From Hormiphora californensis (lineage: Eukaryota; Animalia; Ctenophora), in NCBI GenBank assembly GCA_020137815.1, contig CM035359.1, positions 7,564,001-7,628,000 of the forward strand: a DNA stretch of 64,000 nt. Reading direction: 5' to 3'. Of this stretch, positions 1 to 64,000 are shown piece by piece. Position numbers and translations under genes: made by a program. Positions within the stretch are counted from its first letter, which is position 1, and each line of letters starts with the position of its first letter. Below the pieces are notes generated by a model, which saw only the letters and a list, made by a program, of their open reading frames with translations, was not told where the DNA came from and ran no database searches.

Positions 1-2087
1 CAGGCAGCTGGAAAAAGATCATCAAATACCTACAAATGCTTGCGAAATGATTCTAATCAATAGCAATATTGAATGAGCCCCCTGTCACACGAAGTATCAT
101 GAAAACCAAGTTCATTCATTGAGGCCGGGGCGGTTAATTGACAAGCAAGCGGTGTACACTTTCAACTTCCAACTAACAAGATTTATAGTATAATAGTGGA
201 GGAGTGGAACTTATCAATTAGCAGCGGTATATTCTTTGAACAATGTGGATTGTTATGGTTATTAGGCGATCCTTAACCATACTATCTCCGGGGCATGAAC
301 ATCACGATCTTGTCATCAAAAGCAAACTAAATTGGTTAAATGAACTATGAAAAAGATAAAAAAGGAAAAGGGAGAGAGAGAGAAGAGAGAGAAAAAGAGA
401 GGGGAGAGAGAGAGAGAAGAAGAGGAGGAGAGAGGGGGGTGTTCTTTCCCCCCTCCCCTTTTTTTTGGGGGGGTTTTTCCCTTTTCTCCCTCCTTCCTTC
501 TGCTTCTTTTCCCTCCTTTTTTCTTTTCGCTTTCTCCCCCCTTTTTTGTTCTTTTTTTCCTGCCCGGCTTTTCCCTTTAGAACTGGGGGAAAGTTTTACA
601 TGAAAGACCCCTTTTTTCCCTATCCTAAATCCATATCCTGTAATTTTTAACAGCTTTTCCGCTTTTCCCTCCTTAACCCCTTAACCGCATTTTCCTTTTA
701 CGTTTTAAAAAAAAGGGATTGTTTTTAAAACTGCGTAATTAAAACTGAAAATGTTTGGGGTTTTTTTTTATAAAAATAGTAAATGAAAAATTTTTGTGAT
801 GCCAGACCGACCATTTTTTTAAAAAAGTTTGAAAATAAAGGGAAAAGTCTCCAAAACAAAATAAACGGAAAAAAAAGTCTATTCCTGCATGAAAAACTAA
901 TGCCACACTCACGGACCGTAAATCTGCAGATACTTTGATATAAAAAAAAGCCAGCCAGCTTACAGAAATTGAAATCTGTACTGCCTGGATCAATAAATTG
1001 TAAAGTTTCCGTGGTTATCAGGAGCATTGGATATTTGAAGAACGAATCGAAAAGACTGAAATAAATGCGTTTGCCCACGTATGACGTGAACTCGTTGGGG
1101 GACGGGACGGTGGGGGGGGGGGGGGGGTCCATTCACACAACATTGACGCAGTCTCACCACAGCGATATGTTTTGTCCGGCCCCTCATTCTCCGAGGTCTG
1201 TTCTGTTCGCGGCGAGGAGGGTTGTTTGGATTGTTAGTCTGGGGATTTTGTGCTACTAGTAACGTGAAGTGGTTTTGTGCTTGGGGGCGGTGGGGGGGGA
1301 GTGGGGATCGTGAGGTATTTTGGATTTTTGTGGGGAGGGTATAGAGTGTGCGGAGGGTTGTGGGTGGTGGGGTCTGTTTTCGGGGGGGAGCAATTCCGGG
1401 GGAAGGCCCCTCCCCCCCTTCTCTCCATGACTTGACAAGAAGCTGTGTGATAAATCACAATCTCACAATTCCCCGTCCTCCTCTCCCACCAACCACTCAC
1501 TAGCAACCACTCTACTTCCGAATTTCACAAAACAAAGACCACTGCAGCTCGTAACACGATACATGGGAGACATTCCGAGAGAGGGAGAGAGAGGGGGGAT
1601 AAAGAAGGAGGCCTTCAGAGAGAGAGAGAGAGAGAGAGAAGGAGATAACAACTCCCATAACTAGGAAATATGAGAGATATTAAACAGTGAGGGAATATAA
1701 TATTTGAGGGGGTTCCTCAGCTCCTACTCGTGTAGGATAATCGTGTAGCATGATAGGTTTCTGACATGTGTCATCATCGCTTGGAGAGGGGGGTCGTGAC
1801 ATGTGATCTAGCACTTAGCTATGATCATATCGGCCGTCCAATGCTATACGGCTGTCAGAGCATTGGCCATATTCTCATTTCGGAGCGTGCGAGAACTGTG
1901 GTCAGAGCCATCATGTTACGATGAAAAAGGGTTTCTCCGTGCGAGACTGAAGTTTGAAGCTTAAAAACCGGTTTGAGCGGCTCTTTGCAAGTAAAGTGGA
2001 GGGCTGCACTTGTGTAGCATTGAAGAGAGCTAGAGTGCAAATGTAAAATCTTAATGGAAGCATTGTAAGAGAGAGAGAGAAAGAGAA

Positions 2088-2152
<65 letters not shown>

Positions 2153-3212
2153 CGAGAGAGAGAGGGAAAGAGAGAGAGAGCGAATGGAGGAGGAGCTTCG
2201 TTCAAATTAAAAGCATGCAGCACGCCCACAATTCGAGCAAGCACAGAAGAGAGAATGGTCTTCAGTCTTCACTCCTTGCTATGAATGAGTGAATACGATT
2301 TTTCTTCTAAGTTACGAATTTAAAACACGTTATATAACTAAATATTAGAGAATAATACATGTTTACAAGCTTAATATACAGATAATTTTACAAAAACGTT
2401 TTACAACACACTATCAAAACAAAATATGAATACTTTAAATTGGATTTGGCTGGAATACTGACTGGACTGCTGAAACATTATATTATCACCCACTTTCAAA
2501 CACACACGGTCATGTCAACACGACTGCTGCAACACCTAGCAACCCCTCACATCACCATGACAACAGAGAGATACAACTCTCCAGTGCTACTCGATGTGTG
2601 GAGATTGGCGAGGTGTTGAAACTACTACATACACCGCCCAGAACACACCTTCTCTGGGCCATCACCTAGACCTGTAGGGATCATACAATACACAGACTCA
2701 TACATGCACTATAAACACCTCTAGGGTACCTCACCCTGGATAGTTCCAAGTGCCTTGTCAACAGACTCCAGAACTTGGAACACGGCCAGATTTGAAACAC
2801 CCTTGAATATTATAGTGACACGCTGTACAGACACATGTACGAGAGAGAGAGAAACAAACAATAATCTACCACAGAGTGGACACTTACGACACAGTGGTGC
2901 CCCAAAGTGGGCAATACAAGAGTTTTCTCTGACACCATCTTTTCTTAGAAGGAAATGCCACCAAAAAGAGGGAATTTCTCCTCGAAAATAGGAGAAAAAG
3001 AAGGGTTTGTGATCAGAGTCCATCAGCTCCAGTTTATAAAGGGGGGTTACACATTTGTGTGATTTACAGGGTTTAAAGGTTGGGCCACACCCACTGCATC
3101 TCTCCCCACAACATGGCCGCCCCATGGTAGCACACCAAGCGAGGGAGAGGGTTTATGAGGTGACCCAGGGAGAGATCACATTTCAGCTGATCTCAGATGT
3201 GGTGAGAGTGAT

Positions 3213-6200
3213 TTACAGGATCTGGATTCGGTTGTTCCAGCTGTCGACCACAACAAGACGTCCCTCGTTGTTCAACTCAACACAGCAGGGTCCATCGAAC
3301 TGGCCGAACTTCTTGCCTCGCTTACCGAACTTCTCCAGGAAACTGAAATAGGGAAAGAGTTGATAATTTAGTTATAAAGCTTTACAGAATCTAAACTTTC
3401 TTCTGTAAAATCGCAGGAGCCAATCTTTTTTGAGAGCTCTTCTTACCTTCCGTGGTTGTTGAATAGAGAGATCCTGCAGTTTCCATACTCCGAAACCATG
3501 ATCTGTCCATTGGCATCAACAGTGATATCAGAGGGTCCCAGGATCTGTCCCTTGCCCTTACCCTCCAGAACCTCTCCTCGGGACTCTCGGGGTGCGCTGA
3601 ATCGATCAAGATATCCACCGTCAAATCCGTAAATCTGGAATGTAGCAATTTGTTAGTTCAAACTTCAGTTAGCGATCGTTCGGGTTTTGCTAGAACTGTT
3701 GTCGCCTTGAACACAATTGAAGCTTGTTCATTTTGCCGGTGTGTTACCTTGATATCAGCGGGGCTGAACTGGGACACGTAGATGAGACCGAATGAATCGC
3801 AGGTGACTCCGACGGGCTGTTTCAGCTGGTACTCTTTGGGGTTATCTTCTCCTCCAACAACCCTCAGGAAATTACCCTGATGAGGAGAGAGGTTTAGTTT
3901 CAGAAAACTTGAGAAGTTGTCCTTGTTAAATGGGGCAGGTAGAATAATAGGTTCTGACCCATGGAGTCTGGCAAAGTTGGTTTGGTTTCGCGAAAAATGA
4001 ATAACTTATCGTACCCTGGGGTCGAAGATCTGGACTCGGTTGTTATCGGAATCAGAGACGATGAGGTAGTTGTCCTTGGTGATGCAGATCTTTCTTGGGT
4101 TCCTGAACTCTCCCTCAGCCTTGCCCTCCCGTCCGATGGTCCTGACAAACTTGCCCTGAGTGGTGAACACACTCAACCTGTTGTTTCCACTGTCCACCAC
4201 GTAGACGAATCCTGGGGGAAGAGAGAGAGGGTTAGGAAGGTCATTATAAGACAAAATTAAAAGCGAGGGAGAAAGGGGTTTATATTCATGATGTCATCAT
4301 TGCATCAGTAAAGGTAAGGGAGTGAGAGAGATCTAGAAAAATAATTACCCTGGCTATCAACGGCAGTATCAGTGGGGTTTGATAGTTCTCCCTTTCCACT
4401 ACCCTCTCGTCCAGCACCAATAATGTGAGAGAACTGTCCGCTCTTCTTCAGCACCTGCACTCGGTTGTTCTCTGAAAGGAAAGGATGGAATGAATAAAAA
4501 GCTTTCACATGATAGAATTAGATGACTGAATGCGGTAAGTTCAATCAAACATAGGACCATGTCTCCAACAGAAAAAAAGTACCTGTATCAGCGACGAACA
4601 TGTTGCCCTGCTTGTCGAATGAAATTCCCATTGGTTTCTTAAACTCTCCAACACCGTTACCGGGCTTGCAGTTGGGGGCACCAATAGCCCTCACTCCTAC
4701 AATAGGGAACACAATTATTAGAGGAACTTGTTTTATTTTAAACTTTGCTTGTGGAATTGAGTTTGAAAATGATATTTTCTGGTTCCCATACCTTGTCCGA
4801 CGTAGTAATCGGTTACATTTCCGTTCTGCTCATCTCCATCAACAGCAGACCTCAAAGTGGAGAACTCTCCGGGGCTGAGGGGCCTGCTGGCGGTCTGTCC
4901 TCGGCCACCTCCGTTCTGATCCTGTGCAGTCCTCTCCCTCATCTCCTTGATGGGCTGGGCGTTGTAGGTCTCCACAACGAACTTGCCCAGTCCATCAATG
5001 AAGGTGGTGATGATGGTCTCGTTGACCTTCTGGAACTCAATATTCTTCCTCTTAACACCAATGTCGAGGTCCACGTTCTTCAGCTCCTCCATTCGCTCGT
5101 AGATCTGTAGGTAAACGTGGCTGTCAATCGAAGTTTCCCTGAGTTGTTGGTTTTAGATCTGATAAAGATACTCCTATAATAACTAAGCCTTCACAGAACA
5201 GCGAAATATGGAAAGTTATACCAAGCCAAGTTCATGTGTTGCCACGTTAGATATGAGTCTCATTATCAATAAGTTGATGTAATAAATAGGGACAAATTGA
5301 GACTCGTTGATTTTATTTCAGGAATAACTCGACGTTTCGCCGTTCGACGGCATCATCAGGATAATCTCAAATTAATTTGTTTAAAGTAGTGTTGAAAAGT
5401 TTCAAACTTTTCAACACTACTTTAAACAAATTAATTTGAGATTATCCTGATGATGCCGTCGAACGGCGAAACGTCGAGTTATTCCTGAAATAAAATCAAC
5501 GAGTCTCAATTTGTCCCTATTTATTACATCAACTTATTATACCAAGCCTTTGTCTCAAGTACCTGGCTCTCTAACCCCTCAAAGGATAGCTAGTATTTTA
5601 CCTGGCTCTGTAACCCCTCAAAGGATAGCTAGTATTTTGCCTGGCTCTGTAACCCCTCAAAGGATAGCTAGTATTTTACCTGGCTCTGTAACCCCTCAAA
5701 GGATAGCTAGTATTTTACCTGGCTCTCTAACTCCTCTAAGGATAGCTATTATTTTACCTGGCTCTCCATGGTGAGGATATCAACATCAGATCCGTCAGTG
5801 AGAAGGTTGGAGACAAAGTCACATCCACTCTGGGTGCTCTGCATGGCTACAGTCAGCTCCTCCCTCTTAGCCTCCAACTGGGACACACTGGAGAGAGAAT
5901 AGAGATCAGATGATGTGATGGAACACAAACTCCTATGATTACCAAGTATTGTCATCAAATTGTGTAATAGTTCAAGATAAATTACCTGGCGGCCTTCATC
6001 TGCTCCACGGTGTTCAGAAGATGCTGTTCTCGGGCCTTGATGGAAGCCATAACTCGCTCAATCATAGTCCTGATATCGTTCTGGGCCTTCTTGGCTTGCT
6101 CCTACAAGAAATGTTTTGTTCCGGGAAGACTATTATTGAGAGATGGCCATTAGGATTGCAGTAGGCTCGATCTAGACCCTTGATTTTGTAAGAAGACATA

Positions 6201-7997
6201 GCCCGCAACAAGAAGAAGTTAAAACTGCATTCTAATCCACGTACCTTCATCTCATGTTCCTCGTCCTTGAGGATAGCAATGCTCTGGTTAAGAGGCTTCA
6301 GTTTGCTGTTGACGGCATCAAGAGCCTGCTGGACATTGGCCCTGTGAGCTCCAATGATCTCACTGATGGGCTTCACCTTCATGTTCTTGTACTCAGCTGT
6401 GGATAGAGAGAGGGTGTTTTAGCTTTGTGATGCTATCAGGGGAATGTCAGAGGTGATTTGAATTGTTCATACTTTTTTGAATTGTTCATACTCTTTTTAT
6501 TCTCCGGGGAACTACAAACACGGAGCATGAACACAGTGTCAGGCGACTCAATAGGTGATCGGGTAATTTTGAAGACAGCTGTACATAATGGATTTACTTG
6601 TTTCCTATTATCCAATATCTACATAGATTGATGGGCATTACTTACGAGTAAGGGTACAGTCTCTGCAGATGCACTCGTTAGTGGTCTCACAGTACAGACG
6701 GAGCACCTCCTCAAGATGAATAGAACAGTGCTGGACTCGGTGGTTGGCCTATATAACAGGGGAACACTAAGTTAGGGAGGTGGTATCTGTAGAAACATGG
6801 ATTATGGAATTGTCAGTTGTAGTGTGTGATACCACAAGGATGCTCTTTTTGAATGCTGAACCACTCTACTAGACTGTACCTGCAGGGACCTATCCTTGAT
6901 GAGTTCATCAAAGTTAAAGATATGATGATCCTTGGTGTACTTGAGGGAGCTGTAAATGCTCTTACAGTCTTTACAATAAGCCTCCTCAGACTCCACGCAC
7001 CAGAACTCAGCTCCTGAAGGAATTTTACAGTTAGATCTGTGTTTTAAAAACAAAGTTATATTATGTTAGTTGTGAGACTAATTCATTACTCAATCGGCTT
7101 AAAAGAAAATGTTAAAAAGGTATTGTTATTACATGTCTGATTTCATGAGAGAGAGTATTGTCCTATTCTTCGGTAGGTATCATGGTCAAGACCGCTACTA
7201 CCACAAGCACATCACTAGTTATAACAGTGGTTTTGGTTAATGTATCTTATTGAGATTGTTTTTGTCTGCTATCCATACGGACACGTACCCTTGTTGCCAC
7301 ATCCGTCACACAGTTTGTTCTCCCTCTCCTTGTTGAGGGTGAGGATCCTGATAACATTCTCAATCATCTTGTGTCGGGGGAAGTTCCTCACATCACCACC
7401 CGGCAGGGCTACCTCCTTTCGGCAGATGGGGCACCTAGTTATGAAGTTGGGATTTAGTTTTAAAATGATTTCTTTTGGCTCCTTTATAAAGTTAAAAGTA
7501 CTTTTGTATATCTATGGATACCATGACGACGAGAATTGTTGGCAGTATCACCATGGTTACTTACACAACATAAGAGTTGCTGCCGGCGGCCTGGGCCAGA
7601 CAAGCCTCACAAAAGACATGGAGACAGGGGAGGACTCGGGGAGTGGTGAACTGATCTCGGCAGATGGGACATTCCAACTCGTTACACATCTTCTCATTGA
7701 GGAGTCGCTCTTTGACCAGACTAGATAGAGGGGGGAGGTTGAGATAAAACTAGTTGGTTAAACAGTTGGATTGCTATGGTAAACCAGCCAATTATTTCAA
7801 CTTTTTGACAGCTGTAATGAATTTGCTGTTCCCATTTTAACTCACCATTTTTGGACGACCTCCTCCTTTCCGTCATCAGTTTGCTGGACAATGTTCTGGG
7901 CCCTAACATCACTGGGCGGGGGTGACGCAACTGAGGTCCTGATCTCCTTGCCATCAGCGTTAAACTCTTTCCTCTTGATCTCTTCAGTACCTCCCAT
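3213..7997 (-). CDS. TRIM-NHL E3 ligase (RING, two B-boxes, coiled coil, NHL repeats; TRIM2/3/71-like), multi-exon
   Basis: Manual splicing from ATG 7997 (MGGTEEIKRK...) gives RING CPICRDQFTTPRVLPCLHVFCEAC...CPICR, B-box1 CDGC...WCVESEEAYCKDC...HH, B-box2 CSIHLEEVLRLYCETTNECICRDC, a coiled coil and NHL repeats (VVDSGNNRLSVF, VSDSDNNRVQIFD, VVDSWNNRIQIL*). TAA at 3215-3213. GT-AG junctions are in frame where checked. Confidence 0.93.
5399..5440 (+). other. Spliced-leader exon copy (ctenophore SL)
   Basis: GTTTCAAACTTTTCAACACTACTTTAAACAAATTAATTTGAG, identical to the reverse complement of 26002-26043. Matches the ctenophore SL as I recall it. Confidence 0.85.
5447..5475 (+). ncRNA. Minimal type I hammerhead ribozyme core (mirror copy on - strand at 5331-5359)
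   Basis: CTGATGA-T-GCCGT(CGA)ACGGC-GAAA-C-GTC: conserved core, 5-bp helix II and a minimal helix III of the kind found in Penelope-associated hammerheads. Helix I is only about 2 bp in this copy. Confidence 0.7.
5561..5767. repeat. 39-bp tandem repeat x5 containing the exon end and splice donor of a TRIM-NHL exon
   Basis: Period 39 (starts 5561, 5600, 5639, 5678, 5717, 5756). On the - strand each unit reads AGAGCCAG|GTAAAATACTAGC. Confidence 0.9.
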
Positions 7998-8029
7998 TTT
8001 AGTGTGACGTAATATGGAGTAACTAGTAG

Positions 8030-8121
8030 GTGTTGAGGGGGTTACTATGGTAACTAGTAGAACAGTGATGGGGTTACTATGGTAACTAGTAGAACAGTGA
8101 TGGGGTTACTATGGTAACTAG
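8030..8121. repeat. 30-bp tandem repeat x3 upstream of the TRIM-NHL ATG
   Basis: GGGGTTACTATGGTAACTAGTAGAACAGTGAT-like unit repeated. Confidence 0.85.
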
Positions 8122-8278
8122 GCAGCAGTCAATTGATTTATTCTAAGGTGGTAGTAAGGAACGTTACAGCGGACTAGTTTCAGTGGTTCAAATTCACTAA
8201 GAAGTAAGACATGCAGCACGAAAAAGCAATTGACGGGGGAGTGAAGCTAACAAGTAAGTGATCAAGAAAGAGAAGAGT

Positions 8279-8396
8279 CTTTTATACAGCCTGTATCCGG
8301 CAAGCATGGAAAACTAGTTGCTGTACGGGCCCACGGACAACACAACCAACCAATCACAGTACAGATAGACTGGTCACGTGATAAACACTGACCAAT
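8279..8396 (-). promoter_or_regulatory. Putative TRIM-NHL core promoter
   Basis: TATAAAAG on the - strand (8286-8279), two CCAAT boxes (8350, 8392) and an E-box CACGTG (8375), about 300 bp upstream of the ATG. Motif evidence only. Confidence 0.45.
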
Positions 8397-9512
8397 GGGG
8401 GAAGACATGTATTTTTAAAGTACTTGTGCACTGTTTGCAGTGCAGTTACCAAGGCGTTAAAAGAGCTGTGCAGCAGAGAGATAGTGCATGTTGTGAGAAG
8501 GAGCCGATATCACTGCGAGTTGATGGGGAGATTTAGATGGAAGTTGATGAGTTAGGAGCTATAGATTTAGATGATTTGAATATCACCAAAAAGCTGATTA
8601 TTTGGTTCAAATTACTACAAAAAGGGTGGGGAGAGTGCTCCCCTAGTGTTAAAGTTGTGTAGATTTGAGGGGCCTGGTGATGGTCATGATCCTGCCGGCT
8701 TGGACCAGCCACCACTGGTTCCACTCTGAGAGCGTTGAATATGAGTGTTGTGCAGGTGGCCTAGGCGGCCGGGAAGTGCATGTGGTTAACTTATTGGTAA
8801 CCCAACACCTGTAGGTGCCCCCGAAGGGGCAACATAACTCATGTACCCTGCCTTTTATATCATGCATCCCGAGTAGAACATATCCTTGTATGTTACGTGT
8901 CTTCAAAAGGGGTTTCATATTGCACATTGTTATCTCTGGGGGAGTTACAACATGCTGCTTGCCTTTCGTATGACCTTATAGCTAGAATTACATAACCCAT
9001 GGTACCAGCAAAATGTTATACCATTCCCCATTCTCAAAATCACTGACCCAGGCAACAAAAAAGGGGTTGGGGAGAGCTCTCCCCTAGTAGCACCTAGTAG
9101 TACTAGTAGTGAAAGATAAGTTTTCTACCCCCCCCCACATTCCCATTCACATCTCCCGCTTTAGTCTAGTTGGATATACGTGTTCCACTGCAGCCTTTTA
9201 TTAGGAGCGAAGTTCTACTCACCTGCCTACCTAATCAATAACTTCTTGTGTGTCGTTTGCTATCTGATATACCTTTCTCTTAAATAATATCTATCTCTCT
9301 TCACAATAGGGAAGGCCAGGCCGCCACTTCAGCTCGAAGAAGATAATCAAACGAGTGAAACTGCACCGGGCCCAAGTAAAGTTATCCTTGCATTAAATTT
9401 CGGGTAAGAAAAACATTACAATATGTTTTTTCGCTTTTTCGCTTATTATGGACCTCATGGGAACCTGAGATACGTCGCATCAACTCTCACCCTAGCTATA
9501 ATAGTACATGTA

Positions 9513-10872
9513 GGGGAGCCACAGGTAATATGGGAAATTTGGTAAAATGGGAAATCGGTGTTTTGAAAATATTGGCCATGTTACAGGCTCATAAATAGTT
9601 AACAACTCTTATTAATGATCTTAGATTAGTTCTGAAACCGTTTATAGCCTTGGTGGGAAGTGTTTAGATGGTACACTAGCACCCTCGTCATCTTAAAATA
9701 AGGAAAGTGAAAAACCAGGCCACTTCTTTCATTTGGTACACACGTCTCTGTTTCTTTTAGAAATTATCGATTGGCTTAGTTTATGAGCAAGATATTTATT
9801 AGCGATACCTAAAGAGATCAGAGCATCAGAATGAACGTGTCTAATTATAATTAGCTAATTATAGAAACTCATGATTTTGGTATAATGGGATACTTTTATT
9901 TTACTCAAATGGGATACCCCATTTTACCAAATTTTCACTATCCCATTTTTCCAAAACATGTTTTGGAAAAATGGAATACTGAAATTTTGGCTGTTTAAGC
10001 GGCCATTTAAACGCAAATTTCTCAGTAACGATTATTAATATAGCCTATTTTCGCTCATAACTCGAAAAAACTTGTATTCTCTAAAAAAATGCACCGAGTG
10101 ACAACTGCAGAATACGACTAAACGTGTGGAAATAATTATTCAATTTTCATTAATCTAATCTTCTATTATAGACACCAAAAGGTTTCTGGTATCCATGTAC
10201 CTTTCTTAGCAGTTACTAAAGTCTAAATATTGTCTACATTTATGTGTTAACGATCAACTCTTTGGTCCCCAATTCTTTAGCAAACTTTAAAGAATTTCTT
10301 AATTTTGGACCTGTCTGAAATTATATACAGGTAGCACCCCGCTAGGAAATGAACCTGTTCACGCTTTGACTCCTCCTGTTGAACTTAGTAGTGTGAAATG
10401 AGGCTTTAGGGACCCGTTGGTGAAGAAATTAGGTAGCTTGTTCCTAACTTTTCATGATTTCACGGCTGCCGGCAATGGCGGGAGCCTTCAGACCACTTAC
10501 TAATTGTAAACAAAACTTAAATACCATTACAAACTAGTTTAATCCAAGCAAAGTGCAATTTAAACTAACCATATTCTGACGAAAAATTAATTTTGATAAA
10601 ATGGGATACCAATTTTTTGATAAAATAGGATATCCCATTTTCGTTAAAAATGGGTATCCCATTTCACCAAAATAAAATTCCACTGCAAATTTTCAAGGTA
10701 ATATGGGATAGTGCCAGATCTCCGTTGTGGAGCATTCGTTGGGGTATTTTTGGTGGTAATGTGTTAGCCTGGTCCAAATAAGACACACCTATGAAGACGG
10801 CGTGACTTTATTGTCATCTGAAAAAAAAGTATGGCCAAAAGTTGTTAGGTATCCCATATTACCTGTGGCTCC
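9513..10872. mobile_element. Non-autonomous TIR DNA transposon (Tc1/mariner-like, TA-flanked)
   Basis: TIRs GGAGCCACAGGTAATATGGGA / TCCCATATTACCTGTGGCTCC, flanking TA, and many internal AAAATGGGATA/TCCCATTTT subterminal repeats. Confidence 0.8.
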
Positions 10873-11047
10873 TACATGCGGACTTTAGTGGAAGCACTAG
10901 GGTGAGCTCCGTAAAGTGAGGAGGAGAGGAGAGAGAGAAGGAGAGAGCGAGATAGAGAGTACTCTCTCTCTATCTCTAGACTCTCTATCTATTAGTATCT
11001 CTATATTTATATCTCTCTCTCTATCTTCAAATCTATCGCTCTCTCTC

Positions 11048-11139
<92 letters not shown>

Positions 11140-11294
11140 AGGTAAGCTCGCACATAAACACACACCAAAGACAGGACAAGTGTGCACAGTTCACGTTAAG
11201 GCTTACATTTCTCTCCATCCGCACACATCTTCCCGTTGTATCTGCACTGTCCCGTTATATCTGTCTGTAATAAAGTTGGGGCTAGCTCTTCATC

Positions 11295-14200
11295 ATGGTA
11301 AGCAATGGATTGCCCTTAGTGGGGACTGGAGGGGACTGGGCCTCTTCGTGATTGAGTTTGTTTATTGTTGGATACACGGGATTTAGACTTGCCGGGTCTA
11401 AAATTGACTGCAGCACCCTGTGTTCACTGTTCACCTCGTCACTACCCCCTACACAAATAAATGTATAGTCTAGTTACTAGCCCCCCCCCCCCCCCCCCCC
11501 GTGGTCTAGTAAATACTCTTGCTGCAGCTAATAACCACTAACCACTAACGACTCTTCTACCACCTACAGGGCAAGGAAAAGAATGTGATCTGTACAACAG
11601 AACAACTCGAGGAGTTCCTACAGCAGCGAAATGACATCATCCTAGATGAGCTGAAGAGCATTCTGCAACAGAACAGCAAGAACACTGATGGCAAGATATC
11701 AACTCTAAAGGGAGAAGTTGAAAATGCACTGAAGGTAGAAATTGAAGGGAATATATTTTATAGATCAAAACAAATGGCGGTGTTTGATAGGTATCTTAGA
11801 AGAAGAACCATTAAAAGACACGTCTTTAGCGTAGCTAAGGTTTCTTTACTACGGTTATAAGACGTCTATAGTACGTCTGAGTACGTCTTTAGGACGTCTT
11901 TAGCACGTCTGTCGCTAATACGTCTGTCGCTAGTACGTCTATAACACGTATATGCTACGTCTAAAATAGACGTGTACAACGGTGCAAGCCGTATCTCCCC
12001 TTTTCCAGCCCCCCGGCCCCCCTCGCACAAGTGTTACATTTTTCTTCCTACAAAATTCCTTCAATAAATTCTAAATTCCCCCAGCTACGAGAGAAAGAGC
12101 TGCGAAGGTTGAGACGTGAGACAGAGGAGAGTTTCAGGACTTGTGAGAGGCTCCTACACGCCCTCACATTCCAGAGGAAGATGTTGGAAGCCGTGCTGAA
12201 GATTCGTGATAGGGAGATACAGGTTGGTAAACTTTGGTCCACGGGGCAAAGTGGCACACGATAGGGGCAAATCAGTCCTTAGAATAACGTGTGTCACGTG
12301 ACTTTTTTCTCCAGCAGAAACCTGCTCGTCCTGTTCCGATTTTTTCCCCGCCTGGGTGAATGCCGAAGGCATTCACCCAGATTCCTTTTGCAAAAAGGCA
12401 TAGGGGTTTAGAATTCGACAATTTTACATGACATACTAGTGAAGTGTCACGCTTTTCCTGTAACGTAACCTCCTGAGTTGCTGTTGGCAACTATCCAGTG
12501 CGGAATGCTGTCACTTACTGACTGAACACAACAGGAAGTTTGCGCGCATGTGCGCGGCGCCTTTATGTTGCACTTGCAATTACAATTGTTCATAGATTTG
12601 ACATCGCGCCCTACGTCATTGTGCAATGAGCCAATGAACATTGTTCTGCATTTGTGATCGGAACTGCGACTTATTATTACTAGGATATCACATAGCTCAG
12701 GCAACCCATCAGCTATACCGGCTCACGTATCAGTGCCTAATTAGAAGCAGGTGTGGCAACTGGCACATGCCAGATCACATGGTTGGCGGGGAAATCAGGC
12801 GGTATGGCATTATACCGCAATTATTCTTGTTTGCTGTAATTTCTGTTTGAGTTGGCCAATTTTAATTTTGCAAAAACTTCCAATTAGTTTTTTTATCCTC
12901 CTAAAACTTGGTATAAAAATTTTTCAAAAAAGTCACTATTAAGTTAATTAGTCAAACTGGGGCAAATATGGTTCACTCTCTGGGGCAAAGTAGTTCACCC
13001 TGGGGCAAAGTGGTCCATCACTATTCACTAGGACCAATGAAATCGAGCCTGCAATACCACGTGATACCACAACCCACGTGACATTGGAATGTACTGGGGC
13101 AAAGTGGTCCTGCAAAACAGAAATTGCTGAAGATAACATGGGCCACTTTGCCCCTAATTTAAATCCTCGCTTTATTTCAGAATCTGCGAAGGTGTGTAGG
13201 GATCCAGAAGCGACTGATTGTAAAGACTCTCAATGTAGTGGTAGCAGATGGAGTCCTTGAGATGACTCCCAAACAGAGGGGAGAACTGTTGAAACTAGTT
13301 CAGGAAATGGGGGATATTGATATCAACTCTAGTGAGGTAAGAGATGGGGGACATTGATATCAACTCTAGTGAGGTAAGAGATGGGGGACATTGATATCAA
13401 CTCTAGTGAGGTAAGAGATGGGGGACATTGATATCAACTCTAGTGAGGTAAGAGATGGGGGACATTGATATCAACTCTAGTGAGGTAAGAGATGGGGGAC
13501 ATTGATATCAACTCTAGTGAGGTAAGAGATAGGGGACATTGATATCAACTCTAGTGAGGTAAGAGATGGGGGACATTGATATCAACTCTAGTGAGGTAAG
13601 AGATGGGGGACATTGATATCAACTCTAGTGAGGTAAGAGATGGGGGACATTGATATCACCTCTAGTGAGGTAAGAGATGGGGGACATTGATATCAACTCT
13701 AGTGAGGTAAGAGATGGGGGACATTGATATCACCTCTAGTGAGGTAAGAGATGGGGGACATTGATATCAACTCTAGTGAGGTAAGAGATGGGGGACATTG
13801 ATATCAACTCTAGTGAGGTAAGAGATGGGGGACATTAATATCAACTCTAGTGAGGTAAGAGATGGGGGACATTGATACCAACTCTAGTGAGGTAAGAGAT
13901 GGGGGACATTGATATCAACTCTAGTGAGGTAAGAGATGGGGGACCTTGATATCAACTCTAGTGAGGTAAGAGATGGGGGACATTGATATCAACTCTAGTG
14001 AGGTAAGAGATGGGGGACATTGATATCAACTCTAGTGAGGTAAGAGATTGGGGACATTGATATCAACTCTAGTGAGGTAAGAGATAGGGGACATTGATAT
14101 CAACTCTAGTGAGGTAAGAGATGGGGGACATTGATATCAACTCTAGTGAGGTAAGAGATGGGGGTCATTGATATCAACTCTAGTGAGGTAAGAGATGGGG

Positions 14201-17050
14201 GACATTGATATCAACTCTAGTGAGGTAAGAGATAGGGGACCTTGATATCAACTCTAGTGAGGTAAGAGATGGGGGACATTGATATCAACTCTAGTGAGGT
14301 AAGAGATGGGGGACATTGATATCAACTCTAGTGAGGTAAGAGATGGGGGACATTGATATCAACTCTAGTGAGGTAAGAGATGGGGGACATTAATATCAAC
14401 TCTAGTGAGGTAAGAGATGGGGGACATTGATACCAACTCTAGTGAGGTAAGAGATAGGGGACATTGATATCAACTCTAGTGAGGTAAGAGATGGGGGACA
14501 TTGATATCAACTCTAGTGAGGTAAGAGATAGGGGACATTGATATCAACTCTAGTAAGGTAAGAGATGGGGGACATTGATATCAACTCTAGTGAGGTAAGA
14601 GATGGGGGACATTGATATCAACTCTAGTGAGGTAAGAGATGGGGGACATTAATATCAACTCTAGTGAGGTAAGAGATGGGGGACATTGATACCAACTCTA
14701 GTGAGGTAAGAGATAGGGGACATTGATATCAACTCTAGTGAGGTAAGAGATGGGGGACATTGATATCAACTCTAGTGAGGTAAGAGATAGGGGACATTGA
14801 TATCAACTCTAGTGAGGTAAGAGATGGGGGACATTGATATCAACTCTAGTGAGGTAAGAGATAGGGGACATTGATATCAACTCTAGTGAGGTAAGAGATG
14901 GGGGACATTGATATCAACTCTAGTGAGGTAAGAGATGGGGGTCATTGATATCAACTCTAGTGAGGTAAGAGATGGGGGACATTGATATCAACTCTAGTGA
15001 GGTAAGAGATAGGGGACCTTGATATCAACTCTAGTGAGGTAAGAGATGGGGGACATTGATATCAACTCTAGTGAGGTAAGAGATGGGGGACATTGATATC
15101 AACTCTAGTGAGGTAAGAGATGGGGGACATTGATATCAACTCTAGTGAGGTAAGAGATGGGGGACATTAATATCAACTCTAGTGAGGTAAGAGATGGGGG
15201 ACATTGATATCAACTCTAGTGAGGTAAGAGATGGGGGACATTGATATCAACTCTAGTGAGGTAAGAGATGGGGGACATTGATACCAACTCTAGTGAGGTA
15301 AGAGATGGGGGACATTGATATCAACTCTAGTGAGGTAAGAGATGGGGGACATTGATATCAACTCTAGTGAGGTAAGAGATGGGGGACATTGATATCAACT
15401 CTAGTGAGGTAAGAGATGGGGGACATTGATATCAACTCTAGTGAGGTAAGAGATGGGGGACATTGATACCAACTCTAGTGAGGTAAGAGATGGGGGACAT
15501 TGATATCAATTCTAGTGAGGTAACAAAAGAGAAACATCTCTACCATATACATATTCTCTCAGGGGGTAGGTTTCTCGGAGGAGACTGTACTAAATGAATA
15601 CAGGGAGGCTCTCGTTAATTCGGATAACAACGCCAATACCAACACTATTGATAATGTGATCACTGTCCGACGTGCAGAGAAGGCTGCCAGAGCGTGAGTG
15701 TAGAACACAGCACACTAGATGTAGTATATATACTTTATCACACCCCATTCAAGGGGAGATATAGGGGTGATTTTATCCGATAATAAACTTGCCTTTAGGG
15801 TTGGTAAACTCAAAATTTTAAGGCTCGGATGAATTTGTAAGTGGTAGGTTATTTGGTGACATATAGCCACCTGGCGCGACCCCCGTGTGTGAGCTCAATC
15901 TTGGTCGCGCCAGGTGTCTATGTCACCAAGTAGTTTATCACTCTTTTAACCCTGATGATAGCCCACTATAATTGCAGCAAGCCTATTAACTATATATTTC
16001 TCTCCGCGTGTATCAGGGAGGGACAAAGTAGCTCTGCAGCCTTCATTCAGAGTATGTTCACACCCAAGTCCGCAGCTCGAAATGAGGAGACAGAGAGTGA
16101 TGAAGAGTATGTTCCTCTAGGTGAGTAATTAATTAATTAGGCGATTAATTAATTAGGTGATTAATAGGGTAACTAGTTAACGGGTGAATTGGTTTAGCAG
16201 TTAGCTTCTTTAAAATGTTCTGGAGTTAACTAACAATCTCCCTGCCTTTAGACATCAAAGCTAAATCAGCAACTGCACCTGTGACTGCTAGTGCTGCAAA
16301 ACCGAACCCTGTAAAAGCAAGGGATGTGCCTAACGTAAGTCTCATGCACTGTCAGGCCAATAAAAAAGGGTCAATCTGATAGCTGTCACAATGGACATGT
16401 GCCTAACATATTATCTGTTAACTCGATCAATTCCAAAATTCAATTCCCTTTTCCATCTTCAGATTTTCGGGGGACTCTCAGACGCAAGACGAAATGAGAA
16501 GTGTTCTAAAGCTGTATTGTTTGAGACTGGTAAGATGCTTGGATCTGCGTGGGTTAGTTTTGCTATCACCCAAAGGATTGGATTCTCTCTGGATGACACA
16601 TCTGTATTGAGGTAATATTCCAAGGCAATTTGCGATCGTGCAGTTTTATTTAGTCCTGAACTGAATTGTCCTGTTGATTAAAGTTTCGTTTTTACTTGTT
16701 AACATTAACAATATTTTACTTAACATCTAATTAACATCTAATTACCTAATGTGTGTTACAGGAAGCGGTACAACTCGGATGAAGAACGTGCCAAGGCAAT
16801 GTTACTGATATGGTGCGAACAGAGCGGGGAGGGAACATATGGTAAGTCCTTCTTGTTTTTCATACCCAACTTTATAACCATGTTGTGAGTTGTCGAGCAA
16901 AGGGTGGAGAGCACCCTTACTCAATTATATGTCCATGTAGAAAAATCGATTTAAAATTTCTTCTTTTCCTCTATAGCTAATTTGGTACTGGCTCTAAACG
17001 ACATTGGGAGGAAAGACATTGCCCAGAAGGTTATCCAGCAAGTTCAATAA
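11295..17050 (+). CDS. Coiled-coil protein with C-terminal death domain, multi-exon
   Basis: ATG|gt at 11295, then exons starting at 11570, 12085, 13182, 15563, 16016, 16252, 16463, 16762 and 16977 splice in frame. C-terminus LGSAWVSFAITQRIGFSLDDTSVLRKRYNSDEERAKAMLLIWCEQSGEGTYANLVLALNDIGRKDIAQKV fits the death-domain pattern. TAA at 17048-17050. Confidence 0.85.
12243..13154. mobile_element. MITE-like element in an intron
   Basis: TIR GGGGCAAAGTGGC / GCCACTTTGCCCC with internal GGGGCAAA repeats. TSD not resolved. Confidence 0.6.
13307..15523 (+). repeat. 37-bp minisatellite x60 made of exon end plus splice donor
   Basis: Unit ATGGGGGACATTGATATCAACTCTAGTGAG|GTAAGAG. First donor at 13337, last at 15520 (2183 = 59 x 37). 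Confidence 0.97.
15853..15929. repeat. Short hairpin / MITE remnant
   Basis: TTGGTGACATATAGCCACCTGGCGCGACC ... GGTCGCGCCAGGTGTCTATGTCACCAA inverted arms. Confidence 0.6.
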
Positions 17051-19026
17051 ACCCCTGTACTGGTCTGATGGGAGCTGGTCTGGTTTGTTGAGTAACTCAA
17101 CAAGGTCTGGTGGGAGCTGGTGGGAGCTAAATCTCCATGCTAAGATGAGATGTTTGTGGAGATTCAATGGATGATGTGTATATTGTGTTGTATCAGTATG
17201 GGACAGAATGAGAAATTCAATTGATATAGTATCGGACGGTTATAGATCTTAGAAGTTATAAAATGGCAGTGAGAAAGATAATACAGCTTTGTTTATAAAT
17301 TGTGGATCGATTCATATTAAATCTTCTGTTTTTCGTAAAGTTTACTTTTCCTTTGTTGGAAATGGGTCTGGTTGGTTCGTATATTCGTCAAGCCAATATA
17401 ATCGGTTGGTACAACTAAAAGACTGGTAATTGGCACAAATTGGTATTATCGTGATCTTAAGATACCAATTGGTATGGTAGCCCTCCAACTCTCGATGTTG
17501 CGGTTCACAGTACTTCAGGGGTTGAGGGGCTACCAAATAGTGATCATGATCCAGTTCAGAGCTGCAGTAGTCTGATGGACGCGAGCGCCGATTGACCTTT
17601 TTCTGTTGAAAGCAAGATTGCGCGCGATAATCACGGGAAATACGCGGGAGAAAATTTTTCGGTTTTTAGGCCAATAAGTCAGAGTTTTTGTCTAATCATA
17701 AAAAGTAGTGGGGCCATTTCCTGAAAAGTACTGGGGCCATGGCGTACCCTGCCTCATTCCCCTACATGCGTGGACACGGACTATTTCATAACCCTGCCCT
17801 CCTTACCCATCCAAACATATGGTTTTCAGATTTCTAGGTTTGCGGCGCCGTGAACAGTTTAAAAGCTTGCTGCTGAAATGGTGTACTTTTAACACAAGAA
17901 ACACGCGGCGCGTCTTGATTATGATAATTGTTGTAGGATTTCAGAGAATCACTTCATTGTCACACACTGGATACCCCCCCCCCCTCGACTGTCCTCAAGT
18001 CATCATGAGGACCTCTCGGATCAGGCTGTACTCCTTCAAAATCTCCGTTCTACTCTTCCCGTTTCCCGAAGCTTCAAAAATCCCTCCAAGCCAGTTCAAG
18101 ATCCGGCACCGGGCACGAAACCCGGGGCCACATGCATGCACCAAGCCTTGAGGTGGTGATCGGTTAGTTAACTACCAGGTCTCGTGTACGGTTGGACTAA
18201 GACTGTTCCCCCCTGTTTTACAGAGTTCACCCTATTATCAGTATCACCACCTGAGCTAGCATGTTTGTTTATTTGTACACAGCGATGGTTCATAGCGATG
18301 GATCAACTTCTCCAACTACAGCCTCAAATTCACTGACGGGTGACTGCAATCCCGCACCGTACCATGGAGTTGGTACCATTGCTACCTCCCTGCTCGCGCT
18401 AGGTGTCAATGTCACCAAACCCTGGTCGAGTATGCAATGAGTTAAATTATTACACTGTGATCTGCAGTTCTAGTTATGTAGTGCAGTAGTGCTGTTATTG
18501 ATATCGAAGTGGTGACGACCGTGACCGACGACCATGGCCGATATGAACCATTTTAGCGTAAAATGTGGTACGAATACGACAAGCTATATACAAAGACTAA
18601 AGTAGAATAGAAACTATGGGTCAGCACACACCCACGCCAAAATTAAAATTTTGATTTTGGAGCGGCCGTCCGGGGTCCGACTGTACAAACGGAATTTAGA
18701 ATTCAATTTAAAATATATTTGTTAAATACCATCGTGCCGGCCGCAGAGCTGCCTTCATGGCACGTCCCCGCGGTGTCCCCTGATGCAATGTGTGATGGAA
18801 ATGTGATGGACAATAGCAAACGACAACCTCAAGTTAATCAAGTCACAATTGTGAGGCAAGATGTTTCGGTTAAAAGCTGAAACATTTAACTTGTCGCCTC
18901 TCTTGGAGAGAGCAATGGTAAAATATCTGAGTTACTGTACATTTTTAGAAGGGAAGGAGTGGTGAAGGTGAATTGTCAATGTCTGTCACATGATAAATGA
19001 GTGGGTCAGGTGGTCTCTAAAATTAC

Positions 19027-19617
19027 CTAGATCTAGTGTAAGATTTCCAGGACGATAAAAGGTTGAAGCGCTGTCACTTCCATAAAATAGGATCTTTGCT
19101 ACATCTTGACCCCATTTCTGCTGGCAATCCGCTCTGGAGCTCTCAGAAAATGTGTATTCTAGTAACATTTCACCATCGCAATGGATCTTCAAAACAGATT
19201 CAGTTTTAGAAATCTTCCAAATCTGATTCTGATTCTGATTGGTCGGCTGCACGGGAAAAATCTCGTCATAATCACACTCAGAAATGTAACATTCCATCGG
19301 ATCTGAGAAGACGATGCCCATGTACGCCAAATAATCTGTCCCATTTTCGGTGTACACATCAACTTCAATTGTCTTGTTACTTCCAATAATAGCGTTAGAT
19401 TTGACTTCCAGTGGAACACTCTCTAAATCCCAGGGAATTTTAGTGGTTCGTGTGACGGGGGTCCAACCTGTAATTACATTGGAAATATAGGAAACGCTAT
19501 GCGGGCGGCCAATATGACGGAGCAGCACTGTATTGTGGGGGGGGGGTGTACCTGATAAAACAACTGACCTTTTGTTCCTAAGATGAGACCAAAGAGAACC
19601 AAAAGCAACAATGACAT
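19027..19617 (-). CDS. Small secreted protein, paralog A (signal peptide plus ~145-aa ctenophore-type beta-rich domain); 3' exon unresolved
   Basis: Exon 1 MSLLLLVLFGLILGTK, then a phase-1 intron, then exon 19467-19027 GWTPVTRTTKIPWDLESVPLEVKSN...FYRPGNLTLD. Close paralog at 27596-28037. Confidence 0.75.
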
Positions 19618-21601
19618 TCCTGAATTAGTAATTAATTACTAATTATAATTGGTAAATATATATACCTCACTCTCGTTAATTAAGCTCGCATATAATTTCA
19701 AGAAACTTTTAAATAAGAAACTTTTTTTCTAGGAAACTACAGGTGTAAGCAATCCAAAAACAAAAAGAATTTCTCCTTTATCAAGAAACTAAACAAGTTA
19801 GGGGTGTTCTATTTTGTTGTGGTGTCTCTGAATTGTGTGATTTACATTTGAAAAGTTTCTTATAAAAAAGTTTCTTACTAAAGCGTTTCTTAAAAAACGA
19901 GAGTAAGGTATATGCAAAGCAAGCTCATAAAAATGTGATTTAATAGCTAATGAGAACAAGAAAGCGAGAGATCTAAGCTCGCTAAAATCCTTTCTATTTT
20001 CTTTAAAGCTGTCCATGGGGGGGGGGGGGGTCTCATGTTGGTTTTGTTGTTTTTGTTGTTTTTGTTGGTACACGAAATATGTACTAACAAACCACATATA
20101 GGTATACTACCAACAAACACCAACAAAACCAACAAAACCAACAAAAGTTAGTTTTGTTAGTTTTGTTTGTCAGTTTTGTTGGTTTTGTTAGTACTAACAA
20201 AATTAACAAAATTAACAAAACTAACAAAACATTTTGTTGGTTTTGTTTGTTAGTTTTGTTGGTTTTGTTAGTACTAACAAAACTAACAAAACATTTTGTT
20301 AGTTTTGTTTGTTAGTTTTGTTGAGATTTGTTAAAGTTTTGTTGACTCAACAAAACAACAAATCTCAACAAACTAATAAACCTCAACAAAACAACAAATC
20401 TCAACAAACTAACAAATATCAACAAAATAAAAAATCTCAACAAAACAACAAATCTCAACAAACTAACAAATCTCAACTCAACCAAAAAATCTCAACAAAA
20501 CAACAAATCTTAACAAAACAACAAATCTCATCAAAACAACCAATCTCAAGAAAACAAAAAAATCTCAACAAAACCACAAATCTCAACAAACTAACAAATC
20601 TCAACTCAAACAACAAATCTCAACAAAACAACAAATCTCAACAAAACAACGTACATATCTCAACAAACTAACAAATCTCAACAAAACAACAAATCTCAAC
20701 AAAACAAAAAATCACAACAAAACAACAAATCTTGACAAGTTGAGATTTGTTGGTTGTGTTGAGATTTGTTAGTTTGTTGAGATTTGTTGTTTTGTTGAGA
20801 TTTGTTGGTTGTGTCGAAATTTGTTAGTTTGTTGAGATTTGTTGTTTTGTTGAGATTTGTTAGTTTGTTGAGTTTTGTTGTTTTGTTGAGATTTGTTGGT
20901 TGTGTTGAGATTTGTTGTTTTGTTGAGATTTGTTGGTTGTGTCGAAATTTGTTAGTTTGTTGTGATTTGTTAGTCCGTTGAGATTTGTTGTTTTGTTGGC
21001 ATTTGTTAGTTTGTTGAGATTTGTTGTTTTGTTGAGATTTGTTGTTTTGTTGAGATTTGTTGGTTGTGTTGTGATTTGTTAGTCCTTTGTTACAAACAAA
21101 ACAACTAAGCCAACAAAATTCACCAACAAAATTCACCAATAAAGCCAATAAAACCAACAAAATTAACAAACAAAACCAACAAACAAAACCAACAAAATTA
21201 ACAAACAAAACCAACAAGCCAACAAAACCAACAAAACCAACAAACAAAACCAACAACAACAACAACAACAACAAAATGGATTTATATACCGACTAAATAG
21301 ACAAGTACTCTCGATTGGATCGAAGAGCAGTTGCCATTCATAGCGGTTCTCTCATCCTATCTTGACATATTGGTTGACAAAAGGTCTTAAATGGTAACTC
21401 ATACTGGTGACTTATAACTGACATATATAGTAGACTTTATTAACTCTCAACACTAGGTGACTGTGGGTGACAAGTATAATCAGAAAAAATAATAACAAAA
21501 ATGATAAACTGAAAAGTATCTTAGATTATAAAGAAATATGTGACAGCAGCAGGGGTGACCGTGTGAGAAACGGGGACTAATGAATAACCGAAAAGAAATT
21601 A

Positions 21602-24600
21602 TTAAAGACTGACGTCGAAAACCAAATAAGGTCTTTCAGAGAAGGTAACAGTAGCATCGAACAGGTAGGTCTTCAGGCGAATACGGAAGGAGTCCTCTGA
21701 AGGTGCGTCTCTAAGGTTCTCCGGTAGGTTGTTCCAGACATGGGGGAGATATTGGGATATTCTCCTTTTTCCCAGTTTGCTCACTTTCACATTTCCAGAA
21801 GGTAGCTTTAACTTGTAATGGTCTACTTTACAGCTCTGACGAGTAGACTTTTGCACTGCAGTATTTTCATCATGTTCCACTAGATCCTGAAGGTACTGAG
21901 GGGCACTTCCATAATAGATCTTGTACCCTAGTAAACAGATTTTGAAGAAAATCCTCTTCTCAATCGTAAGGATATGGGAATCACGGTAGAAGGGGTCCAG
22001 ATCAACTTTCCTCTCTCTGACTCCATGGATGTATCTTATTACTTGATTCATTAGTCCTTTCAGCGGCTTGATGGTAGAGGCCGGCAGGTTGAAATACAGG
22101 GCATTGCAATAGTCCACTTTGGATATGACCAGCTGGGAGGCAAGCATCAGACGTAGAGGTTTATCAATGAATCGGCGGATCTGCCAGAGGTTCCTCATAG
22201 TAACTCCAGCATTCCTCTTGACCATGGAGATTTGACGTTTCATATCCATTTGTTCATCAAGATAGATACCAAGGGTCTTTCCCGATTTTCCAGCCATGTC
22301 CATGAGGGAAATGATGTTCCCATTTAGCTCAAGAGTCAGGCCACTCTCCTCACGTACAGTATCCATCTTCTTCTTCTTTCCCAGGATAAGAAACTCAGTT
22401 TTATCCTCATTAACCATCAGTCTGTTCTCAATCATCCACGTTCTTACCTCCTCCAAACATTTCTCAATAATCTCCTTTGAACCTGTCCAGCCTTCCACAG
22501 GGCAGAATCCGATGTATATTGTGCTATCGTCTGCATAAAGTCGTATTGTGAGTCCATACTTCTTTACAATAGGTTCTAGTGGTTCCACATACAGGGCAAA
22601 GAGGACAGGACCAAGGAGAGAGCCTTGGGGTACTCCATATTTGAGAAAGAGCCTAGGTGAGAGGGCATCTCCAATTTTAACTTTATAGCTCCTGTCATTG
22701 AGATAACTTGTGAACCATTCGAGTACCGTTGATCTAATTCCAAACCGCTTCTCCAGCCTCTTCAAAAGCTGAGGGTGGTCGATGGTATCAAATGCAGCAG
22801 AAAGATCAATTTGAACGACTGCCACAACATTTCCTCTGTCCATTTCCCCAAGGACATCATCAACAACTCGCACCATGTGTGTCTCACAGCTGTGGTTGGG
22901 GCGAAAACCAGATTGGCAGTCACCTCGCAGGTCGTTTTTCTCCAAATGCTCATTTAGCTGTACATTGACAGCTTTCTCCGCTAGCTTGGACAGAACACTG
23001 AGATTCGAGACTGGTCTGTAGTTCGCAAGAGAGTCAACATCTCCAGATGTATTCTTGATCGTGGGCCTCACAATAGCCTCTTTCAGTCCTGACGGGAATA
23101 CACCACTCTGCAAAGAAGTGTTTACGATCTTGGTAAGCACTGGTAGTAGTGTAGGGAGAAGCTGCTTCAGCAGAGAGGTCGGGATTGGGTCCAAGTCACA
23201 GAACTTATCCGGCAGGCTCTTTACAAGGCTTGCCACTTCATCTTCAGTCATAAGACTGAACGTCTCAAATCTTTCTGTCTCTCCTTCAATAGCACCGAAC
23301 TCAGTTGATTTCTTTTCACCCAACTCTTCAATCTTGACACCAATCTTCTTCTGTAGTTTATCAATCTTGGACTTGAAAAACTCTCCAAACTCAGTTGCTA
23401 GTTTCTCCGGGTTGACCATATCTGGGAGGATAACATTGGAGTTACCCAGTAGCTTGCTCAGTTGTTGGTTGAGCCTCTTTTGATCGCGTCCACAGAGTTC
23501 GATATTTCTTCTGGTGTATTCTGATCGTTTTCTGACCTCCATCTTATTGAAAGCTGACCTTAGTTCCACATACATGGCCCTTAGCTGCGGCTTCTCTTTA
23601 GTCTTGTCCTTTCTCCACTTTCTCTCAGCACGCCGCTTCTTCCTCCGGAGGGTTAGCAGCTCTTCATCCATCCATGGTGTATACTTCTCTTTCTTCCTTC
23701 TCTTCTTCATTGGACAGTGCTTATCAACCAGGACTAGCAACGTTCCATATAACTTCTCAACAAGGCTATTAACATCCTCTTCCTCAGCAAGTGAGGTAAA
23801 CAGTCCACTGGCTTTGAGATCCTCATTAAAACTCTCCACATCCACCTTCGAAAAGTCCCGATACCAAATTGTTTCCGGCCGTTTCCTCTTACTAATCCTC
23901 GTAGTCAGTTGTAGGTCCACTGTAATAAGATGGTGGTCTGAAGTAGTTCCCTCCTCTAAGACCCTCACTGGTTCCAGACAATCTGCTACAGTAGCATCCA
24001 TCAGGGCTAGGTCCAGAGTACCTCCATGTCTGTGGGTTGATACCAATGGAACAATCTGTTTGAAGTCAAACTCCTCGATCATCTCCTGTAGTTTTTTTGG
24101 ATAAAATTCATCAGGCCTTTCCATGTGAAAGTTGAAGTCTCCCATGATTAATGGTGTCCCGACTTTACAGTTTAGTTCCTCAAGATATCCCTTGAATTCA
24201 TCCAGGAAGTGGCTCTGGGTATGAGGTGCCTTCTTCGAGTACGGTGGCCTATAGATGTTTACTAGCCGGTACATCTCACTAGCATTTCCAACAGTGGTCT
24301 CTGTACACTCAAAGGTCTTGAAACACTTGGTAGATCCAGATTTAACACCCAGGTCCGCTCTGTATACCACTGCTACTCCACCACCAATCCTCTGCTTCCT
24401 CGGTGCCGAGTGTATTTCCCATCCTCTTTCCTTTATCTCATGATGTTTAGCATTGTCACCTTTCCTCAGGTAGGTCTCTTGAAGAAGACAAATATCAACA
24501 AGCTGGTCCTCAAGGTGTTCCAGTACACCAGCAGTCTTATTGACAAGGGAGTTGCAGTTCAATGTTCCAACTCTTAGTGAGTTCTCCTTCTTTCCAAGAA

Positions 24601-24631
24601 GTCTCGTGCCTTCCGACTGTACTCGTTTTTT
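21602..24631 (-). CDS. LINE ORF2: APE endonuclease plus reverse transcriptase (no AUG start)
   Basis: LRVGTLNCNSL, LQET, GGGVA, MGDFNFH and SDHH (APE); YRPVSNL, QSGFR, DLSAAFDTIDH, GVPQGSLLGP and YADD (RT); C-terminal DYCNALY...IFFKI resembles L2. The frame stays open upstream of the annotated TTG into the ORF1 overlap. Confidence 0.95.
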   Translation of the reverse strand, partial: KKRVQSEGTRLLGKKENSLRVGTLNCNSLVNKTAGVLEHLEDQLVDICLLQETYLRKGDNAKHHEIKERGWEIHSAPRKQRIGGGVAVVYRADLGVKSGSTKCFKTFECTETTVGNASEMYRLVNIYRPPYSKKAPHTQSHFLDEFKGYLEELNCKVGTPLIMGDFNFHMERPDEFYPKKLQEMIEEFDFKQIVPLVSTHRHGGTLDLALMDATVADCLEPVRVLEEGTTSDHHLITVDLQLTTRISKRKRPETIWYRDFSKVDVESFNEDLKASGLFTSLAEEEDVNSLVEKLYGTLLVLVDKHCPMKKRRKKEKYTPWMDEELLTLRRKKRRAERKWRKDKTKEKPQLRAMYVELRSAFNKMEVRKRSEYTRRNIELCGRDQKRLNQQLSKLLGNSNVILPDMVNPEKLATEFGEFFKSKIDKLQKKIGVKIEELGEKKSTEFGAIEGETERFETFSLMTEDEVASLVKSLPDKFCDLDPIPTSLLKQLLPTLLPVLTKIVNTSLQSGVFPSGLKEAIVRPTIKNTSGDVDSLANYRPVSNLSVLSKLAEKAVNVQLNEHLEKNDLRGDCQSGFRPNHSCETHMVRVVDDVLGEMDRGNVVAVVQIDLSAAFDTIDHPQLLKRLEKRFGIRSTVLEWFTSYLNDRSYKVKIGDALSPRLFLKYGVPQGSLLGPVLFALYVEPLEPIVKKYGLTIRLYADDSTIYIGFCPVEGWTGSKEIIEKCLEEVRTWMIENRLMVNEDKTEFLILGKKKKMDTVREESGLTLELNGNIISLMDMAGKSGKTLGIYLDEQMDMKRQISMVKRNAGVTMRNLWQIRRFIDKPLRLMLASQLVISKVDYCNALYFNLPASTIKPLKGLMNQVIRYIHGVRERKVDLDPFYRDSHILTIEKRIFFKICLLGYKIYYGSAPQYLQDLVEHDENTAVQKSTRQSCKVDHYKLKLPSGNVKVSKLGKRRISQYLPHVWNNLPENLRDAPSEDSFRIRLKTYLFDATVTFSERPYLVFDVSL

Positions 24632-25791
24632 AACATCTCAGCTCCGGCTGTTCTGCTCATCAATCTCTCCTTCTCCATGATAAAGAAGGGACATTGGAAA
24701 CTGTTCGCTGTGTGGGTGGTGGCATTGAGCTGATCGATCTTGCTTCGGCTACTCTTGCAGTTTGCACAGCATCTGGAGTCAACTTTTCTATCTTTCTTCA
24801 CTTGACAATCCTTGTACCGATGATTTCCAGCACAGTAGGTACAAACTGGATCACCGCTGTCTCTCCTGGGGCACATCACTGAGTCTGACTTGTGACCATA
24901 GCGTTGACACTTGAAACATTGAACGATGTGGAATCGATCCTTCACAATGTGGATTTGAAAATCAAGGTTAATTCTGTCATTCCTTTTGCGAACAATCTCC
25001 CGTATCTTTTTTGACATCTGGACAACTGCATATCGATCCTCCTTATGAAGAAAGATGACTTTCAGTTCCTCTTGGTGACTTTCAACCTGCTCTTTGATTT
25101 CCTCATTCTTCCTCAGTATTTCACTGTACACTTCCTCAGCAGTTGTAATTTCTCCAGCAATGTCTGAGATTGTAACTTTGGGATTAAGCTTCTTGGTGGT
25201 CAGAGTGGCTGTTGACGTATCAAATTCAGATTTCAGCAGTTCTTCAGCTTTGTCTCGCTGAGACTTGTCCTTGAAAACTAGATTGGTGTCCTCTTCATTC
25301 GAGCTGGTTCCATCAACTGGGATTGACTGCAGAGTCTTTCGTACCTTCGCCTTTACAACTTTCCACTTTTCCAGTCCAACTTTCTCAAGTTTGAGGGTGT
25401 GCTTCTGTGGTGTCTTCTTAGGGCTGGGGTTGAGCAACTTTCCAGCATCATCAGTCTTCTCCTTGCCGTTTATCGCCTTCTGTATCATGTCTGGTATGTT
25501 TGCAAAACACTCCCGCATCGCCTCAAGCTCCTTGAGAACCTGTTCAGACCTATCCTGTCCCACTACTGTTCCTTCTTCTGACTTGGTCTTCACACGGTCA
25601 TCCTGCTGTTTGTCCACCATTCTCAATAGGTTAATAGCGAAATTCCATAGAATATCTTTAGTGATACCCGCTGGGGGAGCTTTTTTACCTTGCAAGATTG
25701 GGTCCATATCCACAGGTAGATTATCTTTCATAAACGTGTCCAACTCTTTCCTCGTCCATAACTTTAGCGGGATTGCCTTCAATGTCATCAC
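24574..25791 (-). CDS. LINE ORF1, gag-like with zinc knuckles
   Basis: CFKCQRYGHKSDSVMC, CTYCAGNHRYKDC and CANC...H...C motifs near the C-terminus; lies upstream of ORF2. Confidence 0.9.
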   Translation of the reverse strand: MMTLKAIPLKLWTRKELDTFMKDNLPVDMDPILQGKKAPPAGITKDILWNFAINLLRMVDKQQDDRVKTKSEEGTVVGQDRSEQVLKELEAMRECFANIPDMIQKAINGKEKTDDAGKLLNPSPKKTPQKHTLKLEKVGLEKWKVVKAKVRKTLQSIPVDGTSSNEEDTNLVFKDKSQRDKAEELLKSEFDTSTATLTTKKLNPKVTISDIAGEITTAEEVYSEILRKNEEIKEQVESHQEELKVIFLHKEDRYAVVQMSKKIREIVRKRNDRINLDFQIHIVKDRFHIVQCFKCQRYGHKSDSVMCPRRDSGDPVCTYCAGNHRYKDCQVKKDRKVDSRCCANCKSSRSKIDQLNATTHTANSFQCPFFIMEKERLMSRTAGAEMLKNEYSRKARDFLERRRTH

Positions 25792-26001
25792 TAGCTACGA
25801 TCTGCAGGATAAATTCAAGGCCTCGCCTAACGACAACTAGTGTCAATCCTCCGGGTAAGATCCGGTCTTCTCTTGTCTTTGGCCTTGTCTTTCTCACACA
25901 GAAACTGTTACCAGTCTCTGATAAACCCAGAAAAGACAAAACAAAAAAGTATAAAGAGCCGAATAAATACCAAAGAACTTAGCGAATTGGGAAAACGAAA
26001 C

Positions 26002-26043
26002 CTCAAATTAATTTGTTTAAAGTAGTGTTGAAAAGTTTGAAAC
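26002..26043 (-). other. Spliced-leader exon copy at the LINE 5' terminus
   Basis: Reverse complement is GTTTCAAACTTTTCAACACTACTTTAAACAAATTAATTTGAG, 42/42 identical to 5399-5440. Confidence 0.85.
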
Positions 26044-26150
26044 CAACAAACAAACAAAACCAACAAACAAAATTTTTGTTATGTTTGTTTTGTTTGTTGG
26101 TGCCAAAAAAACGTCCATACTACCAACAACCAACATGAGACCCCCCCCCC

Positions 26151-26415
26151 CTGTCCATGCTACAAATAGGCATGGTGTGACTTCAATGCCCATCCCTCCA
26201 CAGGAAGGAGAGCTGAAGAGATCTTGTTTGTTTTCCTAGAACAGACAGCGCTCTGAACTCTCATTCCCTTTGTAGAATCTAGAGAGCAAGAAATGGTTTT
26301 AGCTCGCTACAATGATTTCACTGTCCAGCGATGATGCTACAAACAGTTTCTGTGTTCAATGCCGCTCCCTCCAAAGGGAAACTCTCTATTCACAAAACAA
26401 ATAGATTCTTCCACC

Positions 26416-26504
<89 letters not shown>

Positions 26505-26561
26505 TTCTATCTTTCTATCTATCTGTCTATCTTTCTATCTATCTCTCTCTCTCTCTCACTT

Positions 26562-26622
<61 letters not shown>

Positions 26623-27225
26623 ATCTTTCTATCTATCTGTCTATCTTTCTATCTCTTTCTCTCTCCCTCCCCCCTCTCTCTCTCTGTCTATCTCTCCCCC
26701 TCTCTCTTTTTCGTTTTCGCTTGAAATTTTCTAAGTCCATCGAATTGGGAATTTGCGAATCGTAGAATTGCTAAGCGGGAAAATTTTCGCTAATCGAGAA
26801 AATTACCGAATAGGTTTCAACATGGCGATCTGAAGGATCTGATCGAAAAATATGGTTGGAAAATTTTCCTTTTGGTCTCGTGAGTCGAACTAGATATGTG
26901 GCTAGTTGAGAAATGACTCCGAAAAAAAATTCCAAAAAATAGCATGGACAGTGTCCATGCTACAAATAGGCATGGTGTGACTTCAATGCCCATCCCTCCA
27001 AAGGAAGGAGAGCTGAAGAGCTCTTGTTTGTTTTCCTAGAGCGCTCTGAACTCTCATTCCCTTTGTAGAATCTAGAGAGCAAGAAATGGTTTTAGCTCGA
27101 TACAATGATTTCACTGTCCAGCGATGATGCTACAAAGAGTTTCTGTGTTCAATGCCGCTCCCTCCAAAGGGAAACTCTCTATTCACAAAACAAATAGATT
27201 CTTCCACCGAACTCTCTCTCTCTAT
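26151..27225. mobile_element. MITE (26151-26951) followed by a truncated tandem copy
   Basis: TIR CTGTCCATGCTA / TAGCATGGACAG, internal (CT)n/(CTAT)n; 26952-27225 repeats 26152-26430. Confidence 0.7.
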
Positions 27226-27456
27226 CTCAGGTATTTGTTTGTAGACAGCATTCGAACAATGGATTTGGTACTTCAACTCGGAAGCATGGAAATCCCAAAT
27301 AGACATTATATATCTGAGTTCTGTACACTTTTAGAGGGGAGGTGGTGATGGTGATGGTGATTGTCATTATGTGTGTAATAAAGATGTGTATGAATTATGA
27401 TAAGAGGGCAATGTAGTGGAAGGTAGTACACCTTCATTTCAGGATATATATCTGCG

Positions 27457-28300
27457 TTACATTGTGATTAAAAGCCAGTGACAGGTGCAGCAGCAGCCGC
27501 AGCTTGGTCGCAGGAAGGTTGCTACATATAAAAGCAGAAAGTTAGTTACAGATAAGCCACAGATAGCTCTTTAATGAATGAGTCAGGGAACTCACCTGTA
27601 TCTAGTGTAAGATTTCCAGGACGATAAAAGGTTGAAGCGCTGTCACTTCCATAAAATAGGATCTTTGCTACATCTTGACCCCATTTCTGCTGACAATCCG
27701 CTCCGGAGCTCTCAGAAAATATGTATTTTAGTAACATTTCACCATCGCAATGGATTTTCAAAACAGACTCAGTTTTAGAAATCTTCCAAATCTTCTCTAG
27801 ATTCTGGCTGGTCGGCTGCACGGGGAAAATCTCGTCATAATCACAATCAGAAATGTAACATTCCATCGGATCTGTAAAGACGATTCCCATGTACGCCAAA
27901 TAATTTGTCCCATTTTCGGTGTACACATCAACTTCAATTGTCTTGTTACTTCCAATAATAGCATTAGATTTGACTTCCAGTGGAACACTCTCTAAATCCC
28001 AGGGAATGAGAGTACTTCGTGTGACAGGGGTCCAACCTGTAATTGCAAGGGGTTGGAATTGTGTCAATATTGGAGTTCTAAACTGCTAAACAGGGAATCA
28101 ACTGCTAAACAGGGAATCAACTGCTAAACAGGGAATCAACTCTGCTAAACAGGGAATCTAAACTGCTAAACAGGGAATCAACTGCTAAACAGGGAATCAA
28201 CTGCTAAACAGGGAATCAACTGCTAAAACGGCTGATCACCTTCATCATTTGATGTTGTTCCCAAGGTCAGACCAACGAGAACCAAAAGCAACAATAGCAT
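27457..28300 (-). CDS. Small secreted protein, paralog B
   Basis: Exon 1 MLLLLLVLVGLTLGTTSNDE, domain exon ~28037-27596 nearly identical to paralog A, and a candidate last exon 27521-27457 (less certain). Confidence 0.75.
28078..28228. repeat. 19-21-bp intronic tandem repeat (~7 copies)
   Basis: ACTGCTAAACAGGGAATCA repeated. Confidence 0.9.
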
Positions 28301-28856
28301 TCCTGAATTAGTAATAGATTGATTATCAGGGCCAGAGTTGTACTAACGCCAAGAACGAAAGGGACGTGTTAGTGTGGGATCATTATTATTCAAATTGGGT
28401 CATTATTATTCAAATCCCAGACCAAATGCAAATAACAGCACAGTGAACTACAATTACATGGACTCAGGACATGCCGGTGTGAATTTAAAAGGTACGTGGC
28501 GCCTCTCTAGAGCCAATAGGCCACATGGCACATGCCTAATGATCCATTAGCTCATCAAATTGTCACATGGTCTACTATATTAGTAGTCTTGGTTACATAA
28601 AAGTTCTTTCCTCCTTTAATTACGTTAAACGAGCATGTAAAAGACTGCTACATCCTGACTTATTGGAACACGTCAAAAATTATTACTATTGGGATGGAGT
28701 AGAAGGCTCTTATTTCAATTAGAATTATCAAAGAGACTATGGTAAACTGGAGGCATAGAGATTGGTGCATATATGAGGTCAATAGAAGTTATCTACTAGT
28801 TTATACTTGGGCACATCTCGCCCCTCTGTGTTCGTGAACGAAACTTCATGCCCCCT

Positions 28857-29015
28857 CGCACTCCCTACTTAGATGGGGTCCGCGGCCCCAGACAGCTCAC
28901 ACTCCCTCCTCAGATGTGGTCTGCAGCCCCAGACAGCTCACACTCCCTACTCAGATGTGGTCTGCAGCCCCAGACAGCTCACACTCCCTACTCAGATGTG
29001 GTCCACGGCCCCAGA
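28857..29015. repeat. ~41-bp tandem repeat (~4 copies)
   Basis: CCCCAGACAGCTCACACTCCCTACTCAGATGTGGTCTGCAG units. Confidence 0.85.
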
Positions 29016-29385
29016 CTGAGAGGAGTTTATGCTGGAACCTTCTTCCAAACATTATCCACGTGATTTACATATTACATGTCCGGCTCGTACTTCCCCTACA
29101 CTTACATAGTGTAAGTAAAAGGGAAGTGTTTCATACACTCTCTCTAGAGTATTATGTAAGCCTTTCTCTCTCTCTCTCTCTCTGCCTGCAGTGTATCTCG
29201 ATACTTTGTTGCGATGTGATTTGTCCATCACGTGTCTCTGAGGCGACCTTGAACAGGCCTGAACGAACCACTTAGGGGACCCAGGCTTTAACAAACCACA
29301 AAGGGGACCCAGGCCTGAATTGTTTTGTTGTTGAGAAAGGGTAGGGATAGACCACAAGGAGGCTGAACAGTAGCTGAGTGAGAGA

Positions 29386-32300
29386 ATGTCGTCAGTTAAT
29401 ACAAGTGCTGTCGTGGATATCTCAGAGACCAATGTTCATGGTATGTGGTCTGCTGTTGAGGATCAATATAATATATCGATTGCAAAAGATATATCATGAA
29501 ACTCATATCAAGCTAAATGTGGCCCATTATTTCATACAGGTATTTTGCACAGTGGTAATGGGGAAGAGAACCCTATTGAGGGATTCAGACAGGATAGGGT
29601 CACTGATATCATGTTCTGGGTTCTTGTAATTTTCTCTCTGGGACTCTTCTACCTGCTATACAAGTTCTTAAAAGGTACAAAACAGACGTCCAATGTACAG
29701 TAAATCTCACCAGTTCATTCAAATGTTTTTATTCAAATGTTTTTGTGTTTATAGATTGTAGGGTGCTACTTATCACCTACATACAACTTTAGCTCCTATC
29801 AATACCTCCCCCAGTTTTTACAGTTCCTACCCTCCCCCTCCCTACAGTGTATAGACCCTACACAGCGGCCCAGATGCTCTACAAACGAACAAGCCTTGAA
29901 AAAGCAGAGTTCATCACAGTACAAGATGTCACCTCTGGTTACCACTACTTCTGTCGTGTACACACTATCAAGATCCGACACGAGGGATCATTTGAGGGGA
30001 CAGAGAGAGTCCCTGATATTACAAACGTTGCTAACAGCAGCAATACCGCAGAAGAGGTGAGAGGAAATGCTTTTTAATTTCTCACTGAGATGTTTTTAGG
30101 AGAACAACTAGGATGTTTAGATAGCACCGGCAGAGTATCGCGATATATATCTTTTCACGTGTTCATATCAACCATTCTTGAAGAGTGTGAACATCTTTGT
30201 GTGTCTGCCACATGATTATGCACAACTAATTGTTAATATCAAGGGTTCGTTTGATCACCGATTCATTACTGATATATACCCCACACCTACAACTCTATAT
30301 TCTATCCCCCACCCCTCTCAGGTTAGTTTGAACCTGTTCCTGGTGAACAACAGGGTATGTGAGACTGACAGTATAAAGTATGTTGAGTTTCACTGTGTTA
30401 GGTTTGTCTACAGCAAGCCCTTCAATGCATTCTACCCACTGACTGGGCTGGATGGAGACAATCCCATGAGACGACCCAGAATTACAAAGAGTGGGCTGAA
30501 ATCGGATGATGTTAGGATCCTACAAAAGGTATGGAACACTGAAACATCGAACATGAGCCTGTCACTGATCATTGCCCTAGACATGTGGCATGGATGTTCC
30601 TTTGATACCAGAAATATATCCTACCCTAATTACATTATCCCTCCCATGATCGCATAACTGACCTAGGTTTACGGACCGAATGTACTGGATATAAAAGCTG
30701 AGTCGTATCTGGAAATATTTACCAACAACATTCTTGATCCTTATTATGTCTTCCAGATATTTACACTTATTCTCTGGTGGGTATAGTCCCTTCAAAACTG
30801 TATGTTGTTTGTTTGTGAGTGCTGCGTAGCTGGGGGCGACCTACCCAAACTTTAACCAAACTGCGTAATAAAACTTTTATGACAAAATCACTACGATCAT
30901 ATTACATGAAATTAGATCATGTGGAACATGCATGATATTGATCGAGAATTATACACTTCTTGTACATATGTGCTATACGCTCCTTTGCTAAGTAAAGGGG
31001 GGTGACACAACACACACTCTGTGCAGGTGCTATGCGGGATACTACTACTACTGTGTTGGTGTGATACTAGTAGCCAGTATCATCATCTCAATAGCCCTCT
31101 TCATCCTGAGGAGGGAGGAGGTAAGACAACAGAAAGATCTGGTTATGGACAACTCAGTGACAGTTACAAGGGACGGGTTCCAGTATTACATTGGGTTTAG
31201 TGAACTAGTGCCTGGTGAGTAGTTCACTATGATCTGGATCACAAACATCTCTACAGTAAACATATTTCAGATTTCTTGAATGTCATGTAGTAACACCTCC
31301 AATCTCCATTCCAATAACAGGTGATATAGTTGTCATGTACTAACACCTCCATTCCAATACCAGGTGATATAGTTGTGCTGAACAAGAGTTCCCGGTACCT
31401 AACATACGATGGTACAGTGATACAGGGAGGACTATACATTGACAATGCTAATCTAAATGGAAGTACTAAGACGTATTACAGAGAGACAGATCCTACTAAT
31501 AACGGCAGTCATTATCACAAACTAACATTACATGGACAGAAGGATAGTGTCTTCGCTGGAACACGGGTAGGTGTTATCCAACACTGTGTTTTATAAAGGT
31601 CTTGATTCGAGGTGCAGAAGGGTATAGGGTAGCCTAATTAAACTCTTACCTCGCACCGTGTTATATTGGGTTTTCAAATCCTCAATTCCCCTACCCCCTA
31701 ATAAATCCCCAATGGCGTCGAAACATCTGACCGGGTATTATGGGTTTTTAAATCCTCAATTATCCCAGGTGACGGTTCTACAACCAGATGAATCAGGGGA
31801 GGACGTGCTAGTTCTCGTTGTCAACACAGGCTTCCTAACTAGAAAGGGTCAGGTACTCAAGGACGCCAGAACACCTGACAACTACCAATACTTCGTAGAC
31901 AGAGACTCACTCCTCTATCTAAAGTTCCTCCTGGTGCTGGCTGTAGTTGCATTTGGGTTGGGAATAGCAGTGTTAGTCTGGATTCCTGACTGAGGCTTTA
32001 GATGTCTGGGAGGCTGTTATAGCATCACTTCGACTCTCAACTACTTGCCATACCCCCATCTCTACCCCTCGCCCTGACAACTGCCTTTGTCTGGTCAGTC
32101 AAGAGGCTGAGCAGGGAGCACGTTGGTTCACTAAAGTTCCGCCGCATCCCTGTGGGAGGGAAGGTCACCTCAGTGGTGTTTGACAAGACTGGGACACTAA
32201 CAACCTAACAAGATGGAGTATCACAGGACGGATAGAACCCTACTCAGACGAAGCAGGGTCCCTTGAAATATCCGGTATTGACACATCACGTGACCTAGCC

Positions 32301-34172
32301 CCAGGATGATGTTCTCTACCTCATGGCGACGTGTCACTCAGTCACAGCAGGCAGTCACTCAGAAACCCAGATATAGGGAATTGGAATGCTTGATATGGCC
32401 ATGTTCGGGGTGAGTCAGTTTGATTTAGTGGAGACTGGGAGGAGAGTGAAGGTGTTTCTCTGGGAAAACAGACACACTTGGGGAGATGAAGATAGAGTTG
32501 ATCAGGAGGTTCCCCTTTACATCTGATCTCCAGTTCCAAGGTGTTATCGTGTATGTAGCTGCAGAGGACAGACATGTGTACTATGCCATGGGTAAACCTC
32601 AAATTGTCCTGGGATTCTGTGAACCTACCACTATCCCTGCTCTGACATCAGATAGGATCACCTACTACACACGTCATGGTTACACCGTGGTTGCCTATGG
32701 CAGCCAGGGACCTGCAACTCAAGGAGACTACTGATGAGGTAAAGTACGTTACAGTACCAAGATGAAGTTTATTGGTCTGCTCGTGTTTGGGAGATACTCT
32801 GGCTGACTGGAGCTAAAGAGGTCGTCAGTTCACTTCAGCTGGCCAAGTGCTCACTGAAGATGTGCACGGGGGACTCCCTGGACACAGCAGTGTACATAGC
32901 ACGCCAAGTGGGGCATTCCTCCCTGAGACGGCTAACTCCCATTCTAACCGAGACAGGGTTATACAGATGAAGGCGAGTATTGATGAGGATGACCAACTAG
33001 AGGTTGAAGCAGTTGATTATGATACTGGTGAGCCTTATAAACTAGCCTCAGCATGGGGAGAGTATTGGGACCCACCCAACTTTGTATTGGACGGGAAATC
33101 GTTTGACATCCTGGACGATTACGGTGGTTCTCACCTAGATCGTATCCTAAAGGCGGGAAAAGTGTTCGCAGAAATGAAGCCGCGATACAAGAAGGCGTAC
33201 GTGGAACTGCTAAGAAAGATTGGTAGTCTGACATGTATGGTGGGAGATGGTTTCAATGATAACGATGCCCTCAAAGCAGCCGATGTGGGTTTATCTCTTC
33301 TTAACAGTGAATCTGGTCTAGCAGCACCATTCTACAGTAAACGGAAGGATATCCGCTCAGTGACGGTGATACTGAACGAGGGAAGGACCATCATGACGCA
33401 GATCCTGACGATCTTCATGTTTACTGCGTGTTACTCAGTCCTGGGAATGGTGGGGGAACTCATGTTGTACTGGTTCTTTTACGAGATGAGTGAGGCAGAG
33501 TGGATCTACATTGATCTCTTCCTTGTGATGAGCATTGACCTAATGTTGGGTTACTCAGAGAGCCGTGAAACCATAGCAACCCGACGCCCGACAAAGTCGT
33601 TTTTCAACAGAATCCGTCTGTTTTCCATGTTAGCATTCCTCATTGTGTGTGTGACGGTACAGTTCCTTGTGTTGTTCTACCTCCAAGACCAGGAGTGGTA
33701 TGTGGCAGTTGAGACCAGTGTGGAGGAGCTCACAGCGGGGTCCATGGAGGCAACCTACATCTTCCTTCTCCTCATATTCCAGGTAAATATAGGATATGTG
33801 TTTCGTGATGGATGTGTAATAACATTGATTTAGTTGATCCGAGCACTCTTCTCCTGAGTGGTCTTTAAGTTATAGATACTTGACTAACTTCCCTCATTTC
33901 AGCTTACCTACCCAGCTATTGTCTACACTTTGGATCACGAGCCGATATACAGGAACACCCTCATGATGTGTTTGATGGTGGTCCTCTACGCCATCAATGC
34001 CTACCTTGTTCTCTTCTCTGCACAGATAATTAACAAACTATTCGAATTCAACATGTCCCCCTCATTCCTCTTTAGAGTGCAGATCTTAGCGATCGCAGCA
34101 GGAAACTTGGTGGTTAACATTTTTGTGCAGATTATTTTCATTTTCGTTGATCGAAAAGAAAGTAAGCGTTAG
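29386..34172 (+). CDS. P5B-type ATPase (ATP13A-like), divergent; frame-disrupted as assembled (assembly error or pseudogene)
   Basis: ELVPGDIV, TGFLTRKGQ, IPPSLP, FDKTGTLT, MATCHS, MCTGD, FAEMKP..K, MVGDGFNDNDALKAADVGLSL, AAPF, NEGR and C-terminal TM helices. Several frameshifts, mainly at 31980-32920. Confidence 0.88.
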
Positions 34173-34418
34173 AAGGCGTAGTTTTTTAAATCTTTGTGTA
34201 AATTAGAAATAAACTTAACAGGTTCAATTATTGTTTAAAAATCCTTATCATTGACTCTTTATTATCTACTTGTAAAGTTGTGTGGGGGTTCCCAACTAAA
34301 CGTCTTTAGTGGAAGCTCTTACGGTTTTTCCCATGGCCGTTAGCTTCCACTACTTAGTATTATAGGCTCTCTATTCTCCTTCAAAGTTCAAAATTCAAAA
34401 TTCAACAGCCTGTTAGTG

Positions 34419-35770
34419 CTACTGCTGTGGATGTACAGATGGCGGGGCTGATGGTGGAGTTGCCGGGGTTGGGTCACCAGCTCCTTCTCCTCTCATCATT
34501 CGGTGCATCTCCTGGAATCTTTTTCGTGATTCCATCGCCAATATCATCGTCATTCGTCGCGTCAGTCTAGATACAAAAGATGGGCTTATTAGAACAGGAA
34601 CATTAATAGGGTAATCATGGGATAAAACGGATCTGAGCAGGCTAAAATGGATCGATAGAAATACGTGTGTAGAAATTAGCTGGGTATTTATTTTATTACC
34701 GTTGTTTGATACTGGGACAGAATGGAACGGGACAGTCCGTCTTGTTGCATCGCTTGGAATGGAAACAGCTCAGGGCAATGAGCTGTTTACAAATCGGACA
34801 ACCACCTGTAGTTATATGGGAAGGGTGAGAACCAGAGAACAATAATGGATTGTAGCAAGCGGGATAGGAAACAAAAAACCTTCAATCATATTTTCCCAGA
34901 TCCAAAGAACACCCACCATCAGTTTTCTTCTTGCATCCGTGCATGTGAAGGACGACCTTCTTCATTTTAGGGCAGGACGGTAGTATGCATTTTTCCTCAA
35001 AGCAATTGCTCGCATGCTCCAAAGATTGGATGTAATGTCGTTGTTTGCTTTCCTTTTGTAATCATGTCGTAGGTTTTATGCGAGGTAATCTAAACAGAGA
35101 ACATATGATGATTGATGGTACCATATGGAACCAAAAAACTACTGCTGCAATCCCCCAATTAATGAAGATTGCCTTACCGTTGTTTGATACTGGGACAGAA
35201 TGGAACGGGACAGTCCGTCATGTTGCATCGCTTGGAATGGAAACAGCACAGGGCAATGAGCTGTTTACAAATCGGACAACTACCTGCAATGGTATTTAAT
35301 AGTTAAAGGGATGAGAACAATAATGGATTGTATCAAACGGGATGGGCCCAACAAATACAAAACATCCTATGAACAATCCCAATTATAAGAATAAGAATAA
35401 AACATATCACTGTAATATAAATTATAATACTTAGCTCCAAGCCCCAAGACACTAATACAATCTTAAATCCCAACCGCACCTACCATCGGTTTTCTTTTTG
35501 CATCTGCGAAGGTGACGGTCACATTTCTTCATGATAGCGCAGAATGGTAGGTGGCATTCCAGATCAACACAACTTTGAGAATGGATTAGAGCATGGTCTG
35601 CTCGTTTATATTTACGATGTTTTAGTTGTGCTCTTTCTTTATTTCTTGACCGGGGTGGATCTACTGGGTCGGTCCCACTTGAAACAGGGAGCATTGAAGC
35701 TAAAGAAGACAATTAAATACTCCCTAAACAAGAACTTACCCTCTTCTTTGGTAGTTGGCATATCGACCAT
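34419..35770 (-). CDS. Stand-alone tandem TAZ2 zinc-finger protein (CBP/p300-derived) with an in-frame TGA between the domains
   Basis: Six exons give HSQSCVDLECHLPFCAIMKKCDRHLRRCKKKTDGSCPICKQLIALCCFHSKRC..CPVPFC, then HASNCFEEKCILPSCPKMKKVVLHMHGCKKKTDGGCPICKQLIALSCFHSKRC..CPVPFC. CPICKQLIALCC is a CBP TAZ2 hallmark. Confidence 0.85.
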
Positions 35771-35840
35771 GGGTCCCAGAAGGGGGGTTCAGGATAAATG
35801 GTTCAAACGTATATGCCTAAATTTTACCAAGAACCAAAGA

Positions 35841-37800
35841 TTACGGTGGCAGATTCCGGCCAAGTGTTTTTTCAATCAAGTGAAATGTTTTGTATGAAGC
35901 TTTATAAAATTTTTATTTCAAAATAAAAATAAACATGTCGTTAAAATTATTGGCCGAGATCTGCCATGCCACTTGCATCTCGGCAAGGATTCTAAAAAAC
36001 CTTGGCCAGAATCTGCAACCTGCGTGGCAGTTGTCGGCAAATATACTGAAACTTATTTATATCAAAGCGAAAACCGCTGTACCTGACTAATTTTGATACG
36101 CTGAGTCACGTAAGCAATCCCTCAAAGGTCGGGAAAGTGTCCTAATTAAGCATAATTGGGTCTAATTGACTCACTGAAAGTTCTTATCGGCACGGCACAG
36201 TACATTCCAACGTTACTTCCTGCTAGTGTTGGTACCATTGTTTCGAGAGTAATACTGCTACTATGTGAGACTGATCTCACTGTGCATGTCAGTTGTCACC
36301 AACTGCTAGTTTTCCATGAGGCTAGTCGTTGTCGGCAGGATTTTATACATTTATATTATTTATTAATATCATTCGGTCCAACCAACACTTTTTGTACTCG
36401 AAGGCTCGGGAAGTCACTAGGCTAGGCTTTTGCAACTTGATCAGTTGATCTGTATTTTCTCTGTCAGCTGTTGCATTTCCTTTGGCCCTCATTCAAGATA
36501 TTTTAACAGGATGCCAAACACTTAGTGTGAACTCATCAAGAACAGGAGTTGCAATGATAGCGGGAAGATATAGAAAATACATCCTCTCTGTCCTTGCTTC
36601 TCTTATTCTCCTACGTTATCTCTCCGCTCCTCTTGGCCCTCAAGACCATATTCAGACATTATCAGCCCAAGAATTGTCAGTCAGGAATTCAACAGCATCT
36701 GATAGAGCTGTAAAAGAGAGGAAGTCGTATTTTGCAGTTGTTTTGGTCCTTGATCACAAGTGAGTTTAGCCTATATATATATAATATCATCAAATTGATT
36801 TCATGTTTCATTTACTAATGACCATTAGTCAATACATGCTATATTTCGCGACTTGTTCAATACCATGTAAATACATGGTTTCATTCCCTAACAATTTCCC
36901 TCACGGCAGGAGAGAAGCCAGGGAAAACGCCCGAAATTACTGGAATAATGAGACGCTTTGGAACTCAGTCCTCAGCCCTGAACACCGCATCAAGTTTATT
37001 TACGTCATAGGCAGTGATACAGATGTTTCTCTGTTGGAAAAGACTGAAGGTGAATCTGTTTACCAGGCAGATTTCCCTGAATCTCGTCAAAACTTGAAAT
37101 TCAAACTCTTCTCAGCATTCAAATGGGTCAACGAGACTTATGATTTTCAGTACATCATCAAAACTGATCTTGATGTGGTGATGAACTACACTTTATGGAT
37201 AAATGCGATAGTTTCCCGGCCTGATCAACCAGTACTCTACACGGGATATATTTGCCATGGACATGCAGATGCTGAGTACCCCTGGTGCTCTGGGATGGGA
37301 TATGTCCTCCATCACTCTGTTATCCCCACTATTTTATCATTCCCAGAGAGTGACTATGATATTCCAGAAGATAGGACGGTGGGGAAAATATTATCAAAAG
37401 CGGGTCTAGAGTTTTCGGGGCTGTTTTTCGGGGGGTCCAGGAAGTTGAAAGATCTAAATTGGCCCATTTCATACAGGCATATGATCGTGTATCACTGCGT
37501 GAATGCTGAAGCAGGGTTTAGAGTTGTGTTGGCACAGGTTCCAGCTCTCCATTTTAATGGGAACACTAACCATATGAAGGCGTGCTGGGAACACTTTTTC
37601 TTGAATATTTCCCGCTTTGAAGATGAACGATTAGTACATCAACTGACCTGATCCACCCTTGTTTACATACTTGTTACATTCAGCGTATCAAAATTAGATA
37701 TAAATAAGTTTCAGCTTGTGGGAAATAAAAATTTTATAAAACTTCAACAAAAACATTTCATTTGATTGAAAAAGCACTTGGCCGGAATCTGCCACCGTAA
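35841..37800. mobile_element. TIR element enclosing the GT31 gene (Pack-type)
   Basis: Inverted repeats TTACGGTGGCAGATTCCGGCCAAGTG..TTTATAAAATTTTTATTT (35841-35918) vs 37723-37800, plus a second inverted block ~36047-36104 vs ~37680-37714. Flanked by AAGA (or TA). Confidence 0.75.
36554..37651 (+). CDS. GT31-family beta-1,3-galactosyltransferase-like protein, two exons
   Basis: N-terminal TM anchor (YILSVLASLILL); intron 36760-36909 is in frame; REARENAR..W, FIYVIG, ESRQNLKFK, YIIKTDLDV (DxD), YPWCSGMGYVL and PEDRTVG motifs. Confidence 0.88.
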
Positions 37801-38128
37801 AAGATATTTCAGATATGCTAAATCAAGGGACAATGGTGGGCAGACTGGGCCTGGGATGGGCGCCGTTACGATCTGGGTGTTTGGTGGCCTGTTTACAGGT
37901 CAAATCAAATCAAATCAAATCAAATTTACACAATCTAAACGCTTGCGGATTTCCCAGCGAGTGGGTCCTCCTTGTCAAGTCTTAACTCAAAATAATAAAA
38001 TCGAATCGCCCCGTCATGTGGTCAGTCATCAGCACAGGGGCGGCTCTGCCATGCGGACGATGCGGACGCGTCCGCATTTTTACTTTGGATCACGGAGAGA
38101 AAAAGAAAAAATTCAAGGAAAAGGGTCA

Positions 38129-38280
38129 ATGAGGCCCCTCGGAAATGTTCAAGTCATGCACAATCAAGTCACGCCCACCAATCACAGCTCAGAACGCGCG
38201 GAGTGCTTCGCGCGTTCTGCGCTGTGATTGGTGGGCGTGACTTGATTGTGCATGACTTGAACATTTCCGAGGGGCCTCAT
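38129..38280. mobile_element. Hairpin MITE (partial copy at ~45903-45986)
   Basis: ATGAGGCCCCTCGGAAATGTTCAAG... / ...CTTGAACATTTCCGAGGGGCCTCAT, a near-perfect palindrome. Confidence 0.75.
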
Positions 38281-39603
38281 GGAGAAATTGAAAATTTTTC
38301 CCCAATGAAAACGCGTGGCCGATATAAAACAAATTTTGCCGCGCGTTACAGTTTATAGCCGCGCGCCCCTCATAAAATTTCAATTGTTTGTGCGCGCGCA
38401 TTTTACTCCGCAAGTGTCAGATCGTGCGCGCCACGAAGTTGCCCCTCGCAACGAAAGTGTGACCAAAATGGTCCCTCTACCGATTAGTTAGTACAAGGTG
38501 GGCCACGGATTGTTGGTCATGGTTAGCGAGGTGGTGCGTCAAAACGGTGATAGTTGTGAGATTAAAAATTATGGGAGCACTCTGGATCAATTCCTTGGTA
38601 ACTTTTTCCATATTTTTTTGTCAAAAATTCGAAAATTCATTTTTCATTCCTTCATTCATTCCTTCATTCATTCATGATGTGAGCATCCTAATTTTCCATC
38701 ATTATGCTATTTTTCTTTGGCTTGAATTTATCTTTACAATGAGCACCATGAAAATGAAATTGAAGCACCAGGTCACTCAGCATGGTGCGTATTCTAAGGG
38801 AGGTCGCGCGGCGCTAGTGCTGGGCGAGGAAATTATGTGGTTTTTTGAGGGTAGTGAATATCACCACCGTTAAGTATAAACGGTTCGAGTACTAGAGGAA
38901 GTATCACTCTGAAACTTTGTAGGGATGCTAGATAGACTATATACTTGGCCGGGGTATGAAATCTTTAAATTTGGACAAAATATGGTGATCTAGCTACCTG
39001 AAGGAATTGATGAAATTCAAAGATCTCATATCCCGGGACGTAAAATACTATTTTAGGCATGCTTGCAAAATATGAACTTGAAATCTTGAGAAATGAAAAA
39101 ACTAGACACTAATTACAGTAGGTGACCAGGGAGGTCATCCGAAGCGAACTCCATGTGTGAAACCTTCGCGCGCTACTTTTAGTCTGCCCAATTAGCAATT
39201 GGGGCCATGGGGCCTAATTGATTATCTGGTGTACATTCTGGGTTGTAATTTGGTTGCCAAGGCTCTCTAGACAGTTTTAGCAGACAATCAGACAAGCTTT
39301 TCTGTTCTGGTTGATGCTGACAATTGACATCTCACTAGGTTGAAGAGAGAATTTTGCTAGTAAATTGTGTTACTTGCAAAACGGTCCCACTTTGCGCGGG
39401 CTGACGCAGTGTACACTGTACAGCTGCAGTACACTGCGTGGGGTGTGTCGATCGAGGTAGATTTCAAAATCTCTATTCTCTCCACATCTAGTTCTACATC
39501 AATTCACGTCTACATCATGATATTGTTTAATCCAGTACATTCAAATCAGTAATGAGTAATCTCCGGGATGTATATTTAATTGTTTGTCAGTACCTTGACC
39601 CCT

Positions 39604-39679
<76 letters not shown>

Positions 39680-39905
39680 TGTTGAAGAGAAAGGGGAGAG
39701 GATGTATGTGTACAATCTAAAATGTGTGTACCTACACCCATGACACACACCATCTCTCCCATCCTTTACCAGATCCTACATTTCCCTCCTTACCTACCAC
39801 CCATGTCCTCCCATCCCACCACTCTCTCGTGTTTCCTCGGTAGAAGTAGGGGGTAGATAGTGTGGTGAGAGAAAGAAAAAAGGGAGAGTAGAGAGTAGAA
39901 AGAGT

Positions 39906-39945
<40 letters not shown>

Positions 39946-39946
39946 G

Positions 39947-40030
<84 letters not shown>

Positions 40031-40086
40031 TTGAAGAGAAAGGGGAGAGGATGTATGTGTACAATCTAAAATGTGTGTACCTACAC

Positions 40087-40907
40087 TAGGGTGTGCTAAG
40101 TGAAAATTTTGTCGACTTGGCCAATAAGTTAAGGGTAGATATGAAACTATGGACAATTGTCTACTAAATCCTGAAAACGGAATTGGGGTAGTGTATGTCA
40201 ATTACGTGGGCCAGGCGATTAAAAAAGTTTACTTTTTTACCGAAAAAAGGTAAATATGTGTGTTTTACACCAGTGTTTGCCATGTTCTTTATATCAACTT
40301 TTTATAGACAGGGTCGTGATCAGCGGTTTGATACCGATCAGAATGGATGTGTATCATGAAAGTTAGCCAAAGTTAATTTTTGACCTGAAAATGTTCATTT
40401 TGGACCAAAAATGTTCATTTTTGACTAAAAATGTTCATTTTAGTCATTTTCTTCTATTTTGAGAGCTTTTTCATGAACGGGATCGTGTTCAGCAGGTCAA
40501 AATTAGTCGGTTACAACCGGAATTTGCATTCCGACAAATAAAATCTTAAAAAGTTAAAATTCGTCTCCACTAATACTGCAAAGTAGGAAAATGTGCAAGA
40601 AAAAAAAGATGAAACAAAAAAATTTTCATTATAAAATGGAGTTCTGAAGGTGCAGACTGGAAAAAATGGTTGTACTGAGTCTCATGAGGCGATTCATATG
40701 TGTGGTTTTTTCGAAATAACGCCCCAAAAAACATTTTTTGATATGAATATGCCCATATATGGGCATACATCGGCCCACGTAATTGGGCCAGGGTAGGACT
40801 AAAATTTTTTTACCAAATGTTTTAGAATGATCGTAGGAACTCATTCTAGGGGTAAACTATGTGAAAATTGGATTTGATTTATGAGTTGGGAAAAATAGCA
40901 CACCCTA
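40087..40907 (+). mobile_element. hAT-type MITE, copy 1
   Basis: TIR TAGGGTGTGCTA / TAGCACACCCTA; 8-bp TSD ACCTACAC at 40079-40086 and 40908-40915. Confidence 0.9.
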
Positions 40908-41055
40908 ACCTACACCCATGACACACACCATCTCTCCCATCCTTTACCAGATCCTACATTTCCCTCCTTACCTACCCCATGTCTCCCATCCCACCACTCT
41001 CTCGTGTTTCTCGGTAGAAGTAGGGGGTAGATAGTGTGTGAGAGAAAGAAGAAAG

Positions 41056-41133
<78 letters not shown>

Positions 41134-41333
41134 TGTTGAAGAGAAAGGGGAGAGGATGTATGTGTACAATCTAAAATGTGTGTACCTACACCCATGACAC
41201 ACACCATCTCTCCCATCCTTTACCAGATCCTACATTTCCCTCCTTACCTACCCCATGTCTCCCATCCCACCACTCTCTCGTGTTTCTCGGTAGAAGTAGG
41301 GGGTAGATAGTGTGTGAGAGAAAGAAAAAAGAA

Positions 41334-41383
<50 letters not shown>

Positions 41384-41447
41384 TGTTGAAGAGAAAGGGG
41401 AGAGGATGTACCTATGTGAACAATCTAAAATGTGTGTACCTACAGTG

Positions 41448-42265
41448 TAGGTGTGCTATTTTTCCCAACTCATAAATCAAATCCAATTTTCACAAAGTTT
41501 ACCCCTAGAATGAGTTCCTACGATCATTCTAAAACATTTGGTAAAAAAATTTTAGTCCTACCCTGGCCCAATTACGTGGGCCGATGTATGCCCATATATG
41601 GGCATATTCATATCAAAAAATGTTTTTTGGGGCGTTATTTCGAAAAAACCACACATATGAATCGCCTCATGAGAACCAGTACAACTATTATTTCCAGTCT
41701 GCACCTTCAGAACTCCATTTTATAATGAAAATTTTTTTTTTCATCTTTTTTTCTTGCACATTTTCCTACTTTGCAGTATTAGTTGAGACGAATTTTAACT
41801 TTTTGAGATTTTATTTGTCGGAAACCAAATTCCGGTTGTAACCGACTACTTTTGACCTGCTGAACACGATCCCGTTCATGAAAAAGCTCTCAAAATTGAA
41901 GAAAATGGCCAAAATGAACATTTTTAGTCAAAAATGAACATTTTTGGTCCAAAATGAACATTTTCAGGTCAAAAATGACCTTTGGCTAACTTTCATGATA
42001 CACATCCATTCTGATCGGTATCAAACCGCTGAACACGACCCTGACCATAAAAAGTTGATATCAAGAACATGCCAAACACTGGTGTAAAACACACATATTT
42101 TCCTTTTTTCGGTAAAAAAGTAAACTTTTTTAATCGCCTGGCCCACGTAATTGACATACACTATCCCAATTCCGTTTTCAGGATGTAGTAGACAATTGTC
42201 CATAGTTTCATATCTACCCTTAACCTTTTGGCCAAGTCGACAAAATTTTCACTTAGCACACCCTA
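41448..42265 (-). mobile_element. hAT-type MITE, copy 2 (inverted)
   Basis: Diverged reverse complement of copy 1, followed by ACCTACAC; left junction slightly rearranged. Confidence 0.88.
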
Positions 42266-42390
42266 ACCTACACCCATGACACACACCATCTCTCCCTACC
42301 TACCCCATGTCTCCCATCCCACCACTCTCTCTTGTTTCTCGGTAGAAGTAGGGGGTAGATAGTGTGTGAGAGAAAGAAAAAAGAAAGGGG

Positions 42391-42461
<71 letters not shown>

Positions 42462-42655
42462 TGTTGAAGAGAAAGGGGAGAGGATGTATGTGTACAATCT
42501 AAAATGTGTGTACCTACACCCATGACACACACCATCTCTCCCATCCTTCACCAGATCCTACATTTCCCTCCCTACCTACCGCATGTCTCCCATCCCACCA
42601 CTCTCTCGTGTTTCTCGGTAGAAGTAGGGGGTAGATAGTGTGTGAGAGAAAGAAG

Positions 42656-42723
<68 letters not shown>

Positions 42724-42923
42724 TGTGGAAGAGAAAGGGGAGAGGATGTATGTGTACAATCTAAAATGTGTGTACCTACACCCATGACACACACCATCTC
42801 TCCCATCCTTCACCAGATCCTACATTTCCCTCCCTACCTACCCCATGTCTCCCATCCCACCACTCTCTCGTGTTTCTCGGTAGAAGTAGGGGGTAGATAG
42901 TGTGTGAGAGAAAGAAAAAAGAA

Positions 42924-42975
<52 letters not shown>

Positions 42976-45900
42976 TGTTGAAGAGAAAGGGGAGAGGATG
43001 TACCTATGTGAACAATCTAAAATGTGTGTACCTACACCCATGACACACACCATCTCTCCCTATCTACCCCATGTCTCCCATCCCACCACTCTCTCGTGTT
43101 TCTCGGTAGAAGTAGGGGGTAGATAGTGTGTTAGTTTGTCTGCAGTATAAGACCTAAGTACATCATTCTCTCGTATCTCTTTCTTTCTAATGTGGGAGTT
43201 ATAATGGTATTGGTGCTGAAGAGGGCTGTGTTATCTTCTCCCCTCTCTTTCTTTTCTTTTTTCATCATTTCCGTGCTAACATTTGTCACTCCCTGTTACA
43301 CGCCATGTAATGTACACTGGCCATGTATGTGCCACGGTTTTTAGTGGGAGAGTTATAATTGTACTGAAGGGGGAGGATTCTTCTCTCCTCTCTCTTTCTC
43401 TCTAGTGTGGGCTTTGTAAAGAGACTATCAACTTCTCTCATACGTGCATTCCATGAATCATGACAACATTGCCGCTTTACTAACAAAACCAACTATACAA
43501 CAGTACAGTACAACAGATCAAACGCATGTGAGAGAGACGGGGAGAGATAGAGAATTAGAAATTAAGTGTACATTGTACAATAAGTACCTAATTTGTGAGA
43601 GAGAGGGAGTGAAAGAGATAGTGCTAGACATCATGCTGGTGGAGGAAAGGGAACTGAGACAATTATGAGAGTTTTGAGAGAAATAGTGTCTTGTACAGAT
43701 GTGTTTGTGTGCAGTACTAAGACATAAGTACATCATTCTCTCTCTCCTCTCTCTCTTTCCTATTAGTGTGGGAGTTATTATAATGGTACTGGAGGGGCTG
43801 TTATCTTCTCCCCTCCTAATCTCTCTCCTCTTTCTTTTTAGGATGAGGGTTATATAGGTACTCAAGTGGTGGATTCTTATCTCATCTCTCTTTCTTTCTA
43901 TATAGTTTGGGGTGTAAAGATACTATCAAACTCTCTCATCCGTTCAATCATGACCACATGGCCGCTTTACGAACAAACCAACAACTCAACAGCACGGCAT
44001 AACAGGTCAATGCATTATGGAGTGTTTGAACCCAATGTGTCATCACAAAATATGGATCTCGTTGTATCATCAGCAGCTTGAGAAACAAAAGTTTGATCGC
44101 ATGTTAACAAGGACACGTGATCGGTGATCGAGATCATGTAAGCAGTACTATCCATTACCTAATTACAACCATCCACATGTGTGACGTGAGAGGTGGGGCC
44201 GGGACAGCTCACAAGCTCAAACTTGCCAATCAGCGGGAGAGAGATGTACACCCGTTGCTATGTCGCTCACAGCGCATTCAGTCTACTCCGCAAGCAGTCG
44301 ACCTTTGTAGGACCGTTTTGGAGCTGCGCGCAGCAGTAGCGCCGCGCGATCCGCTCCATGCCCGGCGTTGTTTTGCGCGTCCTAATTTGTTACTAAAAAT
44401 AGCCCAATTAAATAATTAGCGATAATTCGCGAACGGTACATAGTAGAATGAAAATACGCATATCCCCGTGACGTGTTAACCAAGACGAATCGAATGGTGT
44501 ATGATTCATTAAGAAAGAAGCAACTTCAAAATTTAAGAATACGCACCACTCAGCAGTTGAGAAAATGTTCATGCATGATTTTGGCTCTTTTTGCGACTTC
44601 CAAACAGCTGTATCACAGCTACCTTTCGTTCAATCTTCTTAAAACTTTGGGAAAACATTAGATAAGCAAAGATCTTTGCTCACAAGAAAAATCAAGGCCA
44701 AAGGTCAAAGTTCATTTTTCATTTTGTTAGTTCATTCCGTTCATTCAGGAACCAACATCCCTAAAGTGATGAAAAGGTTTGGGTTTTGTTTGGCCCATGT
44801 CCTGCAATGACAGAGAGGTGTAATAGCGTGTTTCGGGGCTAGTTTGTGGGTGTCCATGTGATCATGGTGATATCTGACACCTTTTCTGAGCCATAATTAA
44901 GGGATTTTCTCAAATTCAAGCATGTAACTTGGTTTTTCTGCGATTAGTACCGTGCAGCAATGTTATGAGATCTCATAACACCTCAAAAATGATGATTAGC
45001 TCAATGAAATGAGTTGATTTATGATTGAAAAGATTAAAACCGATGTCAAATTGAACGAAACGAACAATTACATCATAAATCATCTCATTTCATTGAGCTA
45101 ATCATCATTTTTGAGGTGTTATGAGATCTCATAACATTGCTGCACGGTACTAATCGCAGAAAAAGCAAGTTACATGCTTGAATTTGAGAAAATCCCTTAA
45201 TCATGGCTCAGAAAAGGTGTCAGATATCATCATGATCACATGGACACCCACAAACTAGCCCCGAAACACGCTATTACACCTCTCTGTCATTGCAGGACAT
45301 GGGCCAAACAAAACCCAAACCTTTTCATCACTTTAGGGATGTTGGTTCCTGAATGAACGGAATGAACTAAAAAAAATGAAAAATGAACTTTGATCTTTGG
45401 CCTTGATTTTTCTTGTGAGCAAAGATCTTTGCTTATCCAATGTTTTCCCAAAGTTTTAAGAAGATTGAACGAAAGGTAGTTGTGATACAGCTGTTTGGAA
45501 GTCGCAAAAAGAGCCAAAATCATGCATGAACATTTTCTCAACTGCTGAGTGACCTGGTGCTTCAATTTCATTTTCATGGTGCTCATTGGAAAGATAAATT
45601 CAAGCCAAAGAAAAATAGCATAATGATTGAAAATTAGGATGCTCACATCATGCATGAACGAGAAATGAATGAAGGAATGAAACATGAATTTTCGAATTTT
45701 TGACAAAAAATTATGGAAAAAGTTACCAAGGAATTGATCCAGAGTGCTCCCATAATTTTTATTCTCACAACTATCACCGTTTTGACGCACCACCTCGCTA
45801 ACCATGACCAACAATCCGTGGCCCACCTTGTATACCAAAATGTCGTTTTCGAATTCTAACCCTGCTATGCCTTTTTACAAAGTAAAAAGGCATCCGGGTG

Positions 45901-47304
45901 AATGCGGAGTGCTTCGCGCGTTCTGCGCTGTGATTGGTGGGCGTGACTTGATTGTGCATGACTTGAACATTTCCGAGGGGCCTCATTTTTCTCAAAATTT
46001 GATGTTTTCAATGAGATTTTTAGTGAAATCCGCGCGCCACACAGGTTTTTTTTGCCGTCGCAGTATTTTTTCATCGGCGCGCTACGTCAAAATAGCCAAT
46101 GCGGACCATCCGCATTGGGTATTTCGACGGAACGCGCGAGTTAAAAATGTTTCGGCCGCATTTTGACCAGAGCGGCTGAAAGCCGCGCACCGCCCCTGCA
46201 TCAGCAGCAGCTAAAACAGCAGGTGCGTGCTTCCAAAAAATTTGATTCACTAAAATGTCTCTAACAGGGACGGCAGCCTCGGCCAGGGGGCGGGGGTGAA
46301 AACTGAAACCCCCCAGAAAGCAGGGTCCAGGGGCGCAGCCCCGGCCGGGGCGTAGGGGACAGAGCCCCTGTAGGCAGGGTCCTGGGGCTGTAAGCCCCAG
46401 TGGAGGTTGAGGGGTCGAAGCCTCCCGAAAATTTCTTGCATTTTTCGGCGTTTTTATTTTTTAAACGATTTTAAGCATTTCTGAAAATGGGAAAAAACGG
46501 TGAACGTTTTCAATGAGGCCTTTGGTCTTGTTTTGTTTAAAAAAAATTGGAGCGCGCGGTTCTGATCTTAGATTGCGCGTTTTTTATTTGCGCGTCCCAA
46601 AACTTGCTATGTGACCTAATTAATTATGAATTATAAAATGTAAAAAAGTGTTTAAAACATGACGTCATGATACATCCAAGACGAAATGCACTACCCTACC
46701 AGTTGTTATGAGCGCTCAGCGCACGGAATTGAAAGACTGGAAGAGGGTCGAGCAAGGGCCAAGGCAACCAGTCTCTAATTAAGAGTAAGACTACCAGTAC
46801 CACCAAGTACATATAGGTGAACCTCGTACAGAAGGGCGACAAAATTAACGACAAAAGGGCGACATCTACTATCTAGGTTTGGAATTGGATAATCGGAAAA
46901 CACGGTTAATTTTGTGACAAAACTAAAAACAGGTCTACAGAGAATGTCTCTCAACAACAATTCATCGTGAGGAGAGTATATGATCAACTCATTGGGTGAC
47001 CCACATATCGGACAAGAAAGGGTGAGTCTTGTTGCCATGCCAATCGAACTCAACAACCAATCGAACGAGAGAGATAGAATACTAAGTTGTTAAAAACTCC
47101 GCTAGGGTTGGGACATCCAATTCCGATCTCGGAAATCGGAATTGCTTATATTTCTCTCTCACTCCGATTATTTCCCTTTCAAGTACAGCTAAAATAGCTT
47201 TCTTTCTAGCTAACAATAACACTCAGATCAGTCTTCATTTTCCCACACAAACAGACTAACAAACAACTCGCTAACACTACTTTATCTCATAATTCTGTCT
47301 GTCA

Positions 47305-47378
<74 letters not shown>

Positions 47379-47537
47379 CTCCCTCGGTACATAAACCTCT
47401 CAGTACACAAATCAGTTCTTTATTATTTAATGAGCATGGCGACCCAAGTCTTCTTGATCTTATCTCTTCATCATTTGATGGAATCTTCTTCTTTTAGCAC
47501 AATGAGTGTGTCGGTGATAGCCCACTGGATGCCACCT

Positions 47538-50462
47538 TTATTCTGCGCTGTATTTTTGCATACTCCGTAAATACTCCACAAACTCCTCGTAATTTATGAC
47601 CTGGGGAATGTGGAGTTGTTTAGCTGCTGATGGGGAATGTGGAGTTGTTTAGCTGCTGATGGGGGATGTGGAGTTGTTTAGAAAAGCATTTGGAGTCTTG
47701 AAACAGAAATGCGATATTAAAAAATCATAATCAGAATTTCTCTATCGTGTAGAGCAAAGCGAGGAAAGGGGGTGGGGTAAGCGAGGGGGAGGTGCTATGT
47801 AGTTCTAAAACTCCACTTACCCCATCACCATCAGTATCCATCATATTGAAAAACTCGTTAGCTTCTTCCTCCGTGAACTGCTCACCGTATCTGCAGAATA
47901 ATGGGTATTCAGAACTCCAAAGGTTTGTCTCTATCCTGGAATTCAAATCTCCAAAGGTTTGTCTCTATCCTGGTATTCAGAACTCTATCCCATAAAGTGT
48001 AAAGGATGGTTTTTAGCCTACATTTCAATTCTCCGACTTACTGTGTTAGTGCTCGTTTTAACTCAGTGGCAGACACAAAACCATCGCCATCTTTATCAAA
48101 CACCTGCAAATGGGGATGTTTTAGTTAGGGCTCCCCCTAAATTTTAAAATAAATGGAACGAAAAAACAGTGAGAATTTATAAAAAATTGTACCACCTATC
48201 TTGCTGTCTCACCCTGTCTATCTCTCTCACCTTAAATGCGTCGTAGATCTGTGTCTCATCCTGTTCTATCCAATGTTGAATTAATACCAGATACTCATCA
48301 AAGTCTATTGTCCCTGATTTGTCTTGATCAAACCGTTCTGGGGGGAGGAGGTTTCTGAGAAAAAGAGGAGGATTTCTGGAGTCGGGAAGGAGCAGGACGA
48401 GGGGTATTTAAACCATTCTTAGATGGGGGGATGTGGTAGTAAGAATCACTTTTAAGGAATCATTGTGGCGTTGGTCGTCTTTAAGATTTATAAGATATTA
48501 AACGAGCTATCTGTTGAATTTTCAGCTTAAAATCTATACTTAACCCAAGGTTCACAACGATTTCAAATCGGCTGTGAGATTAAGAGAATCTAATTCTAGT
48601 TAATCGTTTTGATGCGGTCTACAGGTCACGACCACAAAAGACGCAATTAGTATCTTTTTTGTTTCCTGATTCTTCATTCTACCTTTGTGTCTCTCCTTTT
48701 CTCTCCGATATTAAATGGTCGATAACCTTTCTCGATAGTCCATAATCTTTATCCCTCTCTCTCCCCATTTATTTCCTCTGTCTCTTACATTTTATTTATC
48801 TCTAGATCGATCCAAAAATATTTTGATCGGTTTTAAAAAGTTAATTCGCTAAAGCTTCCCAACCTTCTTTCCTTCCTTTCTGAGACTACATCTTGTGCTG
48901 GAGTATAAAAAACGGGAAAAAAGTCTTGGGTTAAAGCTGAAATGTTTAAACTAATTGAAGAGACATGGACGACTTTGAATGTTTCAATTGAGAACCCCTC
49001 GATAAGTAGGCCCCCTTCTACTACAAAGTACAAACCCAGCCCAACTGCATCCCTGTATAATTGAATTCAACCCCGTTCGTACAAAGTTTTATTCAAACAA
49101 TTTTCAAAATACATATTGGGCTCTTTAGAAAGAGGAAATCAAGCTCTTTATATTCAAACGCTCCCCACCATCCATAACAACCCCTTATTTCGCACGGGCA
49201 AAAGTGGGAATTGTTGCAAGCTAGTGACGCACGCTAGGATACTCCATCACTGCACCACGCCATTCATTTGCTCAGTTTCACATTTAAAGTGGTTCATTTC
49301 CCTTAGATAGTGACTAACGTTACTAATGATCTAACTAACTACCCACTTCACGTCATGTACTACATGTATACATGTGAAGTCGCTAAGCACCGGGGAGGTA
49401 GTTGTTTCGTGCTTCCCTGTTCATCGTTTCCCATCTGTTGATATATCAACATGGAAGCACAAAACAGCTATTACATTCATTCATTTCTCATAAGAATGTC
49501 CGTCGAAGCTAGCAGCCTCCTCTATAGACCCTTGTTTACCGAAAAAGCAATTATCAGTTATCACGTGGAAATGAGTAAGGACTTGCTCGACCCTGTTTCA
49601 CCGCACCCCACACGGGGAAACGAATGTAAAATGAGAACATATAACAAATGAAGCCCAGGACTAACCTAAAATCTGTTGCACCTCCTCCGGTGTCGGGCTG
49701 TATCCCAGGATTTCAAGAATTCCTCCCAGCTCATCAACATTGATAACGTTGTCACCGTTCTTGTCGTACATGTCGAATATCTGCCTGGGGGGAGGGGGAT
49801 GGGTTAGTTGTGCTTTATAATAGCCGCAGCTGGGAGAAAGGGGACTTTAGAGACCAGGGGAATGCTGTTTGGAAGAAGGTACAAGGAGGTTAGAGATCAC
49901 GGGGGAATATACTGTGGGGAGGGGAGGGGAGGTTTACGGAAATGTGATTAGTGATGTTCTGTTTTTTCAGACTTTCTAGCGTGGGACATAAATCAAAATT
50001 GTGATCCAACTTTTCCAAATTTGACATTGTGTAACAAAAATTTGCCTCCATCGTGACCGCCCTTCCCCCAAAACAAAAATGAAGAACTCATCTCCTTCTC
50101 AGTCTCAAATAACAAAACTGCAAATGGCAACTGATTAATATACTTTTCAGATGAAAATAGCCCATCTCAATCACCGTGACATCCTCTCACCTTGCTAGAT
50201 TTTCATAAACGTAAGAGGTAAAGAAACATCCGGTCTTGAGTCTGTCAACATCCACATTCACATCGATCAGCTTTGAGATGCATTTCTTCTCGGTCCCGTC
50301 ACCGCCTATATAAATCAGGGGTAACTGACAGCAAGTTACCATGTTACCATGGTTACCATATATTCCGATGTCCCAGGAGACACATTTCTGTAGAAGGCTA
50401 CCCGCCCTTTCACGTGCCAATTTAAATACCACTTAGAAGGTTTTAAAAGGGAACATTTTTTA

Positions 50463-50535
<73 letters not shown>

Positions 50536-50966
50536 GAGGGAAAATGATAGATGACTGAAGCTTAAAAGGATAATGGGCACAGCTGACTAACCAAGGAAAA
50601 AAGGAGATGAAAAAGAAATAATTTAAAATGGATTAGGAGGACAACTACCAAGGGAAGAAAACTTGATTAATCACCTCCAAACGTCATTTGAACAGTTCTT
50701 TTCAAACTCTCCATTCTGCGAGTTGTCGAGGAGGGATCAATGGAGGGTTCATCTTCAGTCAGATCATCCTCGATGACAGATCTATACCTGGACACAAAGC
50801 TGTTGTAGAGGATGTTTCAAGCATGTGGTTAGTAAACAATAGAACACCACAGAGAGAAGGTAAATCAATACCTGGGAGGTTTCTCTCCTCCACTGGTCGC
50901 ACCCCGGACACCATCAAAGAATGCATTGCAACCATTGAAGGGCTTACAACGGAACAGAAAACTCAT
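47538..50966 (-). CDS. Calmodulin-like four-EF-hand protein (proximal-start isoform; further 5' exons up to at least 60565)
   Basis: Common exons encode QIFDMYDKNGDNVINVDEL, FDQDKSGTIDFDEY, VFDKDGDGFVSATEL and MDTDGDGVINYEEF, with TAA at 47540-47538. 5' exons 50966-50872, 50787-50675 and 50305-50191 join in frame. Confidence 0.88.
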
Positions 50967-51212
50967 GTCTTGTAACTGAGAGAGGCCTCTATAGCGGGAG
51001 AGAATTTTGGGGAGGTAGGCCACTATCTCTCCCTCTCTCTCTCCCTCTCTCTCTCACTATCTCTCAATAGCTGAAGGAAGCATGTGCACGGCGCTCTCCA
51101 ATTACGCGTTGGCTACTATGTCACGTGAGATGAAGATAATTACAACGACTTCAAACAGAAGTTCCAATACGAATACAGAGAGAAAATGAGAGAGTCATAG
51201 GGAGGGAGAGAG

Positions 51213-51260
<48 letters not shown>

Positions 51261-51317
51261 AAGAGAGAGAGAGGAGAGAGAGAGAGAGGAGGAGAGAGAG
51301 AGATAGAGAGAGAGAGG

Positions 51318-51458
<141 letters not shown>

Positions 51459-54400
51459 AAGACCGGATGCATCCCTATGGAGCAGATTTCCAGTTCCCGA
51501 AAATTTGCAAATGGCATGATACCATACGAATATAATATTCAAACCATGTTCTCAGCTCTCTTTTTTATGGTCGTTCCTTAGAATACGAGCACTTATTATT
51601 AGTTGAGGTAATTTTAGATTTCTTCAAATTAACGATGACATGTCGACCTTTAGACGCATTTTTTTGACAATTAAATTTCTAACCTCTTTTTGAAATTAAC
51701 GGTAAAATGGACGTACAAATTCGAACAGTAACAGCGAACAAAAATATATTATAACGAGTCAATGGATATTAATTATGATCGTTGTAAAATATAAATACTG
51801 AAAATAATGAATTTATTCTTGAATAGAAATAGACGGTAGACACAAAAGTGAATCATAATATAATCAGGATTAGTTGATTAGTTGATTGTTTATTAGCCGC
51901 AGAATTAGTAAGTAAGTAAGTTTTGCTTTCTAATTTCGGCTGAACAAATTAAATACACGGTCATGTAGACGTTATTATGATAGATAAAATTCATTAGGCT
52001 TCATTAGGCTCAAAGTACATAATATGTCATTTCTGCCTTCTCTGAACCGGGCCGCGCTGTGTGCGTGATGATACAGTCAAGTAGTATAACAAGTAGTTTC
52101 AAGTTGAAAAGTTTGAAACAACAATAATTTTATTTCAAATATTCAAGGAGACGATTATTAATATTTTCTTACCTCATTATATTTCGTGTGTCTTTAGAGG
52201 TTCCACAGGAGCCCATAACAGAGCAGAAATTGGCAATTTAATTAGACAAAACGATTAGAGTCACATTTTAACTAACAACAACAATTATCGAAAGAAGATA
52301 AGAACTAAGGATCAATAACAATTAAAATGTGAAGCTTCGATGATGGTCAAAAGGGCAAACAATAGAACTCACGATCAGTTTCCTTGTTTCGACCACTTCA
52401 GAAGAAATTTCAATAGAATAATGGAGAAAGTGTTCTCAAAATTGATTTTGTTTCTGTGATCTTTATATTGTGATCATGACGTCATGAGATATCATCCCCT
52501 GGCAAACAAATGAAATGGTGATCTCGAGCAGACGCACTCCTTCCCGTCTCATTAACGGTAAGAAGATGGAAACAGTCTCTACAACTAAACTTCCATCCTG
52601 ACCTACCTGAAAACAGGATCAAACAGAACTTCACTCTTTTTCTTCTCGGCAAGGTTTAGTATTTCTGCGTAGTCAGGTAACTTGTAGAGGAGGAAATCAT
52701 GGTGATGGGCCAGCACGTGAGGGACCTCGTGTTCAGAAGAGTGGTGCCGACCACCTTATAGGGGACAAGTGGGTGATTTAAAAACAACTTTCAGCTATTT
52801 CCAAAACATTATTTTTCAAATACAGATCCCGTCTTTACTAAAAAAGTTATTTCTGACATTATTCAACTCTTAGCCTTGTTCAATAGCCTACCTTTGGCGT
52901 ATTGCCTTTTCTGGTGTCCCCTTGATCCTGCGTGGTGGTGAGGTGGGGAAGAAGAGAAGTAGGAGAATATTTTAGAGAGAACCATTGTAAGAGGTGTGGC
53001 GAGGTAACAGAATCATGGTATCTAACAAAGTTATATATTTATTATTTAGCTAAAACAATGTAGCTAACAAGCTGGTCAAATATCTCAACAGGAAAGCTAA
53101 CAATAATTAGCTAAAGTAAAGCTGTATTTAAAAGCTGGGTATAGTTCTTAAGAATTAGTGCGAGGGTCATTGATAAGTTTAAACTCCCTGTCTATACAAG
53201 CCTATAGTTAGGTGTAGGGAGAGAGAAGAAACCTTGTAACATATTGTCTTGGCCTCCCTGCAGCTTACCTCCGATTCTCTATCATTATATTTACTGGAGT
53301 TGCTTTCTATCTTTTTCTCTCTAACTCCATCTCTTCATCCCCTTTTCCGGATTGTTCAGGTCAACTAATTGCTCGATCTTTTTAAATCTCTAAAAAATCG
53401 CTAAATCTCTAATACATAAATGTGGCTGGCTTCTATTCTTTCATATGGGAGCAATTATATTAGATATAAATCCAACAATGACCATTGACCATGATATTCA
53501 ATGGAACCGTGGAATGAACTACCAGGTACGATCTGAGTTATACCAACCAATTACAACAAGAGATAAACGCACACTTTATACACTGTACCAGCAGGAACTC
53601 TCTCTAAGTATTGACGTAATAAGTGGCACTTGCCACCATGGCGGGCGTAGAAGAACTTATTAGGTAAATCAGAACTAGTAAAAGTGTACACAATTCAATG
53701 CCTAACGATCGAATCATGGCCTTAGAGCCGAAAGTAATGCCTGTACTAAATCCTTAATGGTAATAGCATATTTTCAAACGATTGAATCCTTATATCTAGA
53801 CAATGACTATATTATATGCTCGTGACTACTTGTTGAAAGAGGTCTATTGAATCTATATCTGATATATCGAATCCATACAAGACTGAAGTCTAAGAAGAAT
53901 ATTCAAGTTAAAAGGATAATATTTTATATCCGAAGTTTAGATATGAAAATATATCGCGATGCAAATAATATTTTCATCATCTATCTATAGAAGTAAGCAT
54001 CTAGAACTGGTGTGGCCGATCATATCAACTGAATTGCTAATACTCATCTTATTCTTCTTAGCATTCCATGCATGGTATGTTTCACCAATGAACATGTTGT
54101 AATCCATTCTTTAGAAGAGCCACACATCTATCTATCTACAATTAGGCCTTATCTCAAAGATCATTTTAACGAAAAGAAAGGTCAAGAAAGGAATTTGTTT
54201 TACCGTTCTCACGATCAATTGGAATCAAAAACTAAGTCTCATTTAATCTATTAAAGTATAGAAAGCTGTCAATCATCCCAATATTCTCTAACAATTGAGA
54301 TCTCAACCCTCTGCTAGATGACTGAACTATATAATCAACATCAAACTTGCTGAAACTCTCCATGAACATGGCAGTCTTACAGAACAGTATCTTTTACATG

Positions 54401-55554
54401 TTTGCTATTTGATACAGCCCGCGTGCGTGGTGAAGTGACCATAGCAAACAAGCAGGGGACAAAAAGGGGCCTTAAACAGTCACAAATACTACTCTCTGCC
54501 AATGAATTAGGAATTGAACCACCTCTACATGCTAAGAAGCTAAATAAATACAGACCACCTGTTTAGTTATCAGTCGACAGTCACAGATGAATGATGAGTT
54601 ATATAAATCGTAGTAGGGGGTGGAAATGCAGTCTACTTTGGACAGAGAGGGGGAATATGACGCATAACTATGTAGGCCAATGTCTAACAGCAGATCCCCG
54701 CATCTCAACATCAAGACTGCTGCTACTGGTGTGATAGCTGTAAAACCGACAAAGATCTGTCTAAAAGGAAAGTCTACTGACAAGTTGAAAACAAGATGAA
54801 TTCATGGACTACGCCTTTGAAATCATGTTATGACTCTCCTCAAAATGGGGTACTTCTCAAAGTGAGCAGCATTTTAGCGAATTCGACAAACCAACGACGA
54901 GTTTTTGGCAGGGATGTATATCACTCAAAAAGGATGGCAGTCCTGGAGGATATAATAGTACAGAAATGGCTCACTAGGCTGTAGACAATATTAGACGACA
55001 ACTGTGCACAACTTTCCTCCTAATCCTTGTAATTGCAGCTGAGAGAAAGGAGCAGCACTTATCTATGCGGATAATGAGACCTGCACTTTCTTAGAAAATA
55101 CTGACCAACCATCCAGTAAGATCTCATGGCCGTGTCGGTGAGAAAAAATGCCGGAACTGTCATTAGAGGAGTTCCGTTTTCTTTTACCGCTAATTAAAGT
55201 GCAGAGATATAATGTGCCTGTTGTAAGTTCAAAATAGGAAACGGGTTAGAAATGGAAACTTCAAAATTGCTTAAGTCCATTTGGCGGAATCCTAATTCAC
55301 AATTGTCTACTGTAATGCGATGGACAAAATTAGCCTTGGACTACAATAATAACAACTAGGTCTCGACTTGTGTCTGCTTCCAACAGCAGTAGCTACCCTT
55401 CATTACATCCATTACATTACCATTTAGTACGTAGGTAATGCTACGCAAGAGATATAATATAAGGGCACGTGCAAACTAGCTGAAAAGTTACCAATGAACC
55501 AACGTAAGCGAATAAGTGACAATTAACCTGCCCGTACAACTCAAAACTCAAGTA

Positions 55555-55652
55555 CAATCGGACCCCTTTTTATCAATTATCGGCATCCCGATTTACCGGG
55601 CAAAATCGATTCCCCCGAGCATCCCAGACCCCAGTAAATCGGGGTCCAACTG
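55555..55652. mobile_element. Degenerate Tc1/mariner-type MITE
   Basis: CAATCGGACCCC...CCCGATTTACCGGG...CCAGTAAATCGGGGTCCAACTG; related to 57534-57703. Confidence 0.55.
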
Positions 55653-57213
55653 CAGTACTACCGGTTTGAAACGTGTGCACTAAATAAGTCTGAAGTAGCG
55701 GCTGTTGTAAAATGAAGTGTCAAGTGAGCTGAAAGTGGAGCGGGCGTTGATATGAACAAAGTGTCGAAGTGGGAGGGAGATACAGTAACATAGAGAATAA
55801 TTGAGCACTTGAAATATGTTTATGGAATTGGTCTGGCAAGGTTATTAAGCATGTGGGGAACATATATCTTTGCATTGTTTTGTAAAGGATGTCTAACAGT
55901 TGAACCTGGACAATAGGGGAACTAAGAGGGAGAGATCCGATATATACCCATATATATACCTAGTACAATTAGAGAGTGAGCAGTTATTGTACTGTGCAGT
56001 GAAGGCTACTAACGATGGTTTTTGATATATCAACTGATGAAACTACTCACGTACATAGAGTTTGTACGTGAGGAGCAATATACCCAACAACCTCCCTTCT
56101 CCCTCTTGTTAGCACGGGGACGATAAAAAACAACCGTTCATCACTCTGACAACAACATCTAGCGCCTAACATTTTCAACAGGGATGTGGTTAACACTCGT
56201 GTATAAGAAGGGCCCCCGCTATAATAATGCACATATATATTGCATGACAACTTATTCCTTCAACAATAAACAACTTAATATGATCATATTCAGAAGGAGA
56301 TGAGATGAGCGGATATTCAGAACTTCAGAAGGAGATGCAATGAGCAAGAGAGCAACGGATGAGGCTGTGGTATATAGCTTAATGTAGGTTATGGAAATAT
56401 CTTCAAAGGGGCCAATATCAACAAGACGGATGAGTCCAAAGTTTTAGGGTCAGCATCCCCCTCCCTCGATATCAACCATAGCTATACCGAGTCACATCGA
56501 ACAACGAGACTAATTTCTAGGACTCACTCTACAAATAACCCATTATACCCCGGCGGAGTCACAATAAACGGTCTTTGTGACTCCGCCAGCCTCATGGAAA
56601 ACTACTGCCTCTCATTTTATTAAACATCTCGAATATATCTCACCACCGTAACTTTGTTAGTCCCCTTTAACACAACAATTCAGCGAATGGGGCAGTTTTC
56701 ATATAACCTCTAAATACTAAAACTGTGGCCCTCCTCTATTACAAGCTACCTTTCTCTCCAACTACCCTTACAAATTATTACACATACACATTATTCCTAT
56801 AATTTTGCTAAGACTGCAAAAAACAAAGGGCTGAAAACGCTAAATTGGCAAACAATACTGTTTGAGAATTTCTAAATTCTAACCTAAGACTCAATTGTAT
56901 CATTTTAAAAAGAATTCCTGGCTAGCCTTCCTCAATCCGGTACAATAGGAAACTTAAGTATGTAAGTTTTACTCTAGTGGTATAAAAATCAGGCTACCAG
57001 GAAAGTAATATCTAAAGGACAAAATGTGTGAATCGAAGACGAGTTAGTAAAAGACCAAAGGGAAGCTTTACAGACCTGCGTACTTGCTATAGTTTTCCTT
57101 AATTTGTGAACAAGCAAAGGAGACAGCAAGCAGCCTTTTTTTCGTTAAACAACCCACATATTTTGTACATGTATGCATGATCATATTGATCATATTAGAC
57201 AAGAACAAAAAAT

Positions 57214-57268
<55 letters not shown>

Positions 57269-57533
57269 TGTAAAAAAGGTTGGATTGAAAGGAAATGACC
57301 GTTTATACATGTGTATACACTGTACACACCCTTGAACACCATCAAAGTCAAGTACACTCATTCGTGCATTACACCCTTAGAATAAAAAGAGGATATAAAC
57401 AGCTCCAACAACTTGATGACGTTAAATTAGCATTTCTTGACGTTCATTCCCACGTTTAATCATAGAGATATTTCTAAAAAAACTCATTAGTTCTAGGAAT
57501 TTATAGGCTCATTAATTATAGATTATTAAAGTA

Positions 57534-57703
57534 CAGTCAGACCCCGATTTAGTGGCATCCTCGGGGAAAAAAATCCTGCCACTAAATGGGGGTGCCACTA
57601 AATCGGGTTCAAATAATGTTAATTTTCGTATATCGGGGAAAAAAATCCTGCCACTAAATCGGGTTGCCACTAAATCGGGGGCCACTAAATCGGGGTCCGA
57701 CTG
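57534..57703. mobile_element. Tc1/mariner (pogo/Tigger-like) MITE
   Basis: TA-CAGTCAGACCCCGATTTAGTGGC ... GCCACTAAATCGGGGTCCGACTG-TA. Confidence 0.85.
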
Positions 57704-59523
57704 TACATGTATTATAGAGTAACAAACTAGTTATTGGCATTAACTCAAAAGATATAGATCATCTTAAAAGAGCGAAAGCAAAAATTACCAATGGTTTAAC
57801 AATTATCAACTTCTCTGTCTACCTCTCTTCCGGTACTTGAACGTTTCAGCAGAATTAGTATTATGGGTCTAACCAGAGAAATAGCATCATCATTTTTCTA
57901 GAAATACTATTTTTGGACAAAAGCCTTGGAGAGGAGAGAGAAGGAGAGAAAGGGAGATAGAAAAGAGACAGAGAGAGGGAGAAAGAGGGAGAATTGCACT
58001 CCTTAATAAATTATCACGGGCTCACAGAAAATAACTTAGCACTTTGAAAGCTTGTGAAAAACGTATAATTAGTCACTAGAAACTAAAACTCCCGCAATAT
58101 GTTGAGGAGGGAAATAATGAGGAGCTGGTAGGGAGCCAAATATGCATTTCAAACAAGAATAAAGAGGTTACAACGTCACTAGACAGGCCGGTATCATCTC
58201 CAATCCATCCGCAAAGTTGTTGTCGAATACTCCATTTACTGGATCGGACGTACAGGATGGGGGCTAAGTTGAGACTCTCAAGGAAAGTAGGACTAATAAC
58301 CTAAAATATGATTATTCGCGAATACAAAGACGCGACTAACGGACTACTCATGAGATTCTCAACATAAGGGGTAGAATATGATCAAAGGTATTATTCGCGG
58401 ATACCGATACAATGAAAGGTTTCCGCATTTGGCAAAGAGATGTTTAAGTTCGTAATCGCACTTAGATGATTAAAAGTGTAATGTTTTGGATTGGTAACGA
58501 GTTAATCACTAAGATTAAAAAGTGGGTGTGGGTAACAACACAGTGGTAAAATTTTAACGTTAAGTTTTTATACGTTACCTCCATTGCCGTTACCCTCAAA
58601 CAGAAAACAAATGTGCCTTACCTTGCATGGATTTCAATGCAGCTAATCGTCTCTCTATCGTACTCCTTCATAAAATTATTCGACCGGGACATTATTTTTT
58701 TCTTTCTTTATTTCTTTCGCTGTAACCACAATGTTCAAGATTCAAAAACTTGTACAAGTTTACAATAAACTCCGAAGAGTCGAAGACCCGATATTTAGAT
58801 CTCAAAACAGTTTATATGTCAAACTCAAATGGGGGGAGGGGACAATTCCAATAAAACTGACTGAGAGGGCGGTGTTCGCACTTTACACAGCTGTCGAAAA
58901 TATTACCATGAACTGTTCGGTACCGTAAATTGCACACAATTTTATCTAACACGTCATAATGTGTGCGGCTACTTGTAGAGGGGGGCACGGCTACTTAATT
59001 CCTGCACATGACTCGAGTTATATTGAGCCGCCTTCAGAGTCCCCTAAAGGTTTAGGAAGAAGTGCTATAACTGCTTACAGAAAGCCTACCAGATTATTGT
59101 ACTAAAGCTTGTATCTCTCATGGCCGCATAGTTATAATAGTAGCAATGGTAATGTAAGAAAGAAAAGACAGACACTTAGTTTAGGAATATTGAGTCGAGC
59201 TGAGTATCTCCTTAATTAGCGGTTTGTAGACGCTGTACAGACGTGATGGGGCGTTGCTCTGTATACCAGAATACTATCACTTAGAGCTATATAGAGAGAA
59301 GATGCGGGGAGATAGATAGAGAAAAATGCATATATGAAAACAAATAATGCAACTCACTCCTAGGAAAAACTCGGCCACATTACAAGCGGCGACAAGTTAG
59401 GAGTGGAGTCAACTCAGTTGACACTTGACAGGTGTGAGGGTGCTACTGGAGAAAAACTTTTAGCAACAAATTTAATATGCACATTTTTCTCTGTCATAGG
59501 TCTACCTCAGGTCTAGCCTTTCA

Positions 59524-59656
<133 letters not shown>

Positions 59657-60931
59657 CTGGGAAGTACTGAAGTTTGGGTGAAGCATAGGACCGCTTTAAT
59701 TGCTGGAAATTGACGGCAAAAAGTGAACATTTTTCCAGGCTTTACCAAGTCAACAAGTGCAGCAGTTGCAGTCATGCAGCTGTACAAAATGTAAAGCAAT
59801 ATAAATTCAACACAAACTGAATTCTGAAAGAGTCAGCACTACTGGTATCAATGACTATTCAATAAATGCATTCAAACGTCGTCATAGTTTGAGCTGAGAG
59901 ATGGACGTGACTGTACTGTAAAGACTATTCAGAGAGTATCATGAGGTAGTGGATTAGCACTGGAACAATACCCATAATTTAGTCTGACTCTCACTCACAA
60001 CTGCAGCACTGTATGTATCATAATGCAATTGTTTGCATTCTCTCTGTTTTTGTCTTTTCCTTAGAACCCAGCTGGATCATTGACAGCTATTGTAGAGAAT
60101 AGAGATCTGTGTGAAATAGAGTTGTTGTACCGACCATATGGGTTATGTATTAGGTTTTACAGTGTGTGTAGTGGAGTAAACAGGTTTCATGAGAAAGGGT
60201 GGGAGATCTGGGAAGCCAGAAATGGGGGGGGGGCAATGTTTATTAATCATGCGATTAAAAGAATCAACTCAGAGACGAAATCAAGGAGACTGTACGGAGA
60301 TCTTCAAAAAGAATAAGGGAGTGAAAAGGGAAAATACTTACTTGCACTGAATTCTCCAGTACAGATTCAACTTCTCCCCAAACAGTCCACTGTTCAGTGT
60401 CCTTTGCTCGGCGTGATCAATGACGATTGAGTGTTCCCTACTGTTGATCCCTTTACTAGGACTCACAATGTTCGATGTTCCCCGGTGCTCCTCTTCTGAG
60501 ACAGAGAGACTGCTCTTGCTGGGTCCCTTGAAGTTTAGAAAGTTAGCGATATCCGTGAAAAACATGCAGCACGGGGGTCACTATGGTAAAACTAAAGGTT
60601 ATATATTTGTCAGTATATAACACACAGAGATGTAATGGTAAGTAAAACTAAAGGTTGCAGACGTGGGTACTTCTGGGGGGGCGTCACCTTTTTTTTTGCC
60701 CACTGCCCACATTATTCTTCAATTTTGAATTTGCCCACATGGGCAAAAGTGGGCAAAAGTGGGCAAAAGTAGGCAAAAGTAGGCAAAAATAAAAATTTAT
60801 ACTTTAGGCAACAATAAACATTATAAATAGTGTTATCGGTATTATCTGTTTGTTTTCATTGTTTACGACATGCATATTTTACACAAGAATGCTATTTTTA
60901 ACCAAATGTTATATAATAGCTAAGTCATATC

Positions 60932-61141
60932 ATGGCAAAGTACACTACATGTAAAAATTGGCGCTGTGGAAAATGTAGGCTTATCAATCGTGGCACCATG
61001 AATAAGTGTGGGCGTTGTTCGGATGAAAAAAGATTTGGAGTGTCGCTAGATCAACTCTATGGAGACTGGCAGTGCAAGAAATGCCAGATTAACAACTTTT
61101 CACGGAGAACCACATGTTATGGATGCGGTGGAAAAAAATAG
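60932..61141 (+). CDS. 69-aa protein with two RanBP2-type zinc fingers (TE cargo)
   Basis: WRCGKCRLINRGTMNKCGRC and GDWQCKKCQINNFSRRTTCYGC both fit W-x-C-x2-C-x3-N-x6-C-x2-C. Confidence 0.85.
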   Translation: MAKYTTCKNWRCGKCRLINRGTMNKCGRCSDEKRFGVSLDQLYGDWQCKKCQINNFSRRTTCYGCGGKK

Positions 61142-61242
61142 AAACTGTTCTAGCACCTGGATTTAATTAACAGTATACTCAATTTAATATATGTTTAACA
61201 CATTTCGACTCGTTACTCATCTGAACTATTGCCACCAGTACT

Positions 61243-61422
61243 AAACACCCCAAGTTTGAACACCCCAAGTTTGAACACCCCAATTTAAAACACCCCCATT
61301 TAAAACACCCCCATTTAAAACACCCCCATTTAAACCACCCCTATTAAAACACCCCCATTTAAAACACCCCCATTTAAACCACCCCTATTAAAACACCCCC
61401 ATTTCAAACACCCCCATTTAAA
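61243..61422. repeat. 16-17-bp tandem repeat between the cargo ORFs
   Basis: AAAACACCCCCATTT-type units, about 11 copies. Confidence 0.85.
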
Positions 61423-61490
61423 AACATCCATCTTGATCTATCTAGCTAACCACTAACCACTACCTTATTCCCTTCTAGTTCCACTAGGCC

Positions 61491-62551
61491 ATGTCCAAAT
61501 CACGATCAAAGTCTCACAGTCACAAGCACCCATCTCGTCCTTCAATTTCAAAACCATCTCGCCCTTCAAAACCAACTGCTAGTGCAAGTGGGGGTCCATC
61601 CAACAAGACAATCGCAAAGCAAAGGAGCCTGAAGAAAGAGGCCAAAACGTTTGTAGAAGCCTGCAAAGCAGCAATTGGACGAGAAATTAGTGTACTGGAT
61701 ATTAAGGGGATCCTCGTCAACAACGGTTTCAAGGTTGAACAGGATAAGCTGAAGGGAAGAATATTGTACGGCCAGTTACACAAGTTTTTCATTTCCTACG
61801 TTCGGCCACCGACAAAGGAGGTTCTTGCGATTATGAGGAAGGCAATGAATGTGGATGGAGGTCTCGTAATGTCCGATATGCTGCAAGACACGCCAGATGA
61901 TGAAGATGAAACAGTCGCTGATACCAACGAACCAGTCACTAATGCCGCCGAGATGTCTGAGCATAGTAAATTGATCAGTCCACGATCGCTTGAATAGAAG
62001 CAGAGAATGCTGATGATGATGATGATGCCGAGGATGTCCTGGACTTGAATGGTGCGCATGAAGATGAATACAGCGATGATGATTGTGCCGGAGATGATGG
62101 AGAAGATAGCACCATGGTGAAGACAAGTTTGGGAAAAATGAACATTAAAAGGGCAGAAAGAATTTTTCTAAACCAAGGTGGTTTTAAAGCCACGGCAAAG
62201 GGCCGATCAGGGCGGATCAAAGGAAAAAAACATGTTTTTTCAGACAATCTTTTGATAAACTTTTCTAAAACCAAGCCGTGTTGTTTAACGACTTCCGTAA
62301 AGCTGGGCGAGCAAGGGACCTTTAGACAGTTTAGCAAGAAGGGAAATGGTCCTCGTGTAACTGGAGAAGTCGCTTTCTTGACAGAAGATCTGTCACCGAG
62401 GAGATTTGTGTGCTCAAAACATCATCCAGGTGCTACTATCTGGGTGTGGGCTAAGAAACAATATATTCGTTGCGTTTTTTTGGTAAAATCAGCGGGTAAA
62501 AGGAAGGTTGGAACTAGTGGAGGAAGTGTCATCAAGAAAGGGAAAATCTGA
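61491..62551 (+). CDS. Unknown basic-acidic-basic protein (TE cargo); two ORFs probably forming one gene
   Basis: ORF 61491-61997 and the frame of 62045-62551 share a continuous acidic tract. Removing GT..AG 61966-61997 (32 nt) joins them in frame. Confidence 0.55.
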
Positions 62552-63274
62552 ACAATCGTGTAACTTTTTGATCTTTTAATCAATTTTTACAATTAATATA
62601 CTATTTTGGAAAGTATTGCGTCCTTTGCATGAGTTTTAACAGTTCCATGTTTTCACTTTCTAACACCACATATCATTTATGTAGATCATATGGCTATAGT
62701 GATAAGGATCTTGATTTGATGTGATAAGATCAATTGTAATCGGCTTGATGTGGGCCTGCGATGAGAACCTTGTACCGGTGAACCAAGAAGTTAGGCAACT
62801 AACTACTCACTAACTAAATTTCCTCCAGAACAAATTATTAAAAATGTATGCATGTCAACAGGATATCAATGAAAACAACCCGATAACACCGATAACACAT
62901 GCTAAACAAATTTGTTATGTTTTTCATACTTTCAAATTTTTGCCCACTTTTTGCCCACTTTTTGCCCACTTTGCCCACATTATACCTGTTTTTTGGGATT
63001 TTTTTTTGCCTATGTGGGCAAATGTGGGCAAATGTGGGCAAAAAAAAAGGTGACGTCCCCCCCGTACTTCTACTATTATAGACGAGAGACATCTGTACTG
63101 ACAAACACATTACAACGAAAATGCCGACATTTGTTTCTTGAGAATAACCTAACAAGTTAAAGCTTAGAAATAATTATTGGATTATATAAACGTGGATAGT
63201 TAAAGGAACGCCAGGTGGCCCCTAGTCAACAGGATAGTGCTTGAGGACGGATATAGAGAGAAAGATATAGAGAT

Positions 63275-63364
<90 letters not shown>

Positions 63365-63691
63365 GATGAATTAGAAGTCATAATATGTTGGATGCATGAG
63401 CGACTTCCCTAAAAGATGAATACACGAATTGATTTAACTTGCTAATATTTATCTTGTGCTACTTGGAAGGAATCAGCTATTTATAGGCCTTAAATCTATA
63501 TATATAGGCCCTATAGTTCTACTAATTTATAGGCCCTAGTTCTATAGATCACCGAAACTATCCAATGAAGTATATGGCCGATAGTACATCCATGGTATCG
63601 TGTATAAAGACATATTGATATTGTGCCTTACAGAACAGAAACAGAACAGAAACAGAACGAAAAACAGGGCCGGACACATGGATACACGTAC

Positions 63692-63976
63692 CTTTCTTAG
63701 AGGGACATGGTCTGGTCGAGTGGTTGTTATGGCAACAGGAGGTATCTCATCACACCCACCATCATCTGAGTCCGGCTTCATGGTTCTCTGATGGTTCAGT
63801 GGTATATCTTCCTTCTTCTCGTTACCATGGTGATGGTTGTTAGGGACGAGGTTGAATGCGGTGAGGAGGCTGCTCTTCTCCGGGGAAGGTTCCCGTATCA
63901 CTTTATAGTTATCACCACGATGTGGGGGAAGTGGAGAGCGGGCTGCCATTACCCGGGACATTCCAACCCCCTTCAT
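63692..63976 (-). CDS. Probable coding exon of unknown gene (possibly a distal exon of the EF-hand gene)
   Basis: 95-codon open frame from ATG 63976 ending at AAG|gtacgt; downstream partner exon not identified. Confidence 0.4.
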
Positions 63977-64000
63977 GTTACAGCTCCTTATTCAGCAGCT

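What the first reader, a model, noticed from the sequence alone, without database searches (positions are those of the whole stretch)
5216..5548. SL-capped hammerhead palindrome: a Penelope-type insertion folding back on the SL's own hairpin
Seen: perfect 135-bp arms around one base (C5403), a 12-bp TSD, and each arm reading SL-ATTATC-hammerhead core-AATAAA. The symmetry axis lies inside the SL 5' end, AGTTT-C-AAACT, which is self-complementary. Known: Penelope-like elements carry minimal hammerheads in pseudo-LTRs and often insert with an inverted pLTR. Inference: reverse transcription ran to the SL cap, and the cDNA end snapped back on the SL hairpin to prime the second arm, which would be an SL-encoded route to inverted pLTRs. 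Helix I is only about 2 bp, as if trans-splicing 6 nt upstream of the core replaced or disabled ribozyme processing. Arm identity implies a very recent event, and the host pre-mRNA would contain 135 bp of dsRNA.
Basis: partly seen in the sequence, partly recalled or inferred. Interest (0 to 1): 0.86.

Follow-up and report, generated by a model that had tools for sequence, protein, structure and literature searches.

The report
Trans-spliced Penelope retrocopy joined head-to-head
In a comb-jelly intron, two copies of a short hammerhead-bearing repeat, each starting with the animal's spliced leader, sit head-to-head between a 12-base target duplication; they likely come from a Penelope-type retroelement RNA that was trans-spliced, copied from both target strands and joined through the leader's self-complementary tip, which would show in a living genome that these elements copy processed sense RNA.

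Summary
In detail: perfect 135-bp arms around C5403, a 12-bp target duplication, the published ctenophore spliced leader (SL) and a minimal hammerhead on each arm. Public contigs show a multi-copy family in another sample of the species and in a second organism. It has two recurrent 3' ends (5227/5228 and 5268/5269), head-to-head copies with other, asymmetric centres, and a commoner form with a branch point, pyrimidine tract and AG exactly where the SL joins. One allele lacks the insert. So the SL was trans-spliced onto the repeat's own acceptor; Drosophila virilis Penelope has an intron end at the same place. Snap-back does not reproduce the locus. Tail-arm-first predicts G at 5403, not C, and short-arm-first cannot make the tail. 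Two cDNAs annealed through the 11-nt SL tip fit every base (duplex -7.5 versus hairpin -0.3 kcal/mol). No RT/GIY-YIG ORF could be linked, no contig spans the palindrome, and ribozyme activity is untested. Verdict: a new variant of a known kind, useful as an in-vivo strand marker for Penelope integration.

The parts
5216..5227 (+). Left copy of the 12-bp target-site duplication
   Evidence: flank contigs of X5 and X11 match up to 5227 and stop or diverge there (records 10 and 18)
5228..5267 (-). 40-bp tail on one arm only; its 36-bp core 5228-5263 starts with ATG and is open for 12 codons (possible start of an element ORF, inferred)
   Evidence: recurrent ends at 5227/5228 and 5263
5268..5402 (-). 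Left arm: SL, ATTATC, hammerhead, AT-rich body
5331..5359 (-). Minimal type I hammerhead core, left arm
5366..5408 (-). Spliced leader of the left arm, full length from base +1, with G instead of C at leader position 6 (the axis)
5398..5408 (.). 11-bp overlap shared by both leaders (AGTTT-C-AAACT); C5403 is the axis and the only strand marker
5398..5440 (+). Spliced leader of the right arm, identical to the published ctenophore leader minus its first G
5441..5446 (+). First exon bases after the trans-splice acceptor; 5' strand of helix I
   Evidence: acceptor form seen as a loose end behind 5367 in X5, X11 and X12
5447..5475 (+). Minimal type I hammerhead core, right arm; self-complementary ACGU in place of helix III; predicted cleavage after C5475
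   Evidence: matches the min-HHR description in PMC4209133
5404..5538 (+). Right arm, without tail, ending at the family's second recurrent end
   Evidence: records 14, 15, 16, 21
5537..5548 (+). Right copy of the target-site duplication (2-nt TT overlap with the arm)
5105..5757 (-). Host intron of a B-box/NHL (TRIM-NHL-like) gene that holds the insert
   Evidence: RNA contig of X7 joins 5107 to the upstream exon (table 7); Pfam NHL and B-box hits in neighbouring exons

Best explanation
This is a recent 309-bp insertion of two head-to-head copies of a leader-capped, hammerhead-bearing repeat, likely made by a Penelope-like element enzyme that primed reverse transcription from both nicked target strands and whose two cDNAs would then have annealed through the self-complementary first 11 bases of the spliced leader. 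Step 1 (shown at DNA level; the RNA event is inferred): the repeat's own 3' splice site, 6 nt before the hammerhead core, accepted the spliced leader in trans, giving a capped sense RNA. Step 2 (inferred): a GIY-YIG endonuclease nicked both strands 12 nt apart. Step 3 (inferred from the two recurrent ends and from in-vitro work on anole Poseidon): one RT started at the tail end and the other about 40 nt upstream, on the same RNA or on a second one. Usually the tail-primed cDNA stops after about 36 nt, leaving a lone inverted tail; here both cDNAs ran to the cap. Step 4 (fits the sequence exactly; inferred): the two 3' ends paired over 11 nt with one G-G mismatch, repair kept the base of the tail-less strand, and gap filling gave the arms and the TSD. 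The hammerhead is predicted to be inactive as a monomer and locked in a 135-bp hairpin in the host pre-mRNA.
For: The acceptor form (a TACTAAT branch-like motif, pyrimidine tract and TAG directly before ATTATC on the sense strand) appears in 3 runs from 2 samples of 2 organisms. In X6 a contig at depth 5123 leaves the window's sequence at 5367, against depth 82 in the SL bin. An SL-hammerhead join with 38 and 33 letters on its sides is in organism B (record 15). Tail ends at 5227/5228: X1 4 contigs, X6 7, X12 15, X10 1. Tail-less ends at 5268/5269: X6 record 21 and X12 records 14-16. Tail-only pieces ending at 5263: 4 contigs each in X6 and X12. Three joints put a tail-only arm against an SL start or mid-body (5253>5395, 5246>5397, 5262>5493); these need two primings. 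The two-cDNA model gives 0 mismatches in 309 nt. Duplex -7.5 versus hairpin -0.3 kcal/mol at 37 C, -10.4 versus -1.3 at 15 C. Published parallels: both strands cleaved and extended, two internal RT starts bounding the tail, predicted dimer (PMC11167929); inverted pLTR with tail, 8-10-bp TSD and overlap at the junction (PMC3846280); intron end at helix I (PMC4209133); 34-37-bp repeat at the ORF start (PMC2377424).
Against: No RT/GIY-YIG ORF was linked. No genome is held, 0 exact hits in metagenome and viral contigs, no Penelope domain in 91 of 119 window ORFs scanned, and the protein search gave one 92-aa hit with no Pfam family. The case against tail-first snap-back at this locus is one base, which could have mutated or been miscalled. 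No contig spans the palindrome, and the junction contigs of X1 carry only 5 and 26 element letters, below the tool's 31-letter bar. The insert-free allele in X5 differs from the predicted empty site on the right side (one contig, side 25). No RNA contig with the SL-hammerhead join was listed in the 2 RNA runs laid (X7, X10). The tables were cut (192 and 64 loose-end rows not shown), and contig depth is not a copy number.
Confidence: 0.62

Rival explanations
1. One reading: one cDNA primed at the tail end ran to the cap, snapped back on the leader hairpin and was copied; the second arm was then cut or stopped at the tail boundary, perhaps by the element's endonuclease.
For: Reproduces 308 of 309 bases. 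Self-priming has been proposed for Penelope junction palindromes (PMC3846280), and the tail was ascribed to endonuclease-mediated resolution (PMC8557442). A further SL-SL head-to-head contig with nearly the same centre is in organism B (record 14).
Against: Predicts G at 5403; C is seen. The hairpin is -0.3 to -1.6 kcal/mol. It cannot make tail-only arms joined to longer arms (3 joints). The short-arm-first version gives 32 mismatches, all in the tail.
Confidence: 0.16
2. The source is not the pLTR of an autonomous element but a short non-autonomous, retrozyme- or SINE-like unit with its own outron, mobilised in trans by a Penelope enzyme or, less likely, by a LINE.
For: No ORF was found. All three frames close within about 55 nt of the core. 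Non-LTR retrozymes are described as pLTR derivatives (bioRxiv 10.64898/2026.07.22.740005). A full-length SL-capped APE-RT LINE lies in the same window.
Against: No tandem array here and no poly(A) or simple-repeat 3' end. The 36-bp ATG-started tail and two start sites match Penelope ORF starts. Hammerhead-containing contigs thin out towards the 5' side, as expected for 5' truncation of longer units. This rival shares the joining mechanism with the best explanation.
Confidence: 0.13
3. A single SL-capped copy inserted first, and a later DNA-level fold-back or replication template switch at the leader palindrome duplicated it in inverted form.
For: The axis is a self-complementary 11-mer and the arms are identical.
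Against: The TSD encloses both arms, each arm ends at a recurrent end of the family, and the tail has no template in the short arm.
Confidence: 0.05
4. Assembly or library artefact (fold-back chimera).
For: Perfect palindrome; no contig spans it; the best-matching DNA run may be the source of the assembly.
Against: A chimera would mirror the flank as well. Here the flanks are unique, colinear with an intact host gene and carry a TSD, the arms are unequal, and similar joints occur in other samples.
Confidence: 0.04

Closest known systems
Drosophila virilis Penelope pLTR (PMC4209133 parts 1-2 of 4 read; PMC2377424 passages)
   Same: Hammerhead with 2-bp helix I and a splice acceptor at its 5' end; 34-37-bp repeat at the ORF start; inverted terminal copies; genomic copies keep the unspliced form.
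   Different: There the acceptor closes a 75-bp cis intron. Here it takes a trans-spliced leader, and a minority of genomic copies carry the spliced form.
Adineta vaga Pen2a/Pen2/Pen3a elements (PMC3846280, passages)
   Same: Head-to-head inverted pLTRs, palindrome or overlap at the junction, 31-bp tail on one arm, 8-10-bp TSD, pLTR pairs acting without an internal ORF.
   Different: The authors favoured self-priming on an antisense template. The leader here can only come from a processed sense RNA, and the junction overlap is host-derived.
Anolis Poseidon PAc (PMC11167929, parts 1-2 of 4 read)
   Same: Two internal RT start sites bounding a 30-40-nt tail; both target strands cut and extended; AUG at the start of stem II; hammerhead cleavage not needed for insertion.
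   Different: In PAc that AUG opens the long ORF. Here it meets a stop after 12 codons. No leader; the joining step was not studied there.
SL-tagged retrocopies of dinoflagellates (search listing and abstract starts only)
   Same: A genomic leader remnant marks reverse transcription of trans-spliced RNA.
   Different: Those are host retrogenes; no head-to-head joining through the leader is mentioned in what I saw.
Non-LTR retrozymes (PMC7229834 passages; bioRxiv 10.64898/2026.07.22.740005 part 1 of 5 and passages)
   Same: Short, non-coding, type I hammerhead, low GC, pLTR-related.
   Different: Those are head-to-tail tandem arrays yielding circular RNA; this is an inverted pair with a capped leader.

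Membership tests
Penelope-like elements (EN+) | ORF with telomerase-related RT and GIY-YIG endonuclease | tested here: inconclusive
   Not in the insert, not in 91 of 119 window ORFs; no genome held; scans and protein search found no linked ORF
Penelope-like elements (EN+) | Minimal type I hammerhead in the terminal repeat (extra base after A9, G10.1-C11.1, palindromic 15.2-16.2) | tested here: met
   against the description in PMC4209133; no Rfam model matches
Penelope-like elements (EN+) | 30-40-bp tail on one end; two RT start sites | tested here: met
   40-bp tail; recurrent ends at 5227/5228, 5263 and 5268/5269
Penelope-like elements (EN+) | Head-to-head inverted, variably 5'-truncated copies with TSD | tested here: met
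   this locus and 7 other joints
Penelope-like elements (EN+) | Retention of unspliced forms in genomic copies | tested here: met
   acceptor form outweighs the SL form in X6 and X12 by contig depth; depth is only a rough guide
Penelope-like elements (EN+) | Partial tandem with direct pLTRs around the ORF | not testable with these tools
   contigs on the element are mostly under 100 nt; loose ends show 30 letters
Hammerhead ribozyme | Self-cleavage (as dimer) | not testable with these tools
   the monomer fold with an open core is 6.4 kcal/mol above the minimum
SL trans-spliced RNA | Leader replaces sequence upstream of a 3' splice acceptor | tested here: met
   acceptor and SL forms diverge at the same AG; not seen in RNA contigs (2 runs laid)
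SL RNA gene | Leader exon followed by a GT donor and intron part | tested here: not met
   ATTATC follows the leader here; a GTAAG continuation is seen in other contigs of X1
Non-LTR retrozyme | Head-to-tail tandem units with hammerheads | tested here: not met
   no tandem copy in the window; other loci unknown

The most novel reading that the evidence does not exclude
In these comb jellies the self-complementary tip of the spliced leader is a built-in sticky end for reverse transcripts. Penelope enzymes prime on both target strands, and any two cDNAs that reach the cap can anneal through it, including cDNAs of different leader-capped RNAs. That would make head-to-head retrocopies and chimeras, with the axis base recording which strand survived repair. 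It would settle in vivo that Penelope inverted repeats arise by twin priming on processed sense RNA, not by self-priming on antisense RNA, and would explain part of the 718 genomic leader copies.
Probability: 0.3. Interest if true: 0.8.

Novelty: new variant of a known kind. Interest (0 to 1): 0.6.

Why it matters
How Penelope-like elements make their inverted repeats and tails, and whether they copy sense or antisense RNA, is called open in PMC3846280 and PMC8557442; PMC11167929 leaves the steps after priming unvalidated. A host leader can only be added to sense RNA by the spliceosome. [quoted passage not shown] Nine full-text searches listed no paper whose title or abstract start describes an SL-trans-spliced Penelope element. 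Two relevant papers (Derelle 2010, the 2017 Terminon paper) and the Hormiphora supplements could not be read, and repeat databases were not searched. The inverted-repeat-with-tail architecture itself is already known.

Tried and rejected
No whole genome was held. Rfam: 0 hits at gathering score; at E<=10 only hairpin look-alikes, rejected. The exact core pattern had 0 hits in metagenome and viral contigs. A relaxed leader-end plus core pattern gave 115 loci from 15 of 64 parts of the collection; BLAST found no real match to the arm or to the leader (best E 0.09), so these are other hammerhead-like repeats or chance. A protein search with the one nearly open frame scored 2 candidates and kept one 92-aa product sharing 18 residues that end exactly at the tail end. 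It has no Pfam family and is read as a frame running across another short copy, not as the element ORF. Folding z-scores of leader, arm and tail were unremarkable (-0.46 to 1.07). X1 contigs that cross the SL join with small gaps were not counted as separate copies, because that run's differences are nearly all indels and may be read errors. RNA runs X7 and X10 gave no listed SL-hammerhead contig; absence in contigs proves nothing. 8 of 22 listed run slots were used (X1 twice, X5, X6, X7, X10, X11, X12); X5/X6 and X11/X12 are one sample each. The neighbouring LINE was rejected as the likely mobiliser because the insert lacks its simple-repeat tail and shows Penelope-type ends. Three look-ups of earlier findings returned nothing.

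Full report
1. Observation. The window reads as described: arms 5268-5402 and 5404-5538, 135 nt, 100% complementary around C5403, and a 12-bp direct repeat at 5216-5227 and 5537-5548. Positions 5398-5440 match the 44-nt leader published for the ctenophore Hormiphora californensis, less its first G; that paper counts 718 genomic leader copies (PMC8527503, passages). The left arm read on the minus strand has the same leader with G for C at position 6, so both leaders are complete from base +1 and share 11 bp. Six bases later comes CUGAUGA-U, a 5-6-bp helix II and GAAACGUC. Such a core occurs twice in the window against a shuffle mean of 0.11 (100 shuffles, maximum 2). It has the features listed for Penelope minimal hammerheads: an extra base after A9, G10.1-C11.1 and a palindromic 15.2-16.2 (PMC4209133, parts 1-2 of 4). 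Rfam has no matching model. The key addition is asymmetry: 5228-5267 extends the left arm by 40 bp.

2. Setting. The insert lies in intron 5105-5757 of a minus-strand gene with B-box and NHL exons; an RNA contig of run X7 joins the flanking exons. No Penelope domain was found in 91 of 119 ORFs of 85 aa or more; the 28 left out were mostly repeat frames and frames overlapping other ORFs. A second leader at 26001-26043 caps a full-length APE-RT LINE.

3. The family. No genome was held, so contigs of public runs were laid on the locus (7 different runs of 22 listed). Summed contig depth on the arm is roughly a hundred times that of the flank in X1 (1000-3600 against 13) and some tens of times in X11/X12, a second organism. 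The tool warns that this is no copy number; I take it only as multi-copy.

(a) 3' ends recur at 5227/5228 (X1 4 contigs, X6 7, X12 15, X10 1) and at 5268/5269 (X6 record 21; X12 records 14-16). Tail-only pieces stop at 5263 in 4 contigs each of X6 and X12. Position 5263 is the A of an ATG that opens 12 codons to the tail end, like the 34-37-bp repeat at the start of the D. virilis Penelope ORF (PMC2377424, passages).

(b) In X5, X11 and X12 a contig leaves the window's sequence exactly at the leader's final AG and continues, on the sense strand, as a TACTAAT motif, a pyrimidine-rich tract and TAG: a 3' splice site. In X6 a contig of depth 5123 diverges at the same base, while the leader bins hold 82 and 0; in X12 the figures are 754 against 120 and 103. 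Leader-joined copies are thus a minority (edge effects apply), but one in the second organism bridges the join with 38 and 33 letters (record 15).

(c) Seven further head-to-head joints are listed (5253>5395, 5246>5397, 5262>5493, 5304>5479, 5309>5501, 5320>5494, 5328>5483), each from one contig with 20-30 letters on the short side where given. All are asymmetric, and four have 1-10 extra letters at the joint. Leader-to-leader contigs across the centre occur in X1, X5 and X11; the X11 one (depth 116, 2 substitutions, 1 gap) goes on into other sequence after one leader.

(d) One X5 contig joins 5227 to 5576, and an X11 contig follows the flank to 5227 and then diverges, so the insert is absent from those alleles. 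The X5 allele differs from the predicted empty site on the right. No contig spans the palindrome; the X1 junction contigs carry 5 and 26 element letters.

4. Mechanism. Both arms have their antisense strand continuous with a target 3' end, the geometry of priming from both strands. I built three models from window slices. Tail-arm-first snap-back gives one mismatch, G for C, at 5403 itself. Short-arm-first snap-back gives 32 mismatches, all in the tail. Two cDNAs annealed over the 11-nt tip give 0 mismatches if repair keeps the tail-less strand's base. The cDNA tip folds to -0.3 kcal/mol at 37 C (-1.6 at 10 C); two tips pair at -7.5 (-11.0). The three joints with a tail-only arm need two primings whatever the centre. 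In vitro, anole Poseidon protein cleaves and extends both strands, starts at two internal sites that bound the tail, is predicted to be a dimer and does not need hammerhead cleavage (PMC11167929, parts 1-2 of 4). I therefore favour twin priming with end-to-end annealing (0.62). One base can mutate or be miscalled, so tail-first snap-back keeps 0.16.

On the ribozyme: the two proximal pairs of helix I come from bases shared by spliced and unspliced forms. In D. virilis Penelope the intron end likewise abuts a 2-bp helix I. The leader's 3' end can pair weakly with the bases after the cleavage strand, and by eye the unspliced tract can too (ATTTCA with TGAAAT). So trans-splicing changes the distal helix, but nothing here shows that it disables cleavage. 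A monomer cannot form helix III (ACGU, no loop), and in the host pre-mRNA the arms would form a hairpin of about -230 kcal/mol. Two AATAAA hexamers fall on the host strand; any effect on the gene is untested.

5. Comparison and membership. It works like a Penelope pLTR pair: hammerhead, tail, inversion, TSD and retained unspliced forms are all met. Formal membership needs the RT/GIY-YIG ORF, which I could not link. Rotifer Penelopes show the same inverted, tailed, TSD-flanked layout with junction palindromes; the authors read these as self-priming on an antisense template while leaving a sense template open (PMC3846280, passages). A full-length host leader on both arms requires sense, spliceosome-processed RNA. 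It is not an SL RNA gene (no GT after the leader) and not a tandem retrozyme at this locus.

6. Novelty. The architecture is known; the trans-spliced 5' end and the host-derived cohesive tip did not turn up in nine searches (listings and abstract starts seen). Two relevant papers were not held and the Hormiphora supplements could not be seen; they may bear on this. Verdict: real, a new variant of a known kind, interest 0.6; 0.8 if the leader tip proves a general joint for heterologous cDNAs (probability 0.3).

Noticed in passing
window 21270-26043, minus strand: Apparently intact LINE (ORF1 406 aa with a weak zinc knuckle, ORF2 1011 aa APE endonuclease + RT) whose 5' end is the spliced leader lacking its first base, set in a GTT/GTTT microsatellite. 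A second retroelement class copied from trans-spliced RNA, which could account for some of the 718 genomic leader copies. The leader is followed by GT here, but not by the GTAAG seen after leaders in X1 contigs.
   Followed up: partly
window 5560-5765: 39-bp tandem repeat (about 5 units) that duplicates the host exon end and its GT donor (CCAG|GTAAAA on the minus strand); the X7 RNA contig uses the first donor. Each unit also has an AG just upstream, so micro-exon or alternative donor use is possible.
   Followed up: partly
record 14 (X11), laid on 5368-5439: Leader-to-leader head-to-head contig at depth 116 that continues into sequence unlike the hammerhead: other leader-capped RNAs may be joined in the same way.
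   Followed up: no
loose ends behind 5271 (X1, X6, X10): A sister family shares the tail but has a different body upstream.
   Followed up: no
loose ends before 5398 and behind 5440 (X1): A uniform upstream sequence (29 contigs, agreement 0.98) ends right at leader base A+1, and a GTAAG continuation follows the leader in others. These are likely SL RNA genes, and suggest the published first G is not templated.
   Followed up: no
window 40087-42265 and 44547-45551 (also 38492-38782 with 45543-45832): Large fold-back elements with 95-98% complementary arms of several hundred bp, MITE- or foldback-like; no hammerhead core with a helix II stem found in them.
   Followed up: no
window 30580-33830 and 36785-37648: Exons of a P-type ATPase-like gene (E1-E2_ATPase and HAD hydrolase hits, below curated cut-offs) and a galactosyltransferase domain.
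   Followed up: no
L003-L005, L058, L060 and many others: Abundant hammerhead-like repeats with covarying helix II, some in 69-bp tandem units (L060) or on opposite strands (L047, L066, L080); unrelated to this element.
   Followed up: no

Follow-up and report, generated by a model that had tools for sequence, protein, structure and literature searches.

The window, the whole 64,000-nt stretch of Hormiphora californensis DNA that was analysed, contains a LINE on the minus strand and a short fold-back insert. The same 42 nt stand at the head of the LINE and of one arm of the insert (Table 1). The LINE is an APE-type two-ORF element with ORF1, an ORF2 encoding APE endonuclease and reverse transcriptase (RT), and a simple-repeat tail. 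Both reading frames are unbroken and the element starts exactly with the 42 nt, as an earlier note on this DNA had described it. ORF2 matches the Pfam families PF03372, PF14529 and PF00078 (APE endonuclease, E 3.7e-11; RT, E 4.2e-31), while no Pfam match is found for ORF1. The first Met of ORF2 is aa 122, within the endonuclease domain. ORF2 carries a DLSAAFDT motif, which we take to be L2-like, and a C-terminal motif, and on these the element presumably resembles the L2/CR1 group. In common with LINEs of that group it has two ORFs, APE and RT, the presumed L2-like motifs and a simple-repeat tail; it differs from them in its host-derived 5' leader and in the conserved overlap of its frames at -1, which contains a slippery heptamer. 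No target-site duplication is clear; an 11-nt candidate lies in flanks of low complexity, and it occurs twice downstream.

The host gene at 2730-7997 (-), named by eye as RING/coiled-coil/NHL, carries the fold-back insert in one of its introns. Two other host genes are observed on the plus strand, a P-type-ATPase-like gene at 29563-34166 (HAD hydrolase match) and a galactosyltransferase gene at 36785-37651. A tandem array of about 30 copies of a 74-bp unit, 97% alike, occupies 13304-15523, and a cluster of direct and inverted repeats at 39606-43134 includes an 818-bp inverted pair.

Table 1. Features of the LINE and of the fold-back insert in the window (SL, spliced leader; TSD, target-site duplication).
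Feature	Position	Strand	Evidence or remark
TSD of insert, left copy, 12 bp	5216..5227	+	
Head-to-head fold-back insert, Penelope-type by structure, 309 bp, no ORF	5228..5536	.	
40-nt 3' extension ('tail'), one arm only	5228..5267	-	
Minimal hammerhead core (predicted), second copy, long arm	5331..5359	-	
SL heading the long arm, one mismatch at axis base 5403	5366..5407	-	palindromic centre in common with short arm
SL +1 to +43 at the head of the short arm	5398..5440	+	first 11 nt a quasi-palindrome, symmetry centre of insert
Minimal hammerhead core (predicted), short arm, 6 nt behind SL junction	5447..5475	+	
TSD of insert, right copy, 12 bp	5537..5548	+	
LINE 3' UTR and trinucleotide simple-repeat tail	21251..21601	-	tail merges into like low-complexity target
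LINE ORF2, APE endonuclease and RT, 1011 aa stop to stop	21602..24637	-	Pfam
LINE ORF1, 404 aa from first ATG, gag-like, Cys/His knuckles	24574..25788	-	
Slippery heptamer A AAA AAC, in-frame, within 64-nt ORF1/ORF2 overlap	24625..24631	-	predicted -1 frameshift site
LINE 5' UTR, 213 nt, U-rich right behind SL	25789..26001	-	97% identity to L085
Acceptor-like pyrimidine tract and CAG, UTR nt 82-84	25918-25920	-	candidate site
SL +2 to +43, LINE 5' end	26002..26043	-	match to published leader, window self-comparison

The 42 nt as the ctenophore spliced leader

The 42 nt at 26002-26043 (-) and 5399-5440 (+) agree in every letter and the sequence behind each differs. The chance of such an exact repeat is negligible (BLASTN E 3e-14). 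The earlier note had reported these two copies correctly and had missed a third, imperfect one on the long arm of the insert. At every position the 42-mer matches the last 42 nt of the Hormiphora leader printed in PMC8527503, which is 44 nt long. Thus, the sequence is the ctenophore spliced leader (SL), as the note had stated. Judged by this leader, the window comes from a ctenophore of pleurobrachiid type. In SL RNA genes and at cDNA ends the leader begins one base upstream of the 42-mer, with A. The SL contains AG at just two places, +1/+2 and its 3' terminus, and the AG at +1/+2 is usually missing from the element copies. The 42 nt contain a single AG, which is their last two letters.

We scanned metagenome contigs with an exact 24 nt of the SL and obtained 121 loci out of an estimated total of about 130. 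Because the scan required the exact 24-mer, it is blind to families whose leader has decayed. At 111 of the 121 loci the sequence is host-mRNA-like, and nearly all of these have the leader at one end of the contig and an ORF behind it. A Pfam scan of 86 of the 127 extracted ORFs (loci L001-L081) matched families of ordinary cell proteins at 65 of the 74 host-like loci scanned. The leader is therefore present at host mRNA 5' ends; its absence there was one of two findings that would have spoken against the earlier reading of this LINE as a copy of trans-spliced RNA. Two further loci, L087 and L088, are tandem SL RNA genes on one contig, with a 778-bp unit and an upstream region of their own. 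Their SL exon begins with A and is directly followed by a GTAAG donor, and loose ends in run X2 show the same SL-gene intron start and upstream sequence. CACGTG-containing upstream elements are observed in both (L087:1-624, L088:1-624), together with a T-rich, putative Sm-like stretch about 55 nt downstream. The fold of the SL RNA is uninformative (z -0.61). The SL pattern has no match in the viral-contig collection and none in the genome-contig collection.

SL-headed element copies

Five of the 121 loci belong to the family of the window LINE (L085) or to four relatives (L028, L039, L042 and L064). L085 is 97% identical to the window LINE and has the identical SL/UTR junction in another flank. 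The four relatives are all SL-headed, with 37-48% identity to the window LINE in ORF2 and 31-38% in ORF1; between families the ORF1 identity is 31-59%. Over the first 120 nt of the UTR the relatives are 48-52% identical to the window LINE, compared with 44-48% for shuffles, while the UTRs of L028 and L042 are 76% alike. In an ORF1 tree of 16 rows the SL-headed rows lie on either side of a deep split; the other 11 rows are ORF1 homologs whose 5' ends are not in the data, so the tree gives the trait no date.

SL-headed loci are also found outside these families. L071 has a flank of 53 nt, and its ORF resembles, by eye, ORF1 of another LINE group, with no LINE Pfam match. L081 is unclassified and has 282 nt upstream of the SL, in an assembly with otherwise mostly mRNA-like contigs. 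L015, a homolog of L071, is transcript-like and has the look of LINE ORF1 RNA headed by the SL. In L071 (96-101), L081 and L015 a TTTTAG, TTTCAG or CAG lies at most 6 nt behind the SL as an acceptor-like motif left unused.

Together with the window LINE, L085, L028, L039, L042, L064, L071 and L081 make up eight element copies. The leader is exact in all eight; beyond the 24 nt used as query, 135 of 135 nt agree. The copies start at SL +1 or +2 in five of eight cases and at +1 to +4 in seven, and one starts at +9. All eight junctions are exactly at the terminal AG of the exon, without SL intron sequence, and the flanks of all eight differ; ahead of the SL, L042 has just 6 nt and L064 just 5, too short to prove by flank that they are genomic. 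The constant SL/UTR junction in L085 and flanks unlike that of L087 are what the earlier note expected of a leader fused to element UTRs, as opposed to an SL-gene context. Its statement that more than one class of retroelement is SL-headed also holds, for the LINE families and the Penelope-type insert. The further suggestion that the GT behind the SL lets the leader act as a splice donor is rejected: GT follows the SL in just two of seven element families, host mRNAs have it there as well (8 of 111), and no joint skipping from the SL is found among those listed for the three DNA-type runs.

Contigs of four runs were placed on 24900-26046, from the DNA-type runs X2, X5 and X10 and the RNA run X18 (from X14-X20, small shares). 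In X10, which carries a second organism label, long contigs cover ORF1 and the UTR at depth 395-596, and a 172-nt contig of depth 383 extends from the UTR to 26 letters within the SL, short of the 31 letters required for a bridge. At the SL 5' end there is an accumulation of loose ends whose flanks are unlike one another (44 contigs in X2, 25 in X5 and 27 in X10), and 19-22 contigs per DNA-type run leave the SL 3' end into other sequences. No SL-less 5' end of the window LINE is observed among the 24 of 123 loose-end rows listed. In X18 the LINE has a depth of 2-9 with ORF1 thinly covered, and no contig of this run crosses the SL junction. X5 has no cover at 25953-25991, a gap that carries no evidential weight. 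In one X5 contig, ORF2 (23574, beside a donor-like GTATGT) is connected backwards to nt 83 of the UTR (25919). This joint sits two bases off the strongest UTR acceptor and may be a rearranged copy, a ligation chimera or a back-splice. In X5 and X10 (window 25992-26043) another SL-headed element matches the first 10 UTR nt and then diverges.

The reading frames of the window LINE overlap at 24574-24637 (-). In all five families (window, L028, L039, L042 and L064), ORF2 overlaps ORF1 in the -1 frame, and an in-frame A AAA AA(C/T) heptamer is found 60-63 nt ahead of the first motif of the endonuclease. The same heptamer type occurs at 2 of 2006 codons inside the ORF1 bodies. In three of the five families the first Met of ORF2 is inside the endonuclease domain. 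A search for strong structure downstream of the heptamer found none. Read from the sequence, the heptamer and the -1 overlap predict programmed -1 ribosomal frameshifting in this LINE clade.

Template of the LINE and fate of its leader

The template of the LINE was very probably a trans-spliced RNA, copied by target-primed reverse transcription up to the cap, because the junction is at the exon AG and lacks SL intron, the 5' limit coincides with the cap, the flanks are dispersed and unrelated elements are SL-headed too. NeSL-1, SLACS, CRE and CZAR are non-LTR elements inside SL genes with an RLE endonuclease, and the window LINE is like them in being a non-LTR element next to the SL, at the 3' end of its exon. 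On this reading it would have been inserted site-specifically into an SL RNA gene in the NeSL, SLACS, CRE or CZAR manner, with the leader as target DNA. However, its endonuclease is APE, not RLE, and its flanks are dispersed and unrelated. Furthermore, the true SL genes L087 and L088 have their own upstream region and GTAAG intron, and neither is found beside any of the eight copies or behind the 3' end of the window LINE. Such an insertion is extremely improbable, and we reject it on the unlike flanks of the eight copies. A chimera of the U6/L1 kind, formed during reverse transcription by template switch or by ligation to SL RNA, is very unlikely as well. SL RNA is an abundant small RNA, U6/L1 chimeras are known, and the window junction and the SL RNA intron both start with GT. 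Against this stand the eight junctions, all at the terminal AG and free of SL intron sequence, the sameness of the junction in L085 and X10, and the lack of a GT start in five of seven families.

Given a trans-spliced template, it is an even question whether SL-headed copies themselves sustain the lineage by receiving a fresh leader at the terminal AG of the old one. Transcription would begin ahead of a genomic copy, either as read-through or from a UTR promoter firing into the flank. The host would trans-splice a new SL at the final AG of the old leader in the copy's RNA, and this leader-spliced RNA would then be reverse-transcribed to the cap to give a new SL-headed copy. As a whole we regard these steps as about evenly balanced between right and wrong. 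Since the 42 nt contain a single AG at their end, splicing there would put a new leader precisely in place of the old one, remove the flank and leave no stacked relics. No stacked-leader relic, which the earlier note had proposed to look for, is found in nine UTRs (best 106/1000 shuffles, 9/9 non-significant). That the leader is exact although the UTRs have diverged suggests that it is renewed in every cycle and not passively inherited. Several observations count against re-splicing at this site. The SL terminal site is GAG with 11 of 20 pyrimidines upstream, while the host cis acceptors read by eye in one gene of the window are YAG (CAG or TAG) in 13 of 13 cases. Stronger YAG sites lie further into the LINE UTR; their use would yield shortened copies, and none is found among the matches listed. 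If L081 is RNA, read-through without re-splicing occurs.

Leader renewal has to be weighed against two readings that need no GAG acceptor. The template could be trans-spliced while the SL-headed copies are dead ends, and a few SL-less masters with promoter, outron and YAG acceptor would drive each family, renewed occasionally from unspliced RNA. This accounts for the exact leader equally well, and spliced and unspliced RNA of one retrotransposon has a precedent in Cer1 (PMC3315495). We nevertheless consider it rather unlikely: no upstream departure is seen at 26001-26003 among the loose-end rows listed (24 of 123), the X10 contig is unbroken at the junction, and the sequence behind the SL is unlike that of ordinary acceptors. 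At least two T are found in the first 4 nt behind the SL in 7 of 7 element families and in 16 of 111 host mRNAs, where the five LINE families are kin, so that the element count stands for about three independent cases. The T-rich start suggests some special constraint. A tandem acceptor at host junctions was tried as a candidate and rejected, with AG in nt 1-6 in 43/111 cases and in 34-43/111 further on, which is no enrichment.

In the other reading there was one ancient capture. The leader would be encoded by the element, an internal UTR promoter would start at SL +1, selection would keep the leader exact, and no trans-splicing would take place at present. LINEs as a rule carry internal promoters, and the U-rich start behind the SL that is common to the families could be a core-promoter element. 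L1Tc, for example, makes unspliced transcripts via an internal promoter (PMC1874656). With one capture, neither the weak GAG acceptor nor the YAG sites that compete with it would be a difficulty. However, every base of the 43-nt leader would have to stay exact while the UTRs are at shuffle level and the ORF1s are down to 31-59% identity. Furthermore, unrelated elements (the Penelope-type insert, L071 and L081) are SL-headed too, so the leader was captured at least several times. We judge a single capture unlikely. How the LINE keeps its 5' end is directly testable by comparing the leader of its RNA with the leader of the source locus.

The fold-back insert and comparison with known systems

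The insert contains a palindrome of 271 bp at 5268-5538 with its centre at 5403. The first 11 nt of the SL are palindromic except for the middle base and form the axis of the insert. A few bases at the end of the short arm are common to the TSD. The 12-bp TSD and the inequality of the arms speak against a fold-back made in assembly. 'Penelope' is a structural label here, because the insert has no ORF. In the predicted hammerhead core there is an extra base between positions 9 and 10.1, helix III is palindromic and helix I has about 2 bp. Our own hammerhead descriptor, made after PMC4209133, has two matches in the window, both in the insert, and none in 100 shuffles. Rfam gives no hammerhead and nothing at gathering score in the window, and scans by E-value give only hairpin-driven miRNA matches. 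A comparison of 5228-5536 with the 121 SL loci gives no match.

Penelope elements are described in PMC3846280 with inverted pLTRs, a tail and a TSD, and an antisense template is favoured there. The insert is like them in its head-to-head arms that overlap in a palindrome, one short-tailed arm and a short TSD; it differs from the elements as described in that source in its trans-splice junction to the SL, in a palindrome that is the SL 5' end, in having no ORF and in being one insert. The minimal hammerhead variant is described in PMC4209133, where the intron in the D. virilis pLTR ends at helix I. As in D. virilis Penelope, the core in the window lies just behind a splice junction (PMC4209133).

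The insert is likely a dead by-product. RT would have copied a sense RNA with the leader as far as its first bases. Two cDNAs primed from both target strands would then anneal via the 11-nt terminal quasi-palindrome of the SL, or one cDNA would fold back. A sense template is suggested because a trans-spliced leader exists on sense RNA only, unless the leader has become fixed in the pLTR of this family (one copy was seen). The leader marks the template strand, and the insert thus bears on the sense-versus-antisense question in Penelope replication.

Tentatively, and with somewhat less than even confidence, we combine the two elements: an animal LINE clade would have the host trans-spliceosome remake its 5' end in each cycle at the terminal AG, and a ctenophore Penelope would have been copied from sense leader-spliced RNA, with the SL palindrome making the head-to-head ends. 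If this is true, the element needs no fixed start site, its 5' end never erodes and no relics are left.

SL-tagged genomic copies have been described in other lineages. In dinoflagellates, DinoSL-tagged retrogenes carry a genomic SL that comes from trans-spliced RNA, and their re-expression and re-splicing are possible (PMC12014239; also PMC5585692). They resemble the SL-headed LINEs in having the host SL at the 5' end of a genomic retrocopy, and they are copies of host genes in which internal re-splicing leaves stacked 15-nt relics (PMC12014239). The ctenophore LINEs differ from them in being autonomous and animal, with a leader free of internal AG and no relic found. At the RNA level, about 30% of the TE Iso-Seq reads of Hydra bear the SL (PMC12220107), and C. 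elegans Cer1 has an SL1-spliced mRNA and a full-length genomic RNA that skips the SL1 site (PMC3315495). These elements share with the ctenophore LINEs the use of host trans-splicing by TE RNA; the data on TE transcripts in both sources concern RNA, and an SL as the 5' end of a genomic copy does not appear among them (PMC12220107, PMC3315495). In the full-text literature, a scope that leaves most subscription papers outside, we found no report of autonomous animal LINEs with SL-headed genomic copies. The phenomenon is real; SL-tagged retrocopies and trans-spliced TE RNA are already known elsewhere, and SL-headed autonomous animal LINEs would be its new part. The surprise is limited, since the principle is known from other lineages.

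The Hormiphora genome paper reports the leader on 56% of Iso-Seq reads and counts 718 genomic leader copies, with 491 in Mnemiopsis, whose origin its passages on the leader do not trace (PMC8527503). SL-headed retroelements may account for part of the copies in both species. They may also account for the false shared first exons that genomic leader copies cause in annotation.

Two more palindromic inserts are found in the window, at 44547-45551 (1009 bp, 95.5%) and 38126-38283 (158 bp). Their arms are related and contain neither SL nor hammerhead, and both inserts are likely fold-back or MITE-type elements.
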